Shown one piece after another: positions 1 through 64,000 of a DNA stretch of 64,000 bases. The position numbers and the translations under genes are program-made. Position 1 is the first letter of the stretch. Each line of letters opens with the position of its first letter. Under the pieces are notes generated by a model, which saw only the letters and a program-made list of their open reading frames with translations, was not told the origin of the DNA and ran no database searches. This DNA comes from Candidatus Sulfomarinibacteraceae bacterium (GTDB lineage Bacteria; Acidobacteriota; Thermoanaerobaculia; Thermoanaerobaculales; Sulfomarinibacteraceae): positions 1,184,001 to 1,248,000 of the forward strand of contig CAWCLO010000004.1 in NCBI GenBank assembly GCA_963796455.1, in the 5' to 3' direction.

Positions 1-244
1 GTCCTTCCTCACCCTTGCCGATCTGTTCTGCCACGGCTCTGGTCATGGCCCGGCCGAACCCGAGATCGAGCACCCCGATCAGTGCGACCAGAGTCCACGC
101 GAGGGCGACGACACCGAATCGCTCCGGTCCAAGTGCCTGCAACAAAATGGGGACCGCGATCACTGCCGCCACAAGCGGCAGGCCGTAACCGATCAGGTTG
201 AGGAAGATGTTGCGCCGGAGACCGGCAATGGAGAGGCTTTGCAT
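1..244 (-). CDS. Wzx-type polysaccharide flippase, N-terminal part (runs off the window start)
   Basis: Manual translation from ATG 244: MQSLSIAGLRRNIFLNLIGYGLPLVAAVIAVPILLQALGPERFGVVALAWTLVALIGVLDLGFGRAMTRAVAE. The LGPERFG and DLGFGRA motifs are typical of flippases. Confidence 0.8.
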   Translation of the reverse strand, partial: MQSLSIAGLRRNIFLNLIGYGLPLVAAVIAVPILLQALGPERFGVVALAWTLVALIGVLDLGFGRAMTRAVAEQIGKGEEG

Positions 245-283
245 CGGCGAGATTCTACCCGCAACCGGAAGCGCGCGATCCGG

Positions 284-970
284 TCACTCGATATGCTCGG
301 CCAGGGCGCTCAAAAGGTCCGGCCGAAGGATCGTCACGTGGTGCGGTGCCGCGGTCAGAATTCCATCCTCCTCGAGGCGGCGGAAGGTTCGCGAAAGGAC
401 CTCCGGTGCGGTGCCGCACTGGGCGGCTATCAGATTTCGAGGCTCGGCCAGCTCCACCGAATCACCGGGCGCGATCTCGCGTGCGCCCGCTCTCCCGAGC
501 ACATAGATCGCCAACCGTTCTTCGACCCGCCGTTGCGTCAGGAGCTCGAGCTTCGTGGCCAGCTTCCGGGTCCACAGGGAGATCGACCCGAGCATCGCGA
601 GACCGAGCTCTGGAGATATTCGCAACAGATCGAGCAGTGCCGCCTGCGGAAGACACCACAACCGGCTCGCCTCCATGGCCTCGGCAGTGGCCGGATAGGT
701 CCCAGCCGCAAAGAGCGCCGCCTCGGCAAAGGTCTGGCCGGGATGCACGAGGTGCAGCAGGAGCTCTTTCCCCTGCGGCGAATACCGAACCAACTTGAGC
801 CGGCCGTCAACCACGGCAAAGAGAGCCTCTGCCGGCTGGTCCTCGTGGAACAGGATTTCGCCACGCTCGATGGTGCGTTCGTGGCCGGCGCTCAAGACCT
901 TGGTCCGCTGCTCCACCGTCAGCTGCCGCAACAGCGGCAATTGGTCGAGCGATTCTGTGCTTTTCGTCAT
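284..970 (-). CDS. Crp/Fnr family transcriptional regulator (Dnr/HcpR-like, no N-terminal Cys cluster)
   Basis: cNMP-like domain (GEILFHED, GQTFAEAALF, YPATAEA) and C-terminal HTH (IAAQCGTAPEVLSRTFRRL). Confidence 0.92.
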   Translation of the reverse strand: MTKSTESLDQLPLLRQLTVEQRTKVLSAGHERTIERGEILFHEDQPAEALFAVVDGRLKLVRYSPQGKELLLHLVHPGQTFAEAALFAAGTYPATAEAMEASRLWCLPQAALLDLLRISPELGLAMLGSISLWTRKLATKLELLTQRRVEERLAIYVLGRAGAREIAPGDSVELAEPRNLIAAQCGTAPEVLSRTFRRLEEDGILTAAPHHVTILRPDLLSALAEHIE

Positions 971-1118
971 CCGCAGATTCTATCCCGGCCGAGCCCCGGC
1001 TCGAAACTTTTGCTGGCAGGATCATCGAGGCAGCCGGCACAGGATCTTCAAGCCGAAGTCAGAGCCACACCCTGTCCCGAAGGGCAGCACCACGTGGGGC
1101 CGCCTTTTTTCACCCGGG

Positions 1119-2150
1119 TCAGTCGGACTCCTCCGTCATCGCCGTGCCGCCGACGTGGGTATAGAGCGGTGAGTTGAGTTCCTGGAGGCGCCGGTGAAAC
1201 TCCTCCTCGGTAACGCTTGTGTGCCAATGCCCCGCCGCCTGGAAACCGACGATGACGGCGAGATAAAGCCCCACCGCCACCATGGTCGCGGTCACCGGGC
1301 GGAGCCACATCGAACGACCGACCGGCTTCGGGGGTCGAACCGAAAGACATGATTCCACCGGACACGAGACGACACAATCCTGGCACGAAGTGCATTCGAT
1401 GGATCGGACCCGCTGCATGGTGTGGACCTGCAACCGCGCCGGGCAAACTGCTGTGCACGATTGACAATCCGTGCAGATTTCGGGATCGCGAGTCACCTTG
1501 AGAGGTGCGAGAAACCCGAGCAGACCAACCAGAGCGCCATATGGACAGAGGTAACGACACCACAAATCTCTGACAAAGACGGAACCGACCACCAACACTC
1601 CCAGAACCGCGATCGTCACCCGGCTCGGAGGTGCAAAAAAGAGCCACATTTTTGCGTCCACAACCTTGGCGTAGGGACTCGACAGAAAGGCCTCCACTGC
1701 GCGCGGATCCATCGCAAACCAGATCGCCCAGGCAAAGAAACCGAGCAGCAGAAACTTGAGGCCGCGCAGCGGAATATCAAGCCATTTCGGAGGCGTCAGC
1801 GTTCGTCCGACCAATCGGATCCCGAACCGGCCCAGCAGCTCCGACAGAAGGCCGACCGGGCAGATATGCGAACAGAAGGACTTGGCGACAATCAGCGACA
1901 TCAGGCAGATGCCGATGAAGATCGCGAGCCCCGCGGGGTGGATAGCGTCGACGGTGCCGGTGAGCAGAAGATGGCGGAGCCCGAGCATGGCGTCGATGGG
2001 CAGAAAGGCCTCGACTCCCGGCGGTCTCGAGACCGACGGCCAGCGGCCGGCCATGTGGGGCATGACCCACAGCGTGAACTGAATACCGATCACCACAACG
2101 ACGGCGGCCATGACCCACTGAATTACTCGACGGAGCTTCAAAATTTTCAC
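1119..2150 (-). CDS. Membrane 4Fe-4S polyferredoxin (NapH/MauN/YccM family)
   Basis: Two CxxxCP motifs (FCSHICP, WCRYLCP), two CxxCxxCxxxCP ferredoxin motifs and several TM helices. GTG start at 2150 is inferred. Confidence 0.88.
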   Translation of the reverse strand: MKILKLRRVIQWVMAAVVVVIGIQFTLWVMPHMAGRWPSVSRPPGVEAFLPIDAMLGLRHLLLTGTVDAIHPAGLAIFIGICLMSLIVAKSFCSHICPVGLLSELLGRFGIRLVGRTLTPPKWLDIPLRGLKFLLLGFFAWAIWFAMDPRAVEAFLSSPYAKVVDAKMWLFFAPPSRVTIAVLGVLVVGSVFVRDLWCRYLCPYGALVGLLGFLAPLKVTRDPEICTDCQSCTAVCPARLQVHTMQRVRSIECTSCQDCVVSCPVESCLSVRPPKPVGRSMWLRPVTATMVAVGLYLAVIVGFQAAGHWHTSVTEEEFHRRLQELNSPLYTHVGGTAMTEESD

Positions 2151-2184
2151 AGCCGAAGATTGTCTCAGATCTCTGGAGACCGCA

Positions 2185-2198
2185 TTGACCGGAGTCAA
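2185..2198. promoter_or_regulatory. Crp/Fnr-type binding site TTGAC-CGGA-GTCAA
   Basis: Perfect 5-4-5 palindrome resembling the FNR consensus TTGAT-N4-ATCAA, centred 41.5 bp upstream of GTG 2150. Confidence 0.75.
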
Positions 2199-2319
2199 AT
2201 CAAGTGTCACATCATTGTCATATCGGGAATCGCCGAATGGGCTGAAAGCAGGCGGCCGCGAGGATTCTTGTGTTGCGGACACCCTTGTCCAAGACAGCAT
2301 CTTGTGCAGCTTTCAGGGA

Positions 2320-2700
2320 CAGCGTCAGTGTTCCGCCAGCAGCGGCAGCGAACAGCGCTCACTTCTTCGGGGCTCCGGCCTTTGTGGTGCGGCCGTCTCG
2401 GCCGCACGGTGTGCAGGCGAGACGCCTACACCACAACGGCCGTTCCTTCCGTTGAACGACCCGGAGGTGGCTATTTCGCCGCCTGGACTCCTGACCGCTG
2501 CCGCTGAACACTGATCGCTGTTCTCTGTCGCTGTCCCTGTTTGCTGTTGCCTGTCGCTGACGCTGGACACTGTCGCTGCCACTGCAATTCGGGATCGGGA
2601 TCGGGTTCGTGCCAACCGCGAACCGGAAATGCCTATAACCAACCCGAAAACCCCGAGTGGTCAAGTGGGAAACTTCATGACGATCTGTTTTGGACAACGT
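2320..2700. repeat. Composite intergenic repeat: GTGG-type REP-like doublet plus shared modules
   Basis: GTGGTGCGGCCGTCTCGGCCGCAC (2384-2407) and GTGCAGGCGAGACGCCTACACCAC (2411-2434). About 2350-2510 recurs inverted at ~48243-48400, and ~2463-2695 resembles ~7596-7770. Confidence 0.85.
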
Positions 2701-2744
2701 TGTGTTCCGAGCGTCTCCCCCACACGTGCATCTGCCTGATGCGC

Positions 2745-3860
2745 TTAGATTCCCATAGCCTCGAATATCAACTGGGCGGCGTTTTCTCCCCGCTCCTCCA
2801 TATCGATCACCACCGCATCGGATGCTTCGAGGGCATCCAGCAACGATGGCACCAGGGACCGCCTCACCACAACGACGAGAGCTGCGAGATCATCGGTTTC
2901 GAGCGCCCGGCGAACGGCCGGCATGTGGCCTCCACCCCGCAGCTCGACCGGTCCGAGTTCATCCACGATCACCACGCCGCCGGGCCGGGCTCGCATCAGC
3001 GCCTTTTTGCCCAGGGCAAATCCTTCGTCCGAAAAGACGAAGCGGGTACCGAAATCTCCGCGGTCGCGATCTGCAAGGGTCGCAATCGGCGCGGTCTCAC
3101 CGGTTTCCAGATCACGCAGCGTGAAACCGACTTTCTTCTCCTCGCGCCATACCCCGAGTTGAGCGAAACCTGCGAAGGAGACCCCGTTCGCGCGAAACCT
3201 GCCGACGAGATCGGTCATCGCGGCGGTCTTGCCGCTATTGAAGGGCCCTGTGACCACTACCGTTCGGACCGGTCGCGTCGGTGCGAGGTCGGGCCGGGTC
3301 AGGGCCGAATGTCCCCGCAAGGACGCCGCCGCAGCGGCCTCGTCGGCGATACGCGCCGTATGGGCAAGGAGGACCTCTCCAAGCCCGGCGATGCGACGAG
3401 TTCGGTCGAGGACGCCCCGGCTGCGCATCGAGGCAGCGATCCACACTTCCGACGAAGCCTCGACGATTCTCGGCAGGCTGTTGAGGGCCAGACCGAGAAC
3501 CAGACCGAGCCGTTTGAGCCCTACCCGCTCGGCTACCACCAGGAGAGCATCTGCATCGATCCTCCGAACCAGCACCGCGGCGGCGGTTGTCAAGACCAGC
3601 AGACGCAGCAGGACCAAGGTGCCGTTTTCGATGCCCTTGCCGGCGCCCTCGGCCCACGAAACAACCGCCCCGGTGATGGCACCGGCAAAGACCATCGCGA
3701 GCACGATTCCCACACGCAGGGTCGACCGCACGGCCCGGCTGTCGAGCAGCAAACCAGAGGCCACGGCCACCGCCGCCGCAACCGCGGCGATGCGCAGATC
3801 GCCCGTCACGGCGACCACCACCACCGAGCCCGCAAGCACAAAGCCCGCTGCGATCTTCAC
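2745..3860 (-). CDS. ECF transporter T-component-like membrane domain fused to a THEP1/NTPase_1-like P-loop NTPase
   Basis: Hydrophobic N-half with LGLALNSLP...SMRSRG; C-half has VVTGPFNSGKT, GFAQLGVWREEKKVGF and VIVDELGPVEL. Confidence 0.75.
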   Translation of the reverse strand: MKIAAGFVLAGSVVVVAVTGDLRIAAVAAAVAVASGLLLDSRAVRSTLRVGIVLAMVFAGAITGAVVSWAEGAGKGIENGTLVLLRLLVLTTAAAVLVRRIDADALLVVAERVGLKRLGLVLGLALNSLPRIVEASSEVWIAASMRSRGVLDRTRRIAGLGEVLLAHTARIADEAAAAASLRGHSALTRPDLAPTRPVRTVVVTGPFNSGKTAAMTDLVGRFRANGVSFAGFAQLGVWREEKKVGFTLRDLETGETAPIATLADRDRGDFGTRFVFSDEGFALGKKALMRARPGGVVIVDELGPVELRGGGHMPAVRRALETDDLAALVVVVRRSLVPSLLDALEASDAVVIDMEERGENAAQLIFEAMGI

Positions 3861-4441
3861 GAGCGATCACCAAGGCGCTCGGTGACCCGTCCGGCAACCC
3901 ACCACGTCCACAGGCCTCCGAAAAATCCGACAACGGCGGCGAAGACGACCACGCCGCCGAAGACGAGCTCCGGCTGGAGATCTTTCAGACCCACTGCCTC
4001 CGCCGCCTCACGGAGCAGCTTGAAATAGGAGCGCACCGCGGTGGTCCCGGCCACCACCCACATCATGGCCAGCTTCTGTAGTGGGTTGGTTGCCAGAGTC
4101 AAAGCACCTCCGACGGCGGCGCCGATGGCTCGTCCTCCGGTGGCCGTCAACGCCACCTCGACAACCAGGGCCTGAATCGTTATCCCGATGATCGGTCCGG
4201 GGTAGATTCCGCCGAGGGTAAAGATCTTGAGAAAGATCGCCACGACCCCTGCCAGAAGACAGACACCGGGGCGCGGTTGCAGGCGACGCAGACAAACCAG
4301 ACACAAAAGCCCGGCGAGACCCATCATCGTTCCGCGCATCGGGATCTTTCCGAGGTAAAGCGCCGTTCCGAGCGTCGCTTCGAGGGCACCCCACAACCCG
4401 CCGAAGAGTGCGGCCGAGGTCCATGGGCGGGCATCCATCAT
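3857..4441 (-). CDS. Membrane protein, probable ECF S (substrate-binding) component
   Basis: 194 aa with about 5-6 TM helices (AALFGGLWGALEATLG). Lies between the ECF ATPase and T genes with overlapping stop/start codons. Confidence 0.65.
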   Translation of the reverse strand: MMDARPWTSAALFGGLWGALEATLGTALYLGKIPMRGTMMGLAGLLCLVCLRRLQPRPGVCLLAGVVAIFLKIFTLGGIYPGPIIGITIQALVVEVALTATGGRAIGAAVGGALTLATNPLQKLAMMWVVAGTTAVRSYFKLLREAAEAVGLKDLQPELVFGGVVVFAAVVGFFGGLWTWWVAGRVTERLGDRS

Positions 4442-5769
4442 GGCCCCACCTCCTCGAGCCGCCGTTCAACGATTCTCAGGTGACGGTGGGCCGCTCCCGC
4501 CAACTCGAGCCGGTGCGAGATGACCAGATAGGCCCTCCCCTTCTCGGCGCGCCGCTGGATCAGATCGACAAAGGATTCGAGATCCGCGGGGTCCAGCCCC
4601 TGCCCCGGTTCGTCGACGATCATCACATCCGGGCGCATCAGATCGAGCGCCGAATGCACAAGGCGCTGCTGTTCACCTCGTGACAGAGTCCACGGTGCGC
4701 GTGCTGCGAGATGATCCAGCCGATGGCGCCGAAGCACCCGCGCTGACTCTTCGTGAGAACGCCCGCGAGAGGAAACTTCGGAGGCGACTGTACGTTCGAA
4801 GAGCTGGAGTTGGGATGACGGCAACATGAGCGTGATGTCGCCAGAACATTCGATGCGACCATCCTCCGGTCGCCTGATACCGGCGAGAGTCTGAGCGAGC
4901 GTCGACTTCCCAGCGCCGTTCTGACCCGTGAGCAAGACGATCTCACCCGCTCGAAGCACAAGATCGATATCGTCGATCAGATCCCTTCCGCCCCGCCGCA
5001 CATTCAGACCTCGAGCGGCCAGAACCACCTCCTCACCGCAGGCGAACGGAGGGCTGAATCGCGGTTCGGATGGTTGATTGCAGGGCCCGATCGATCCATC
5101 AGCTATCTTCAACCAATCCCCGATCGAGGAGCCGAAGCGCCAACCGGCCTGCTCGTTGATCAGCAGCGAACCTTCGTTCCCGGCGATACGCCGCACCAGT
5201 TCTTGGAGCATCACGACGCCGTCCGAATCAAGGTGGGCCGTCGGTTCGTCGAGGACGACCGGACGCGGACATGCAGCCAATGCAACTGCCAGCGCGACCC
5301 GTTGACGTTGCCCCGACGAGAGCTCGGAAATCCTCCGATGCTCGAGACAATTCACGCCGAGCGCTTCATTTACGAATTCGGAAAAATCATCACCGCCGTA
5401 AAGAGAACGGGCAGCGGCAAGCTCCTGCTCGACCATCGGCAGAAAAAGCTGTGCGTCGGGCCGGTCCAGACAGGTCCCCATCAAGTGCGCGCGTTGGCCG
5501 GGATCGAGTTCGTCGAGAGGCTCACCCGAAAGCATGATGCGACCACTGACGGCAGCCGGGCGAAACCACGGAACGAGCCCTGCGATCGCGTGCAGCAGGG
5601 TTGTTTTTCCGGCACCTGAGCGTCCACAGATTCCAAGTACATCGCCACGGTCCAATTCGATTTCGAGCCGGTCGAGAACCGGCTTCGATTCTCCCGGCAA
5701 ACGGACCGTCAGACCCGAGATCGCGAGGGATCCCGAATCGCCGTTCACGCGGTGGGCATGGAATGACAC
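4438..5769 (-). CDS. ECF-type ABC ATPase with tandem A-A' domains
   Basis: Two Walker A motifs (GRSGAGKT, GQNGAGKS), signatures LSSGQRQR and LSRGEQQR, and the ECF-typical PDAQLF/QLFERTV Q-helix. Confidence 0.88.
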   Translation of the reverse strand: MSFHAHRVNGDSGSLAISGLTVRLPGESKPVLDRLEIELDRGDVLGICGRSGAGKTTLLHAIAGLVPWFRPAAVSGRIMLSGEPLDELDPGQRAHLMGTCLDRPDAQLFLPMVEQELAAARSLYGGDDFSEFVNEALGVNCLEHRRISELSSGQRQRVALAVALAACPRPVVLDEPTAHLDSDGVVMLQELVRRIAGNEGSLLINEQAGWRFGSSIGDWLKIADGSIGPCNQPSEPRFSPPFACGEEVVLAARGLNVRRGGRDLIDDIDLVLRAGEIVLLTGQNGAGKSTLAQTLAGIRRPEDGRIECSGDITLMLPSSQLQLFERTVASEVSSRGRSHEESARVLRRHRLDHLAARAPWTLSRGEQQRLVHSALDLMRPDVMIVDEPGQGLDPADLESFVDLIQRRAEKGRAYLVISHRLELAGAAHRHLRIVERRLEEVGP

Positions 5770-5831
5770 CCGACCTCAGTACCCCGGCCCATCAACGAAG
5801 TCAATCGGCAATCATCCGGAGGCGGATGAAT

Positions 5832-5849
5832 CCTTGACTCAGGTCAAGG
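5832..5849. promoter_or_regulatory. Crp/Fnr-type binding site CCTTGAC-TCAG-GTCAAGG
   Basis: Perfect 7-4-7 palindrome in the divergent intergenic region upstream of the octaheme cytochrome; same core as 2185-2198. Confidence 0.78.
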
Positions 5850-5929
5850 TAGGCGTGACACTTCGGGTGGAAAATCGACCCGTGAGTCACAGAACTGTCA
5901 TCCGCTTTTTTGATCGAAGGAGGACCCTG

Positions 5930-7159
5930 ATGAAGAGAATCGCGTTGTTCGGCGCCTTCGCGGCGATCGTCCTTTTGGCCGGCGCCACGCCGGTTGCTGC
6001 GGTCGAGTCCGACTGCGAAACCTGTCACAAACAACTGACACCGATGCTTGTCAAAGACTTCAACCGGGGGGTGATGTCGGAGACCATGGGATGTGCCGAC
6101 TGCCACGGGGATGCCCACACAGGCATGGACGACGCCGACCAGGCCAAGCTCCCTACCATCGCCACCTGCCAGGCCTGCCATGAAGACCAGGCCGAACAAT
6201 ATCTTGCCGGTAAGCACGCCAAGGGTCTGCTGGCTGTCCAGGCGCTCCCCTTCTCCCACGGCCAACCCGACGCGTTTGTCGCCGGTCAGAAAGGCTGTGG
6301 GGGTTGTCACACCATGGGTCTCGCGACCGAGGAAGACCGGATGACGGAAGCGCGCCAGTACTACAAGTACGGGATGGACTGCCAGAATTGTCATACCCGC
6401 CACGCATTTTCGGTCGCTGAGGCGCGTGAACCAGAAGCCTGCCAGACCTGCCACCAGGGTTTTGACCACCCGCAGTGGGAAATGTGGTCCACCTCGAAGC
6501 ACGGCGTGGCCTACCTCCTGGATCGTGAGGCCCATCGCGGCCCCACCTGCCAGGACTGCCACATGGCCGGTGGTGACCATCGGGTTCGCACCCCGTGGGG
6601 CTTTCTCGGCGTCCGCCTTCCCGAGGCCGACGAGGAGTGGATGGGATACCGCGCCACGATCCTGATGGGTCTCGGCGTGCTCGATGCCGAGGGCCAGCCG
6701 ACGGCGCTGCTCGATGTCGTCGTCGCGGGCGATATCGCGAGGCTCGACACCGAGACCTTTGATGCGGAGCGCAAACGCATCACCGACACCTGCGGCAAAT
6801 GCCACACCAAGAGCTTCTGGCAAGCCAATATCGAATCGGCAGACAAGATGCTGAAAGAAGCAGACAAGATCTTCGCCGAAGCCATCAACATCGTCGCCTC
6901 GTTGCGACGCGACGGGATCATCGAAGTTGGCGAAGGCGAAGGCGTCTACCCACAGCTTCTCGCCTTCTACGATGTCGATACGTCGGTGGAGCAGCACCTG
7001 TATGACATGTTCATGGATTACCGGATGAAGACCTTCCAGGGCGCGTTCCACATCAATGCCGACTACACGACCTGGTACGGCTACGCCAAAATGAAGCAGG
7101 CCCTGTCCGAGATCAAAGAGCTCGACAAACAGATGCGGAAGGAAGCAGCGAGCAGCTGA
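5930..7159 (+). CDS. Secreted octaheme cytochrome c, hydroxylamine oxidoreductase (HAO)-like
   Basis: AAGGAGG RBS, signal peptide MKRIALF..., eight CxxCH motifs (CETCH, CADCH, CQACH, CGGCH, CQNCH, CQTCH, CQDCH, CGKCH), and HAO-like HTRHAFS, GFDHPQWEMWSTSKHG and FHINADY motifs. Confidence 0.9.
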   Translation: MKRIALFGAFAAIVLLAGATPVAAVESDCETCHKQLTPMLVKDFNRGVMSETMGCADCHGDAHTGMDDADQAKLPTIATCQACHEDQAEQYLAGKHAKGLLAVQALPFSHGQPDAFVAGQKGCGGCHTMGLATEEDRMTEARQYYKYGMDCQNCHTRHAFSVAEAREPEACQTCHQGFDHPQWEMWSTSKHGVAYLLDREAHRGPTCQDCHMAGGDHRVRTPWGFLGVRLPEADEEWMGYRATILMGLGVLDAEGQPTALLDVVVAGDIARLDTETFDAERKRITDTCGKCHTKSFWQANIESADKMLKEADKIFAEAINIVASLRRDGIIEVGEGEGVYPQLLAFYDVDTSVEQHLYDMFMDYRMKTFQGAFHINADYTTWYGYAKMKQALSEIKELDKQMRKEAASS

Positions 7160-7185
7160 AAACCCTTCGAAACATGATCGACTTC

Positions 7186-7215
7186 AAAGGCCCCCAAATG
7201 CGGGGGCCTTTTTTT
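7186..7215 (+). terminator. Rho-independent terminator
   Basis: AAAGGCCCCC-aaatgc-GGGGGCCTTT followed by a T-tract after the cytochrome stop. Confidence 0.85.
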
Positions 7216-7377
7216 GATTCTGGATCCTGGACCACTCTGTTCCATGACAGCGCCTCGGACAACAATCAGGGGCAGCAATTGGGAACAGCAGACCCTCGAT
7301 GGCGGAGAACACCCGTCATGGATCCTCGCTCTCCTGGTGACATCTAGCTGCGGAGACTCTTGAGCTGGTTGAATACG

Positions 7378-7805
7378 TTCAAGATGTCATCCTGAGCGGA
7401 GCCCCCACAGGGGCGTAGTCGAAGGATCTATGAGATGAAACGGAAAGAAAGCCGGCCGCAGATCCTTCGACTGCGCGCCGAAGGCGCTGCGCTCAGGATG
7501 ACATCGGGAGGCGACAATCCTATGGGTGCGGAATCGGTGCCGGGTTGCTCTCCCTTTCGCCCGTTCTCCCTCCGGATACCGGAACGGAGAGTGATGGAGG
7601 TGCCCAATTCGCCGACTGGACTCCTGACCGCTGCCGCTGAGCACTGTCGCTGCCGCTGCAATTCGGACACGGACGCGGACGTGGGGTAATCCCGAACGGG
7701 TTATGCCAAAAACCAACCCGTAAACCACATGATGTCGATCGGGCAACTCAACATGACGATTTGTCTCGGAATGCTGTGTTCCAGAATCCAGCATCCAGCA
7801 TCCAG
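7378..7805. repeat. Composite intergenic repeat: GATGTCATCCTGAGCG REPIN-like doublet plus modules and a (CAGCATC)n tract
   Basis: Inverted arms at 7383-7429 and 7460-7505, with further copies at 46572, 46880, 59891 and 60196. Region 7596-7770 resembles 2463-2695. Confidence 0.88.
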
Positions 7806-7869
7806 TATCGACCTTGGGCCGGGTCGCGTATCATGCCCCGAAGACAATTGGGCCTGATTGGAGACCCCG

Positions 7870-8667
7870 ATGCTCGACCTTCTTCTCGATCCCGGATTCT
7901 GGGCGGCACTTTTTTCAGTCACTCTGGTGCAGATCGCCCTCGGTGCCGACAATCTCATCATCATCACCATCCTCGCCGGCAAACTACCTCCCGCGGAACA
8001 AAAAAAAGCGGTTCGCTGGGGGCTGATCCTGGCAATGGCTTTCAGGCTCATTCTTCTCGGGATGGTGAGCTGGGTGCTCCGATTCGCCGGGGAGCCCTTC
8101 CGTCACTTCGACACCACCATCCTCGGAATCCATTTCCAGGGCGCCATCAGCATCAAAGCCCTCGTGCTGGTGGGCGGCGGATTGTTCCTGATCTGGTCCG
8201 GCGTCAAGGAGCTCCGGCACAAAATCAAGGGCGCCGAGCACGAGGTCGAGGGCGCCGCCAGTTTTGGCAAGGTCCTGACCACCATCGTCGGTCTCAACCT
8301 TCTGTTCTCGGTCGATTCGATTCTCACCGTGGTCGGGATGACCGACATCTACCTCGTGATGGCCGGTTCGGTGGTGATCTCGGTTGTGTTGATGTTGGTC
8401 TTTGCCGATCCTATCGCCAAGTTCATGCGGGAAAATCCGGACTTCGAGATCCTTGGGCTCTTTGTTCTGCTGTTGATCGGCTTCGTGCTCTTTCTCGAGG
8501 GTGGCCACGTCGCCCACATGACGGTTAACGGCAGCGAGTTCCCATATATCCCACAGTGGATCACGATCTTTATCCTGCTTCTGATGTTCTCGGTCGATTT
8601 CTACCAGAACTGGCTCGAGCGCAAACGCGAGAAGGCGCCCGTCGAACTGCGCCGACGGAAGAAATAG
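7870..8667 (+). CDS. TerC family membrane protein
   Basis: LVQIALGADNLIIITIL, LLFSVDSILTVVGM and FVLLLIGFVL are TerC motifs. Confidence 0.9.
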   Translation: MLDLLLDPGFWAALFSVTLVQIALGADNLIIITILAGKLPPAEQKKAVRWGLILAMAFRLILLGMVSWVLRFAGEPFRHFDTTILGIHFQGAISIKALVLVGGGLFLIWSGVKELRHKIKGAEHEVEGAASFGKVLTTIVGLNLLFSVDSILTVVGMTDIYLVMAGSVVISVVLMLVFADPIAKFMRENPDFEILGLFVLLLIGFVLFLEGGHVAHMTVNGSEFPYIPQWITIFILLLMFSVDFYQNWLERKREKAPVELRRRKK

Positions 8668-8687
8668 AACCAAAACGGAGGTCCGTG

Positions 8688-9188
8688 ATGAGGGAATTGA
8701 AATGCGGTCGGTTTGTATTGTTATTTGCCGTGATCGTTGCCACTGCCTGTGGTGGCGCCGGGACCGCAGACTCCAAATTGGTCGCGCAGGAGGCGCCGCA
8801 ACCGGAACAACCTGTGGATCATTCGGATCCGGCAGCTACTGCGTCATTGCCGGCCGAACTGTTGGGGCGTTGGAAGCTGGTGGCCATTGATGGTGAAGCA
8901 ATTGCCGAGGTCGGCACGACCCCGTTTGTCCTTTTTGCCGAGGACGGCACCGTCGGCGGTGTCGGCGGCATCAATCGATTCAACACCAAGGTGACCGTCG
9001 CCGAAGGCAAGCTGTCTTTCAGCCCTGCCGCAATGACGAAAATGGCCGGTCCGCCGGAGGCCATGGATCTCGAAGACACCTTCATGAACCGACTCATGTC
9101 AGCCTCCTCGTATGCAGTCGACGGTGACAACCTCCTCATGTGGGCCGGCGACAACGAGGCGCTAAAATTCGCGCGCAATACGCCTTGA
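8688..9188 (+). CDS. META/HslJ domain lipoprotein
   Basis: Lipobox VATAC; WKLVAIDG...GVGGINRF...AMTKMAGPPEAMDLE. Confidence 0.85.
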   Translation: MRELKCGRFVLLFAVIVATACGGAGTADSKLVAQEAPQPEQPVDHSDPAATASLPAELLGRWKLVAIDGEAIAEVGTTPFVLFAEDGTVGGVGGINRFNTKVTVAEGKLSFSPAAMTKMAGPPEAMDLEDTFMNRLMSASSYAVDGDNLLMWAGDNEALKFARNTP

Positions 9189-9898
9189 TTCACCGGCAGA
9201 TTCCGGCTGCGAGGCTGTGCTGCTTATTCTGGCTGGCCGGTATTGCGGCGACAGCCGCCGGCCACGCCGTTCCCGAGCCTCTCGGAAAACTCCCGGCAAC
9301 CTTCGAGGGCGAGCTTCCCTGCGCCGACTGTCCGGGCATCTTCTATCACCTGGATCTGCTCCCCAATGACGTGGTCTTTCTCCGAAAAACCTTTCTCGGC
9401 CGTGGAACGGGCGCCATCCGTGACCAGCTCGGATCGTGGCGCGCCACCGGCGGCACCATTCACATCGCGCTTGCGGGCGACGGACCATCCGACTTCCTCA
9501 TCAAGGATCGAGACACACTGATGGTGCTGGATGGCACCGGCCCGAACATCGAAGCCTCCCTCGGCCACGATCTTCGACGCAGAGATTTCATGGGAACCAT
9601 CACGCCCCGGCTGGCGATCCGCGGCATCTTTGACCGGCGCGGCGAGGGTTGGTTGATCGACCAGTGTTCCTCGAAGCTGAGCTTCAACGTTTCTTCCGGT
9701 CGATATCTCGAAGACCTGCAGCGGGCCCTTACTGATTCCCAGCCGCACATCGGATCAGGGCTTCTGATCGAGATCGAGGGCGCCATCTCCTACCAATTGC
9801 AGCCGAAAAATGGCGGTGCAATGCTCACCATACGCCCCGAGAAGATTATCGACATGTGGCCGGGCAAAGAGTGCCCGGCCGAGACCATGCAGGACTGA
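9185..9898 (+). CDS. NlpE/CutF-like periplasmic protein
   Basis: FEGELPCADCPGIFYHLDL is the NlpE N-terminal motif. Start codon uncertain (TTG 9185). Confidence 0.75.
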   Translation: MIHRQIPAARLCCLFWLAGIAATAAGHAVPEPLGKLPATFEGELPCADCPGIFYHLDLLPNDVVFLRKTFLGRGTGAIRDQLGSWRATGGTIHIALAGDGPSDFLIKDRDTLMVLDGTGPNIEASLGHDLRRRDFMGTITPRLAIRGIFDRRGEGWLIDQCSSKLSFNVSSGRYLEDLQRALTDSQPHIGSGLLIEIEGAISYQLQPKNGGAMLTIRPEKIIDMWPGKECPAETMQD

Positions 9899-9915
9899 TT
9901 GGATATCATGCCGTC

Positions 9916-10428
9916 ATGGAAAACTCACTGAGCTCACCGGACCCGACAACCGTCCTTCGTTTTGCAACCGAAGATGACACCGCGCAAATCCTCGACTTCA
10001 TCCGCCAGCTCGCGGTGTACGAGAAGATGGAAGACGAGGTGGTGGCGGATGAAAACCGCATCCGCGAAACACTCTTCGGTGAGCGCCGCTCCGCCGAGGT
10101 CGTCATCGCTTCACACGACGGCGAGCCCGCCGGTTTCGCGCTCTTCTTTCACAACTACTCGACCTTCCTCGGCCGCCCTGGCGTTTATCTCGAAGATCTT
10201 TTTGTCATACCGAAGCTGCGGGGGCGGGGTATCGGCAAGATCCTGCTCGCCACCCTCGCGCGGATCGCCGTAGAGCGCGGCTGCGGTCGACTCGAGTGGT
10301 CGGTCCTCGATTGGAATGAACCGGCGATTCGTTTCTACCGCCGCCTCGGTGCCAAACCGATGGATGGGTGGACGGTCTTTCGCGTCACAGGTGAGACACT
10401 CGAAGAACTTGCCGGTGGATCGAGCTGA
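9916..10428 (+). CDS. GNAT N-acetyltransferase (diamine acetyltransferase-like)
   Basis: FFHNYSTFLGRPGVYLEDLFV, RGRGIG and EWSVLDWNEPAIRFY. Confidence 0.92.
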   Translation: MENSLSSPDPTTVLRFATEDDTAQILDFIRQLAVYEKMEDEVVADENRIRETLFGERRSAEVVIASHDGEPAGFALFFHNYSTFLGRPGVYLEDLFVIPKLRGRGIGKILLATLARIAVERGCGRLEWSVLDWNEPAIRFYRRLGAKPMDGWTVFRVTGETLEELAGGSS

Positions 10429-10503
10429 TCGCCACTGTTGCTCGCGATCGACAGCGCACACAACGTCCCGGATCGAAAGCGATACCGAGCGCAATGGTCT
10501 TCT

Positions 10504-11058
10504 TCAGCTCCACACCACCACGACGAGGTAGACAATCGGAATCACCAACCCGGCGATCAGCAACCACCGCCCGCGCCCTCCGAGACCCTTCTTGCCCGTG
10601 ATGATGAATATCCCGGTGCACGCGAGCACCAGGAGTCCGACCGCATAGAGGTCGGCAAACCATGTCCAAAACCCCTTGCCATGGTTGAGATGGAGGTAGT
10701 TGACCTCGAAGAAGGCGAATCGGCGGCGTGCGTGTTCGTCGACGACCCGGCCTCCGGGCAGGCCCACAGTCAAGGTCCGTTGTTCGAGAAAGACCTTGAT
10801 CTGATCGGGCCCCATCCGGGCCACGGACCGCGGCTCATCAGAAATCTGCATCCTGTCCAGGACTTCGGATGCCACTTCCAGCCGGGCCCCATCCGGCAGC
10901 GAACCGATTTCGACCACTTCCCGACGGATGACGTAACTCGGGTTCCAGTCGTCGATGTGGTTGACCGCCACTCCTGAGATGGCGTAGATCACCGTCAGCC
11001 CGGCAAAGAAATAGCCGACATCGCGATGGGTCGCGATGATCAGCTTGCGCAGCTTCAT
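10504..11058 (-). CDS. PepSY-associated TM helix domain protein
   Basis: HRDVGYFFAGLTVIYAISGVAVNH, LHLNHG and WTWFADLYA. Confidence 0.82.
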   Translation of the reverse strand: MKLRKLIIATHRDVGYFFAGLTVIYAISGVAVNHIDDWNPSYVIRREVVEIGSLPDGARLEVASEVLDRMQISDEPRSVARMGPDQIKVFLEQRTLTVGLPGGRVVDEHARRRFAFFEVNYLHLNHGKGFWTWFADLYAVGLLVLACTGIFIITGKKGLGGRGRWLLIAGLVIPIVYLVVVVWS

Positions 11059-11065
11059 GAACTGC

Positions 11066-11566
11066 TCAGCCTTTGATGACTGCTCCGGTACCGCGAATCA
11101 TGTAGACGTATTCATCCACAACAGGTGCATCGCAACCAGCACCCTCGCCCTCGCCGGAACCGCCTTCCTTGTCGCAGCTCTCACCTTCTTCGTGCTGGTG
11201 CGCCGCCGCCTTGCGCGCTTCGATCTGCTCGGGTGTCAACTTGATGGCCTCGAAGACGCCCTGTGCCGAAGCTTCGTTCCCCATCGACTCGTAGGGAAAG
11301 ACGATCACGCCGTCCTCGACCTTGATGCGGACGCCGTTGCCGCTTTCGGGATCGGTGACCTGCATCCAGCATCCGCGCTTTTTGCAGACACCGGTGATCA
11401 CGCCGTCAATCCGCACATCCTTGCCGACGTAGTCGTTCGGGTTTTCGAGCAGGGTGTCGATTGCGACCGCTTTTTCGATCGTGACTCCATCGCCGTAGGA
11501 ATCACCGGCAAGCGCCGGGCCGGCTACCAGACCTACGAGGGCGATGAGAATGAGAAGTCGTTTCAT
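11066..11566 (-). CDS. Secreted DUF4920-like protein
   Basis: Signal peptide; VCKKRGCWM...VRIKVEDGVIVFP...YMIRGTG. Confidence 0.75.
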   Translation of the reverse strand: MKRLLILIALVGLVAGPALAGDSYGDGVTIEKAVAIDTLLENPNDYVGKDVRIDGVITGVCKKRGCWMQVTDPESGNGVRIKVEDGVIVFPYESMGNEASAQGVFEAIKLTPEQIEARKAAAHQHEEGESCDKEGGSGEGEGAGCDAPVVDEYVYMIRGTGAVIKG

Positions 11567-11626
11567 TTGAGTACCTCCGGTACGTTTTGGCTCCAGATGG
11601 CATCCTCTCTCCTAAGCTTTCTGGTG

Positions 11627-12316
11627 TCAAGCAAAGAGGTCGGATCGGGCCGAACGAAGTGAGAGCCACCGGTTGTCGGCGACGATCAGATGATCGTGGA
11701 CCGAGACACCGACAACTTGACCCCCCTTGACCATTCTTCGGGTGAGTTCCAGGTCGTCTCGGCTCGGCTCCAAATCGCCCGACGGGTGATTGTGGAAGAG
11801 GAGAACTCCTGCTGCACGATCATGCAGCGCGAGCCTGAAGAGCTCAGCGCCGTCAACCGGTGCCTGAGTTCGGGTACCGAGGCTGAGCTCATGGATGGCG
11901 AGAAAACGATGGCGTCCGTCAAGGCTCAGGAACCCGAAAACTTCTCGATGCTCGCGGCGCAGACGATGGACGAGATACGCCCCCGCAATCTCGGGTTGAT
12001 CGAGTCTTTCAGCAGTCTGAAGTTTGGCGGTGGCTATTCTCAAACCGATTTCGATGGCCGCCAGCAGAGATGCGGCCTTGGCGGGCCCAAATCCAGGCCG
12101 GTCGATCAACTCAGCGAGATCGAGGCGTGAAACTCCTGCCAGGCCCCCCGCATCGACAATCAATGCGTGTCCTTCGGCGACCGCTCCGTGCCCTCGCCGG
12201 CCGGTTCTCATCAGCACCGCCAGCAACTCCGCATCCGACAGAGATCGCGCGCCATATTCGAGCAGACGTTCACGGGGCCGTTGCGACGGCTCCATATCGC
12301 GAATGAACTGGGTCAT
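11627..12316 (-). CDS. radC: RadC/UPF0758 JAB-domain protein
   Basis: RPRERLL...LSDAELLA, HNHPSGDLEPSRDD and VHDHLIV. Confidence 0.93.
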   Translation of the reverse strand: MTQFIRDMEPSQRPRERLLEYGARSLSDAELLAVLMRTGRRGHGAVAEGHALIVDAGGLAGVSRLDLAELIDRPGFGPAKAASLLAAIEIGLRIATAKLQTAERLDQPEIAGAYLVHRLRREHREVFGFLSLDGRHRFLAIHELSLGTRTQAPVDGAELFRLALHDRAAGVLLFHNHPSGDLEPSRDDLELTRRMVKGGQVVGVSVHDHLIVADNRWLSLRSARSDLFA

Positions 12317-12489
12317 TGAATTCTCCCGGGAATTCGTTCCCGGCGTGGAAGGGATTGCGAGGATGATAGCACGCACAGAACCAGCGATTTCAGGCCCAAT
12401 ATCAGGAACGATAACGAGAACTACCCTCGACGCGGCTCAATCTTTGTGGTACAAAAACTTAGGAGAAACTCCTGCGATTGGGGGGCACG

Positions 12490-12894
12490 ATGAAGCAACG
12501 TCCACGGACCCGCGAAACAAGACAACGCAGAATCGTCTACGAGACAGTCAAAAACACTTACTCCCACCCCACCGCCGATTGGGTTTTCGAACAGGTTCGT
12601 CAAACCCTGCCCAAGGTTTCACTCGGAACGGTCTATCGAAACCTCAATGTCTTGAAAGATGAAGGTCGGGTTCGAGAGATACACGGCAATGATCGCCGTG
12701 CCCACTACGACGCCGATATTTCACCGCACGGACACTTCATCTGCGAAGAGTGCGATCAGATCATCGACGTTCGCGGTATCGAAAAGATCGACTGGCGTCC
12801 TCTGAAGGACCTTGTGGGCTGCGAAGTCACCGAACAGAAGGTCGTTTTCGGCGGTCGTTGTGCGGGCTGCCAGCAGGATTTGAAGCAGGCCTGA
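12490..12894 (+). CDS. Fur family transcriptional repressor (PerR-like)
   Basis: HPTAD, SLGTVYRNL, HGHFICEEC and C-terminal CxxC. Confidence 0.92.
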   Translation: MKQRPRTRETRQRRIVYETVKNTYSHPTADWVFEQVRQTLPKVSLGTVYRNLNVLKDEGRVREIHGNDRRAHYDADISPHGHFICEECDQIIDVRGIEKIDWRPLKDLVGCEVTEQKVVFGGRCAGCQQDLKQA

Positions 12895-13014
12895 CGACGA
12901 ACTCGGAGTAATGAGTTCGGAATTCGGAGTTCGGATTTCCAGAGGCTCGCAGGAGAGTCTTCAAACTATTGAATCGGTTGCGCTTATCTAAGTGGAATCT
13001 AATGTGTGAAAGGG

Positions 13015-13263
13015 CTATTCGGCGACGACTTCGGTGATCTCCGGCGCGTAGAGCTTGATTCGCTCCGCCACAAAATCAGACAGCGTCGATTGTGCCATCG
13101 CACATCCGCGACAGGCGCCGTGGAGACTGACGCGAACGATTCCGAGCTCGACACTCACAAGGTTGACATCGCCACCATCCGCCTGGATTGCGGGTCGAAC
13201 CTCCTCGATGGCAAATGCGACCCGATCCTCGACATTTCCTTGCGGCCAACTCGCCATATCCAC
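13015..13263 (-). CDS. NifU/Nfu-type Fe-S carrier domain protein
   Basis: VRPAIQADGGDV...LHGACRGC. Confidence 0.88.
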   Translation of the reverse strand: MDMASWPQGNVEDRVAFAIEEVRPAIQADGGDVNLVSVELGIVRVSLHGACRGCAMAQSTLSDFVAERIKLYAPEITEVVAE

Positions 13264-13409
13264 CCCATTCCTCCGTCAGAACGCTGCAACCAACAAAAGG
13301 TGGCGTATCATTCCCACATGAGTTCGCCATCCGAAATCGAGGAAATTCACCATCGCCGTCTCCAGTCGGCGAACCTTTCTCGCCGCACCTCCGTTTGTAG
13401 GGGTGAGTA

Positions 13410-13997
13410 ATGGATATGGCGGAACTCGAAACCACTGTCGAGCGCTGTCGCAAAGGCGACGAGGACGCATGGAGCGCGCTGGTGAGCACCACCTTGCGCC
13501 CTCTCTACCGTCTGTGCGCCAGTTACGCCCCTTCGGCGGCCGAGGCCGAGGAGCTGTGCCAGGAGGTGTACTTCAAACTGTGGGAGAACCTTCACCGCTA
13601 TAAGACGGGCTCCAATTTCATGGCCTGGGCATGGCGGGTGGCAAAAAACCTCATCATCGATTCCTACCGGCGAAGCCGCAGAGAACGTGAGGCGGCCTGG
13701 CTCGACCCGGAGATCATCAATCACCTGCCATCCTCCGATGATCCCCACGAGCAGACCGAACGGCGGCAGAGACTCCGGCTGATCGCCACCAGCCTGCAGC
13801 AGATTTCGGAAGAGCTTGCAACACTGGTCTTGATGCGCGATTTCGCCGGCATGTCCTACCAGGAAATCGCGGAGGCGACCGAGCTGCCGCTGGGAACCGT
13901 CAAGTCCCGTCTCAACCGGGCTCGTCTGGAGCTCGCCACATCCGTCCGCCGCCGCGTCCAGATTCGCGCCGTTCCGCCGGTCGAGGGACTTGCGTGA
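13410..13997 (+). CDS. ECF sigma-70 factor
   Basis: AEELCQEVY, WAWRVAKN and SYQEIAE...GTVKSRLNRAR. Confidence 0.93.
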   Translation: MDMAELETTVERCRKGDEDAWSALVSTTLRPLYRLCASYAPSAAEAEELCQEVYFKLWENLHRYKTGSNFMAWAWRVAKNLIIDSYRRSRREREAAWLDPEIINHLPSSDDPHEQTERRQRLRLIATSLQQISEELATLVLMRDFAGMSYQEIAEATELPLGTVKSRLNRARLELATSVRRRVQIRAVPPVEGLA

Positions 13998-14740
13998 TGG
14001 CAACGTGCACCGAGATCCGTGAGCTGTTCAGCCTCCACCTCGACGGCGAGCTGGAAGCACAGCAACAGGTGCTCATTCAAGACCATCTCGATGGATGTGA
14101 CGAGTGTCGTTCGCTCCTGGAGACGATGCAGGAGATCGTCGGCGCCGGGGCCATGATGGAGAGTCTGCAACCACCACAGGGCCTTGACGAGGACCTCTCG
14201 TCGTCGCCTTGTCGCCTGTGGCTCGGTCTGCTCTTTCAGGCCGTGGACCGCGAGATCTCACAGCACAACCTCGAGCGGCTCCTGACCCACCTCGAGTCGT
14301 GCGAGGGCTGCCGAACGGCGTGGCAGGATCTGACCCTGATCCATCAGGTCGGCGACGCGATGGTGCCGCCGCGGCATCTGCTGCAACAGTGCATCAAGGC
14401 CCGCGACAAACCCGTTGCTGCTCGTCCGCTGTTAAATCGTCGCCTTGCAACCGTCGCCGCCTACTTCCTGGCCGTGTTCACATCGCTGGTCGTCGGCAAC
14501 CCGGTCTCTCTCGCGCGCAGCGAGGCGGGGACCGCTGTCGGACGCGTCGCCGAACGGGTCAGCGAAGAAGTGACCGGTGTGGCCGAACAGGGACGCGGAG
14601 AGGTCCGCGTCATGGTCTGGCGCGCCTGGAAATGGGGCGAGCGCAAGGTCGAGGCCGTTCGAAATTTTGTCGCCAAAGACAACACCACCAATGACCCCGG
14701 GACCGAGACTCCCGCCACGACCGAAGGAGAAAGTTCATGA
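13994..14740 (+). CDS. Anti-sigma factor with two zf-HC2 (ZAS) motifs
   Basis: HLDGCDEC and HLESCEGC followed by one TM helix; overlaps the sigma stop codon. Confidence 0.85.
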   Translation: MMATCTEIRELFSLHLDGELEAQQQVLIQDHLDGCDECRSLLETMQEIVGAGAMMESLQPPQGLDEDLSSSPCRLWLGLLFQAVDREISQHNLERLLTHLESCEGCRTAWQDLTLIHQVGDAMVPPRHLLQQCIKARDKPVAARPLLNRRLATVAAYFLAVFTSLVVGNPVSLARSEAGTAVGRVAERVSEEVTGVAEQGRGEVRVMVWRAWKWGERKVEAVRNFVAKDNTTNDPGTETPATTEGESS

Positions 14741-15336
14741 ACGATACGCCCGAAATCGAAGATGTCGAGGTTCCGGAAAAACCGACTCCTCCAGCCCCAC
14801 CCGCTCCTGGGGAAGCCCCGCCGCCGCCTCCGGCCAAGGTTGTAGTCCCCACCTACGACCCCGGTCCGAGCCCGCCGAAGTCCCCTCCCCTGGCGGCCTT
14901 TCTCTCGGTGCTCTTTCCAGGAGTAGGTCACCTCTACACGTGGGCATACGAACGCGCCTTCATGATCTGGGCGACGATCGCGTTGTGTATCGCCCTGTTG
15001 ATTCAGGGTCTCTGGCCGTTTTCGTTTCTGATTGCTTTCGTGTATTTCTTCTCTATCTTTGACTCGTACCGGGAGGCGCAGTTCTTCAACATTCGCGCCG
15101 AAGGCGAGGAGCTTCCGAAGATCAAGGCCGATAGCAACGGTCGTTTGATGTTCGGCGTTTTTCTGGCGGTCGCGGCCGCCGTGGTTCTGGCCGACAAATT
15201 CAATCTGTTCGACATGGGCTGGTTGTACGACTGGTGGCCGGTTCCGGTCTTTCTCCTGGGTCTGTATTTCATCGCGGCGGCAATCTGGGATCGATTCAAG
15301 AGTAAACAACCGCGCGACGAGGACAACGAGTACTGA
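14737..15336 (+). CDS. Membrane protein (TM2-like plus LiaF/DUF5668-like), sigma operon accessory
   Basis: Pro-rich N-terminus, LAAFLSVLFPGVGHLY and WWPVPVFLLG. Confidence 0.7.
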   Translation: MNDTPEIEDVEVPEKPTPPAPPAPGEAPPPPPAKVVVPTYDPGPSPPKSPPLAAFLSVLFPGVGHLYTWAYERAFMIWATIALCIALLIQGLWPFSFLIAFVYFFSIFDSYREAQFFNIRAEGEELPKIKADSNGRLMFGVFLAVAAAVVLADKFNLFDMGWLYDWWPVPVFLLGLYFIAAAIWDRFKSKQPRDEDNEY

Positions 15337-15364
15337 CACGAACATCCACATCAACTGAATGAGC

Positions 15365-15395
15365 AGGGGGCGCGAGCTATCGCGCCCCCTTTTTT
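15365..15395 (+). terminator. Rho-independent terminator
   Basis: AGGGGGCGCGA-gcta-TCGCGCCCCCT followed by TTTTT. Confidence 0.88.
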
Positions 15396-15492
15396 GTTGC
15401 GTTCTATTAAAACGAGAATAATACGCAGTATAATAATCAATACGTTTCAATGCGCGAAAGTTCAATCAGTGCCAGCCAGAAAGGAAATGGCC

Positions 15493-16683
15493 ATGGAGAA
15501 TTTTGTGAATCGACCTGGTATTCCTCGACAAGACGTGGACAATCCACCCTCCAGACACGATCGGCTAGGCAACAATCGATTCGTCGCCGGCATTGCTGCA
15601 ACGGTCATGCTTCTGGCAACTCTGCCGGCCGGGGCACAGCTTGCCACCAAGGACCGGGGTGAAATGGCAAAACCGGTTCAGGTTCGGCTGAAAAGCATGA
15701 AGGCACCACGAATCGAGATCCGGGCCAAGGACGCCGTCGCACACACCTTCGTGCCTCGAAAGGCACCCACCAACGGGATGTTCGTCGAAAAATCGGCAAC
15801 CTTCGCCGTCACCTACATAGGCTTCTCCCCCGCCGCAGAGGCCGCATTCCAGTACGCGGTCGATATCTGGTCACAGCTCATAACTTCTGCAGTCACCATC
15901 AACATCAATGCGACGTGGGGCCCTCTTGGCGAAGGCGTCCTCGGTTCAGCCGGTGCCAATCAGTATTGGTATTACGGTCCGCAGCAATATATTTTTCCGG
16001 ACGCCCTGGTTGACGCCCTCGTCGGAGCCGACCAGGGGGGCGGGGCCGCAGATATCGTGGCTACGTTCAACAGCAACTTCGGCGATTGGTATCTCGGAAC
16101 CGACGGCAATCCGCCGGCCGGCAAATACGATCTTGTCAGCGTCGTCCTTCACGAAATCGGGCATGGGCTCGGATTCCTGGGTCTGCCCATAGTCGATGAC
16201 GGGGCAGATGACGCGGAATGCAACGGGACGGCAGGTATCGGGTGCTGGTTGGCGGGCCCGACGAACCCGGGTATTTTCGACATATTTACCGAGGACAACC
16301 TCGGTAATGCGCTTTTGAACCAGGGGCTTTTTCCTGACAACTCATTCCAGTTGGGCAACGTTCTTACCGGAATGAACGTCTTCTTTGACGGAACCGGCGC
16401 CAGGGCGGGCAACGGCGGGAACCCTCCGGAGCTCTACGCTCCCGGAACGTGGGACGGCGGATCGAGTTACGCTCACCTCGATGAAGCAGTGTTTCCGGCC
16501 GGGAATCCGAACTCACTGATGACGCCCTTTCTCGCTTCGGCGGAAGCGATCCACAACCCCGGTTTGATCACCCTCGGCATCTTCAGCGACATGGGGTGGA
16601 CCGTCGCCGATCCACCGATCTTCAGCGACGGATTTGAGTCAGGAGGCACCGGCAATTGGACCTCGACGGTCGGCGGATTGTGA
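15493..16683 (+). CDS. Secreted zinc metalloprotease-like protein with C-terminal IFSDGFESG tag
   Basis: Hydrophobic signal-like segment (FVAGIAATVMLLATLPAGA), VVLHEIGHGLGF, GSSYAHLDE and NSLMTP. Ends PPIFSDGFESGGTGNWTSTVGGL. Confidence 0.85.
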   Translation: MENFVNRPGIPRQDVDNPPSRHDRLGNNRFVAGIAATVMLLATLPAGAQLATKDRGEMAKPVQVRLKSMKAPRIEIRAKDAVAHTFVPRKAPTNGMFVEKSATFAVTYIGFSPAAEAAFQYAVDIWSQLITSAVTININATWGPLGEGVLGSAGANQYWYYGPQQYIFPDALVDALVGADQGGGAADIVATFNSNFGDWYLGTDGNPPAGKYDLVSVVLHEIGHGLGFLGLPIVDDGADDAECNGTAGIGCWLAGPTNPGIFDIFTEDNLGNALLNQGLFPDNSFQLGNVLTGMNVFFDGTGARAGNGGNPPELYAPGTWDGGSSYAHLDEAVFPAGNPNSLMTPFLASAEAIHNPGLITLGIFSDMGWTVADPPIFSDGFESGGTGNWTSTVGGL

Positions 16684-16857
16684 TCGGCGGGATCAGGATC
16701 TCGCCCCGACTGAACCGATATAACCACCTCGAATTTTCGAAAGGTCAAAAAATCCAAGGTTTCCCCGTTACCTCAGCGACGATTGCGCGTCCTGAAACCA
16801 GAAGCGGAATTGAATATTTGCGTTCCAACGATTGAACGACTCACAGGAGGCACCCAA

Positions 16858-17562
16858 ATGAAGCAAGTCGCGACCCTCGCAATCCTCGTCCTCGGCCTGG
16901 CGATGCTGCCGGCAGCAGCTGACGCCGCAAACTCGGTTACCGTAACTGAAGCTGCTGCAATGCAAGGTACTTATGGTCTCAACCTACACCTTGACGATCC
17001 CGCATCAACCGCCTCGACACAGGCCTATCTCTGGCTGGCCCGGACAAGGGCTTCAGCAACGAATCGACCCTCAATGGTTCGTTCTTCATCAATCCTCAGA
17101 ACATCACCGCCAGCCAGACCCTGGGCCAGAGCCACTTTCAGCTCATGCGTTTTCTACGAGCACTTCAACGATGCCAGCGGCGTCAAGCTGATTTTCTTCC
17201 TCCATCGCGACGAGGTCAGCGGCAATTGGTTCATCACCGTGTGGCACTACGACGATGTCTTCGGCAACTACGTTTTTACCGGCAACGGTTTCTTCGCTCT
17301 CTACGGGAACGCCCTCTTTGATGAAAACAAGATTGATTGGGAGTGGACCGCCGGCAATCCGGGAACCCTCACCATGTACCGGACCCTCTATGTCGACGGC
17401 GTTCCGGACGCCTCTGGCAAGATCCAGATGTTCACCGCACCGACCCCCGGAATGGCCACGGCCGGCATCAACAACGTGTTTGTCGGAATGCTCAATACTT
17501 TGAGCCACAACAACGGAACCGTGGGTGATCTCCACCTCGACGAGTTCGTTTTCACACGCTAA
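16858..17562 (+). CDS. Secreted beta-rich single-domain protein (putative catcher); two compensating indels at ~17033 and ~17152
   Basis: AGGAGG RBS and signal peptide MKQVATLAILVLGLAMLPAAADA. An alternative frame over ~17033-17152 reads AGPDKGFSNESTLNGSFFINPQNITASQTLGQSHFQLMRF. Ends GDLHLDEFVFTR. Confidence 0.75.
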   Translation: MKQVATLAILVLGLAMLPAAADAANSVTVTEAAAMQGTYGLNLHLDDPASTASTQAYLWLARTRASATNRPSMVRSSSILRTSPPARPWARATFSSCVFYEHFNDASGVKLIFFLHRDEVSGNWFITVWHYDDVFGNYVFTGNGFFALYGNALFDENKIDWEWTAGNPGTLTMYRTLYVDGVPDASGKIQMFTAPTPGMATAGINNVFVGMLNTLSHNNGTVGDLHLDEFVFTR

Positions 17563-17584
17563 GTACGACGATTTCAAACGTCAG

Positions 17585-17618
17585 GAACTCCCATGCAGTG
17601 CATGGGAGTTCTTTTTTT
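17585..17618 (+). terminator. Rho-independent terminator
   Basis: GAACTCCCATGCA-g-TGCATGGGAGTTC followed by TTTTTTT. Confidence 0.88.
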
Positions 17619-17661
17619 GACGACGCAGGCGTCGCTCGATGGGAGGCCGCCCCTCCCCCGC

Positions 17662-18564
17662 TCAGGGTGCCCGTTTGCGAGCGCTGAAGATGAGTTGGTG
17701 CGGCCCCAGATAGCCAAGGGGCCTGGACCAGTACGCATGAACGCCCACGTCGCGGAATCCGCAACCCCGCAACGACGACAGCAGATCCCACCCGAAGTGG
17801 TAGAACGCCAGGCATCCTTCACCGGTCAGTGGGTCGCCGTGGAACTCCGGCGGGAGGTGGTGCACGATCTCTCCCTGGGGATCCACCTCCGCTCGGACCA
17901 GAGTATCGGGCCGATCCGGTAGAAAAGGAACCGAGAAATAGAAGAGCCCACCATCTCCGAGCACCCGAGCACATTCGGTAAAAGCCTTGAGATAGCCCGG
18001 TACGTGCTCGAACACGTCAAAGGAAAGCACCGCGTCAAACGATGCGTCGGGAAAACTCAGCTCCGTCACATCCTCATGACGCACGCCGGCCGGGTTGATT
18101 GCGCCGCCCTCCGTTCCGTCTCGAAGAAACTCGCTGCCGACGAGTTTGGGAAATCGTTTTTTCAACTCGGCGTGGAGCGGTGTGACCATCTCGGTCACGA
18201 AAACTCTGGCGTCCGCCTCCAACGCGAACACCTTTTCGAGGATGTGAATGGTGGCTCGCATGCGGTTGTTCAGGCCGCAAGCCTGACAACGCAGATGCTC
18301 CCTCCAGTTCGGCATCCGGATTCCATCGACTTCCCATGAGTATTCTTCGGTCACCAGGAACTCGGATTCTCCGGAACACAGATAACACCATCCCGGCACC
18401 TGAAATTCGAGCCCGTCAGCCATCAGAGATCTTTCCAGAGTTTCTCGTTGTGCGAGAACCGCCGAATCGGATTCGATCTTCGTCCGGTACTCGTCGAAGG
18501 AGCGGAGCGTCATGAGTTCCAGACTGTTTTCCGCCAATCGTCGCTTACGTTGGAAAAACCACAT
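17662..18564 (-). CDS. SAM-dependent methyltransferase domain protein (glycan-locus type)
   Basis: CYLC/CQAC N-terminal region; EDVTELSFPDASFDAVLSFDVFEHV...ECARVLGDGG. Confidence 0.8.
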   Translation of the reverse strand: MWFFQRKRRLAENSLELMTLRSFDEYRTKIESDSAVLAQRETLERSLMADGLEFQVPGWCYLCSGESEFLVTEEYSWEVDGIRMPNWREHLRCQACGLNNRMRATIHILEKVFALEADARVFVTEMVTPLHAELKKRFPKLVGSEFLRDGTEGGAINPAGVRHEDVTELSFPDASFDAVLSFDVFEHVPGYLKAFTECARVLGDGGLFYFSVPFLPDRPDTLVRAEVDPQGEIVHHLPPEFHGDPLTGEGCLAFYHFGWDLLSSLRGCGFRDVGVHAYWSRPLGYLGPHQLIFSARKRAP

Positions 18565-18744
18565 GAAACCAAACTTAGCGCGCCTCGACCCTTCAGTCCA
18601 TGTACGGGCTCGACTGGTACGACGGCCGCCACGGTTTTCTCGAGACGATCAGTTATCATCGCCAGAGAATTCGAAGGTTCGACAGCGTCAACGCCGTCAG
18701 CAAATATCAACCCGCATCGAAACCCTGGAAATCTGGAGCCGAGA

Positions 18745-19500
18745 ATGAAGGAAACGATTCTGAAGATCGGGGAGCGATTCCTTCCCCCGATCATTCAGGC
18801 GAAATTCAGGTACCGGATGACCGAGGACAGAAATCGGTACTACGATGACCTGACCTCGTGCATCATCCACAAGGACCTGAAACCGACCTCCTGTGCTGTT
18901 GATGTCGGATGCCATATCGGTACGATTCTCGACATCATGATCGAGAGCGCTCCACAGGGAACGTTTTTTGCCTTTGAACCGATCCCGATGCTCTTCGAGA
19001 TGTTGCAGGAGAAATACGGGAATGATTCGAGGGTCCGTCTCTCGCCCCTTGCTCTGAGCGATTCCCCGGGTGAAAGAACCTTTCATTGGGTCACCTCGAA
19101 CCCCGGATACAGCGGCTTTCGCGAGCGCCGCTACGATCGGCCCAGCGAAGAGATTTCAATCATCGAGGTCACGACCCAACTCCTCGACACCGTCATCGCA
19201 CCCGACTGCCACATCGACCTGATCAAAATCGACGTCGAAGGGGCGGAACTCGAGGTTCTGCAGGGGGCGCAAAGGATCCTCGCAAAGGACCATCCGGTGG
19301 TCATCTTCGAACACGGGCTCGGTGCGGCCGATTATTATGAGACGACACCGGAGAAGATCTACGAACTGCTGAACGGCAAATGCGGCCTCAATGTCTCCCT
19401 GCTCGATGGATATCTTCGAAACAAGAAGCCCATGACCTGCGAGGAGTTTCGCAAGAGGTTCTCGGTTGACTACGATTACTATTACGTGGCTCACCCATGA
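18745..19500 (+). CDS. FkbM family methyltransferase
   Basis: VDVGCHIG, FAFEPIP and IDLIKIDVEGAELEVLQG. Confidence 0.92.
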   Translation: MKETILKIGERFLPPIIQAKFRYRMTEDRNRYYDDLTSCIIHKDLKPTSCAVDVGCHIGTILDIMIESAPQGTFFAFEPIPMLFEMLQEKYGNDSRVRLSPLALSDSPGERTFHWVTSNPGYSGFRERRYDRPSEEISIIEVTTQLLDTVIAPDCHIDLIKIDVEGAELEVLQGAQRILAKDHPVVIFEHGLGAADYYETTPEKIYELLNGKCGLNVSLLDGYLRNKKPMTCEEFRKRFSVDYDYYYVAHP

Positions 19501-19574
19501 GCCTTGGTGAAGAGAAATTCGAATGGATCAATTGATTTCAAAAAACACCAAAAAGACCGGCCGGAGCGAAATCG

Positions 19575-20333
19575 ATGCCGAGTATTGAAGACAACCTCAA
19601 AACCTGGAATCAGTATTACGACTGGCCTGAAGGCGGGCACGAGTGGTCGAGCTTCTGGGGTGGAACCGATGTCTTGTGGGGAGGTTCCCTGTCTCCTCGA
19701 ATTCGATCATTTCTCCCAACCTCTTCGTTGCTGGAAATTGCACCCGGATTCGGAAGGATCACTTCCTACCTGGTGGAACGATGTGAAAAGTACATTGGTG
19801 TAGATCTGGCTGAGAAATGCGTCACCGAGTGCCGCAGCAAATTCTCGGCTTTCGAACATGCAGCCTTTTTTGTGACCGACGGCTACTCATTGAACGACGT
19901 CCCGGACAAATCGGTCGATTTCGCCTTTTCCTTCGACTCGCTCGTTCATGTCGAGGCGGATGTCATGCAGGCCTACGCACGCGAGCTGGCGAGAACACTC
20001 AAGCCCGGCGGTCGCGCGTTTCTGCATCATTCGAATGTCGGGGCCTTTCTCGACTCGTCGACCGGAGAGATCACCATCAGCAACGACCATTGGCGAGGCA
20101 CAACCATGAGCGCCCAGCTCATGAGGGAATTCGCAGCCTCATCCGGCATCCATTGTGCGGTTCAGGAAATCATCAACTGGGGCGGCACGGATCTCAGCGA
20201 TTGTTTTTCGCTTCTGGTGGCTCAATCGCCATCCGATGCAGACGAAACTCTGGTGGTTGAAAACCCCCGATTCATGGATCAGGCCGTAGCGCTCGGGCAG
20301 GCCGCAGAGGTTTTTGCGCGTGCCTCCAAGTAG
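19575..20333 (+). CDS. Class I SAM-dependent methyltransferase
   Basis: LLEIAPGFGR, VDFAFSFDSLVH and RTLKPGG. Confidence 0.88.
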   Translation: MPSIEDNLKTWNQYYDWPEGGHEWSSFWGGTDVLWGGSLSPRIRSFLPTSSLLEIAPGFGRITSYLVERCEKYIGVDLAEKCVTECRSKFSAFEHAAFFVTDGYSLNDVPDKSVDFAFSFDSLVHVEADVMQAYARELARTLKPGGRAFLHHSNVGAFLDSSTGEITISNDHWRGTTMSAQLMREFAASSGIHCAVQEIINWGGTDLSDCFSLLVAQSPSDADETLVVENPRFMDQAVALGQAAEVFARASK

Positions 20334-23214
20334 TGAAGACTTCGACCGTCTGAAACTGGGATCGTCTGCGGACGATCCAGCCGGCTCCAGGTCGTCCGAT
20401 GTCGATCCGGTTCTCGAGCAGATCTACCGGATCTCCGACGAACGTGATGGTTATTACAGCGAGTGGAAAAACAGCCAGAACCAGATACGGCAGGTTCGAA
20501 CATCCCTGATGTGGCGCGTGGCAAAGGCGTCACTCGCCATCCGCCGCCTTTTTCACCGGCCCGAACCCAAATGGCTCACGGAATCACTCTTCGATGCCAT
20601 CGAGGCAACACCACCGGACGGCAACAAATTCGAAAAGGCCCCAGACCCCGGGGCGGGTCGCTCCACTCTGCGCAGAAAGCCCATCAGAATGGCCGATCGA
20701 GACTCTCATCTCGAACGGGTCACCTTCGAGCGAAACGGGTACTACGGCGAGTGGCGTCACACCGAAAACCGACTCGAGACCATTCACTGCTCGGATCTTT
20801 GGCTTCATTGGGAGCCTTTCCGGAGATTCAAAACCCGTCTGGGTTTTGCCCTCTATCTCCTGAAGGTCATTCGTGGGCTCACCATATCGATCGTCCTTGC
20901 ACCATTCCGTGCCGTCATCCTGGCAGCAAAAAGCATTACCAAACTTCCTGGGGTCGTGTATACGCTCTGCTGGACAGCGGCGACTTCCTTGCGCGCGGTA
21001 TTTCGCGATGGCAGAACCATCGAGGCGAAGGTTCAAGCAGCGGACAACCCGAATCAATCTGAGAGCTTCCGGCCGAGGATTCTCATCGTCTCTCCCTACC
21101 ACCTCCATCCGCCAAACCACGGATCGGGCGTCCGACTGCTCAATCTCGTGCGTGAGCTCGCGTCATCCTGCGACGTTTTTCTACTCGTTTTTTCGCCTAC
21201 CGGAGAAAATCCTGAAGAGCGAAAAGCTCTCGAGGCGCTGTGTCGTCGGGTCGACTACCACCGATGGTTACCCCATCTCAAACCAAATCCGTTTGGCCTC
21301 ACACCGGCCGTGGCCGAGGTCTTCCGATCCGACCGCGTGACCGAAAAAATCCGTGACATCGTGATCGCCAACGATATTGACATCGTGCAACTCGAGCACG
21401 CCGAGTTGGGTCAGTACCGGCACGCCGTCCCGAAGGGCATTCCAGTGGTGTTGAGTGAGATCGACATTGCTTTCAGGACGCACCAGCGCAGGCGCAAGCT
21501 CAGTTTCCACACCCGCTTCGACGAAGCCCAGATCCTCCATACAACTACGATGGATGTCCTGCGTCTTTTCCGCTACGAGGTGCAGAATTGCAAGCACGTT
21601 CAGCAGATCCACACGATGTCGGAAATCGATGCAGCCTATCTGGCCCGCTTCCTGGCAGACGGAGCATCCCGGATACGCGTCATCCCGAATGGGGTCGACA
21701 CCGATGCCTTCCGTCCAACCCAACCCGCGGGACAACGAAACGATGTGCTTTTCGTCGGTAACTTCAACCACCTGCCGAATGTCGATGCGCTCGATTTCTT
21801 GCTCAAGGACGTCTGGCCCTTGCTTCGACTTCGAGTACCCGACGCGCGGCTGAACGTCGTCGGCGCAAGTCCCTCGGACCGAGTCACAGCCTTGACCGAC
21901 TGTCCCGGTGTCACGCTCATCGGCGAAGTGCCCGATCCGAGATTGTATTACCACCGGCACCGCGTCATGGTGGCTCCGATTCGTGCCGGTTCCGGCACCC
22001 GCCTCAAGATTCTCGAGTCCTTTGCGGCCGGCATACCCGTCGTATCGACATCGCTTGGGGCGGAGGGCATCGAGGCGGAGAACGACAAGCATCTCATTCT
22101 CGCCGATCGCGCGATGGACTTTGCAGATGGCATCGAACGAGTCCTGACCGATGACGCACTTTTCGAGTCCTTAGCGGAGGCCGCATCGTCCCTGGTCCGG
22201 CAAAAATACGATTGGCGATTCGTGGCACAACGAATGCACGAGGGCTTCCTCGATCTGATTCCCGAGAAGAAGCGGATTGAGATGGAAGCTGTTCGGAACG
22301 CCAAATCGGAAAAGCAGCAGCAGATCTCCTTGGTAGAACAGGGACCATTGCCCTTGGTGTCGATCGTGATACCGACCTTTCGCGGCGGCGCGGACCTCGA
22401 ACGGTGTCTGTCGTCGATCAGAAAGCAGCAGGTCGATTTTGACTACGAAATCCTGTGCGTCGATTCAGGTTCGGATGCCAGTGACATCGAAATCATGCAA
22501 CGATTTGGCGCGCGGGTCATCGGTATCGCCCAGAAGGAATTCAATCACGGCCTGACCCGGGACTTTGGCGCAACCTGTGCGCGTGGCGAATACCTCGTCT
22601 TGATGAGCCAGGATGCCGTGCCGATCCGGAACGACTGGCTCGACCGGCTGACCGAGCCCCTCCGGGTGGACAGCACCGGGACGTTGGCGGCCGTCCAAGG
22701 GGGCAGCATAGATGTTGTCGATACCGAGAGACGATTCTTCTGGGGCACATCCGGTGAACGTTTCTATTTCACCAGCGAATCACATCGTTGGATCGAACGG
22801 TTCGGCGGTGTCGGTTTTTCGACCACGAATTGTGCGATCCGCCGGATCGTCTGGGATCAATACCGGTTTGGCGAGGCCTCGATTCTCGAAGACAAAAAGT
22901 GGCAACGGCAGATTCTCGATGCAGGTTATGAAATCTGCGCTCTGCCGGAGGTGAAGGTCTTTCACTCTCACGACTACGATCTTCGAACATTACTTCGCCG
23001 TTGCTCGAGCGAGGGCTTCGGCTGGAGGTCTCTCGGTGAACGCTATAGCCTGATCGACGCAGTATCCGACGTGTTTTCACCGTCGGTATGGCGAGAGCTA
23101 CTTTTTGGTTTACAACAGAAATCAGTGCGCACCAGCGCAGAGATCGGTTTTCCGCTGCTGCGGCCCTTTGCTCTGTGGTGGGGAAATCGCTTCTCCCGCC
23201 GGGTTCTGCACTGA
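20314..23214 (+). CDS. Multidomain glycosyltransferase (GT4 plus GT2 rhamnosyltransferase-like)
   Basis: IPNGVDT, FVGNFNHLPN and GSGTRLKILES (GT4); VSIVIPT, VDSGS, FNHGLTR and MSQDA (GT2). Confidence 0.9.
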   Translation: MRVPPSSEDFDRLKLGSSADDPAGSRSSDVDPVLEQIYRISDERDGYYSEWKNSQNQIRQVRTSLMWRVAKASLAIRRLFHRPEPKWLTESLFDAIEATPPDGNKFEKAPDPGAGRSTLRRKPIRMADRDSHLERVTFERNGYYGEWRHTENRLETIHCSDLWLHWEPFRRFKTRLGFALYLLKVIRGLTISIVLAPFRAVILAAKSITKLPGVVYTLCWTAATSLRAVFRDGRTIEAKVQAADNPNQSESFRPRILIVSPYHLHPPNHGSGVRLLNLVRELASSCDVFLLVFSPTGENPEERKALEALCRRVDYHRWLPHLKPNPFGLTPAVAEVFRSDRVTEKIRDIVIANDIDIVQLEHAELGQYRHAVPKGIPVVLSEIDIAFRTHQRRRKLSFHTRFDEAQILHTTTMDVLRLFRYEVQNCKHVQQIHTMSEIDAAYLARFLADGASRIRVIPNGVDTDAFRPTQPAGQRNDVLFVGNFNHLPNVDALDFLLKDVWPLLRLRVPDARLNVVGASPSDRVTALTDCPGVTLIGEVPDPRLYYHRHRVMVAPIRAGSGTRLKILESFAAGIPVVSTSLGAEGIEAENDKHLILADRAMDFADGIERVLTDDALFESLAEAASSLVRQKYDWRFVAQRMHEGFLDLIPEKKRIEMEAVRNAKSEKQQQISLVEQGPLPLVSIVIPTFRGGADLERCLSSIRKQQVDFDYEILCVDSGSDASDIEIMQRFGARVIGIAQKEFNHGLTRDFGATCARGEYLVLMSQDAVPIRNDWLDRLTEPLRVDSTGTLAAVQGGSIDVVDTERRFFWGTSGERFYFTSESHRWIERFGGVGFSTTNCAIRRIVWDQYRFGEASILEDKKWQRQILDAGYEICALPEVKVFHSHDYDLRTLLRRCSSEGFGWRSLGERYSLIDAVSDVFSPSVWRELLFGLQQKSVRTSAEIGFPLLRPFALWWGNRFSRRVLH

Positions 23215-23262
23215 GTTGGGTCGGCTCCCACCGTTGAGCAAAAAGCGTCGGCGCAATCCGGG

Positions 23263-24235
23263 CTAGGTCATGGGCAACCACGCCTTTGCGGTCGTCTCCG
23301 CGGGCCACCGCCAACGATCAACGGTGAAAACGGTTGGAAGTACGGCTCGCATGTATCCGCGCAATGATCGCCGCTGGCAGCGGACGATCAGGTCATCGCC
23401 GTGGTTGCTCTGGCTCGACGCCTCACGGACCCGTTTTGAAATGGTTCGCCGGCCTTTCATCAAACCGATCAAACCGCCGTGGCGCCAGTTGATCACCGCC
23501 TCCGACCTTCCCTGGGCTTCAAAGCGTTTTTTCAGCCATTCCGGCGACAGCCGCTCGATGTTGACCTTGTGGCGCACCCTCGCCTCCGGCACATAGGCAA
23601 TCTCTCCGCCCAATCTTTCGATCCTCAGACACAACTCGATCTCTTCGCAGGACAGCAGATTGTTTCCCTTCCGGCCGAGGTCGGTACAGAAGCCACCGAC
23701 GGAATCGAAGACTTCGCGCCGGAAGGCGACATTCGCGCCGCGCGGATATTCGTCGTAGTGGAGCCTTCGCGCCGAATCACCCAGGTCCCACACCGAAAGA
23801 TACGGCAGAAATCTGCCAAGAAACCAGTCCGGTAATTCACCCTGAAAGACAGGTTCGATCGGGCCCCCAGCGCACTGGATCCCGTCGATGAGGAGCGCAT
23901 CGATGATCGCCTGAAGCCATCCCCGCGCCGGAAAAGCATCATCGTCCAGAAAGGCAATGAAATCACCCTTCGCATTGCGCACGCCGGTATTCCGGGCGGC
24001 AGAAAGACCCAGCTCGGTCTCCTGCAGCACCCGGACCTGGTCGGGGAAATCGTTCTCGACCGAGCGCGCCACATCGAGGGTGTCGTCGGTCGAACAATTG
24101 TCGATGATCAGAAACTCCCACCGCATGCCGCCGGACAGACCTCTGTTGCAGGGCGTCACGACAGCACTCCCCCAGGAGAGACGACCGGTTTCGAGTACAG
24201 ACGACCACCGTCACATCGGGAGAAGATTTCACCAT
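23263..24235 (-). CDS. GT2 glycosyltransferase, frameshifted near 24150
   Basis: N-terminus MVKSSPDVTVVVCTRNR lies in one frame; WEFLIIDNCSTD...GLSAARN...FLDDD...SCEEIELC lies in another. Confidence 0.8.
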
Positions 24236-24390
24236 CGCTCCATATAGTACCGAGTCCTCGGTGTTGCGGCCCCTCAATTCGAAGAAGTTTGGAACGACCG
24301 CTTCTCCGCGAAGGCTATCGAGCCTCTGCGAAACCCCTGCCCTGGTGTATCGTTGTGCCATCACGAAGCCGAACGAGGTGTGAAGACCCA

Positions 24391-26241
24391 TTGGAAATCA
24401 AGAAAATCGCCCGCAGTGCCCTCGAGGCCGTCTCCCGGAGGCTGAAAAACCATCGCTATGCCCGCGACACTGTTGATGGAAAGCCTGCCGGTACCTTTGC
24501 GTATCAATTTGCCGGTGACGGCCCGACGGGACACCTGCCTCTGACCCTTTGGTGCCGAGCCGTTGACTCGAGACTGCCGACTCGAGCCGAGGCCAAAGCC
24601 TGGATCGACCAACAAACCCTGCCCGAACTCGTGATTATCGGGCTGAGCGGCGCGGGAGACGAATTGTGGCGTGTCTCGCGACACTCCGCACCAAAGCACG
24701 CAGACAGTTCCTTCTGGTTTGCAGCGCCCGGGAAGCTCCCCGATCTCCTTCCCAACCACCTCGAATCATCTTTCCTCGTCGCCGCGGCTGAGGACGTCGA
24801 TGCCGTACTTCTCTTCGAAGGCTCCGGCCCATACCCCGAACTCCCAGCCCACGTCCCGGGAGTCGAGTGCGCATCACCCTATCGCGAGCGGGCACTCTAC
24901 CGCTCGGATGCCTATGCCTACCATGCAGCCACCGACGAAGTCCGTCCGGTGAAAGAGCAACGAATCATCAAGCTCATCGATCCCCGCGACGCCGAAGCGA
25001 CCGAAGCGACCGCGCGGCTCTTCAATCGATTCCGCCGGGGCCCCTATCTCAGTACGACGGAATTGACTGAAAAGTTGATCGTGCCCGTCCGCGATGCCGG
25101 CTTGGTCGAGCGAGACGCATCGCAAAACCACCTCCCGGCGGTTCTGATCATGGTGCCCTTTCTGGCCCGCGGCGGCGTCGAGCAGACCCTCTACGCCACC
25201 ATGGGCGCGCTGTCGGATCGTTTTGATTTTTCCATCGCCACCCTGGCGCCGCATCGAGAGGCCCTCGGCGACCGGCGCGACGATTTCCGGACCATCACCG
25301 ACCGCATCTATTGTCTCGGCGATCTCGTCCATCCGGATGTCATGATCGGGATCATCGAATCCATACTCGATTCAACCGGTGCCGAGATCATTTACAACGC
25401 CAACGGCACGACGCTTTTTTACGACTTCGCGGCGAGACTGAAAGAAAACCGGCCATCACTCCGAATCATCGATCACCTCTATGACCACGAGGTGGCCTAT
25501 ATCGATCGCTACAACGACGATCTGCTGGCCGCGGTCGACGTATGCGTGGCGGAGAACCATTTGATTGCCGACGAGCTCACCCGGCGCAGGTCCTGGCCCG
25601 CCGAACGCGTGCCCGTGATCTGGCCCTGTGGGCGACCGCAGGACGAGCTTCCCGAGCCCGCCGACCGGCCCAGAATCCGGACTGCGCTGAGGGGCGAGCT
25701 CGATCTCGCCGAGAGTGACGTGGTCGTGATCACGGCAGCGAGAATGAACCACCAGAAACGGCCCCTCGACCTGGTTCGATTGGCCGAACGCGTCCACGAT
25801 CTCGAGCACCTTCAATTCCTGGTTGTCGGCGGCGGCGATCTCGAGATGGAGATGGATCGGGAAATCGCCGGCAATCCTGAACTGCATATTCGCCGCCTGC
25901 CGTTTCGACCCGACATCCCCGAACTCATCCTCGCTGCCGATGCCGGCTGTCTGGTGTCCGAATTCGAGGGGCTGCCGGTCTTCATGCTCGAATGTCTTCA
26001 ACTCGGCAGGCCCTTCCTGGGTACCCGAGTCGGAGATCTGGGGAGAGTCCTGGACCAGACCGGCGCCGGGATCGTGGTGGATCAACCCGGCGACCTCGAC
26101 GCTCTGGAAGCGGCGGTCCGGCGCTTGGCTGACAGCAGTTTTCGCGCTGAACTCGCGCAAAAGGCCGTCGAGGCCGCCCCGAGGTTTTCCGTCGAAAGAT
26201 GCGCAGACGCCTACTCGGCAGCCTTTCTCGGAGACGATTGA
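24391..26241 (+). CDS. GT4 glycosyltransferase with unknown N-terminal domain
   Basis: PFLARGGVE, ARMNHQKRP and SEFEGLPVFMLE. Start approximate (TTG). Confidence 0.85.
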   Translation: MEIKKIARSALEAVSRRLKNHRYARDTVDGKPAGTFAYQFAGDGPTGHLPLTLWCRAVDSRLPTRAEAKAWIDQQTLPELVIIGLSGAGDELWRVSRHSAPKHADSSFWFAAPGKLPDLLPNHLESSFLVAAAEDVDAVLLFEGSGPYPELPAHVPGVECASPYRERALYRSDAYAYHAATDEVRPVKEQRIIKLIDPRDAEATEATARLFNRFRRGPYLSTTELTEKLIVPVRDAGLVERDASQNHLPAVLIMVPFLARGGVEQTLYATMGALSDRFDFSIATLAPHREALGDRRDDFRTITDRIYCLGDLVHPDVMIGIIESILDSTGAEIIYNANGTTLFYDFAARLKENRPSLRIIDHLYDHEVAYIDRYNDDLLAAVDVCVAENHLIADELTRRRSWPAERVPVIWPCGRPQDELPEPADRPRIRTALRGELDLAESDVVVITAARMNHQKRPLDLVRLAERVHDLEHLQFLVVGGGDLEMEMDREIAGNPELHIRRLPFRPDIPELILAADAGCLVSEFEGLPVFMLECLQLGRPFLGTRVGDLGRVLDQTGAGIVVDQPGDLDALEAAVRRLADSSFRAELAQKAVEAAPRFSVERCADAYSAAFLGDD

Positions 26242-26242
26242 G

Positions 26243-28074
26243 TTGTCCGGACCGTCGTTCCACCACCGTGCCCAGGCCCTTTTCTGGGAACACAACCGGC
26301 CGCTTCGAGCGTTGGCCCGCCGGATACGCAGAACGCTCTCCCTGATCTTGTATCGACTCCGAGGCCGAGTCGTCGATGCGCAACCTCCCCGGGTGGTGGC
26401 CAAACCCAGCCCCAACCTGGACCAAACCATCCCCCATCCGGCCATCGCTGTAGAAATCGGGAATAGTGTTTCACGGCAGGGAGTGGAGGCCTTTCTCGAC
26501 GGCCAGACTGAGCGTTCGGTTGTTCAGGTATCAGAATCGGCGTCCGACCCCAGCTTTGTCATCACGGTCGGAACGGGATGCAGTCTTCTGCCGCCGACCC
26601 ATCTCGAATCGCTTCTGATGGCGGCCTGCGCAGAGGACCTCGATTGGACGATCGGAGGATGGGCAGGACCGGCCCCGGGGCGATTCGGGCCCACCGGCCG
26701 GACCGCTCGCGATGACCGCGTCGATCCGGCCTCGTATGTCCTCGTCAGACTCCCGCACGACGGTCGCTGCATCCGGCGCAAGCTCACCGGACGATCGGTT
26801 CCTCACATCTGTGACATCGCGCACCTCGAGCAACCGGTGCCGACCGCCGAACCGTTTTCGATCCGATCCGGAGCTCACCGCCTTCACCACCGCATCTCCT
26901 CTGGCAGCATTACAGAGACCCCGGTTTACGACATTGACAGCGTCATGGCCCATGTTCCACCGGTGGATGGACCAAGAACTGTCCTGTTCCTCCTCCCCTA
27001 TCTTGCGGTAGGTGGTGCGGAGGCTCTGCTTCAGACCCTCGTCCGAGGCTTTGGTGACCGCTATCGCGTGATCATCGCGACCACCGACCCCCATCTGCAG
27101 GCCCTCGGTCAAACCGTTGACCGTTTTCGGGAACTGTCGCCACAGGTGTACACCCTGGGCGACTGGTTGCCGAAGGAGGCGATTCCGTCAGCCATCCGCC
27201 ATCTGTTGCGGCGGTGGCAAGTTGAGAGCCTGGTGTGCTGGAACGGCAATGTCTTTTTTTATGATCATGTGGACTCGATCAAGCGCCATTTCCCGTCAAT
27301 CCGGACCATCAACCAGCTCTACAACCATCGTGGCGGTTGGATCGAACACTATTGCCCCACCATCGTGAAGGCCACCGATCTCCACATCGCCGTCAACAGT
27401 CCGATTGCCAGAGCACTGGCGGAGGAACGGGCGGTTCCCGAACCGTCGATCAATACCATCTTCCACGGTGTGGAAATCCCCGATCTGGCGGACAACGAGG
27501 AGCGTGACCGGAAGAAGGCTCGACTTCGTCTCGAACTGGGTCTCCCGAATGACGCGCTCGTGGTTGGATCGTTCATCCGCATGCATGCACAAAAACGGCC
27601 TCTCGACATCATCCGGGTGGCACGAAAAATGGTGGACGAAGGCATTCATTTTCTGCTCGTCGGTGGCGGGTCACTGGACCGGGAGGTGGACAAAGAAATC
27701 CAGATCAACGGCCCACCGAATCTCACCCGCTTGCCGATGAGGGAGGACGCCCGGGATCTCTACGACGCGATCGATATCTGCCTGATGACGTCTTCGTTCG
27801 AGGGGCTTCCGGTGTTCCTGCTCGACGGTCTCGCCCGGGCGCTCCCTTGTGTCGCTCCGGGAGTCGGAGACATCCCCCTTCTCCTCGGCAAGGGCGGTGG
27901 CGTCGTCACCGAGAGACCGGGTGACATCGACGCCCTGGTCGCCGGAATCCGGAAGCTCAAAGACCCTGGACTGCGCCGCGAAGAGGGCTCCGCGGGCGCT
28001 CCACGGTGATCTCCAACTACGGCAACGACAAATTTGTGTCGAACTACGAAACTGCTATCTTTCCTGCACCATGA
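26243..28074 (+). CDS. GT4 glycosyltransferase, paralogue of the upstream gene; frameshift near 27985
   Basis: PYLAVGGAE, RMHAQKRP and SSFEGLPVFLLD. A typical GT4 C-terminal helix (GLRGRSTVISNYGNDKFVSNYETAIF) continues in another frame to TGA 28074, which overlaps the next ATG. Confidence 0.8.
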
Positions 28075-29041
28075 ATGCACCAACGGTCAGCGTGCTCGTA
28101 CCCTCGTACAACCACGATCGCTTTATCGGCGAAGCAATCGCCAGCGCCCTCGCCACGGATCTGACAGCGTCGAAATCGTGATCGTGGACGACGGCTCGAC
28201 AGACGATCAACCAGGGACGTGCTCCAGCGCCTTTTCCCAGGATGACCGGGTTCGAGTCTTCGATCAGGAGAACCGGGGCGCCCACGCGGCACTCAACCGA
28301 TGCCTCGAACTCGCACGGGGTGAGTACCTCTTCATTCTCAACTCGGACGATGTCTATCCGCCGCAGCGGATTCCCCGTCTGGTCGCAGGAGCTGCAGGAA
28401 CACCCGGAAGCGGCGCTCGCCACGTCCTGGATCCAGATCATCGACGACGATGGCAAAGAGCTCGGGATCAAGGAGGCTGGCACAATCTGCCGCCGTGGGA
28501 GCCGCCCACGGAGGGCCCCTATCTTTCCGCCATTGGGGACCCGAAGCTTGCCATGCTCGAGACCAATTTTGTCTCAACGACCTCGAATCTCGCCTTCCGC
28601 CGTTCCCTGATCGAGAATCAGGGTCTCAGGTTTCAAGCCTCTGCGCTACGCCCACGACTGGGATTTCATCCTATCGGCCTGCCATCACGGAGATCTTCGG
28701 GTGGTCACGGACCCGTTGATCTCTACCGCGTCCATTCGACGAACACGATCAAGGAAGGTGCCGACTCCGGAGTCGGGCCGATGCGTTTCGAGATTCAGTG
28801 GGTGGTCGCCCGCCACGCCTATCGGCTGCTCAAATCAGCGGCCGGACCAAGGGACACGATTGACGACCTCATTCAACTCGCCTGGAACTCGATGCCGAGC
28901 TTCGGTTGTGACGGAATCCTCGACCGCCTCCTCGTGCTCCGGGGTGAAACGGACACTCCGCCGGCTACCTATGACGCGCTCATCGATCCCGACCATCCCC
29001 TGCACCGATCCGCGGTTGTCACCCTCGCCGCTGCGGATTAG
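28071..29041 (+). pseudogene. GT2 glycosyltransferase with multiple frameshifts (pseudogene or sequencing errors)
   Basis: MNAPTVSVLVPSYNH, VEIVIVDDGSTD, ELQEHPEAALATSW, LRYAHDWDFIL and LYRVHSTNTI are spread over all three frames. Confidence 0.75.
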
Positions 29042-29080
29042 TCGGCCACCAATTCGTCGAAACTCCGCAGAGTCCTGGCG

Positions 29081-30226
29081 TCAACGGTGAGTTCCTGCCG
29101 CTTCAATTCTTCCAGAAAAGCACTGCAGCCCGTTGCCCACGAGATTGGTGAACCAGAAGGCGCATAGACGTCTGGCCGCCTTGTCGTTCTCACTGGCCGA
29201 AGCCATCCCCTTGAGGTATCCATATTGAAAGAGCTTGTGCAGCAGCGGATCAACGACCGAGGTCGCAGGCAAATCAAATTCGGCTGCGAGTTCCAGAACG
29301 CCCTCTTCCAAGGCCTCGAGCTTGTCTTCAACCGCGAGAACCCGCCGGCGCCTCGCCCCAAAGATGAGCTTTTCACGAATCCGGGAGCGCCGGATCTGCT
29401 GCGCTCCGATGTCGCGTCGGGTTTTCGGCCATTTCTCGATCAACACCGAGCCCATCTTGCCGCACGACATCTGGCGGGCGAAAAATGACGGCGCATCATA
29501 GGCGTGGTGGTGCCAGGCGCGGGCTGAGGCCCGATACACGATTCGCATCCCCCGACGCCGTAGCCGATACGAAAACTCGGCATCTTCGAATGCCGCGGCG
29601 GGGAAATCCTTGCTGAAACCGGTGAACTCCTCTTCGAGAAGCTTTCTGGAAGCCGAGACATTGCTTGTGTAAAAATGGCGATAGTCGTACTCGTCGCCAT
29701 CGGTCATGTAGTGAAAGCTGAACTGCTGGGCGCCGACACCGTCGACATGACGCATTGTGGACGTGAGTTCGAGATCAGGAGACCAGGAGATGTTGCCCAA
29801 AACGGCCCAGCGATCACTGATCATCCCTTTCCGGGCATCGAGATGGCTCTTGAGCAGATCCGGTGACGGCTCGATATCGTCACCGGTATAAAGGACCCAC
29901 TCCCCAGTAGCGGCCGCCAGGCCGTAGTTGCGCGCCACCGCGGGCCCCTGATTCTCCTGGCGGAGAACGACCAGCGAATACCTCGTGGGCTTTGTGGCGG
30001 CGAGCAGTTCGGATGTGCGATCACCAGATCCGTCGTCCACGACCACGATCTCAAAGGGGAGATCGTTGGGGGTCTGTCGTTCCCACGCCCGCAGCATCTT
30101 CTCCAATGTCGCGGCACGATTCCATGTGGGGATGATGACCGAAAACTTCGGAAGGGTGCTTTCACCATGCACTGAGTTGTGACTCCGATCACGCGTCGTG
30201 GTAACTGTCGCCGATTTCGTGTCCAT
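29081..30226 (-). CDS. GT2 glycosyltransferase
   Basis: FSVIIPTWNR, VVDDGS, GPAVARN, TGDD and FEDAEFSYR. Confidence 0.9.
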   Translation of the reverse strand: MDTKSATVTTTRDRSHNSVHGESTLPKFSVIIPTWNRAATLEKMLRAWERQTPNDLPFEIVVVDDGSGDRTSELLAATKPTRYSLVVLRQENQGPAVARNYGLAAATGEWVLYTGDDIEPSPDLLKSHLDARKGMISDRWAVLGNISWSPDLELTSTMRHVDGVGAQQFSFHYMTDGDEYDYRHFYTSNVSASRKLLEEEFTGFSKDFPAAAFEDAEFSYRLRRRGMRIVYRASARAWHHHAYDAPSFFARQMSCGKMGSVLIEKWPKTRRDIGAQQIRRSRIREKLIFGARRRRVLAVEDKLEALEEGVLELAAEFDLPATSVVDPLLHKLFQYGYLKGMASASENDKAARRLCAFWFTNLVGNGLQCFSGRIEAAGTHR

Positions 30227-30331
30227 CCTAACCCCAACCGCACTCCGGCACCAGGGTTTGCCGGATACTCTGTTTTCGACAAATGAGCGGAAGTCCTGAT
30301 ATGATAGTTCTGAGGGCGCTAGGAATTCAAT

Positions 30332-32809
30332 ATGTCAAAAATTGCCTATATTTCAAAAAATCCGCAGGTCGTCGCGTTCGCCGTCACCATACTGCTGGCG
30401 GCCGCCTCGATTGCCGATTGTGAGACCGTCATCACCGTTCCTGGTGACTACTCGACATTGAGCGCAGCGGTTGCCGCTGTGCCCCATGGTGGAGTCATCG
30501 AAATAGCTGCCGGCAGTTACTCCGGTGGGTTCAGCTACAACAACCTCGGCAAGGCCTTCACGATCAGAGCTGTTTCCCCGAACACGGTTTTTCTGGATGG
30601 CGGCGGCACCCAACCGGTTTTCCGCCTGCAGAACACGACGGTCTCGGCCGGTGGTCCCATCGTCTTTAAAAACCTCGTCTTTCGAAACGGAAGATCGACA
30701 ACCAGCGGCGTCGGCGGTGGCGTGACCTTGAGCCGGGCCGACGCCACCTTCATCGATTGTTCGTTTCTCGACAACACCTCAAACGCGATCACCGGCGGCG
30801 GAGGCGTCGCGGTGGTGACGGATTCCGCGGCCTATTTTGTGCGCTGCCTGTGGCAGGACAACGTAGCGACTCACGAGGGCGCCGGGCTCAGGGTCAACGA
30901 CGACGCGCTGGCTGTGGTGCATGATTCGAGGTTCATCGACAACTCGGCCAACCCCCCGAATCACCGCAACACGGCGGCCGGGGGCGGCGTTCACGTCGGG
31001 AACAGCATGTTTCGCGTGAGCGACAGTCGATTCGAGGGCAACACGGCGGGCTATGTGGGTGGCGGAATCTACGCCATCGGCAACTGGCAGGAGCCGGTCA
31101 CGACACCTCGATCCGTGGTCGTGGTGGCAAACTGCACGCTTGAAGACAATGCGGCAATTGCAGACGGTTCCGTTGACACGCCGACCCCACCCGAAGCCGG
31201 CGGGATCCATGTGGAGGATCAAAGCGCGGTCGCAATCTATGGTTCGCGCTTCGTTTTCAACACGGCCGAGAGGGGCGGAGCGGTCAACTCTTATCGCGCC
31301 GGAATCATCATTGAAGATTCGATCTTCCGCGGCAACTGGGTCGACGGAAGCAGCCCCTCAACCGGTTTTGGCGGCGCTATCGCGGTCACCTCAAGCGACA
31401 CCACGATCGATGGTTCGACCAATCGGCCCAATGGCACGCTGACAGTCTCCAACACCTTGATCCACGGCCGTTTTGATCCGGTGGGTGCTGTCGCCCAGGC
31501 CGGCGGCGGCGTCTACGTCGCGGGTGATGTCAACCGCGAATATGGTTTTGGAGGTGTCTCCAAGCTCGGTCCGACCTCGGTCAACCGCTCACCCGTGGTT
31601 CTCGATAATGTGGTCTTCTATGAGTGTGACGTCAACGATCCGCTAACCGCCAACAAGGGCCTCGGCGGCGGCATGAGCTTCGAACTCGGGCAGTTAACCG
31701 GCTCCGACCTCCTCGTCATTGACTCGGATGCAACCGGCGTCGAGAGCACCGGCGGGGCACTACGATTCGTCATTGAGTCTGCAGGTACCGTTGCAACGAG
31801 CACATTTGCGGCGAACTCTGCCGTTCGTTTCGGGGGCGCAGTCTTTGGTCAGGGAAGCGATCTCGATTTCAACCAATGCACTTTTCTCGAGAACGAAATC
31901 AGCCCGGGAACAAGTGAGACCGTGGGAGTGTCTTACGGTGCAGCGTTGTTCCTCGGTCCGATCGTGGGATATGCCGGTGTCGATATGCCGATGGATGGTG
32001 CGGTGGAGAACAGTATATTCGCCGATAACATAGGTCTTCCGATTTTCGACGACGATCGTTCGCCGAGCCCCATCAACGATATGCGCTACAACGGCAACGA
32101 TATCCACTCCAGTACTTTCGGAACCAGTGTCTATATCGATTCCGTGGTCAGCGGCGCAAAGAGCGTCTCCCAACTCAACTCCCTGGTGGTCACCCGCGGC
32201 GGCGGAACCAGCACGACCAAGTCCCAGGTCGACAATAACTCGCTCGGGACCTCGCCGGCGACGGCGACTCTCCTGGCCGTGCCGTCGAAGATCCTCACGC
32301 GCGGGGCGGCCGGGGATCCTGCCGGCAGTACCGACTCGTTCCTCGCCTGGGCTTGGAGTGGAGCATCCGCAACCCTGAACTCTTCACCTCTCGGATCGAC
32401 CACCGGCATCGCCGGCGCGTCGGCCGGAACCTCCACGTTGAACGCCGACGGCGAATTGGCCCAGGCCCAGGTCGTCGCGGCCGCGGCCCCCGCCGTCAGC
32501 CTGAGCGCGGTACCGATCGCCATCAGCAGCGGCCAGTCGGCCTCCCTGCAGTGGAACCTCACCGCCGGTACCTATCTGGACGTGGATATCGATGGCGGTC
32601 TCCGCTTGTCGCCGGGATCCAAGGGAAGCTCCGGTTCGGTTTCGGTCTCCCCCACCGTCACGACCACCTACAGGATCATCGCCACAACCGAAGAAGGAGG
32701 CGCGATCGCCGAAGCCACAGTATGGGTCGACGAGACACCGCCTTCGATCTTCAGCGATGGATTCGAGACCGGCAACACCTCGACCTGGTCAGCTGCCGTT
32801 GGTTCGTGA
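30332..32809 (+). CDS. Secreted right-handed beta-helix (Pmp-like GGA/FxxN repeats) protein with C-terminal IFSDGFETG tag
   Basis: Signal peptide, VPGDYSTL start, and repeated FxxN...GGG/GGA motifs. Ends PPSIFSDGFETGNTSTWSAAVGS. Confidence 0.85.
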   Translation: MSKIAYISKNPQVVAFAVTILLAAASIADCETVITVPGDYSTLSAAVAAVPHGGVIEIAAGSYSGGFSYNNLGKAFTIRAVSPNTVFLDGGGTQPVFRLQNTTVSAGGPIVFKNLVFRNGRSTTSGVGGGVTLSRADATFIDCSFLDNTSNAITGGGGVAVVTDSAAYFVRCLWQDNVATHEGAGLRVNDDALAVVHDSRFIDNSANPPNHRNTAAGGGVHVGNSMFRVSDSRFEGNTAGYVGGGIYAIGNWQEPVTTPRSVVVVANCTLEDNAAIADGSVDTPTPPEAGGIHVEDQSAVAIYGSRFVFNTAERGGAVNSYRAGIIIEDSIFRGNWVDGSSPSTGFGGAIAVTSSDTTIDGSTNRPNGTLTVSNTLIHGRFDPVGAVAQAGGGVYVAGDVNREYGFGGVSKLGPTSVNRSPVVLDNVVFYECDVNDPLTANKGLGGGMSFELGQLTGSDLLVIDSDATGVESTGGALRFVIESAGTVATSTFAANSAVRFGGAVFGQGSDLDFNQCTFLENEISPGTSETVGVSYGAALFLGPIVGYAGVDMPMDGAVENSIFADNIGLPIFDDDRSPSPINDMRYNGNDIHSSTFGTSVYIDSVVSGAKSVSQLNSLVVTRGGGTSTTKSQVDNNSLGTSPATATLLAVPSKILTRGAAGDPAGSTDSFLAWAWSGASATLNSSPLGSTTGIAGASAGTSTLNADGELAQAQVVAAAAPAVSLSAVPIAISSGQSASLQWNLTAGTYLDVDIDGGLRLSPGSKGSSGSVSVSPTVTTTYRIIATTEEGGAIAEATVWVDETPPSIFSDGFETGNTSTWSAAVGS

Positions 32810-33685
32810 GGGGCGACGCGCCGAGATCAATCCTCGGGCGAAGGCCGTTCTGCACTGAAGATCCCAGAGATCCGACCGGCAACCACGTCTCCACGCGGTG
32901 CGCCATACTGACCGAATGGCAAGTGCTGGCGCAAGTGCGAGGGGTTTGAGGACAAGAGCGCCAACAAGATCCGGGTGCTGCCGAATGGCTCGCCTCGCCC
33001 ACCAGCCCGCAAGACGCTGCCGCGTCAAAAACGGCTCGATGTTTTCATAGTGGTGGTGGTGCAGAACCTTCGCCTCACCGTCGAAATAAACCCTCCTGGA
33101 CCGCCGTTTCCATCGCCATAACATCTCGGTGTCTTCCAGGCAGGCATCCGTGTAGGCCTCGTCAAAGGGCTCATCCAAAAACCACGATCTCGGAGCTGAA
33201 AGATTTGAACTGACGACCGAAGACCAGGGCACCAACGATCCGGTTTCGAGTCCCTTGAACCAAAACTGTGGTCCCTCAGGTGCCAGAAACCTCATCACCT
33301 CGGTGACGCCGGACTCCGAATCCCAATCGATCATCCCCTGAGTGCCGCCCTCCGCTTCGCCGGAAAGGTGGCGAGCCAGACAATCCGGCTCCGGAATCAT
33401 GTCATCGCCGAGAAGCAGTATGCGATCAGAAACGGCCTCTCGGATGCCGGCATTGCGGGCCCGGGCCGGCCCGCCGTGCTCGAGGGCTATCGATTTCAAC
33501 TCATAGTTGCTGGGTTTCGTCGCCTGGAGCAAGCGTGGCGTGTCATCGGTGGATCCGTCGTCGACGACAACCACCGAAAAGAAAACATCCACTCCACGTT
33601 GCTTATCCAGCGCCTCGAGTGTCGATCGCAGCACCCGGCACCTGTTCCGGGTCGGTATGACGACCGTCAGGGCTTCGTCGGCCAT
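32789..33685 (-). CDS. GT2 glycosyltransferase
   Basis: VVIPTRNR, VVDDGSTD, GPARARN, LGDD and LEDTEM. Confidence 0.88.
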   Translation of the reverse strand: MADEALTVVIPTRNRCRVLRSTLEALDKQRGVDVFFSVVVVDDGSTDDTPRLLQATKPSNYELKSIALEHGGPARARNAGIREAVSDRILLLGDDMIPEPDCLARHLSGEAEGGTQGMIDWDSESGVTEVMRFLAPEGPQFWFKGLETGSLVPWSSVVSSNLSAPRSWFLDEPFDEAYTDACLEDTEMLWRWKRRSRRVYFDGEAKVLHHHHYENIEPFLTRQRLAGWWARRAIRQHPDLVGALVLKPLALAPALAIRSVWRTAWRRGCRSDLWDLQCRTAFARGLISARRPSRTNGS

Positions 33686-33686
33686 A

Positions 33687-34478
33687 TCACGGCTGTCGCG
33701 CGCCCGCATCCCGGATCGTGCCGCCAACCATGATCTCCTGGTGCACCGAAGCACGGTATTGCTCAACAACCTCGCCGGCCGGGCCAAAACCGCGCACAAC
33801 ACCGTGTTCGAGCCACAACGCGTCGTCACACGTGTGCTCGACTCCGTCGAGGTTGTGGGTCACCAGGAGGATGGTCACGCCATCTTTTCGGAACTGCGCG
33901 AGGCGTTCGTCACACTTGTGGCGGAAGCTCTCGTCGCCAACCGTCAGCACCTCATCCAACAACAGGACATTGGCGTCGACTGTGGTGGCCGTGGCAAAAG
34001 CCAATCTCGCGACCATGCCGGTTGAATAGGTGCGGATCGGGTGGTCGATGAAATCTCCAAGTTCGGCAAATTCGACGATTTCTTCGCACCGCGCTTCCAT
34101 TTCTTCGTGTGAACGGCCGAGCAGCGCACCGTTGAAAAAGATATTTTCACGTCCTGACAGTTCGGCTTCAAATCCGAGACCGAGTTCGATCACCGGTGCG
34201 AGAAGGCCCCTGACGATGGCGGTGCCCTTGGATGGCTGCAGGATGCCGGCGGCCACCCTCAGAAGGGTCGACTTGCCGGCCCCGTTGTGTCCGATGATGG
34301 CGAGCATCCTCCCGGGGTCGACGGAGAAGCTCACGCCGGAAAGGGCAAGAAGATCGCGATAGCTGATCTTCGATACGAGTTGCCGGATGACCCACTCCTT
34401 GAGCGTGGCGATCCCTCGTTCCGAGGAAATCCGGAACTGGAGCGAGACATCGTGGAATTCAACTCGAGGCTCGGTCAT
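33687..34478 (-). CDS. wzt: Polysaccharide ABC exporter ATPase (Wzt/TagH)
   Basis: GHNGAGKSTLL, ELSGRENI, YSTGMVARLAFA and DEVLTVGD. Confidence 0.93.
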   Translation of the reverse strand: MTEPRVEFHDVSLQFRISSERGIATLKEWVIRQLVSKISYRDLLALSGVSFSVDPGRMLAIIGHNGAGKSTLLRVAAGILQPSKGTAIVRGLLAPVIELGLGFEAELSGRENIFFNGALLGRSHEEMEARCEEIVEFAELGDFIDHPIRTYSTGMVARLAFATATTVDANVLLLDEVLTVGDESFRHKCDERLAQFRKDGVTILLVTHNLDGVEHTCDDALWLEHGVVRGFGPAGEVVEQYRASVHQEIMVGGTIRDAGARQP

Positions 34479-34496
34479 GGACTCCCGGATCCTCCG

Positions 34497-35333
34497 TCAG
34501 AGGTGAAGATAGAAATTCTTGGCAAGACGGTGAAAGACGTTCCATCCGATAACCAGGGTCACCAGCGAAACGACCAGCGAAGCGAGAAAAACGTGCATCG
34601 ACGGCAGGGTACCCAAATACACCGGGTCCCTGGCAAGCTTGAACAGCTGAGTCAACGGGTTGATCCGGATGAGCCAGAGCCATTTCCCGGGAATGATTGA
34701 AATCGGGTAGATGATCGGTGTCAGGTACATCAGACCGACCGTCGCGACCTGATAGGCGTGGACAACGTCATCAAAAAAGACCGCCAACGATGACAGGAGC
34801 AGCGACACCCCGAGGGTGAAAATACCGATGATGAGGAACGCAACCGGCAAAAAGAGAACCGCGGGCCGGATCGGAGCCCCTACCGCGATCATGATTATGA
34901 AAAGTGGAATATATGCAAGAAAAAGGTTAACGAGACCCGACACGGTGGTGGAAATGGCGAAGATCGATTTCGGTACCCGAACCCTCTTCATCAAAGAGCC
35001 GTTCCACTCCAGAGTCGTCATCGACTGGACGGTTGTCTGCTGGAAAAAACCGAAGACCAGATACGAAGAAAGAAGATAGACCGCGTAGTGGGACATCCCC
35101 GCAAACCTGAAGATCGTCGAAAAGACGATCGTCAGGATGATCATCAGCAACAGGGGGTTGAGCATCGTCCATAAAAAGCCGATGGCGGACCGTTTGTAAC
35201 GTACGGTCAGATCTCTACGAACCAGGTTGAGCAGGAGATTCGAGGAGGCGATGAGCCCCCGAATTTCTTCGCGGGTGCTGAACTTGGTCTCCGCAGAGTT
35301 ATAGAGAATGTGGGAATCTGTGATCGACACCAC
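34497..35333 (-). CDS. wzm: Polysaccharide ABC exporter permease (Wzm/TagG)
   Basis: RDLTVRYKRSAIGFLWTMLNPLL, YLTPIIYP and INPLT. Confidence 0.93.
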   Translation of the reverse strand: MVSITDSHILYNSAETKFSTREEIRGLIASSNLLLNLVRRDLTVRYKRSAIGFLWTMLNPLLLMIILTIVFSTIFRFAGMSHYAVYLLSSYLVFGFFQQTTVQSMTTLEWNGSLMKRVRVPKSIFAISTTVSGLVNLFLAYIPLFIIMIAVGAPIRPAVLFLPVAFLIIGIFTLGVSLLLSSLAVFFDDVVHAYQVATVGLMYLTPIIYPISIIPGKWLWLIRINPLTQLFKLARDPVYLGTLPSMHVFLASLVVSLVTLVIGWNVFHRLAKNFYLHL

Positions 35334-35390
35334 AAAATATTAACACGCTGAAGACTTCGACAAGGTTCAATCACCCGAACCGCTGCTACC

Positions 35391-36371
35391 ATGGATCAAA
35401 GGGCGGATCAGTTGAAAACATCGGTCATTATTCCGACTCGAAACACGCGAGAGCTGACACTTCGTTGCCTGGCTTCCCTCTGGCTCTGCAATCCGCAACC
35501 GGACGAGGTGATCGTTGTCGACGATGGAAGCACCGACGACACTATTCGGTCGGTGGTTCGCAAATATCCCCGCCACATCGTGGTTCGCCTGCCCGCGAGC
35601 GAAGGATTCGCCGTTGCCGCCAACCACGGCATGAAACGGGCTTCCGGAGATCTGCTCCTCGTCCTGAACAGCGACACCGAAACCGAGGCATCCGCTATTG
35701 GAGTGGTGCAAAAAGCATTTGCCGAGGATGAGTCGCTCGGAATCGCCGGCGCGACCCTTCGCCACCCGGATGGATCACGGCAATGGAGTGGAGGCAAGAT
35801 CCCCTCCGCCATGTGGTGTTTTGCTCTGGCCACCGGCCTTCCCGCCCTCATCGACCACATCGCGGCGTGGAGACTCCTCAAATCACCATCCGGCTCGAAG
35901 GGCGGGAGTGTGGATTGGGTCGCTGGGACGGCCATGGCCCTGAGGCGTTCGGTATGGGAGAAGATCGGGCCGTTTGACACCGGTTTTCGCTTCTATTGCC
36001 AGGATGTCGACCTTTGTTACCAGGCAACCTGCGAAGGTTTCGGGGTTGCAGTATTGCCCGACTTCAAAGTCCTCCACCATCGCGGCGGGAGCATTTCCGA
36101 CGAGGGAGGGGCGGTTGGCCCCTACCATCCCGAACTGATGTGGACTGATCTGTTGCGATTCGCCCACAAGCGATTCAGCCCGCAGAAAGCACGCAATACC
36201 GCGACTGCCCTGCGACTCGGGGGGACGGTTCGTGTCCTCGGTCGGCGGCTCGCCACCCCCCTGGTTCCGGACAATCTCCGCACCGATTGGAAAACCGCCA
36301 CTTCGGCCTACCTCCACGCGGTCAGGGCGGTCGATTCCATTGGTTCCGAGCAGGAAATCGAAAGGGTCTGA
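35391..36371 (+). CDS. GT2 glycosyltransferase (rhamnosyltransferase-like)
   Basis: GFAVAANHG, LNSD, VDWVAG and FYCQDVDLC. Confidence 0.9.
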   Translation: MDQRADQLKTSVIIPTRNTRELTLRCLASLWLCNPQPDEVIVVDDGSTDDTIRSVVRKYPRHIVVRLPASEGFAVAANHGMKRASGDLLLVLNSDTETEASAIGVVQKAFAEDESLGIAGATLRHPDGSRQWSGGKIPSAMWCFALATGLPALIDHIAAWRLLKSPSGSKGGSVDWVAGTAMALRRSVWEKIGPFDTGFRFYCQDVDLCYQATCEGFGVAVLPDFKVLHHRGGSISDEGGAVGPYHPELMWTDLLRFAHKRFSPQKARNTATALRLGGTVRVLGRRLATPLVPDNLRTDWKTATSAYLHAVRAVDSIGSEQEIERV

Positions 36372-36592
36372 GCAGCCCGCCCCACCCTTTTCATGTTCGC
36401 CGATCTCGATCCAGAACCAAACTCACTCAAAACCCGCGATCCTCGCCTACGATCTGCCGCGACCTCCTATCCGGAATGGCTACGGGCGGGTTATTCTTGT
36501 ATGGGGGGCGCGTGTTGTCTCCGGCAATTCCGGGTGACAATTCGATCAAGACAGGCGCTCGAGAGGTTTGACTACATGATGGTTGACGGACC

Positions 36593-37951
36593 ATGAAGAT
36601 CGATTCGGGAATACCCGGAGACTCAAAAATCCAATACATCCGGTCGGAAGGCCTGCAGGCCCTGCAGAATCGGATGAAGGACCAGTCTGAAGAGCAGAAG
36701 AGGGTCCGAAAGCTCAAACCCCTCGAGGTGGAAGGTGGCAAGTTGACCCTGGGCTTCGAGCCACCACCGGTGCTCAATGTCTCGTCCATACCGCCGACAC
36801 CGAATCGCGGTGGTTCTCAGGTTCAGATGCTCGATCGCCTCGACGCCGAACGAAAGCGCCGCGCGGTCGCGCTGGCCTATCCGCGCGAAGGATCGTGGTG
36901 GCTCGAGATGTCGCTCGACACCGAGGCGGGGATCTACGAACTCGGGAAAAAAGCCAACCTGATCGATCTCCTGGTCCACGCAGCCCGCCTGATCGGGACC
37001 GACATCGTTCATATCGAAAATCTTCGCGGATTGCCCATCAATCTGCCCCACGGGCTCGAGAAGAACGGCATCAAGACCGTTCTTTCGGTACACGATTTCA
37101 CCCTTTTCTGCCGGCGCGCACACCTGATCGATACGCTGACGGAAAAGTTCTGCAACTATTCGGAGGACCTCCCGCGTTGCGCCGTCTGCTTGCGCGAACT
37201 CGATCCGGAGGGACGCTATCCCCAACGGGACTATCGAAAAATCGGCGCGGCGTCGATCCATGCGGTCAGTCAGGTCGTTTTTCCATCCGCATTCATCCAG
37301 CGCCGACACCACGAACTGTTTCCGTCGCGGCGCGAAGGACAGAGGGAGATCGTCATCGCGCCGGCATCGGTCCGACCCGAGGTCTTTGTGGATCGCTCGA
37401 AAATCAAACCGAATATCGCCTTCGTCGGCGGCATCCATCCGCACAAGGGTGGCCGTTTGATTCCGGCGGTGATGCAGCGTATCCGTTCGGAATCGAAGAA
37501 AGCGGTCGGTTTTGTATACGGCTACGCAAACCCCGAAATGCTGGATCAGGTCAAAATGGCCAAAGGGATCAAGGTCCGCGGTTATTATCGCCGCGGCACG
37601 CTCGGCAACCTGCTCGTTCAGGACAAGATCGGGGTCGCGATACTTCCATCGATCTGGCCCGAGTCGTATGGCATGGTTGTAGATGAATGCCTGGCAACCG
37701 GACTGCCTGTCGTCGCGTTCAATAGTGGCGCGGTTGGCGACCGACTCCGTTATTGGACGGTCGGCGAGCTCGTTCCTCCCGGCGGAGGCGCGGAAGGGCT
37801 CGCTCTCGGAGCGTTGGAAATATTGTCTGGCGGTCGGATCGGAACCGACGTGATCAGAATCCTCCCCAATGTCGACCGCAATGCGCAGAAATACCTCGAT
37901 CTTTATAAGAGCCTGAAGCAACGTGGCCGGGCTGGCAACGGAGACGGCTGA
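36593..37951 (+). CDS. GT4 glycosyltransferase
   Basis: SVHDFTLFC, FVGGIHPHKG and PSIWPESYGMVVDE. Confidence 0.87.
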   Translation: MKIDSGIPGDSKIQYIRSEGLQALQNRMKDQSEEQKRVRKLKPLEVEGGKLTLGFEPPPVLNVSSIPPTPNRGGSQVQMLDRLDAERKRRAVALAYPREGSWWLEMSLDTEAGIYELGKKANLIDLLVHAARLIGTDIVHIENLRGLPINLPHGLEKNGIKTVLSVHDFTLFCRRAHLIDTLTEKFCNYSEDLPRCAVCLRELDPEGRYPQRDYRKIGAASIHAVSQVVFPSAFIQRRHHELFPSRREGQREIVIAPASVRPEVFVDRSKIKPNIAFVGGIHPHKGGRLIPAVMQRIRSESKKAVGFVYGYANPEMLDQVKMAKGIKVRGYYRRGTLGNLLVQDKIGVAILPSIWPESYGMVVDECLATGLPVVAFNSGAVGDRLRYWTVGELVPPGGGAEGLALGALEILSGGRIGTDVIRILPNVDRNAQKYLDLYKSLKQRGRAGNGDG

Positions 37952-37972
37952 GCGACTGGAAGGTAGACCCCT

Positions 37973-39157
37973 CTGCGAATCCTCTACGTAGCCACAAAAC
38001 CGGCGTTTCCACCCACCGATGGTGGCAAACTGTTGATGTGGAACACCTTGACCGGTCTTTCGCACCGGGGACACCACGTGACCTTTATCGCCCCCGATCT
38101 GAGAACGAAGTCGCTGGATTCCGAGGAAATGGAGCTCGAAAATTGCCGGTCGAGGCTCGTGGGCTGTCGCCCCGGGCGTCTGATCCCATCGGTGCTTCGC
38201 GCCCTCGCCACGGGTCGCCCATTGTCGATCCTTCGGCACACCCACAGAGCTCTCCGGAATGTTGTCAAGGAGGAAATTGCTCGCGGCAACTTCGACATCG
38301 TTCACGGAGAGCAGGTGCAGTCGGTTTTCAACATCCCGGAAGACCCGCTCACACCGCCGGTGGTTCTTCGGGCTCAAAACGTGGAGAGCCACCTCTGGAG
38401 AATGGTCGCTCGAACCAAACCCTCCTACGCCCTGATGGCCCGTAGAGAAGCCAGAAAGATGGCCGTCACCGAAGCGCAGGCGATTCAAGGCGCCGCGGCG
38501 ACCGTGGTTTTGACCCGACGCGACGGTCTCGCGCTCGCCGGAGGGGTCGGGATGCAGCAAAAACGTGTACACCACATTCCCCCGCCCTTCCCGGCGAAGC
38601 TTCCCGGCAATCCCGAGATCCTTCCGGGCGACCCGGCGATCTTTCTCCTCGGTGGCGGCTGGCTTCCAAATCGAGATTCGATCACGTGGTTCTTCGACTC
38701 GATCTGGGGATCGATTACCGAGGCCCTGCCCAAGACCCAGGTTCACGTATTTGGAGAAGACGGATCCCTGGATTCCGCATCGATTTCGTGGCATCCGTCG
38801 CCGGACGCCAGCAGCAAGCTTTTTCACCAGAGTTCGGTTTTGATCGTGCCGCTCCGCGTCGCCTCCGGCATCCGTATGAAAATTCTCGAAGCGTGGTCCC
38901 GCGGGACCCCGGTGATCGCCACACCCGAAGCGGTCGAGGGGCTCGACGCGAAGGAAGGAAACGACGTTCTCCTCGCTCGCAACGGCCCCGAATTCGCGGC
39001 CGCCCTCACCCGACTCCACACCGAGGAGGGGCTCAGGCAGCGAATTGTCGACGGTGGACGGCAAAACCTGACCGAGCGCCACGACCCCGATGAGACCTGT
39101 GCGCAGCTCGAAGGCGTTTATCGCGAGGCAATCGGCGAATCAGGGTCAGGTCTGTAG
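37973..39157 (+). CDS. GT4 glycosyltransferase (probable CTG start)
   Basis: In-frame (M)RILYVATKPAFPPTDGG upstream of the listed ORF; AQNVES and ASGIRMKILEAW. Confidence 0.85.
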   Translation: MRILYVATKPAFPPTDGGKLLMWNTLTGLSHRGHHVTFIAPDLRTKSLDSEEMELENCRSRLVGCRPGRLIPSVLRALATGRPLSILRHTHRALRNVVKEEIARGNFDIVHGEQVQSVFNIPEDPLTPPVVLRAQNVESHLWRMVARTKPSYALMARREARKMAVTEAQAIQGAAATVVLTRRDGLALAGGVGMQQKRVHHIPPPFPAKLPGNPEILPGDPAIFLLGGGWLPNRDSITWFFDSIWGSITEALPKTQVHVFGEDGSLDSASISWHPSPDASSKLFHQSSVLIVPLRVASGIRMKILEAWSRGTPVIATPEAVEGLDAKEGNDVLLARNGPEFAAALTRLHTEEGLRQRIVDGGRQNLTERHDPDETCAQLEGVYREAIGESGSGL

Positions 39158-40068
39158 ATGGTTTTCAGCGCCTGAATGTGTCCCCTCGCGACGGCTGCGA
39201 CATAGGGCCCACTCTGCTTCTTCAACCGCCATGCAAGTCCGACTGCACGCAAGACGTTGTAAACGGAGTGAACGCCTGCAAGGTAGAGACGGTGCGCCAG
39301 GGAGCGAAACGGCAAGAGTCGGGTCTTCGTGAGGTTTTCGAGGTACAACGGCGACCCAACCCCGGAGCCCGTCTCACCACCGAGGCGGTGGATGCACACC
39401 ATCCCCGGTTCGAAGAGCAATCGCCAGCCCAGTCGGCGGAAACGAAGACAGAGGTCGACGTCCTCGTTGTAGAGAAAAAAGGAGGGGTCAAATCCTCCGA
39501 CGTCGCGCCAAGCCGTCGGTGAGATGGCCATGGCGGTGGCCGGAATGAAACCCACATCCCGCCGATGCCTACCGGGTTCGCTTGCTCGTTTCTGCCAGAC
39601 TGTTCCAGTCAGAAAGTTGACCCCACCACCGGTGTACCAGAAGGTGGAAGAATCCACCGGGTCCCGGATCGGCCCCCCGGCCGCTCCCACCCCGACCTCG
39701 AGAGCACCTGCCGCCGCATCCAGGAACCCTGGGCAGACCGTGGTGTCGTTGTTGAGCACCACGTATGCCGTACAGGCCTCATCTCGATCGATCGCGGCCA
39801 GACCGGCGTTTGCGCCGACTCCGTAGCCGGGGTTTCCGGGGCATTTGAGCACGCTGACATCCGATCCAAAAATCAGGGAGTCAAAATTGCAGGAATTGTC
39901 AACCACGACAACCCTGCGACCGACCACCGAAGGGTCAGCCATCAACGACTCGACACAGAGGGTCGTCGGTTCCGGATCGCCAAAGTGCACCACCGCAATA
40001 CCAACCACAGCGTCCTTCATCTGGCGGAAATCCCAACCCATTTCATCTCGAATCCTCCAACGCGACAC
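39118..40068 (-). CDS. GT2 glycosyltransferase
   Basis: VVVDN, NPGYGVGAN, LNND and GGFDPSFFLYNEDVDLC. Confidence 0.9.
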   Translation of the reverse strand: MSRWRIRDEMGWDFRQMKDAVVGIAVVHFGDPEPTTLCVESLMADPSVVGRRVVVVDNSCNFDSLIFGSDVSVLKCPGNPGYGVGANAGLAAIDRDEACTAYVVLNNDTTVCPGFLDAAAGALEVGVGAAGGPIRDPVDSSTFWYTGGGVNFLTGTVWQKRASEPGRHRRDVGFIPATAMAISPTAWRDVGGFDPSFFLYNEDVDLCLRFRRLGWRLLFEPGMVCIHRLGGETGSGVGSPLYLENLTKTRLLPFRSLAHRLYLAGVHSVYNVLRAVGLAWRLKKQSGPYVAAVARGHIQALKTIYRPDPDSPIASR

Positions 40069-40258
40069 CTCTCACGCTCATCGTGTATACCACTATTGCC
40101 ATCGACTCCGCTCCGTCAACGGCGATTGCTGCCGGGGTTGATTGTGGGTTCAGCACGAATGGTTCCCCTCGAGGCCCTCGAATGTCCGCTCGAAATCGGC
40201 GAACGCCGCCGCCACGAGGCAGCAGCACGCAAACAGCCTTTCCGGTTACAATTCGCCC

Positions 40259-41389
40259 ATGGCATCCGACTCCAAACTCCCTATCGTGATCTTTTTTGGC
40301 ATCGTCGTGCTGATTGCGCTGCCGCTCCTCTTCGGTTTGATCCGCGAACGGCGGCGGCCCGTCGTGGTCGAAGCAAGGATCGTGACCGCAAGCTCGACCG
40401 ATCCGGTATTTCGAGACGGGCCGCGACGCGTGCCTCCTGGCGAATCGGTGCAGGCAGCGATCGCACTTCGAATTCACAAGACCGGCGGGCCGGATTTCTG
40501 GTTGGCGCCGGTTGCGGATCTTTCGATCGACGGTCGAGACATCGAACACATCGAGTCCGGAGGATGGCCGGATGAGGGACGCGAGTTACGTGTGTTCTGG
40601 TTTTCCGTCGAGAGCGCAAATCTCGGCGGACGCCTGGATTCACAACGCGCCGCCGATCTGCTGCGCTACCGGACCTTTCTCGCACCGGAGATGGGTCGCG
40701 AACTCCTGGCGAGCCGGCTTCCTGAAACCCACCACGATGACCACATCGGTGAAGAATCGGAAACCGGCCTTTCCTCGGCAGGCACCCTTCGGTTGTATGC
40801 GCGAATCGAGGTCGTCGAAAAAGCAAAAGACATTCAAGCCCTGCAGATGGTCGCGACCCTCGGTCTCGAGGACATCGACTCGCCGAATTTCCCCACGATT
40901 TCCCGATCCTTTGATTTTGGTGGGTCGATTGATCCAGCTGCCGGCGAACTTTTCAGGTTGCCCGGCTTCGAGGCCTCCGATGAGCCGGAAGGCTCTTGGA
41001 ACTCGGTCCCGGTGGCGGCCACCGGCCACAGTTTCACTGATTTGGTGGAAAGTCGTCTGATCGTCTCTTCCAGGACCTTCACAGCCGTTGCGTTGACGGG
41101 ATCCTCGACCTTTGACCCGGCTGATTTGACGCCCCGCGCTGAATTCTCGGTCGGCGACGAAAAGTATCTGGCCCGCGGGAGACCACTCGAATGGGGATCC
41201 GACGTCAAGATCGGAGATGTGGTCAAGAGCGGCGAGCGCTGGGTCGTTCTTTTGGCCGACGATGGGAATGGGATCCTCGATCCGTCTGACTCGGTCCTCC
41301 ACTGTTGGGGCAGACCGCCCCAACGAACGACGCTCCTGATGGCCCTACCGGGCGATGCCTTGCTCGCCCACCTCTTACGTCATGAATGA
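40259..41389 (+). CDS. Membrane-anchored hypothetical protein
   Basis: Long ORF with an N-terminal TM helix, TACAAT 6 nt before the ATG, and a stop that overlaps the next gene. Confidence 0.7.
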   Translation: MASDSKLPIVIFFGIVVLIALPLLFGLIRERRRPVVVEARIVTASSTDPVFRDGPRRVPPGESVQAAIALRIHKTGGPDFWLAPVADLSIDGRDIEHIESGGWPDEGRELRVFWFSVESANLGGRLDSQRAADLLRYRTFLAPEMGRELLASRLPETHHDDHIGEESETGLSSAGTLRLYARIEVVEKAKDIQALQMVATLGLEDIDSPNFPTISRSFDFGGSIDPAAGELFRLPGFEASDEPEGSWNSVPVAATGHSFTDLVESRLIVSSRTFTAVALTGSSTFDPADLTPRAEFSVGDEKYLARGRPLEWGSDVKIGDVVKSGERWVVLLADDGNGILDPSDSVLHCWGRPPQRTTLLMALPGDALLAHLLRHE

Positions 41390-42380
41390 GAAGTCACTTC
41401 TCCAAATCGATGGATTGACGATCGGCTTTCCATCGAGTGGCGCACGATGGAAGCGGGTTGTCGATCGGGTCTCTTTCCAACTCGGCGCCGGTGAAAGGGT
41501 CGGCATCGTTGGCGAGTCGGGCAGTGGCAAGAGCCTTACAGCACTGGCGTGTCTCGGTCTCGTTCCCGAACCGGGCCGAGTGCTCGAGGGCCGGGTCATC
41601 GTCGACGGGGCAGGAATCCAGAGCTCCTCAGAATCCGAGCTCGCCACTTTGAGAGGGCGAACCATCGGGATCGTTCTTCAGGAGGCGGCGGACGCCCTCA
41701 ACCCCGTCTACTCTGTCGGCTTCCAGATCGCGGAAACCATCGCCATCCACGGACAGACAAAAAACGGGGACCGCCTCGAAGCGGCAACGCGGCTTCTCGA
41801 GGAAGTCTCGGTCGATGATCCCCGAACGGTGATGGGGGCCTACCCTCACGAACTTTCAGGGGGCCTCGCTCAACGAGTGATGCTGGCCCTCGCCCTGGCG
41901 GGAGGGCCCAAAATCCTGATTGCCGACGAACCGACCTCGGCGCTCGACCTCATCACCCAAAAAGAGATCCTCGATCTCCTCAACCGACTCTGTACTGATC
42001 ACGACCTCGGCCTCGTGCTGATCAGCCACGACCTGACGGTGATCGAAGAGATGGTCGATCGCGTCCTGGTCATGTATCGGGGATCGATGCTTGAAGAGGC
42101 CCCTAGGGAAGAGTTGTTTTCGCGACCCCGTCACCCCTATACCCGGTATCTGCTCGCTTCGGCACCCGGATCAAAGAGGCGTGCAGAGACGATGCAGAAT
42201 GACACCGCCCACGGCCGATATCCCGCGACGACAACCGGTTGCCGGTTTCACCCGGGTTGCCCATTCGCAGCCGATGCTTGCCGAATCACCGAACCCGAAT
42301 TGACAGAGGTCGAGCCCTTACACTTCGTGCGTTGTCCGTTGCCGGAAGCACACGGAGGGGATTCTCATGAAGAAGCCTGA
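41382..42380 (+). CDS. Oligopeptide/dipeptide ABC ATPase (OppD/DppD-like)
   Basis: GESGSGKS, YPHELSGG, ADEPTSALD, HPYT and GCRFHPGC. Confidence 0.92.
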   Translation: MNEKSLLQIDGLTIGFPSSGARWKRVVDRVSFQLGAGERVGIVGESGSGKSLTALACLGLVPEPGRVLEGRVIVDGAGIQSSSESELATLRGRTIGIVLQEAADALNPVYSVGFQIAETIAIHGQTKNGDRLEAATRLLEEVSVDDPRTVMGAYPHELSGGLAQRVMLALALAGGPKILIADEPTSALDLITQKEILDLLNRLCTDHDLGLVLISHDLTVIEEMVDRVLVMYRGSMLEEAPREELFSRPRHPYTRYLLASAPGSKRRAETMQNDTAHGRYPATTTGCRFHPGCPFAADACRITEPELTEVEPLHFVRCPLPEAHGGDSHEEA

Positions 42381-43185
42381 GCCGATTCTCTCCGCCGACG
42401 CCCTCAGCCGATCCTACCGGCAGCGAAAGAACTCTGCGGGGATTTCGGATTCTCTCGACGCCGTGGTCGATGTCAGCTTCGAACTGACGGCCGGGGAGGC
42501 TCTCGGAATCGTCGGTCAATCGGGGTCTGGAAAATCAACTCTCGCCCGCCTGCTCCTGGCCCTCGAACGTCCGGATCGGGGACGGGTGGTTTTTGAAGGC
42601 CAGCCGATCAGCCAGTGGCCCGAATCAGAAATCCGCCCCTTGCGAAGGGGGTTCCAGGCGGTCTTCCAGGACCCGAGTTCCTCGCTCAATCCGACGCTGA
42701 AGGTCGGGAGCATCGTTGCCGAGGCCCTGGTCGCCCACGGCATTGGATCGGCAGCCGAACGCCGGGATATGGTCCACGACCTCGTACGCCAGGTCGGGCT
42801 CGACCCGGATTGCGTCCGACAATACCCCGGCGCCTTTTCTGGCGGAGAACGGCAACGAATCGCCATCGCCCGGGCGCTCGCAACCAAGCCCCGCCTTTTG
42901 ATCCTCGACGAACCCACATCGTCGCTCGACGCACCGATCCAGGCTCAGATCCTCGCACTGATTTCCCAGTTGCGTGATCGTCACAGGCTGAGCCTGATTC
43001 TCATATCCCACGATCTCGAGGTGGTCCGCGAAATCTGCGAAGGGGTCGCGGTCATGCATCACGGCCGATTTGTCGAACAGGGACCCTCGTCGCGAATTCT
43101 GAGTGATCCGTCGCACCCCTACACGATGCAGCTTTTGGCGGCCTCGCCCGGAAAGCCGGCCCCAGACACCACAAAAAGACCATAG
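42367..43185 (+). CDS. Oligopeptide/dipeptide ABC ATPase (OppF/DppF-like)
   Basis: GQSGSGKST, VFQDPSSSLNP, FSGGERQRIAIARAL and HPYT. Confidence 0.92.
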   Translation: MKKPEPILSADALSRSYRQRKNSAGISDSLDAVVDVSFELTAGEALGIVGQSGSGKSTLARLLLALERPDRGRVVFEGQPISQWPESEIRPLRRGFQAVFQDPSSSLNPTLKVGSIVAEALVAHGIGSAAERRDMVHDLVRQVGLDPDCVRQYPGAFSGGERQRIAIARALATKPRLLILDEPTSSLDAPIQAQILALISQLRDRHRLSLILISHDLEVVREICEGVAVMHHGRFVEQGPSSRILSDPSHPYTMQLLAASPGKPAPDTTKRP

Positions 43186-43225
43186 GAAGCCTGAAAAGGT
43201 CTCATCCTCCGCTATACTCGGGTGC

Positions 43226-43909
43226 GTGTTGCATCATCTCGCGGATTTCATCAACTGGCTCGAGCCCCACGCTCTTTTACTCGCCCTCGCGCTTCCACCG
43301 TTGATCCGCGTTGTCGGTCACTGGATCCCTGAGGAATTGTTCATGGTCGCAATCGGTGTGCTCGCGGCCCGCAGCGACTCCTCCGGTTCGGCGACGCTGA
43401 TCCTCGGCGCAGTGCTACTCAGCCATTTTTTCACCGATCAGATGGTCTACCTTGCGGGCCGGTGGATTCGTCCCCGCCTCGGACGCTTTCCAAACATCGA
43501 CAAACGACTGCAGCTTGTCACCAACCGCCTCCAGAGCTCTCCCTCTGCGATCATCGGATTGGTGCCGGCAAGAGTATTGCCTCTGGGCCGCGGCGCGTGG
43601 CTGGCGGCCTGCGGGGTTGTTCGCATCAAGTGGATCCGATTTGCAGCGGTTGATCTTGCGGCGCTGCTCGTTCACCTGTCGGTCTGGTCCGGCCTCGGCT
43701 GGTGGCTCGCTGGCGACCTCGGACGTCTGGCGGCATCGGTTGAAACCGGTAAGATCGCCGGCACGTGGTTGGCGGTCGCCCTCGTTTCGACCATTTGTGC
43801 CGTGTTCGTGTGGCGCTCACGAAATATCTGGCAACCGACCACGTTGAATGCGGTGCGGCGCGCCGGGCGCTCCCTCAGCGAGATCGGGCGAGGCCCGCGG
43901 CGTCCCTGA
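43226..43909 (+). CDS. DedA/VTT family membrane protein
   Basis: IPEE, DQMVYLAGR and ARVLPLGR motifs. Confidence 0.8.
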   Translation: MLHHLADFINWLEPHALLLALALPPLIRVVGHWIPEELFMVAIGVLAARSDSSGSATLILGAVLLSHFFTDQMVYLAGRWIRPRLGRFPNIDKRLQLVTNRLQSSPSAIIGLVPARVLPLGRGAWLAACGVVRIKWIRFAAVDLAALLVHLSVWSGLGWWLAGDLGRLAASVETGKIAGTWLAVALVSTICAVFVWRSRNIWQPTTLNAVRRAGRSLSEIGRGPRRP

Positions 43910-43936
43910 CACCCGACACGATAGAATGAGTAGGTC

Positions 43937-45412
43937 ATGCTCAACACGATCGAACAGATCCGCACAGCGCTGTCTTCCGCCTATCCAATCACCCTGCTGG
44001 TAAGTCCCGAGGAGGATCGCCAGGAGGCCCTCCTCAGGAGGTTTGGTGGTTCCGCAAAACCGCAAGAGCTACCGGTGATGGTGTGGAATTGTGTTGACGG
44101 CTTTATCGACCTTGAAGGAGAGGACCTCTCTGATCCGATGGATGCCCTGGCGTGGATCTCGGACTCCGGGCCCAGGGGCCTCTATCTGCTCAAGGATTTC
44201 GAAGGCATTCTCATGGAGGACCGGCTGCTGCGACGCCGCCTCCGCGACACCGCCATGAAGATTCGAAATACCGGTAAGTTTCTGTTCTTGTTGCAGCAGT
44301 CCATGGATCTTCCGGAGTCCCTCAAACCACTCACCTATATCGTGGTCTCCTTGTTCCCGGATGAGGGCGAGCTGAGGGCGCTGGTCATGGGGCTCTTTGA
44401 AGGCAGGCCGGCACAACCGGCCGATCTCGAACGGTTGATCGGATCCCTCAAGGGCATGTCGTTGACCGAATCCGAGCACCTGCTGCGGCGCTTGCTCGAT
44501 CGCCACGAGGGCATCGACGATGCTTTCTTCGTCGATGTCTTGAATGAAAAAGAGCAGATCACACGCAAAGAGGGAATCCTCGAGTTCGTGCCTCCCGACG
44601 AAAGCCTGAGCGGGCTTGGAGGTCTCGACCAACTCAAGGACTGGGTCGCTGAACGGAGTGATCTCTTCCTCCCCGAGGCCCGAAAAGAAGGGATCCCGAG
44701 ACCACGGGGCGTGCTGTTGATGGGGATTTCCGGCTGTGGCAAGAGCCTCGCCGTCAAAGTCATCGGTCGCGACTGGAAACTGCCGCTCTTCCGGCTCGAC
44801 ATGAACCTGGTGTTTGCCGGGGTCCAGGGATCCGCTGAGTGGATCTTTCATCGAGCCCTCGAGGCGGTCGAATCGGTCGCACCGGCCGTGTTGTGGATCG
44901 ATGAGATCGAAATGGGCATCGCCGGATATCACGAGGGTGATACCGGCTCCAACACCCGTATTTTTTCGACTTTTTTGACCTGGATGCAGGAACATCGTTC
45001 CGATGTCTTTGTGGCCGCCACCGCCAACCGAATCAACCTTCTCCCCGCCGAGATCCTCCGCAAGGGTCGTTTCGACCAGGTATTTTTTGTCGACCTCCCG
45101 AACGACGAGGAACGCAAGGAGATTCTCTCGATCCACCTTGATCGCAACGGAATCGATCCTTCATCATTCGATCTCATTCTTCTCGCCTCGGCCACCCGCA
45201 CATGGAACGGCGCCGAGATCGAACAAGCCGTGAAATCAGCCCGCATAACCGGTCACGCCCGTGGTGAAGAAATCAGCCAGAACGATCTCCTGCTCTCCTT
45301 CAGCAAGATCATTCCTCTGTCTCGGACCATGGACGAACAGCTCAAGGCAATCCGATCCTGGGCCCGCACCCGTGCTCTTCCCGCGACAAGAGAAATCAAA
45401 CCGGAACTGTGA
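43937..45412 (+). CDS. Ycf46-like AAA+ ATPase
   Basis: LGGLDQLKDW, GISGCGKSL, LWIDEIE and EILRKGRFDQVFFVDLP. Confidence 0.92.
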   Translation: MLNTIEQIRTALSSAYPITLLVSPEEDRQEALLRRFGGSAKPQELPVMVWNCVDGFIDLEGEDLSDPMDALAWISDSGPRGLYLLKDFEGILMEDRLLRRRLRDTAMKIRNTGKFLFLLQQSMDLPESLKPLTYIVVSLFPDEGELRALVMGLFEGRPAQPADLERLIGSLKGMSLTESEHLLRRLLDRHEGIDDAFFVDVLNEKEQITRKEGILEFVPPDESLSGLGGLDQLKDWVAERSDLFLPEARKEGIPRPRGVLLMGISGCGKSLAVKVIGRDWKLPLFRLDMNLVFAGVQGSAEWIFHRALEAVESVAPAVLWIDEIEMGIAGYHEGDTGSNTRIFSTFLTWMQEHRSDVFVAATANRINLLPAEILRKGRFDQVFFVDLPNDEERKEILSIHLDRNGIDPSSFDLILLASATRTWNGAEIEQAVKSARITGHARGEEISQNDLLLSFSKIIPLSRTMDEQLKAIRSWARTRALPATREIKPEL

Positions 45413-46341
45413 GCACACCGAAAGCTCAGACAATGCAGCCAAAGACACGTCTCGTGGTCGATTCAACCCACGACGGCCAGCGTCTGGATATCTATCTCGC
45501 TGATGCCACCGCTCTCAGTCGACGGGCGGCGCGACGGCTGATCACCGACGGCGGCATCGAACGAAACGGTCAGACCCTCAGGGTCCAGTCCCGAATTCTC
45601 GGTGCAGGCGATGTCATCGACGTCCTTCTCGAAGCGGATGAGCTCAGCGTCCCAGCGGTGCCAGAACTGCCGAAAATCGACATCCTGTTTCGCGACGCTT
45701 CACTGTTGATAGCCAACAAACCGGCCGGGCTGCTTTCTCAACCCTCCGAGAATTCGGGAGGCGCTGAACTGGCGTTCGATCACATCGTGTTGACGACCCA
45801 GGCGCTCGAGGACGGGCATCGTCCCTTTCTCAGGATGGTTCACCGTCTCGATCGGATGACCAGTGGGGCGGTGCTCTTTGCCCGCCACCCCGACGCGTTG
45901 CCACCGCTCACCCGTGCCTGGTCGGAGGGCGCCGTCGATCGCTCCTACCTCGCGATTGTTGAAGGTTCACCGGATTTCGAAGAGATCGTCGTGGATCGAA
46001 ATATCGCGCGGGACCGAACGCACCGCTGGCGATTCATGTGTGACCCGGACGGCAAAACCGCGCAAACCCGGGTATCGGTCGTGCAACGGTTGGATTCCAA
46101 TCTGGCGGTGGTCCGCTGCGGACTGATGACCGGCAGGACCCACCAGGTTCGCGTTCACCTCGCCGCCACCGGATTCCCGGTTCTCGGTGATCGCCTCTAC
46201 GGTTCCCACCGCGCTGGCGAAGCACCGCGGCCGCTTCTCCATGCCGCGTCGATCTCTCTCCCCCACCCTGCCACCGGCGAGCGGATTCATGTCGTGTGTC
46301 CGATTCCTGATGACATGGCGAAGTTTGGCATCGAAAGCTGA
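45409..46341 (+). CDS. RluA/RluD family pseudouridine synthase
   Basis: S4-like N-terminus, NKPAG, HRLDRMTSG, TGRTHQVRVHL and LHA. Confidence 0.93.
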   Translation: MSTPKAQTMQPKTRLVVDSTHDGQRLDIYLADATALSRRAARRLITDGGIERNGQTLRVQSRILGAGDVIDVLLEADELSVPAVPELPKIDILFRDASLLIANKPAGLLSQPSENSGGAELAFDHIVLTTQALEDGHRPFLRMVHRLDRMTSGAVLFARHPDALPPLTRAWSEGAVDRSYLAIVEGSPDFEEIVVDRNIARDRTHRWRFMCDPDGKTAQTRVSVVQRLDSNLAVVRCGLMTGRTHQVRVHLAATGFPVLGDRLYGSHRAGEAPRPLLHAASISLPHPATGERIHVVCPIPDDMAKFGIES

Positions 46342-46978
46342 GGCAGAGGGAAGCAAGGCAGAGGGGGACGGGGGCAGAGGAGCAGAGGACCGCTCGCCAG
46401 CCTCGTTGTCGCTATCGCTATCGCTATCGCTATCGAACGGCTGCGGTGGGTGCCGGTTCCGAAGGGGAGAAAAGGTGGAAGGGAGAACCGCACCCCACAG
46501 CGCGGAGGAGCAGAGGGGCAGAGGGGAAACCACCCGGTACTGGTCTGTCCTGCATGCGAATGCCGCCTCCCGATGTCATCCTGAGCGGAGCCCTCCGGGG
46601 GCGTAGTCGAAGGATCTATGAGATGGACCTCAATGTCCTCAAGCCGCAGATCCTTCGACTTCGCGCCAAAGGCGCTTCGCTCAGGATGACATCTTGATAG
46701 CTAGCGGCCAGCTCGATAATCCGTGCGGCGTCGACCTCCCTCTCCGATCCCGATCACGAAAGGGCGCAAGGGTGCAAGGGTGAACCGCACCCCACAGCGC
46801 GGAGGAGGAGCAGAGTGGCAGAGGGGCAGAGGGGAAACCACCCGGCACTGATCTGTCCTGCATGCGAATGCCGCCTCCCGATGTCATCCTGAGCGGAGCC
46901 CCCCGGGGGCGTAGTCGAAGGATCTATGAGAACAACTACCCAGCAAATTCAAAATCCGAAATCCGAAATCCGAAATTT
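46342..46978 (-). repeat. Tandem composite repeat array (about 308 bp period), reverse-complement relative of the 59.8-60.5 kb array
   Basis: GATGTCATCCTGAGCGGAGC at 46572 and 46880; (GCTATC)n, (GGCAGAG)n and (AAATCCG)n tracts. Confidence 0.9.
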
Positions 46979-47017
46979 CTCCACGGTTTGAGCGCGGATC
47001 CGTACTACAATGCAGCT

Positions 47018-47545
47018 GTGACCTGGGGGTTTGCATATTTGCTCATCTTTCTCGGCGGGTTCACTCTCTCGCTGGTGAGCGGATTCGCGCGAAGATTACT
47101 GCATCCCACCGAACTCTGCGACAACGTCGTGGTCCCCTCTCACGAACACCTCCACGGCCAACGCTCTCCTGCCGCCGATCTCCTGGCATCCTTTCTGACC
47201 GTCTTTGGTCTGACCTGCCTGGTGGTACATGGGCTCACCTCGCTCAAACCCTCTCCGATCATCGCGATCGGCGGCGTCACGGGAATCTTCGGCATTTTTT
47301 TCCTCAGGTCCTGGTTGTGCCGGGTCTGTGACCCGAGCGAACAGCTCGGCAGCGACCTCAAAAAGGTGAAGGTGATTCGCGAAATCCCCTCCGGGGGTTA
47401 TGGACAGATCGAAGTCAACGTCAACGGCGCACAGCTCAAACTGGCGGCGCGCGCCGAACAGACCAAACCGATCCCGGTCGGTGCAGTCGTCGAGATCCTG
47501 GATCGAACCGAATCAGTCGTCATCGTGCAGCAGAAGAACTCGTGA
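47018..47545 (+). CDS. NfeD-like membrane protein with C-terminal OB fold
   Basis: Three TM helices, then VIREIPSGGYGQIEV...IPVGAVVEI. Confidence 0.75.
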   Translation: MTWGFAYLLIFLGGFTLSLVSGFARRLLHPTELCDNVVVPSHEHLHGQRSPAADLLASFLTVFGLTCLVVHGLTSLKPSPIIAIGGVTGIFGIFFLRSWLCRVCDPSEQLGSDLKKVKVIREIPSGGYGQIEVNVNGAQLKLAARAEQTKPIPVGAVVEILDRTESVVIVQQKNS

Positions 47546-48123
47546 AACTGATCCTCGCCAGTTCGTCCCCGAGACGGCGCCAACTCCTCGATCTCCTCGG
47601 TCTGCCCTTCGAGGTGGATCCGTCGACCGTCGACGAGATCGCGATGGACAACGAGCCACCGCCCGCCTTCGCGCTTCGAGCGGCGCGGGACAAAGCTCTC
47701 GATGTCGCCGCACGACATCCGGGGCGTCCGGTGCTCGGCGCCGACACGGTGGTGGAGATTGACGGAAAGATTCTCGGCAAACCCAGTGACGCCAAGCATG
47801 CCGGCGAAATGCTGCGCCTGCTTTCAGCGCGAGAACATCAGGTCCACACCGCTGTCGCGTTTGTCCTCGATGGCAAGTGCGTCGATCTGATCGATACGGC
47901 CGTGGTGGAGTTTGTCGCCCTCGACGACGAGATGATCCGTTGGTACGTCGCGACCGGGGAGCCCCTCGACAAGGCGGGCGCCTACGCGATTCAGGGCCTC
48001 GCCGGAGCGATGGTGGTCCGGGTCGATGGTTCGCCCCACACCGTTGTCGGGCTCCCGCTCCACCGGCTCCCCAGGCTCTTCGCAGCCCAAGGCGTTGATT
48101 TTTGGGCAATGCTGACCAGCTAG
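47542..48123 (+). CDS. maf: Maf family nucleoside triphosphate pyrophosphatase
   Basis: LILASSSPRRRQLL, GADTVV, ILGKP and DKAGAYAIQG. Confidence 0.95.
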   Translation: MKLILASSSPRRRQLLDLLGLPFEVDPSTVDEIAMDNEPPPAFALRAARDKALDVAARHPGRPVLGADTVVEIDGKILGKPSDAKHAGEMLRLLSAREHQVHTAVAFVLDGKCVDLIDTAVVEFVALDDEMIRWYVATGEPLDKAGAYAIQGLAGAMVVRVDGSPHTVVGLPLHRLPRLFAAQGVDFWAMLTS

Positions 48124-48161
48124 AAGCCAAGGATCGCTCTCGTCCAGGAAAGCGTCGGTGA

Positions 48162-48472
48162 ACAGTTGACAGCGACAGTTCACAGTGACAGTTGACAGCG
48201 ACAGTTGACAGCGGTCAGCGGTCAGCGGTCAGCGACGGAGAGCAGCGGCAGCGATCAGGAGTTCAGGCGACGAAGTGGCCATCTCCGGGTCGTTCAACAG
48301 AAGGAACAGCCGCTGTGGTGTCGGCGTCTCGCCTGCCCACCGTGCGGCCGAGACGGCCGCACCACCAAGGCCGGATCCCCGAAGAAATGAGTGCTGTTCA
48401 CTGTCCCGGCCGCTGATCGCTGACGCTGATGACTGAACACTGCCGCTGGCGACTGTTCGCTGCCGCTGCCGC
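48162..48472. repeat. Composite intergenic repeat, inverted copy of the 2.35-2.51 kb element
   Basis: GTGGTGTCGGCGTCTCGCCTGC / GTGCGGCCGAGACGGCCGCACCAC doublet, flanked by CAGTTGACAGCG and CGCTG tandem tracts. Confidence 0.85.
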
Positions 48473-48477
48473 CCGAT

Positions 48478-48768
48478 TCATTCACTCCTGATCGGCTCTC
48501 CGAGTTCCGCGAACGAGAATCGGCTGAAGATGTGGTGGCCGTTGAAGTCGAGCACTCGCATGTCTTCGGAGTGTTCGAGATCGGCTGCAATGACTTCGTA
48601 AGGTACGCCGTAAATCGCTCGCACGCGCTCCATCGGAACTTCGTATGCAATGAACTTGCTGATGCCCTTTTGCCCGAGTTTTTTGACCAACCTGGCGTCG
48701 GTCAATTGGGGATAGGTGGTCAGCACGAGAATAGGACCGGTGCCGGAAAACACGATATACGCGCGCAT
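48478..48768 (-). CDS. Small hypothetical cytosolic protein (paralogue 2)
   Basis: GGAGG RBS; strongly similar to the neighbouring gene (KFIAYEVP, EVIAADLE, MRVLDF). Confidence 0.85.
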   Translation of the reverse strand: MRAYIVFSGTGPILVLTTYPQLTDARLVKKLGQKGISKFIAYEVPMERVRAIYGVPYEVIAADLEHSEDMRVLDFNGHHIFSRFSFAELGEPIRSE

Positions 48769-48831
48769 GCCTCAACCTCCCGCCACCGTCAAGACCACCG
48801 TCTCGCGTCGAAGCATCGAGTCGACACGCCG

Positions 48832-49125
48832 TCAGTGCTCGATATGAACCTCTTGCCCGAGATCGCTCATCGACAGGCAATCAAAAATATGAGGCCCGTC
48901 GAAATCGAGAACCCGCATGTTGGCTTCCTGTTCCAGATCGGCGGCGATCACCTCGAAGGGGATCCCATAAAACTCGTGGACCCGGTCCACCGGAACCTCG
49001 TAGGCAATGAACTTTTCGATGCCCCGGTGACGCAAGCTCTCGAGGAGCGTCGCATCGGTGACGCTCGAATGGGAAGAAAGAAGGAGTAGCGGACCGTTTT
49101 CCGTCAACACCAGATAGGATCTCAT
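48832..49125 (-). CDS. Small hypothetical cytosolic protein (paralogue 1)
   Basis: GGAGG RBS; tandem paralogue of 48478-48768. Confidence 0.85.
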   Translation of the reverse strand: MRSYLVLTENGPLLLLSSHSSVTDATLLESLRHRGIEKFIAYEVPVDRVHEFYGIPFEVIAADLEQEANMRVLDFDGPHIFDCLSMSDLGQEVHIEH

Positions 49126-49285
49126 CTCGCCTCCCCTCCATTTGAAATCACGGATGGCTTTTTACCAATGTGGGTCCTCGACCATCCGATCGTCAAGGGA
49201 CGCTGCGACATCTCGATTGAGGATGGGGGGTGTTGTTGAAATCTCCGTGAAGCGTTCGGACTTGACCGGAAACCGGCCGACTCCG

Positions 49286-51052
49286 TCAGTTGGTGAAGGC
49301 CGACGCCATGCCCTGGACCACCGCTCGTGCAAAACTCTCACGCCATTCAGCCCGAGCCATGAGTGCCCGGTCCTCGTCGTTGGCGATATTGCAGGCCTCG
49401 ACGAGCACCGCATTCTGTGCTGCCGTGAAACGCAAAACGGCAGGGACCCAGGAGCTGCGGCCACGACGAATCCGGTCGCGGACAGGCTCATAGGGGTGGA
49501 CTCTGATGTCGTTCTTTTTGAGGCTGGAGAGGATATTACCGGCCAGGTGTCGGGATGACGCTTCCACCTTCGCCTTGAACTCGGGCCCGAGACGAATCGT
49601 CGGGTGGTTTCGATACTCAGCGAATTTCTGAATGTCTTTTCGTTTCACCGTAAAGGGATCATCAGGTCTCAGGTAACGGGACGGGACATAGATCATCGCC
49701 CCCCGAACACTCGGGTGCAATGAATCCATGTGCACCGACAAAAAGACGGTCTTCGACCGTGGGAAGCCCGCGCCGAGACGGTTGAGAATGATGTCGTTGG
49801 TGAGGTACCAACGGAGGTGAACCCCGAGGTTCGTGTCGGTGATCTGATACGGGGGTCGAGTCAGGACGACGGCCTCGCGGGTCTGCGGCAGGCGATCCTT
49901 AGGCGGCGGGCGAAAACCCAGTTTCGGATGTTCGACGGTGGTCCAGACGGTTGCTCGGGTGTGGCGCTCGAGATTCGCCTTGATCCGGCACATGATGTCG
50001 TAGGCATAGGTTGCCTCCCACATCCCGGCGGCGACCGCGCCACTGTCACGCCCTCCATGCCCGGCATCGAGAATGACCTGGACCCCGGCGAGGTTTGCAG
50101 CGTCGATCACCTCGAGGAATCGACCGAGTTCCCGCTGCTCCGCGACCCAGGCCAATCGCTCCGGATTGTCCGGCGGCAGGAATCCTGGCAACAAAAGGTC
50201 GAGGGGGATCTTGACCGGGAATCCGATCGGGATCTCGGTCACATCTTCGATCTCGGACCTCTGCGCGATCACCATGGCGGTCTCGTTCACCTGTTTGGCC
50301 AGGAGTTGGCCGGTAAAGCGCACCACCACCGATGAATACAGCGCCTCACCCGCCTGCAGGCGATAGACGGCGTATTCTCCCAGGCTGTCGCGACCATAAT
50401 CCAGTTCTGCCGGGGCTGAGGACAAAACAGGAGGAGTCGGGCGAAGGGCAACCCGGGGCGCCGGAGAGGGTGTTGGTGTGGCAATCGGTGGTATGGCCTT
50501 GAAGTACGCTAAGAGAACCGATTCGGGGACGAGCAAGGTTCGTCCTCGTTTGGGCCCGGACTGCGCAAACCCCGGGTTGGCCCGCTGCAGCGCCGGCGCG
50601 TGATCCGAAGATCCCGTAAAAAGTTCGGCCAACCACTCCCAGCTCTCCTCGGTGCCGCGAAACGGGTCCATCACCCAATGCTGCCAACCCCCGACAACCC
50701 GCGCATCGGCTGGGAAAACCCGCCGCACCGCCTCCACCCTGAGGTCGTCATACATCACTTCGAGTGGAACCCTCACAGCTCGCCCTTGCATCGGGGACCG
50801 CGACCCGGAATTGGCGGCCTGGAGGGCCTTGGCTCCAGACGCAGAACCGGTAAAACGACGCGCAAGTGCGATCCAGCCATCACCCCGGAGCGGGTAGACC
50901 AGGAGCCAGGGATGTTGCCCACGGACCCATCGAATCGTTCCGTGAGGCGGAAAATCAAAATCCACACGCTGCGGCCCCTGCTCCTGGGATTTTGCTCCTC
51001 CGGGAAGCAATACCAGTAACAGCACCGCCAGCAAAAGGGCACAACGCCGCAC
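49286..51052 (-). CDS. N-acetylmuramoyl-L-alanine amidase (Amidase_3) with long N-terminal extension
   Basis: ILDAGHGGRDSGA, WEA, FLSVHMDS and VLVEACN; signal peptide after GTG 51052 (start uncertain). Confidence 0.85.
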   Translation of the reverse strand: MRRCALLLAVLLLVLLPGGAKSQEQGPQRVDFDFPPHGTIRWVRGQHPWLLVYPLRGDGWIALARRFTGSASGAKALQAANSGSRSPMQGRAVRVPLEVMYDDLRVEAVRRVFPADARVVGGWQHWVMDPFRGTEESWEWLAELFTGSSDHAPALQRANPGFAQSGPKRGRTLLVPESVLLAYFKAIPPIATPTPSPAPRVALRPTPPVLSSAPAELDYGRDSLGEYAVYRLQAGEALYSSVVVRFTGQLLAKQVNETAMVIAQRSEIEDVTEIPIGFPVKIPLDLLLPGFLPPDNPERLAWVAEQRELGRFLEVIDAANLAGVQVILDAGHGGRDSGAVAAGMWEATYAYDIMCRIKANLERHTRATVWTTVEHPKLGFRPPPKDRLPQTREAVVLTRPPYQITDTNLGVHLRWYLTNDIILNRLGAGFPRSKTVFLSVHMDSLHPSVRGAMIYVPSRYLRPDDPFTVKRKDIQKFAEYRNHPTIRLGPEFKAKVEASSRHLAGNILSSLKKNDIRVHPYEPVRDRIRRGRSSWVPAVLRFTAAQNAVLVEACNIANDEDRALMARAEWRESFARAVVQGMASAFTN

Positions 51053-51228
51053 CGGAAAACCGCCGTTACTTTCCCCGACCGTCGCGGTGCCGCTGTGAGG
51101 CGAAATCATCCGCGCCGCATCCGGCGCACCGTCGTGGTCTCTGCCTTCCGCATCAAGGGCGAACAGCACCCTCCACATCGACAATCTCTGGGCACCCCTT
51201 ATACTCAGCCGAGGCGCTATGAGGTGGT

Positions 51229-52059
51229 TTGATGGTAACACGCCGACCCGAGTCCGAATCTGAAGTCGAGTCGGAGAGAACCGACTTCGGTGACGTGACG
51301 GAAAGCGACTCTGTTTCGCAAGAACAGCTGCGCGCGCTTCGGGCCGAATTGAAAGAAACCGGTGGTCGAATCCTCTCCTCTTCGGCCCATGGGATCCGCA
51401 ATCACCTCACCATCATTCAGAGTTATCTCGAGATCATTCATTCCGACCTCACTACCGGTCTGAGCGACGAACAGCTGCAATTCCTCGGTATCGCTCATGA
51501 CCACGTCCTGCACCTCAGATCCTTGATCGACGATCTGGTGCTGATCGGCGCCATCGAGACTGGAATTGCCGATCTCAGACCGACCACCTTTGATATCGGG
51601 AGAATCGCGACCAGGATCTGCGCCGAAGGCCACGATCAGGCACAGAGACAAAATGTCACGCTGAGGTGCGAGGTCGAAAATGATGTTGCCGCGTGTGACG
51701 TCGATGTCGACAGCTTTCACGATCTCACCCGGCGGCTGGTCGACAATTCACTGAAATTTACGCCCAGGGGAGGCGCCGTGGTGATCAGGGTGTTCTCGGA
51801 ACCACCCTGGACCACCATGTCGATCAGCGACACGGGTGCAGGCATTCCCGCGGAGAGCCTGGACGAGGTTTTCGAGCTCTTCTCCCAATTTCACCGAGTG
51901 CCGGGTGAACCCAAGGAAAGCCACGGCCTCGGTCTTCCGATCGTGCGCCGATTGGTCGAGGCCAGTGGCGGAGAAATCGCCGTTGACAGCACGGTCGGCG
52001 GAGGCACCGTGGTCACCGTCAGAATCCCTTCCACCGGTCAGCCAAACAGCTCGGATTGA
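51229..52059 (+). CDS. Sensor-less histidine kinase (HisKA-HATPase only)
   Basis: AHGIRNHL, LVDNSLKFT, DTGAGI, GLGL and GGT boxes. Confidence 0.85.
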   Translation: MMVTRRPESESEVESERTDFGDVTESDSVSQEQLRALRAELKETGGRILSSSAHGIRNHLTIIQSYLEIIHSDLTTGLSDEQLQFLGIAHDHVLHLRSLIDDLVLIGAIETGIADLRPTTFDIGRIATRICAEGHDQAQRQNVTLRCEVENDVAACDVDVDSFHDLTRRLVDNSLKFTPRGGAVVIRVFSEPPWTTMSISDTGAGIPAESLDEVFELFSQFHRVPGEPKESHGLGLPIVRRLVEASGGEIAVDSTVGGGTVVTVRIPSTGQPNSSD

Positions 52060-52116
52060 CCAAGATTGGACTCCGGGCTTGATTCCTGGCTCGGAATGGT
52101 GTTTGATCGAAGGCCT

Positions 52117-53250
52117 ATGACGAGTCTCGAATACTTCGATCAGAATTTGCAGCTCTTCCTCCAGGATCTGCAGGATTTCGTGGCTGTCGAAAGCCCGACC
52201 GGCAATCTGCAACAGCTCGAGCTTGCCGCCGACTATCTCATCGCGCGATTCGATCCGCTCGGAGAGCTCGAACGCCACGTGCTGGCTGATGCCGGGCCCC
52301 TCATCCACCTGACCCGCAAGGGCTCTGAAGGACGCATTCTCCTGCTCGCACATTACGACACGGTCTGGCCGGTCGGCTCGTGGAGCACACTATGGAAAAC
52401 TGAGAACGGTCGCGTCTTTGGTCCCGGTGTATATGACATGAAGGGTGGGTTGCTTTTCATCCTTTGGGTCCTCCGTTATCTGGAGAGCCAGGGACTGCAC
52501 CACCCGACCCTTGAGGTACTGCTCACGCCGGATGAGGAGATTGGAGCCCCTGGATCGCGGCCCTATATCGAAGAGGCCGCACGTCGCGCCGACGCGGTCC
52601 TGGTCCTCGAACCATGCAACCTCGACGGCAGCCTGAAGCTCGCCCGTAAGGGGTCCGGAGAGTATGTGATCACCATTCACGGAAAGACATCGCATCAGGG
52701 TGTCGAACCCGAGGTCGGAGTCAATGCGGTCGTCGAAGCGGCCCGCCAGGTCGTGCGGGTTCTCGATCTCGAAGACCCCTCGCTCGGCACTACCGTGGGA
52801 CCCAACGTCATTGACGGCGGCACTGCCAGCAACATGGTTCCGGACCGGGCTGAATTCCGCGTTGATGTCCGAGCGTGGACAGTAGCCGAAACCGAGCGTC
52901 TGGAGCTGGCTCTGCGCAATCTCGAACCGACGATCGAAGGTGCCCAAATCCACGTTTTCGGCGGTTGGAACCGGCTTCCCATGGAGCCTTCCGAAGAATC
53001 CCTCGATCTGTTCCGAGGGGTCCACTCGGTTGGCACGAAGCTCGGTATGGAGCTCGAGTGGGTACGTTGGGGAGGCTCTTCGGACGCAAACGTCGCCGCC
53101 GCGGTCGGAGCGCCGACCATCGATGGTTTCGGACCGATCGGGGAGGGTGCGCATCAGTATCTGGAGTGTATCGTCGTTGACGAGATTCCGAAGCGCCTGG
53201 CGTTGCTTGCCGAGGTGGTGGGTTCTCTAGCCTTTCTGAGTGCGGACTGA
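52117..53250 (+). CDS. M20 metallopeptidase (glutamate carboxypeptidase-like)
   Basis: AHYDTVW, GPGVYDMKGG, DEEIG, LVLEP, GGSSDAN and GEGAH. Confidence 0.92.
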   Translation: MTSLEYFDQNLQLFLQDLQDFVAVESPTGNLQQLELAADYLIARFDPLGELERHVLADAGPLIHLTRKGSEGRILLLAHYDTVWPVGSWSTLWKTENGRVFGPGVYDMKGGLLFILWVLRYLESQGLHHPTLEVLLTPDEEIGAPGSRPYIEEAARRADAVLVLEPCNLDGSLKLARKGSGEYVITIHGKTSHQGVEPEVGVNAVVEAARQVVRVLDLEDPSLGTTVGPNVIDGGTASNMVPDRAEFRVDVRAWTVAETERLELALRNLEPTIEGAQIHVFGGWNRLPMEPSEESLDLFRGVHSVGTKLGMELEWVRWGGSSDANVAAAVGAPTIDGFGPIGEGAHQYLECIVVDEIPKRLALLAEVVGSLAFLSAD

Positions 53251-53312
53251 GCCCGTTTCTCGCCAGGTAACTCCTGCGCTTCCTTGATGGATGAATATCC
53301 AGGAGGTACGCC

Positions 53313-54503
53313 ATGAGAGTTTTTATCGCCGGTGCGGTTCGCACACCAGTGGGCGCGATCGGTGGTGGTCTGAGCACCCTGCAGGCTCAGGATCTTGCCA
53401 CCATCATCATCCGTTCTCTGCTCGAACACACGGGATTCGACCCGAAATTGGTCGAGTACACCTGCATGGGTTGGGTGATGCAAGATCCGCGGTCCCCGAA
53501 CATCGCCAAAACTGCGGCCGAGTTTGCCGGTGTGCCCAACACGTCGCCTGGAACCACATTTCATGAAAACTGCGCATCGGGTGCAGCCGCCATCCACAGC
53601 CTCGCCCGCCGAATCATGCTCGGCGAAGTTTCGGTCGGTGTGGCCGGTGGAGTCGAGTCACTCAGCAATGTGCCCCGCTACCTCTACACCGGCCGGACCA
53701 AGCCCCAACTCTATGGCGACTGGAAACTCGTCGACGGACTTTTTGGCGCTTTGACCGATGCCAACGTCGGGAAAAAGGGTGAACTCATGGGTCTTCTCAG
53801 CGAGCGTCTCGTAGAGCGCTACGACCTCACCAGAGAAGAACAGGACGAGGTCGCATTCAGAAGCCACCACGGTGCGCTCGATGCATGGGGCAATGGGTCT
53901 TTTGACGACTACGTGATCCCGATTGAGGTCCCCAATCGTCGCGGTCCGGCGACGATCGTCGATCGCGACGAGGGGCCACGCGATATCTCCATGGACGAAC
54001 TTGCAGCCGCCAAACCGTATTTCAAACCGGATGGCGGCACCATCACCTCGCTCAACGCATCGAGCGTCAACGACGGCGCCGCCGCCGTGCTTCTCGTGAG
54101 CGAGGATCGAATGAATGAATTGGGTCTGCGGCCTTTGGCGGAGATCAACACATTTCACAACATCGGAGTCGCTCGTGAGTACATGGGTGAGGGCGCTTTC
54201 AAGGTCATCCCCCCACTGCTGCATCGCGCCGGCTACGAATTCAAGGATGTCGATCTTTTCGAAATCAATGAAGCCTTTGCCGCCGTTCTGGCTTCCGCGT
54301 TCCACGATCTCCCCGACCTTCCCCGCGACCGAACCAATATCTGGGGCAGCGGCATCTCCCTCGGCCATCCCGTCGGCTGCACCGGTGCCCGCCAGATCGT
54401 CGATATGACCCACCAACTGCGGCGCCGGGACCGTCGGGTCGGCGTCACGAGCCGTTGTGTAGGGGGCGGCATCGGCAGCGGAGAAGTGCTGGTCGCGGTT
54501 TGA
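53313..54503 (+). CDS. Thiolase (acetyl-CoA C-acyltransferase)
   Basis: NCASG, NASSVNDGAAA, EINEAFA, GHPVGCTG and CVGGG. Confidence 0.95.
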   Translation: MRVFIAGAVRTPVGAIGGGLSTLQAQDLATIIIRSLLEHTGFDPKLVEYTCMGWVMQDPRSPNIAKTAAEFAGVPNTSPGTTFHENCASGAAAIHSLARRIMLGEVSVGVAGGVESLSNVPRYLYTGRTKPQLYGDWKLVDGLFGALTDANVGKKGELMGLLSERLVERYDLTREEQDEVAFRSHHGALDAWGNGSFDDYVIPIEVPNRRGPATIVDRDEGPRDISMDELAAAKPYFKPDGGTITSLNASSVNDGAAAVLLVSEDRMNELGLRPLAEINTFHNIGVAREYMGEGAFKVIPPLLHRAGYEFKDVDLFEINEAFAAVLASAFHDLPDLPRDRTNIWGSGISLGHPVGCTGARQIVDMTHQLRRRDRRVGVTSRCVGGGIGSGEVLVAV

Positions 54504-54508
54504 AACAG

Positions 54509-54537
54509 AAAAAACCACGAGGCAGGATGCCTCGTGG
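54509..54537 (-). terminator. Hairpin terminator between convergent genes
   Basis: AAAAAA followed by CCACGAGGCA-gga-TGCCTCGTGG; the U-tract is on the minus strand. Confidence 0.7.
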
Positions 54538-54700
54538 CGTCATTTCCTTGCGCTCTCACTGACGCGGAGCGTCACTGCCAATACCACTCAAAACGACGGC
54601 GCAGGGAGTCAATCACACCGGGAGGTCCGCTCCAAAAGCATCGGGGCGGTCCAGATATCCGACGCGGGCCCCGAAGTGGGGCCCCGCCGTCGTACCGGAT

Positions 54701-55165
54701 CTACTCCTGCACGCCCTCAGGCCACTGCAGAAACATCCCGTCGTTGACCACGATGTCGTCGTCGAAGTACTCGGTGGCACCGTAGGTGTACGGCGCACTC
54801 GATTCTCCGTCGAGGGCATAGGAAATCAACGTGTAGTGATCCCCGTCAGTGCTGGTATAGAGGAATGCCCGCATCCAACCGTCAACAGCGTTGTAATTGG
54901 ACATATACGCCAGCACGTGGGGCCGCAATGTCTCGGCATCGCTATCGGTTGGAGCGATCGGATATTTGGCATAATCCTGCTGGTACATGCCCACCGCCTT
55001 CGCGATGCCGTTGGCATCCGCGACGGTTCGAGCCTGGCGTCCACGCTGAATCGCGTTGACCAGGTTCGGTATGGCGATTGCGGCCACCAGTCCGATGATT
55101 GCGACCACGATCAGCAACTCAATAAGGGAAAACCCGCGAGACGATGAATGGTGTTGAGTATTCAT
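54701..55165 (-). CDS. Prepilin-type protein (GspG-like pseudopilin)
   Basis: RG|FSLIELLIVVAIIGLVAAIAIP N-methylation motif; DGWMRAFLY...YTLISYALDG. Confidence 0.88.
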   Translation of the reverse strand: MNTQHHSSSRGFSLIELLIVVAIIGLVAAIAIPNLVNAIQRGRQARTVADANGIAKAVGMYQQDYAKYPIAPTDSDAETLRPHVLAYMSNYNAVDGWMRAFLYTSTDGDHYTLISYALDGESSAPYTYGATEYFDDDIVVNDGMFLQWPEGVQE

Positions 55166-55275
55166 GGTCTCGTAACCAAGCAAACACTGTGCCAGAAATT
55201 GTGAACCCCCGAATAATCCCTTACGGGCCGCCTTGCCGGTCGCCCGCGATGGTGCTAGAGTCGGCATCCGCATCG

Positions 55276-55351
55276 GCGGGCATAACTCAGCTGGTAGAGT
55301 GTCAGCTTCCCAAGCTGAATGTCGCGGGTTCGAGTCCCGTTGCCCGCTCCA
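55276..55351 (+). tRNA. tRNA-Gly (anticodon CCC)
   Basis: GCGGGCA acceptor stem, D arm, anticodon arm TCAGC-TTCCCAA-GCTGA, GGTTCGAGTCC T arm, and encoded CCA end. Confidence 0.97.
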
Positions 55352-55381
55352 ATGCAATTTCGAAGGACGAGGGCTCAGCGC

Positions 55382-55825
55382 ATGGGTATCTTTGGACGCG
55401 ACGACACCCCGGCCGACACGACCGCGGGCACGACATCTCGCGGCGCAGCACAGAATTCGCCGATAGCAGCCGGCGACCGCACCATCATTGCCCGCCCGAC
55501 GACGATCGATGGCAAACTGATGGGATCGAGCGAAATACTCATAGATGGAACAGTTAAGGGTTCCGTAACGTGCAGATCCCTGGTCCGGATCGCAGAGCGC
55601 GGATCGATCGAGGCCGATGTCCACGCCCTGACCGTTCAGGTGGCAGGCATCGTCAACGGAGATATTTCGGCCGATGAGCGCATCGTGCTCGAGAAATCGG
55701 CCCGGGTCAAAGGCAATCTCACCGCTCCCCGCATCCTGATTCAAGACGGCGCATCCTTCAAGGGCAAGGTCAATATGCGACCCGGCGAGGCGCGGCCGGC
55801 CGAAAAAACCGCAGGGCGACGGTAA
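55382..55825 (+). CDS. Bactofilin (polymer-forming cytoskeletal protein)
   Basis: TIIA...IDGTVKGSV...VAGIVNGDI...VKGNLTAPRILIQDGASFKG. Confidence 0.92.
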   Translation: MGIFGRDDTPADTTAGTTSRGAAQNSPIAAGDRTIIARPTTIDGKLMGSSEILIDGTVKGSVTCRSLVRIAERGSIEADVHALTVQVAGIVNGDISADERIVLEKSARVKGNLTAPRILIQDGASFKGKVNMRPGEARPAEKTAGRR

Positions 55826-55929
55826 CGTCGCTGGGTACACCCTCGACCTCGATCTCGTCAGAACTCCCCTCTTCCAAGACCTCGCAAAGGCCTCTCATTC
55901 TGAAACGGGCTGTACCAAAATGATTCAGT

Positions 55930-57084
55930 CTAGGATTCGGGCTCTGTGGCCGTCTCGGCCCGTTCAACCGGGCGATAGCGCTCGCGGTATATACCGGCCA
56001 GAGTGATGAACGCGGTCATTGTCAGCGGTCCGAGCAACAACCCGACCGCTCCGAATGCCGCCGCGCCACCGATTAACGACAAAAAAACCAACAGCGTGTG
56101 CATTTGTGCCCGCCGCCCGACGAGCAAGGGTTTGAGCCAGTATTCGACGACAGTGGAGATTGCGGCAAGCGGCACGAAAAGCATGAATGCGCGCCCGGAC
56201 TCGCCCGCGATCAACAAGATGATGGTGGCGGGGATGAAAACCAGCGAGATCCCGACCACCGGGATGAATGCGAGTATCGCCATCACCACGCCCCAGAGGA
56301 CCGGGCCGGGAAGACCCAGGAGCGCAAATGCGATACCACCGGCAATTCCCTGGATAATGGCCGCAAATCCGTTGCCCACCACCAGAGACGAAGCCATATC
56401 CATGAATCGGTGCGATACGGCCCGCTGTTCGTCGATCGGCATCGGCAGGGTCGTTTCGATCCACATTCTCAGATCACGACCGTCAACCAGAAGGTAGTAG
56501 ACAACCAGGACCCAGAAGACGAAGCCGAAGACAAATTGAAGAAGGTGCTTTGCCAGCGAAACACCCTGTTTGTAGAAGAACCCGCCGACCCGAACTCCGA
56601 CCGTTGCCAGGACATCGTAGACCTGGTCTACCGTGATCGTCATACCGAGGGGTTCCAACAGTCTATTTGCCTGATCGATCCGATCCTGGCGTTGTTCGAG
56701 CACCTCACGCAGGTTTCCCTGCGTCAACTGGGTCGTGCTCATCTCGTAGATCCCGAGAGCTTCCTTCGAAACCACCCGAGCCAACTGATAGAGAGGAACC
56801 AACAGCACCACCAGGAGGGCCACACAAATCAAAACGGCCGCTCGCCGTCGGCGGCCGTTGAGCATCAAGACGAGCCGGGTGTACGTCGGTTGGATCAAGC
56901 CGGCGGCAATCAAGGCCAACAAGATGACGGACGAAAACGGGGCCAGGATCATGAGCACCAGGAGGAGGGTCACACCGATGGCGAGCAGCAGCACGATCCA
57001 CGCTGCCCGTTGTGGCGATTCGGCACTCCGCTCGAGCACAGTCTTCTCTTCAGAGTCCACAGCTGTTCCTTTGCCCATTTTCAC
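55930..57084 (-). CDS. AI-2E family transporter
   Basis: YYLLVDG, AIIQG, AFIPVVG, LKPLLVG and GGAAAFGAVGLLLGP. Confidence 0.9.
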   Translation of the reverse strand: MKMGKGTAVDSEEKTVLERSAESPQRAAWIVLLLAIGVTLLLVLMILAPFSSVILLALIAAGLIQPTYTRLVLMLNGRRRRAAVLICVALLVVLLVPLYQLARVVSKEALGIYEMSTTQLTQGNLREVLEQRQDRIDQANRLLEPLGMTITVDQVYDVLATVGVRVGGFFYKQGVSLAKHLLQFVFGFVFWVLVVYYLLVDGRDLRMWIETTLPMPIDEQRAVSHRFMDMASSLVVGNGFAAIIQGIAGGIAFALLGLPGPVLWGVVMAILAFIPVVGISLVFIPATIILLIAGESGRAFMLFVPLAAISTVVEYWLKPLLVGRRAQMHTLLVFLSLIGGAAAFGAVGLLLGPLTMTAFITLAGIYRERYRPVERAETATEPES

Positions 57085-57371
57085 GCCCTGCGATCGACGA
57101 GATAGTGAGCCAGTTCTTCGACAAAAGCATCAACGTCACGTGCCGCCGTTTCTTCATCGACCTCGAAAACCTCCATCAGATGCTCGACCAATCCCCGGTG
57201 ATCGTCAACCCCATCGCGCAAGGCCTCGACGAGATAGACACCGGATTCGTTGATCGAAAACACCTCGAAAGCATCAATGTCGAGGATCACACCGCTGTGG
57301 TCGGCCAGACGGGTCTGGCTGATCGCCTTTGACGATAACAGACGCGAAAGGTCGACGGCCCTCCGGGTCAT
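57081..57371 (-). CDS. PqqD-family RiPP recognition element (lasso B1-like)
   Basis: GVILDIDAFEVFSINESG...LMEVFEVDEETAARDVDAFVEEL. Confidence 0.88.
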   Translation of the reverse strand: MTRRAVDLSRLLSSKAISQTRLADHSGVILDIDAFEVFSINESGVYLVEALRDGVDDHRGLVEHLMEVFEVDEETAARDVDAFVEELAHYLVDRRA

Positions 57372-57871
57372 GCAATCACCCCGGGTTCTGCAAAGGGCAG
57401 TTCGAGCAATCGCGCGTACTCCCCTGCAACCAGGGTCGAATCGCTTCCGACCGGTTTGCCATCGAGAGTCAGCCAGGCGTGACCGTCCGGATCAGCCGGG
57501 TGCTCACCGGGGCGGAAGCCGATGGTGAGGACCGTGCGCCCGCGGTTGAACAACAGGGCGCCAAGCACGAGCGAGCGCACCAGACAGGTGTCCCGACCGC
57601 CGCCCCACCGCGCCCATCGAGATGTCGCCCGAACCGTCGCCCGGTTCATTCGTTCGGTCGAGATAGTGAGCGGACCGCCTCCGGAACGCATCATTTCGGC
57701 CACAACCTGCGGCAGAGGCCGGGAGCCGACCCGCTGCGCCCTGCGCGCCAGGACCAGCGCCTTCATGAAGATGGCGAGATCCACAGGGTGGAAACCGCGG
57801 CCGATCGACGCAGCACCACTCCCTTTACCCGCATTTTCAGAGCGCGCCGATTGTCGTGTCGTCATTTCCAT
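57368..57871 (-). CDS. Lasso peptide B2-like transglutaminase-fold peptidase
   Basis: TCLVRSLVL...IGFR...GHAWLTLDG (Cys/His catalytic motifs). Start may instead be 57865 or 57916. Confidence 0.85.
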   Translation of the reverse strand: MEMTTRQSARSENAGKGSGAASIGRGFHPVDLAIFMKALVLARRAQRVGSRPLPQVVAEMMRSGGGPLTISTERMNRATVRATSRWARWGGGRDTCLVRSLVLGALLFNRGRTVLTIGFRPGEHPADPDGHAWLTLDGKPVGSDSTLVAGEYARLLELPFAEPGVIA

Positions 57872-57943
57872 GTGCCCGTCATTCGTCCCCAGGTTGATGC
57901 CTCGCCTCCCCTCCATTGTCGCCGATTCTGTTACGCTCCGGCC

Positions 57944-59761
57944 GTGCCCGGACCCAATAATCTCCAGCAGCGATTTGTCGATCAGTTGCGATATGTGCCC
58001 CGTGCCTTCGCACTGGTGTGGTCTGCAGCACGGGGATGGACCGCATGTTGGATGTTGGTTCTCGCGATCCAGGGTCTTTTGCCCGTCGCCATCGTCTTTC
58101 TCACCCGCGTCCTCGTTGATCGCCTCGCGGCCGCTGCAGGAACCGGCGCCTCCTGGGAGCAACTTCAACCCATCGCCCTGCCTGCAGGTCTGATGGCCGG
58201 CCTGCTGGTCCTATCGGGTGTGCTCCGTGCCATCGACCGCCTGGTTCGATCGGCTCAAGCCGAGCTCGTCCGCGATCACATCAGTGGTCTGATCCACGAA
58301 AAATCGGCGGCCGTCGATCTCGCCCACTTCGAATCGCCCGAATATCACGACCTGCTGTATCGGGCGCGATCAGATTCCCACGACCGGCCGGTCCAACTCG
58401 TGCAGAACCTGGGTGCGCTGCTGCAGCACACACTCACCCTGTCGGCGATGGCTTTGGTACTCACCCGGTTTGGTTGGTGGGTCCCCCTGATCCTGCTCGT
58501 CAGCACCCTGCCGGCGCTCGCTGTGGTCTCCGGAAACGCCATCCGCCACCACCGGTGGTCCCTGAGCAGCACCGCCAACACCCGCCGAAGCTGGTATTAC
58601 GACTGGCTTTTGTGTACCAGGGAAAGCGCCGCCGAAACGCGAATCTTCGGTCTCGGCCCCGGTTTTTCTTCAGCCTTCCAATCGCTGCGGAAAAAACTCC
58701 GAAAGGGACGCTTCGATCTCAGCCTTGGCGAAGCTGTTGCGGAGATCGCCGCCGCGGTTTTCGCGCTCTTGGTGACCGGATCTATGGTGCTGTGGATGGT
58801 CATTCGGACCGCTGCCGGAAGCGCGACCCTGGGCGGGTTGGCCATGTTCTTCCAGGCATTTTCCCAGGGCCAGGCTCTCATGAGATCGCTCCTCGAGTCG
58901 GTTGGCCAGGTATGGGGAAACACCCTGTTCCTCGACAATCTTTTTCGTTTTCTCGCGATCGAATCGACAATCACCGACCCCACCAATCCCAAGTCACCCA
59001 TTTTCGACTCACCGCCCTCGATTCACCTCCGGACCGTTTCATTCTCCTATCCGAATGCGGAAGAAAAGGTCTTTGACGACCTGGATCTCGAGATCGAGGC
59101 AGCATCCACCGCCGCATTGCTCGGCGTCAACGGGGCCGGCAAAACAACCCTCTTCAAGTTGTTGTGCCGTTTTTACGATCCCGAGGGTGGCGCCGTGGAA
59201 ATAGGCGGTATCGATCTGCGCGAAATGGCCGTCGCGGACGCCCGTCGCCAGGTGAGCATTCTTTTTCAAGAGCCCGTCCACTACTCCGAAACCGTCCGCC
59301 GGAGCATCGCACTCGCCGAGCCGAACAAAGACCTCAGCGACGCTTCGATCGAGCGCGCGCTCGAGATCTCCGGCGCGCGGGAGATCGTGGACCGGATGCC
59401 GGACGGTCTCGATTCCATGCTGGGAACCTGGTTTTCCGGCGGGGCCGAACTGTCGGTCGGCGAGTGGCAGCGCCTCGCCCTTGCCCGAGCCCTCGTGCGC
59501 GAGGCTCCCGTCCTCCTGCTCGATGAACCGACCTCGGCCATGGATTCCTGGGCCGAGGCGGAGTGGAGGCAACGCCTCCGGCAAATGGCCGGCAAAAAGA
59601 CGGTGCTCGTGATCACCCACCGCTTGACCACCGCCATGCACGCCGACCGTATCTTCATCATGGATCGAGGCACCATCGTCGAGTCCGGAAGCCATGCAGA
59701 GTTGGTCACCGCAGGCGGGAGATACCAGGCGGCGTGGGATGGACAGTTCGGAGAATTGTGA
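57944..59761 (+). CDS. ABC exporter (fused TMD-NBD) of the type found with lasso/RRE clusters
   Basis: DLAHFESPEYHDLLYRA, GVNGAGKTT, GAELSVGEWQRLALAR and LDEPTSAMDSWAE. Confidence 0.9.
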   Translation: MPGPNNLQQRFVDQLRYVPRAFALVWSAARGWTACWMLVLAIQGLLPVAIVFLTRVLVDRLAAAAGTGASWEQLQPIALPAGLMAGLLVLSGVLRAIDRLVRSAQAELVRDHISGLIHEKSAAVDLAHFESPEYHDLLYRARSDSHDRPVQLVQNLGALLQHTLTLSAMALVLTRFGWWVPLILLVSTLPALAVVSGNAIRHHRWSLSSTANTRRSWYYDWLLCTRESAAETRIFGLGPGFSSAFQSLRKKLRKGRFDLSLGEAVAEIAAAVFALLVTGSMVLWMVIRTAAGSATLGGLAMFFQAFSQGQALMRSLLESVGQVWGNTLFLDNLFRFLAIESTITDPTNPKSPIFDSPPSIHLRTVSFSYPNAEEKVFDDLDLEIEAASTAALLGVNGAGKTTLFKLLCRFYDPEGGAVEIGGIDLREMAVADARRQVSILFQEPVHYSETVRRSIALAEPNKDLSDASIERALEISGAREIVDRMPDGLDSMLGTWFSGGAELSVGEWQRLALARALVREAPVLLLDEPTSAMDSWAEAEWRQRLRQMAGKKTVLVITHRLTTAMHADRIFIMDRGTIVESGSHAELVTAGGRYQAAWDGQFGEL

Positions 59762-60832
59762 ACTGTGAATTCTGAATTCGGAGTTCGGAGTTCGGAGTTC
59801 GGAGTTTTCATGATCCGCTCTCCCCTCTCCGCTTCCGGATCGGTATCCACCGCAGCCGTTCGATAGCGATAGCTGGCCGCTCACATTCAAGATGTCATCC
59901 TGAGCGGAGCGCCTTTGGCGCCCAGTCGAAGGATCTGCGGTTTGATGTCTTTCCGGTCCGTCTCATAGATCCTTCGACTACACCCCTGTAGGGGCTCCGC
60001 TCAGGATGACATCGGGAGGCGACACTCCCATGCAGGAGAAATCTGTACCGGGTGGTTTCCCCTCTGCCCCTCCGCCCCTCTGCTCCTCAGCGCTGTGGGG
60101 TGCGGTTCACCCTTTCACTTTTTCACCTCACCCCTTCAGGACCGGTACCCACCGCAGCCGTTCGATCAGCGATATTGGCTGGCCGCTGCATTCAAGATGT
60201 CATCCTGAGCGGAGCGCCTTGGCGCCCAGTCGAAGGATCTGCGGTTTGATGTCTTTCCGGTCCGTCTCATAGATCCTTCGACTACACCCCTGTAGGGGCT
60301 CCGCTCAGGATGACATCGGGAGGCGACACTCCCATGCAGGAGAAATCGGTACCGGGCGGTTTACCCTCTGCTCCTCAGCGCTGTGGGGTACGGTTCTCCC
60401 TTTCACCCTTTCACCCCTTCAGGACCGGTACCCACCGCAGCCGTTCGATAGCGATACCGATAGCGATAGCGATAGCGAGGCTGCCGAGCGATCCTCTGCC
60501 CCTCTGCCCTCGCCCCTCTGCCCCTCTGCCATGTACGGAAAAGTTTCCCTGTCGCCCCTTCTCCCCTGTCCCCTTTCTCCCTTTCTCCCTTTCTCCCTTT
60601 CCCCTTTCACCCCTTCAGGACCGGTACCCACCGCAGCCGTTCGATAGCGATACCGATAGCGATAGCGATAGCGAGGCTGCCGAGCGGTCCTCTGCCCCTC
60701 TGCTCCTCTGCCCCTCTGCCCCTCTGCCATGTACGGAAAAGTTTCCCTGTCGCCCCTTCTCCCCTGCTCCCTTTCTCCCTTTCTCCCTTTCTCCCTTTCC
60801 CCTTTCTCCCTTTCCCCCTTCTCCCCCGCCTC
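59760..60832 (+). repeat. 1.07 kb composite tandem array (about 305 bp and about 196 bp periods) with REPIN-like doublets and microsatellites
   Basis: Doublets at 59891-60013 and 60196-60317. ACCGCAGCCGTTCGAT occurs four times (~59849, 60151, 60434, 60630). Tracts of (GAGTTCG)n, (GATAGC)n, (CTCTGCC)n and (TTCTCCC)n. Confidence 0.92.
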
Positions 60833-60849
60833 CTGTATACTCTCGCGCC

Positions 60850-61290
60850 ATGAATCGAGTCTCCTGGGAACGTTATTTCATGAACCTCGCGGTGCAGGCC
60901 GCGACGCGGTCAACCTGTCCCCGCAAACACGTGGGCGCCATCATCGTCCGCGACAAGACGGTTCTGTCAACCGGGTACAACGGTTCGATCCGCGGAGCTC
61001 CACACTGCACCGAAGTGGGGTGCCTCATGGACAACGACCATTGCGTCCGGACCGTCCACGCCGAAGCCAACGCCCTGGTCCAGGCGGCGTGCCATGGCAT
61101 CGCTTTACGGGACGCCCAGATTTATGTCACCGCGTCGCCCTGTTTCAACTGTTTCAAGCTGATCGTCAACTCCGGGATTCGCGTCGTTTCCTTCGGCGAG
61201 TTCTATCGCGATGAACGGGTGCTCCAATTTGCCGACGAGCTGGGCATCGAAATGAACCATCTCGGACTCGAAGATCTCAGCCCTGAGTGA
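60850..61290 (+). CDS. dCMP deaminase / ComEB family
   Basis: RSTCPRKHVGA, TGYNG, HAEANA and SPCFNC. Confidence 0.93.
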   Translation: MNRVSWERYFMNLAVQAATRSTCPRKHVGAIIVRDKTVLSTGYNGSIRGAPHCTEVGCLMDNDHCVRTVHAEANALVQAACHGIALRDAQIYVTASPCFNCFKLIVNSGIRVVSFGEFYRDERVLQFADELGIEMNHLGLEDLSPE

Positions 61291-61874
61291 TGATCGACGT
61301 CGATTTCAATCAGGTCTCGATTCCTCTGGACGGTCAGGAGCTCTTCGGGCGCGACGCACCGATCGACGTGGAGATCGGCTCCGGCAAGGGGAAGTTCCTC
61401 AACGAGCTGGCTACCACGCATCCCGACCGGAATGTCCTCGCGGTTGAAAGATCGGCCAAATATCACCGGCTCTGCTGCGACAGGTCCGCCCGCCGTGGTC
61501 TGAGTAACGTGAGGCTGTTGCGAACCACCGGTGAAGACCTCCTCTATCGTTTGCTCGGGCCCGGGTCCGTCGAGAATATCTTTGTCCTCTTCCCCGATCC
61601 TTGGCCGAAAAAGCGACACCACAAACGACGGTTCATCCGGCCTGAAGTGGTTGCCGCGATAGGCCGCGCGCTGGTGCCGTCGGGCCGATTGCTGGTCAAG
61701 AGCGACCACCCGGCCTACGCCGAGGTCATCGGCGAGGTGCTTGCCGGTGCCGAGGGTTTTCGCACTCTGGATGTGGCGGCTGCCTTTGCCGAGTTGCCGG
61801 TCACCGGATTCGAGACCAAGTACCTCGCCGAAGGCCGGCCGATCTTCGCCTGGGCTCTTGAACGAATCGACTGA
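61287..61874 (+). CDS. trmB: tRNA (guanine-N7)-methyltransferase
   Basis: VEIGSGKG, FPDPWPKKRHHKRR, KSDH and TGFETKY. Confidence 0.93.
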   Translation: MMIDVDFNQVSIPLDGQELFGRDAPIDVEIGSGKGKFLNELATTHPDRNVLAVERSAKYHRLCCDRSARRGLSNVRLLRTTGEDLLYRLLGPGSVENIFVLFPDPWPKKRHHKRRFIRPEVVAAIGRALVPSGRLLVKSDHPAYAEVIGEVLAGAEGFRTLDVAAAFAELPVTGFETKYLAEGRPIFAWALERID

Positions 61875-61885
61875 TACATCCGTTT

Positions 61886-62071
61886 CGGAGAAACCGCAGA
61901 TAGCGCAGATCGACGCAGATAGAAATGAATCGGTGGACGATTCAAAAAGACCGAGTTCTCCGAAACATCGCCTCATGTTGCTCCTAGCGGAGCTGTCCTC
62001 AAAGGCTGTTTCGATCCTTCAAATGACCGGTCCGATATCTGCGCTCATCTGCGTGATCTGCGGTTTCTCCG
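61886..62071. repeat. 36 bp inverted repeat built from CGCAGAT units
   Basis: CGGAGAAACCGCAGATAGCGCAGATCGACGCAGATA (61886-61921) pairs with TATCTGCGCTCATCTGCGTGATCTGCGGTTTCTCCG (62036-62071). Confidence 0.85.
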
Positions 62072-62124
62072 GAGATGAGTATCCCGGCCGAAATCCGAAT
62101 TCCGAATTCCCGAATCCGAAATCC

Positions 62125-63501
62125 TCAGCCGCTGCTCTCTCCCTCCACCGTTGTCCCGTCGGAGAGAGTCAGATGCCATTGCAGCCGGACCCGGCTTCGA
62201 CCAGACGGCACCCGGATGGAGCCGCTCACGACTTCTTCTCCAGGCGCCAGATAGACCTCGAAGAAGCGAGCGGCGTTGACTCGATTGAGGTTGCCCTGTT
62301 CCCATTTTGAATGGTTGAAGGTGCCTAGATCGATCCGCTCGAACGAACCCTTGCTGTCCGCCACGATCCAACCTTCATCGACCGAAATCTGGATCCAATT
62401 GCCGAAGTTTGCAACTGCGGATGCAAAGGGGCTCGAGTTGGTCAATCGGATCCGCATGGTCCGACCGTTGCGATCCAAACGCACCTGAATATCAGGTTCG
62501 GGGCCGAATCCTTCGAGATAGTGAAGAAGGGTCTCCTGCGGCAAACCCAGCCCGAGATCATCCGGTGGCAGCACGACCAGGTCCCAACCCGCAACCTCGG
62601 GCAAAACGAGGCGATGGATCTCCTGCAACGACTGGTTCAATTTCGCGGCGTCCATCCATCGAACCGCGACGGAGTCCCCCTTCTGCCAACGCTTGCCGCT
62701 CCACGTCGCCGGTTTTTCAAAGTTGAAGGACCGATCGAGTGGCGAGGTCGTGGAGACGGTCGTCACCTGCCCCTCCGTCAAGGGATCCAGGTCTTCGAGC
62801 GCCGTATTCAATTCGGGAAGCGTCCTTGGTCCGATAACCACCGCCGGCCGTACCCGCACATCCGAGTCGGCGATCGGCGCCAGCTTTTCTGCCAATGCAA
62901 GCGGGCCGAGCTCCCGGACACCACGAAGATCGGCTTCGTCGGTTCCAAATGAGGGCACGATGCACACCCGCGCAGCCTCGGCCACAAGACGCCCCTGCTC
63001 GGTCTGCAGTTGTTCGAAACTCAGAATCGGAACAACCGCAACCCCTGAGGCCTCTGTCAGGGAGACGATGAAGCCGTCGATTCCTTCAACCAGGTGCGGA
63101 AAATCCAGAATGATCTCTGCCGGGATAAAGCTCCCGAATTCCGCCGCCAAACCCCTCCACACCGCCTCGGCATCAGCCGAGTCGAGATCGGGTCGAACGC
63201 CTTCGACCTCGAGCGCTACGGCAAGAGGGATCGCACCCTCCACCGCCACTGCCGGGAGCAGCCGGAGCACCGGGGCGCGACCTCCGAGGTCGATGCTCCC
63301 GCGGCGGATGACGACCTGGTCGACACCAGCGTTCTTCAGCTTCGCCGCCGTGTCGCCGTCAAGCCCGGTGGAACCGAGCCACATCACCAGACGCCGCGGC
63401 GACGGCGCGACCTCCTGAAATGTCGGATGGTCTCCTCCGCAACCGAACAGACCGGTGAGCAAAAAAACCGCGGTGATGGATTTCAGGAAATGCACCCTCA
63501 T
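62125..63501 (-). CDS. Hypothetical lipoprotein
   Basis: MRVHFLKSITAVFLLTGLFG-C lipobox; 458 aa ORF. Confidence 0.75.
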   Translation of the reverse strand: MRVHFLKSITAVFLLTGLFGCGGDHPTFQEVAPSPRRLVMWLGSTGLDGDTAAKLKNAGVDQVVIRRGSIDLGGRAPVLRLLPAVAVEGAIPLAVALEVEGVRPDLDSADAEAVWRGLAAEFGSFIPAEIILDFPHLVEGIDGFIVSLTEASGVAVVPILSFEQLQTEQGRLVAEAARVCIVPSFGTDEADLRGVRELGPLALAEKLAPIADSDVRVRPAVVIGPRTLPELNTALEDLDPLTEGQVTTVSTTSPLDRSFNFEKPATWSGKRWQKGDSVAVRWMDAAKLNQSLQEIHRLVLPEVAGWDLVVLPPDDLGLGLPQETLLHYLEGFGPEPDIQVRLDRNGRTMRIRLTNSSPFASAVANFGNWIQISVDEGWIVADSKGSFERIDLGTFNHSKWEQGNLNRVNAARFFEVYLAPGEEVVSGSIRVPSGRSRVRLQWHLTLSDGTTVEGESSG

Positions 63502-64000
63502 GGTTTCATCGTAACAAACAGATCGGTTTCTTCGGGAGAGGAGGGAAACTCGAGGCGGACTCTGAGGCCTCGCTCGCCATTGGCCGCCTGAACGCGGCCC
63601 TGGCACCGGGTCACCACCTGAAGTACCAGAGCGAGACCGAGACCGCTGCCCGAGGAGGTCGTAGAAAAGTGTGGCACGAAAAGCTCGGTAAGCTGACTCT
63701 CGGGCACACCTCCAGCGGTGTCTTCCACTTCCAACACGACCATGTCGCGCTGGCACGACAAACGGATCATCACCTCTCCGGTGCCACCACCCAGGGCCTG
63801 CACACTGTTTTGCACCAGATTCGAGATCGCGCGTTCGACCCACCGTCGGTCGGCGGTAATGGCGGGAGGTTTGGGCGAGCTGATCTCCCGCTTGAACCGA
63901 ATGCCGCTTCGTTCGAGAATCTCGGACCCGCTTGGAATCAAGGCGACGATTCGAGCAAGATCCACGGGCTCCGGCTCCCACTTTTCCAGTGCGACAAGAT
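63498..64000 (-). CDS. Sensor histidine kinase, C-terminal HATPase part (runs off the window end)
   Basis: NLVQNSVQA, EDTAGG, FVPHFSTTSSGSGLGL. Confidence 0.88.
   Translation of the reverse strand, partial: LVALEKWEPEPVDLARIVALIPSGSEILERSGIRFKREISSPKPPAITADRRWVERAISNLVQNSVQALGGGTGEVMIRLSCQRDMVVLEVEDTAGGVPESQLTELFVPHFSTTSSGSGLGLALVLQVVTRCQGRVQAANGERGLRVRLEFPSSPEETDLFVTMKP

Follow-up and report, generated by a model that had tools for sequence, protein, structure and literature searches.

Why should a secreted metalloprotease end in a short peptide that looks like the opening strand of a jelly-roll domain, and what is encoded by the secreted beta-sandwich gene directly downstream of it? Two genes of Candidatus Sulfomarinibacteraceae bacterium (Acidobacteriota) raise this question. 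They lie in the window analysed here, a 64,000-nucleotide stretch of contig CAWCLO010000004.1. A sequence-only reading of this DNA had proposed that one extracellular domain is split, with cargo proteins donating a strand in trans to a stand-alone acceptor that lacks it. The tailed genes of the window and the elements of the first one are:

15407..15434 (+), match to a sigma-70-like promoter 5' of gene 1 (10/12, a consensus match only)
15493..16683 (+), gene 1, secreted zinc metalloprotease (from the open reading frame and the zinc motif; exact start codon uncertain)
16150..16173 (+), HEIGHGLG zinc-binding motif of gene 1 (from the sequence)
16618..16680 (+), C-terminal tag IFSDGFESGGTGNWTSTVGGL of gene 1 (from the tail alignment and the register with Cip1)
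30332..32809 (+), second tailed cargo, a beta-helix protein with the C-terminal end IFSDGFETGNTSTWSAAVGS

The translation of gene 1 runs to ...PPIFSDGFESGGTGNWTSTVGGL followed by a stop codon, so the tail is present where it had been placed, and the sequence quoted for it earlier was five residues short. The product scored 76.9 bits against NF038122 (metallo_LGF), just below the cut-off of 80. Upstream of the protease, at 13410-15336 of the window, lie genes for an ECF sigma factor, a zf-HC2 anti-sigma factor without the tail and a LiaF-like membrane protein; a terminator closes this group.

We measured the occurrence of the tag across the genome using the motif [IVL]FxD[GS]FE[ST]GxxxxW, as found in the protease tail. 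In a six-frame scan, 38 of 51 matches fell within the final 30 residues of an open reading frame (ORF), compared to 32% expected, although the 38 probably include one N-terminal copy whose frame is broken. The reversed motif gave two matches in a control scan of the same genome, and the clustering at ORF ends is therefore not due to chance. In 35 aligned tails, the two Phe residues were invariant and the Asp, Glu, Gly, and Trp were each at least 90% conserved. The 34 carriers scanned were unrelated extracellular proteins, judged from the best five Pfam matches per protein: beta-helices, FG-GAP and other propellers, M6 and M12 proteases, and proteins with PKD, Calx-beta, LamG, CAP, or DUF11 domains. 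Eight of the 34 had no Pfam match. The protease is one cargo among about 38 and no dedicated partner of the acceptor.

The tail did not resemble known sorting signals. NCBIfam models, including the curated CTERM models, matched none of 35 tails at E up to 5. Neither a transmembrane helix nor a basic cluster was found after the motif; the tails are acidic and end no more than 30 residues further on, and the best 17-residue hydropathy within the last 60 residues was below 1.6 in 34 of 37 scored tailed proteins. A tail profile gave only weak matches to PDB sequences (E 0.16-1.4), two of them to the N-termini of carbohydrate-binding-type domains. Signal peptides were called in 28/38 tailed proteins and 96/200 controls by a loose heuristic to which we give little weight. 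In four places of the same genome (G000:C1:187478, C4:658521, C4:1136574, and C7:284629) the motif stood directly behind a signal peptide and not at the C-terminus, and a few proteins carried it at an internal position. Several tailed ORFs were pieces of frameshifted genes, which fits indel errors in the assembly.

Gene 2 has been described as a signal peptide plus a single domain on the same strand, and it reads so:

16858..17562 (+), acceptor gene 2 (from the ATG), signal peptide and one domain
16858..16926 (+), acceptor signal peptide (predicted AxA cleavage before Ala24)
16927..17562 (+), strand-less ConA-like jelly-roll acceptor, or catcher (from profile comparison and predicted fold)
17029..17155 (+), stretch between two compensating single-base indels (from frame comparison, relatives, and one contig)
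17539..17541 (+), Asp228 of the acceptor, putative Ca2+ ligand and counterpart of Cip1 Asp206
17583..17613 (+), intrinsic terminator-like hairpin 3' of the acceptor gene

The gene is open in one frame and garbled over about 17029-17155, where the other frame gives ...ESTLNGSFFINPQNI... Three intact relatives of 234 aa carry this segment in frame, and an independent contig from another run (one contig, depth 2.7) has an extra base behind 17030. Because of these relatives and the extra base, both indels probably arose in assembly; no contig covered the second. One acceptor relative, P0006, belongs to Thermoanaerobaculales, which puts the acceptor family in Thermoanaerobaculia. The source genome encodes a second strand-less paralog (G000:C4:342582-343256, L072:6586-7260), which lies outside any glycan cluster, and an intact copy of the domain ends a 3740-aa protein. 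There was no Pfam match for P0003, P0006, P0064, P0080, or P0165 at E up to 0.1, no match of the acceptor profile among PDB sequences, no NCBIfam match above cut-off for 17 acceptors, intact domains and neighbours, and no relative of P0003 in the metagenome contigs scanned. The Atlas neighbours of the acceptor were hypothetical proteins.

The split itself was assessed with a nine-sequence profile that recovered 2774 representatives. For the tally we used domain matches covering the N-terminal part in the fetched proteins and left out those starting after profile position 45. The tag motif stood upstream of the domain in 0/79 short stand-alone proteins versus 164/203 copies inside long proteins; several of the 39 long-protein misses, among those listed, were variant or truncated motifs. 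The pattern that the sequence-only reading had given for intact domains agrees with this alignment, and the acceptor aligns to IFxDGFE-initiated domains, as anticipated, from the third element onward. The proposal of a split domain is supported: the element missing from the acceptor is kept by its intact relatives and carried by the donors. It is the N-terminal segment that would be donated, as proposed, but not as one plain strand; it consists of a short initial strand followed by a Ca2+ loop and a segment with the Trp. Two strand-less acceptors, L037 (G125) and L248 (G015), had an insertion of about 100 residues behind the first strands, and each adjoins a tailed gene. Strand-less domains that retain the Trp were embedded in longer proteins at L282 (G343) and L280 (G385), and these are possible scaffold-type acceptors.

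Structure prediction gave the acceptor a recognisable fold. The AlphaFold model of P0003 (pLDDT 95) is a ConA-like jelly roll. Its closest match was the PL20 glucuronan lyase 2ZZJ (VIA Z 14.4, with 181 aligned at rmsd 3.0; 23-234 of the model on 20-228 of the chain), and Cip1 (3ZYP) gave VIA Z 12.7 (model 22-234 on 23-212). The model of an intact copy aligned from residue 1 of 2ZZJ and 3ZYP, with Z of 18.7 and 16.2; its residues 1-5 had pLDDT below 50, with no strand called, and were covered by only 16 of 56 alignment rows. Alignment A8 was left out of folding because the query was split over two repeats. Sequence identity to the Cip1 and PL20 structures was 8-14%. At the level of these models, the beta-sandwich named in the sequence-only reading is confirmed as a Cip1/PL20-like jelly roll.

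The Cip1 structure suggests what the tag might contribute. In Cip1 (PMC3764139), strand 1 is Ile2-Asp4, followed by a loop Phe6-Trp15, and the Ca2+ ligands are Asp5, Glu7, Ser37, Asn40, and Asp206. Judged from this register, the tag IFSDGFESGGTGNWTSTVGGL corresponds to strand 1 of the jelly roll, the Ca2+ loop and the segment with the Trp. It would then give the first two Cip1-type ligands and the acceptor the others, making a shared site. Asp228 was invariant in 89/89 strand-less domains, which have no Glu partner of their own. The stand-alone chain lacks the full ligand set: the N-terminal Asp/Glu loop was missing in 79/79 stand-alone proteins, and the last-strand Asp was present.

We estimated co-occurrence of tail and acceptor in 201 genomes of the class. 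Tail-rich genomes (32) had 4-112 matches of the tag-coding pattern, terminal and internal copies taken together, and the secreted strand-less form was judged by eye. A strand-less gene was found in 27/32 tail-rich versus 2/169 tail-poor genomes, a tally that, like those for Xanthomonadales below, overstates independence because the genomes are kin. The two tail-poor genomes were G034, with one true tail, and G001, in which no tail was found; three further ones had intact or long-protein copies only, and G175 was counted among the 169. In the five other tail-rich genomes (7-61 matches), three profiles found no acceptor; these assemblies comprise 180-740 contigs and are 91-95% complete. All 13 tail-rich genomes assembled in at most 30 contigs have the strand-less gene. 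The pair occurred in nine families, and in family f13 (29 genomes) the two genomes with tails were the two with acceptors. A tailed gene lay within the fetched flank at 5/28 acidobacterial acceptor loci.

The expected co-occurrence was seen in a second phylum. A stop-terminated short tail was detected in Dokdonella, Rudaea, Marinicella, Ahniella, Aquimonas, and their relatives, and the first search of Gammaproteobacteria gave one strong acceptor match each in 4/5 short-tail genomes. Among 201 Xanthomonadales genomes, the acceptor profile matched 85/126 of those with at least four tail matches and, after a wider profile was applied to the 41 misses, 104/126; in 22/126 the acceptor was not found with the wider profile either. 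It matched 9/20 genomes with 1-3 tail matches and 7/55 with none, and six of those seven have 22-66 IFxDRFE variant tails. In G287 the acceptor was present and a tail was not found. Re-searching 39 of 48 gammaproteobacterial genomes with neither trait yielded no acceptor, and the three checked for a variant tail had none. The sequence was read at 43 gammaproteobacterial loci; the remaining loci are profile matches only. There was no real case of a tailed gene in the acceptor flank among 54 loci.

The boundary between tag and acceptor differed between the two phyla. Gammaproteobacterial tails (IFxDGFE-stop) ended at most eight residues from FE, without Trp, in 17 of 19 C-terminal motifs that were not stop-selected. 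Their acceptors start with Cys...Trp-Ser and no GFE at 42/43 loci, 18 residues ahead of the acidobacterial profile start, and a further invariant Cys stands at position 34. Acidobacterial tails continue through Gly-x4-Trp, and their acceptors start behind the Trp segment. Between Acidobacteriota and Xanthomonadales, a change in tail length goes with a matching shift of the split point, in agreement with the split first proposed from one locus, and no other finding argues as strongly for binding in trans.

Two further arrangements were observed in Gammaproteobacteria. Some proteins have two tandem tags at the C-terminus or in adjacent genes (L089/L090, L118, G201:C1:1516676-1516725). In Dokdonella, a small secreted protein ending LPVTLQ[GS]FSV[EG] is encoded directly 3' of the acceptor (L305:10301-10777, +; L306:8786-9289, -); its codon bias is high, it has no Pfam match, and its gene is followed by a DUF1573/HYDIN Ig-repeat gene. 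It is possibly a second terminal-strand system.

Next, we considered how the acceptor might be held on the envelope. Strand-less domains were fused to SLH modules in G126, G141, and G045, and the acceptor-fused SLH is the sole SLH match of G141; that of G074 has an SLH-like extension. Dockerin-like repeats occurred on the strand-less domain in G034 and at 12/13 further gammaproteobacterial loci, with one of three tested above the Pfam cut-off. Most acceptors have no anchor module, and no recognisable anchor was found on the plain acceptor of this genome. Within its own family, SLH was detected in 2/18 tail-rich genomes, both with anchor-fused acceptors, versus 9/11 tail-poor ones; there, tails and SLH-anchored cargo are almost mutually exclusive. 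Across the class, the numbers were 5/32 versus 58/169.

In this genome, the acceptor gene stands at the head of a 21-kb glycan cluster:

17662..39157 (no strand assigned), surface-glycan cluster with three methyltransferases, 10 glycosyltransferase ORFs, and an ABC-2 exporter pair

By inspection, the acceptor gene of Marinicella W31 lies among sulfotransferase- and glycosyltransferase-like genes. A sulfatase was found near the acceptor at 7/28 loci versus 1/150 control windows; the remaining crude neighbourhood motifs were uninformative. Codon bias was ribosomal-like in 4/5 gammaproteobacterial acceptors, mild in the acceptor of this genome (90th-94th percentile), and unremarkable in 4/5 other acidobacterial acceptors and G300. 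An S-layer role of the acceptor is possible; the S-layer protein NpdA is given as 52 kDa in PMC10765051. In G070 (L008:1839-2384, -) and G093 (L007:2192-2719, -), an ECF sigma gene is followed by a gene for a CxxC anti-sigma-like protein with a terminal tag-like motif and then by the acceptor gene. These proteins are possible sensors of free acceptor.

Genomics strongly supports the donor-strand interpretation and predicts binding. An extracellular Cip1/PL20-like jelly-roll domain has been divided between genes: tens of unrelated enzymes and adhesins exported by Sec have its first roughly 8-20 residues as their C-terminal tag, and the remainder is a separate secreted acceptor, usually single-copy. 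After export, the tag would dock on the acceptor and restore the missing sandwich edge, and the Ca2+ site would be completed by the tag Glu and a backbone oxygen together with loop oxygens and the last-strand Asp of the acceptor. Fused SLH or dockerin-like modules may hold the acceptor on the envelope in some lineages; in others it would probably be an abundant surface protein tied to glycan from the neighbouring cluster. With the acceptor held in this way, tagged cargo would be displayed without a sortase or membrane anchor. That the tag binds the acceptor in trans, lastingly or transiently, we consider highly probable. A many-cargo, one-acceptor, Ca2+-clamped docking system for lasting envelope anchoring is likely. 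The widest version is tentative and somewhat harder to credit: a genome-wide tag-and-catcher in which one abundant, glycan-associated surface protein of incomplete fold would catch up to about 140 enzymes and adhesins via an 8-20 residue Ca2+-clamped tail, with split points that arose differently in Acidobacteriota and Gammaproteobacteria. It would take the place of SLH anchoring, and in some lineages an anti-sigma factor with a tail would titrate it and so sense free acceptor.

Binding might also be transient, the acceptor acting as a periplasmic escort or export adaptor that passes cargo to a secretion machine, in which case the tag would be a secretion signal and no anchor. PorV serves type IX cargo as a comparable adaptor. 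A single small acceptor for 30-140 cargos, the scarcity of anchor modules, and the anti-sigma-like proteins of G070 and G093, whose tag-like ends upstream of the acceptor suggest a periplasmic meeting, all speak for an escort. However, the SLH and dockerin fusions, the near exclusion with SLH-anchored cargo and the glycan-cluster location suit tethering better, and no secretion-machine gene was found beside the acceptor in the loci read. We regard this explanation as unlikely.

Less probable still, and doubtful on present evidence, is the absence of any binding. The tails would then be relics of a lost C-terminal jelly roll or a Ca2+-binding cap for another factor. The strand-less protein, for its part, would bind glycan or belong to the surface layer independently of the tails and share only ancestry and lineage with them. 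The strand-less domain, with its pLDDT of 95, does not look crippled, which counts against the docking explanation; there are exceptions both ways (tails without acceptor, acceptor without tails), and truncation is conceivable since intact C-terminal copies exist, one of them on the 3740-aa protein. Relics, however, would lose the two Phe, the Glu, and the Trp, and the tails of unrelated genes keep them. Independence also leaves unexplained why, in either phylum, the acceptor has retained precisely what is missing from the tail, as well as the invariant Asp228, and the moving split point disfavours it. Finally, a dedicated protease-inhibitor or protease-chaperone pair, as the shared strand, the 174-base gap and the single terminator behind gene 2 might suggest, is scarcely credible and was rejected as an operon pair, since 37 other ORFs share the tail and adjacency is not conserved at the acidobacterial or gammaproteobacterial loci.

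The division into tail and strand-less protein is real and widespread, with the tag and its probable reader identified, and apparently undescribed; no published description of tail or acceptor was found in a search that mostly did not extend to subscription journals, so absence from print is not established. If the docking reading is true, this would be a new class of protein-sorting signal, with signal and reader both named, in which fold completion does the reading in place of a sortase, membrane anchor, or secretion pore. It would account for the unannotated tail that thousands of secreted proteins have in Thermoanaerobaculia and in the genera Marinicella, Dokdonella, Rudaea, and Ahniella, which can be cultured. 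For reversible coupling, an 8-residue tag switched by Ca2+ and its 200-residue partner would be of practical use as well.

Several known systems share parts of this design. LPXTG, PEP-CTERM, GlyGly-CTERM, and the T9SS CTD are C-terminal sorting signals, and the likeness lies in a common C-terminal motif on unrelated exported proteins that co-occurs with a single-copy reader gene. Here, in contrast, there is no transmembrane helix, basic cluster, or NCBIfam match, and the reader is a fragment of a non-enzymatic fold. The lack of a helix or basic residues and the 0/35 NCBIfam result rule out a tripartite sortase-like signal. A T9SS C-terminal domain, folded and about 70-80 residues long, was not among the best five Pfam matches per protein for 34 cargos, and the tail has 8-22 residues.

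Cohesin-dockerin and SLH anchoring likewise place many enzymes, through a small tag, on a common envelope-held partner with Ca2+ involved. A dockerin, however, is itself a folded domain of 60 residues, and the cohesin it binds is complete, whereas an 8-20 residue peptide would here complete the fold of its partner. Some acceptors carry SLH or dockerin-like modules of their own. In chaperone-usher donor-strand complementation and exchange, an incomplete beta-sandwich is finished by a strand of another chain, much as predicted here. There, the Ig fold lacks its last strand, the donor is N-terminal, and every subunit is both donor and acceptor, so that the chain polymerises; donors and acceptor here are separate classes. 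An acceptor of that type was ruled out, as the protein is a jelly roll that lacks the N-terminal segment and has the last strand.

The nearest mechanism found is the PilC/PilY1-PilK strand addition, in which, according to PMC13533445, a large secreted protein has a short peptide at its C-terminus that provides, in trans, a strand present in cis in the acceptor's relatives. One adhesin and one pilin fold are involved there, compared to tens to more than 100 unrelated cargos on a ConA-like jelly roll here, where the N-terminal segment is missing, a shared Ca2+ is predicted, and there is no pilin motif. The Sec-type signal peptide and jelly-roll fold rule out a type IV minor pilin. In fold, the closest relatives are Cip1 (3ZYP), PL20 2ZZJ, and the PF14099 neighbourhood, in which a Ca2+ "grip" holds the N-terminus, a loop, and the last strand in the way predicted here; the Cip1 and PL20 jelly rolls are single chains, whereas here the domain is divided over two genes.
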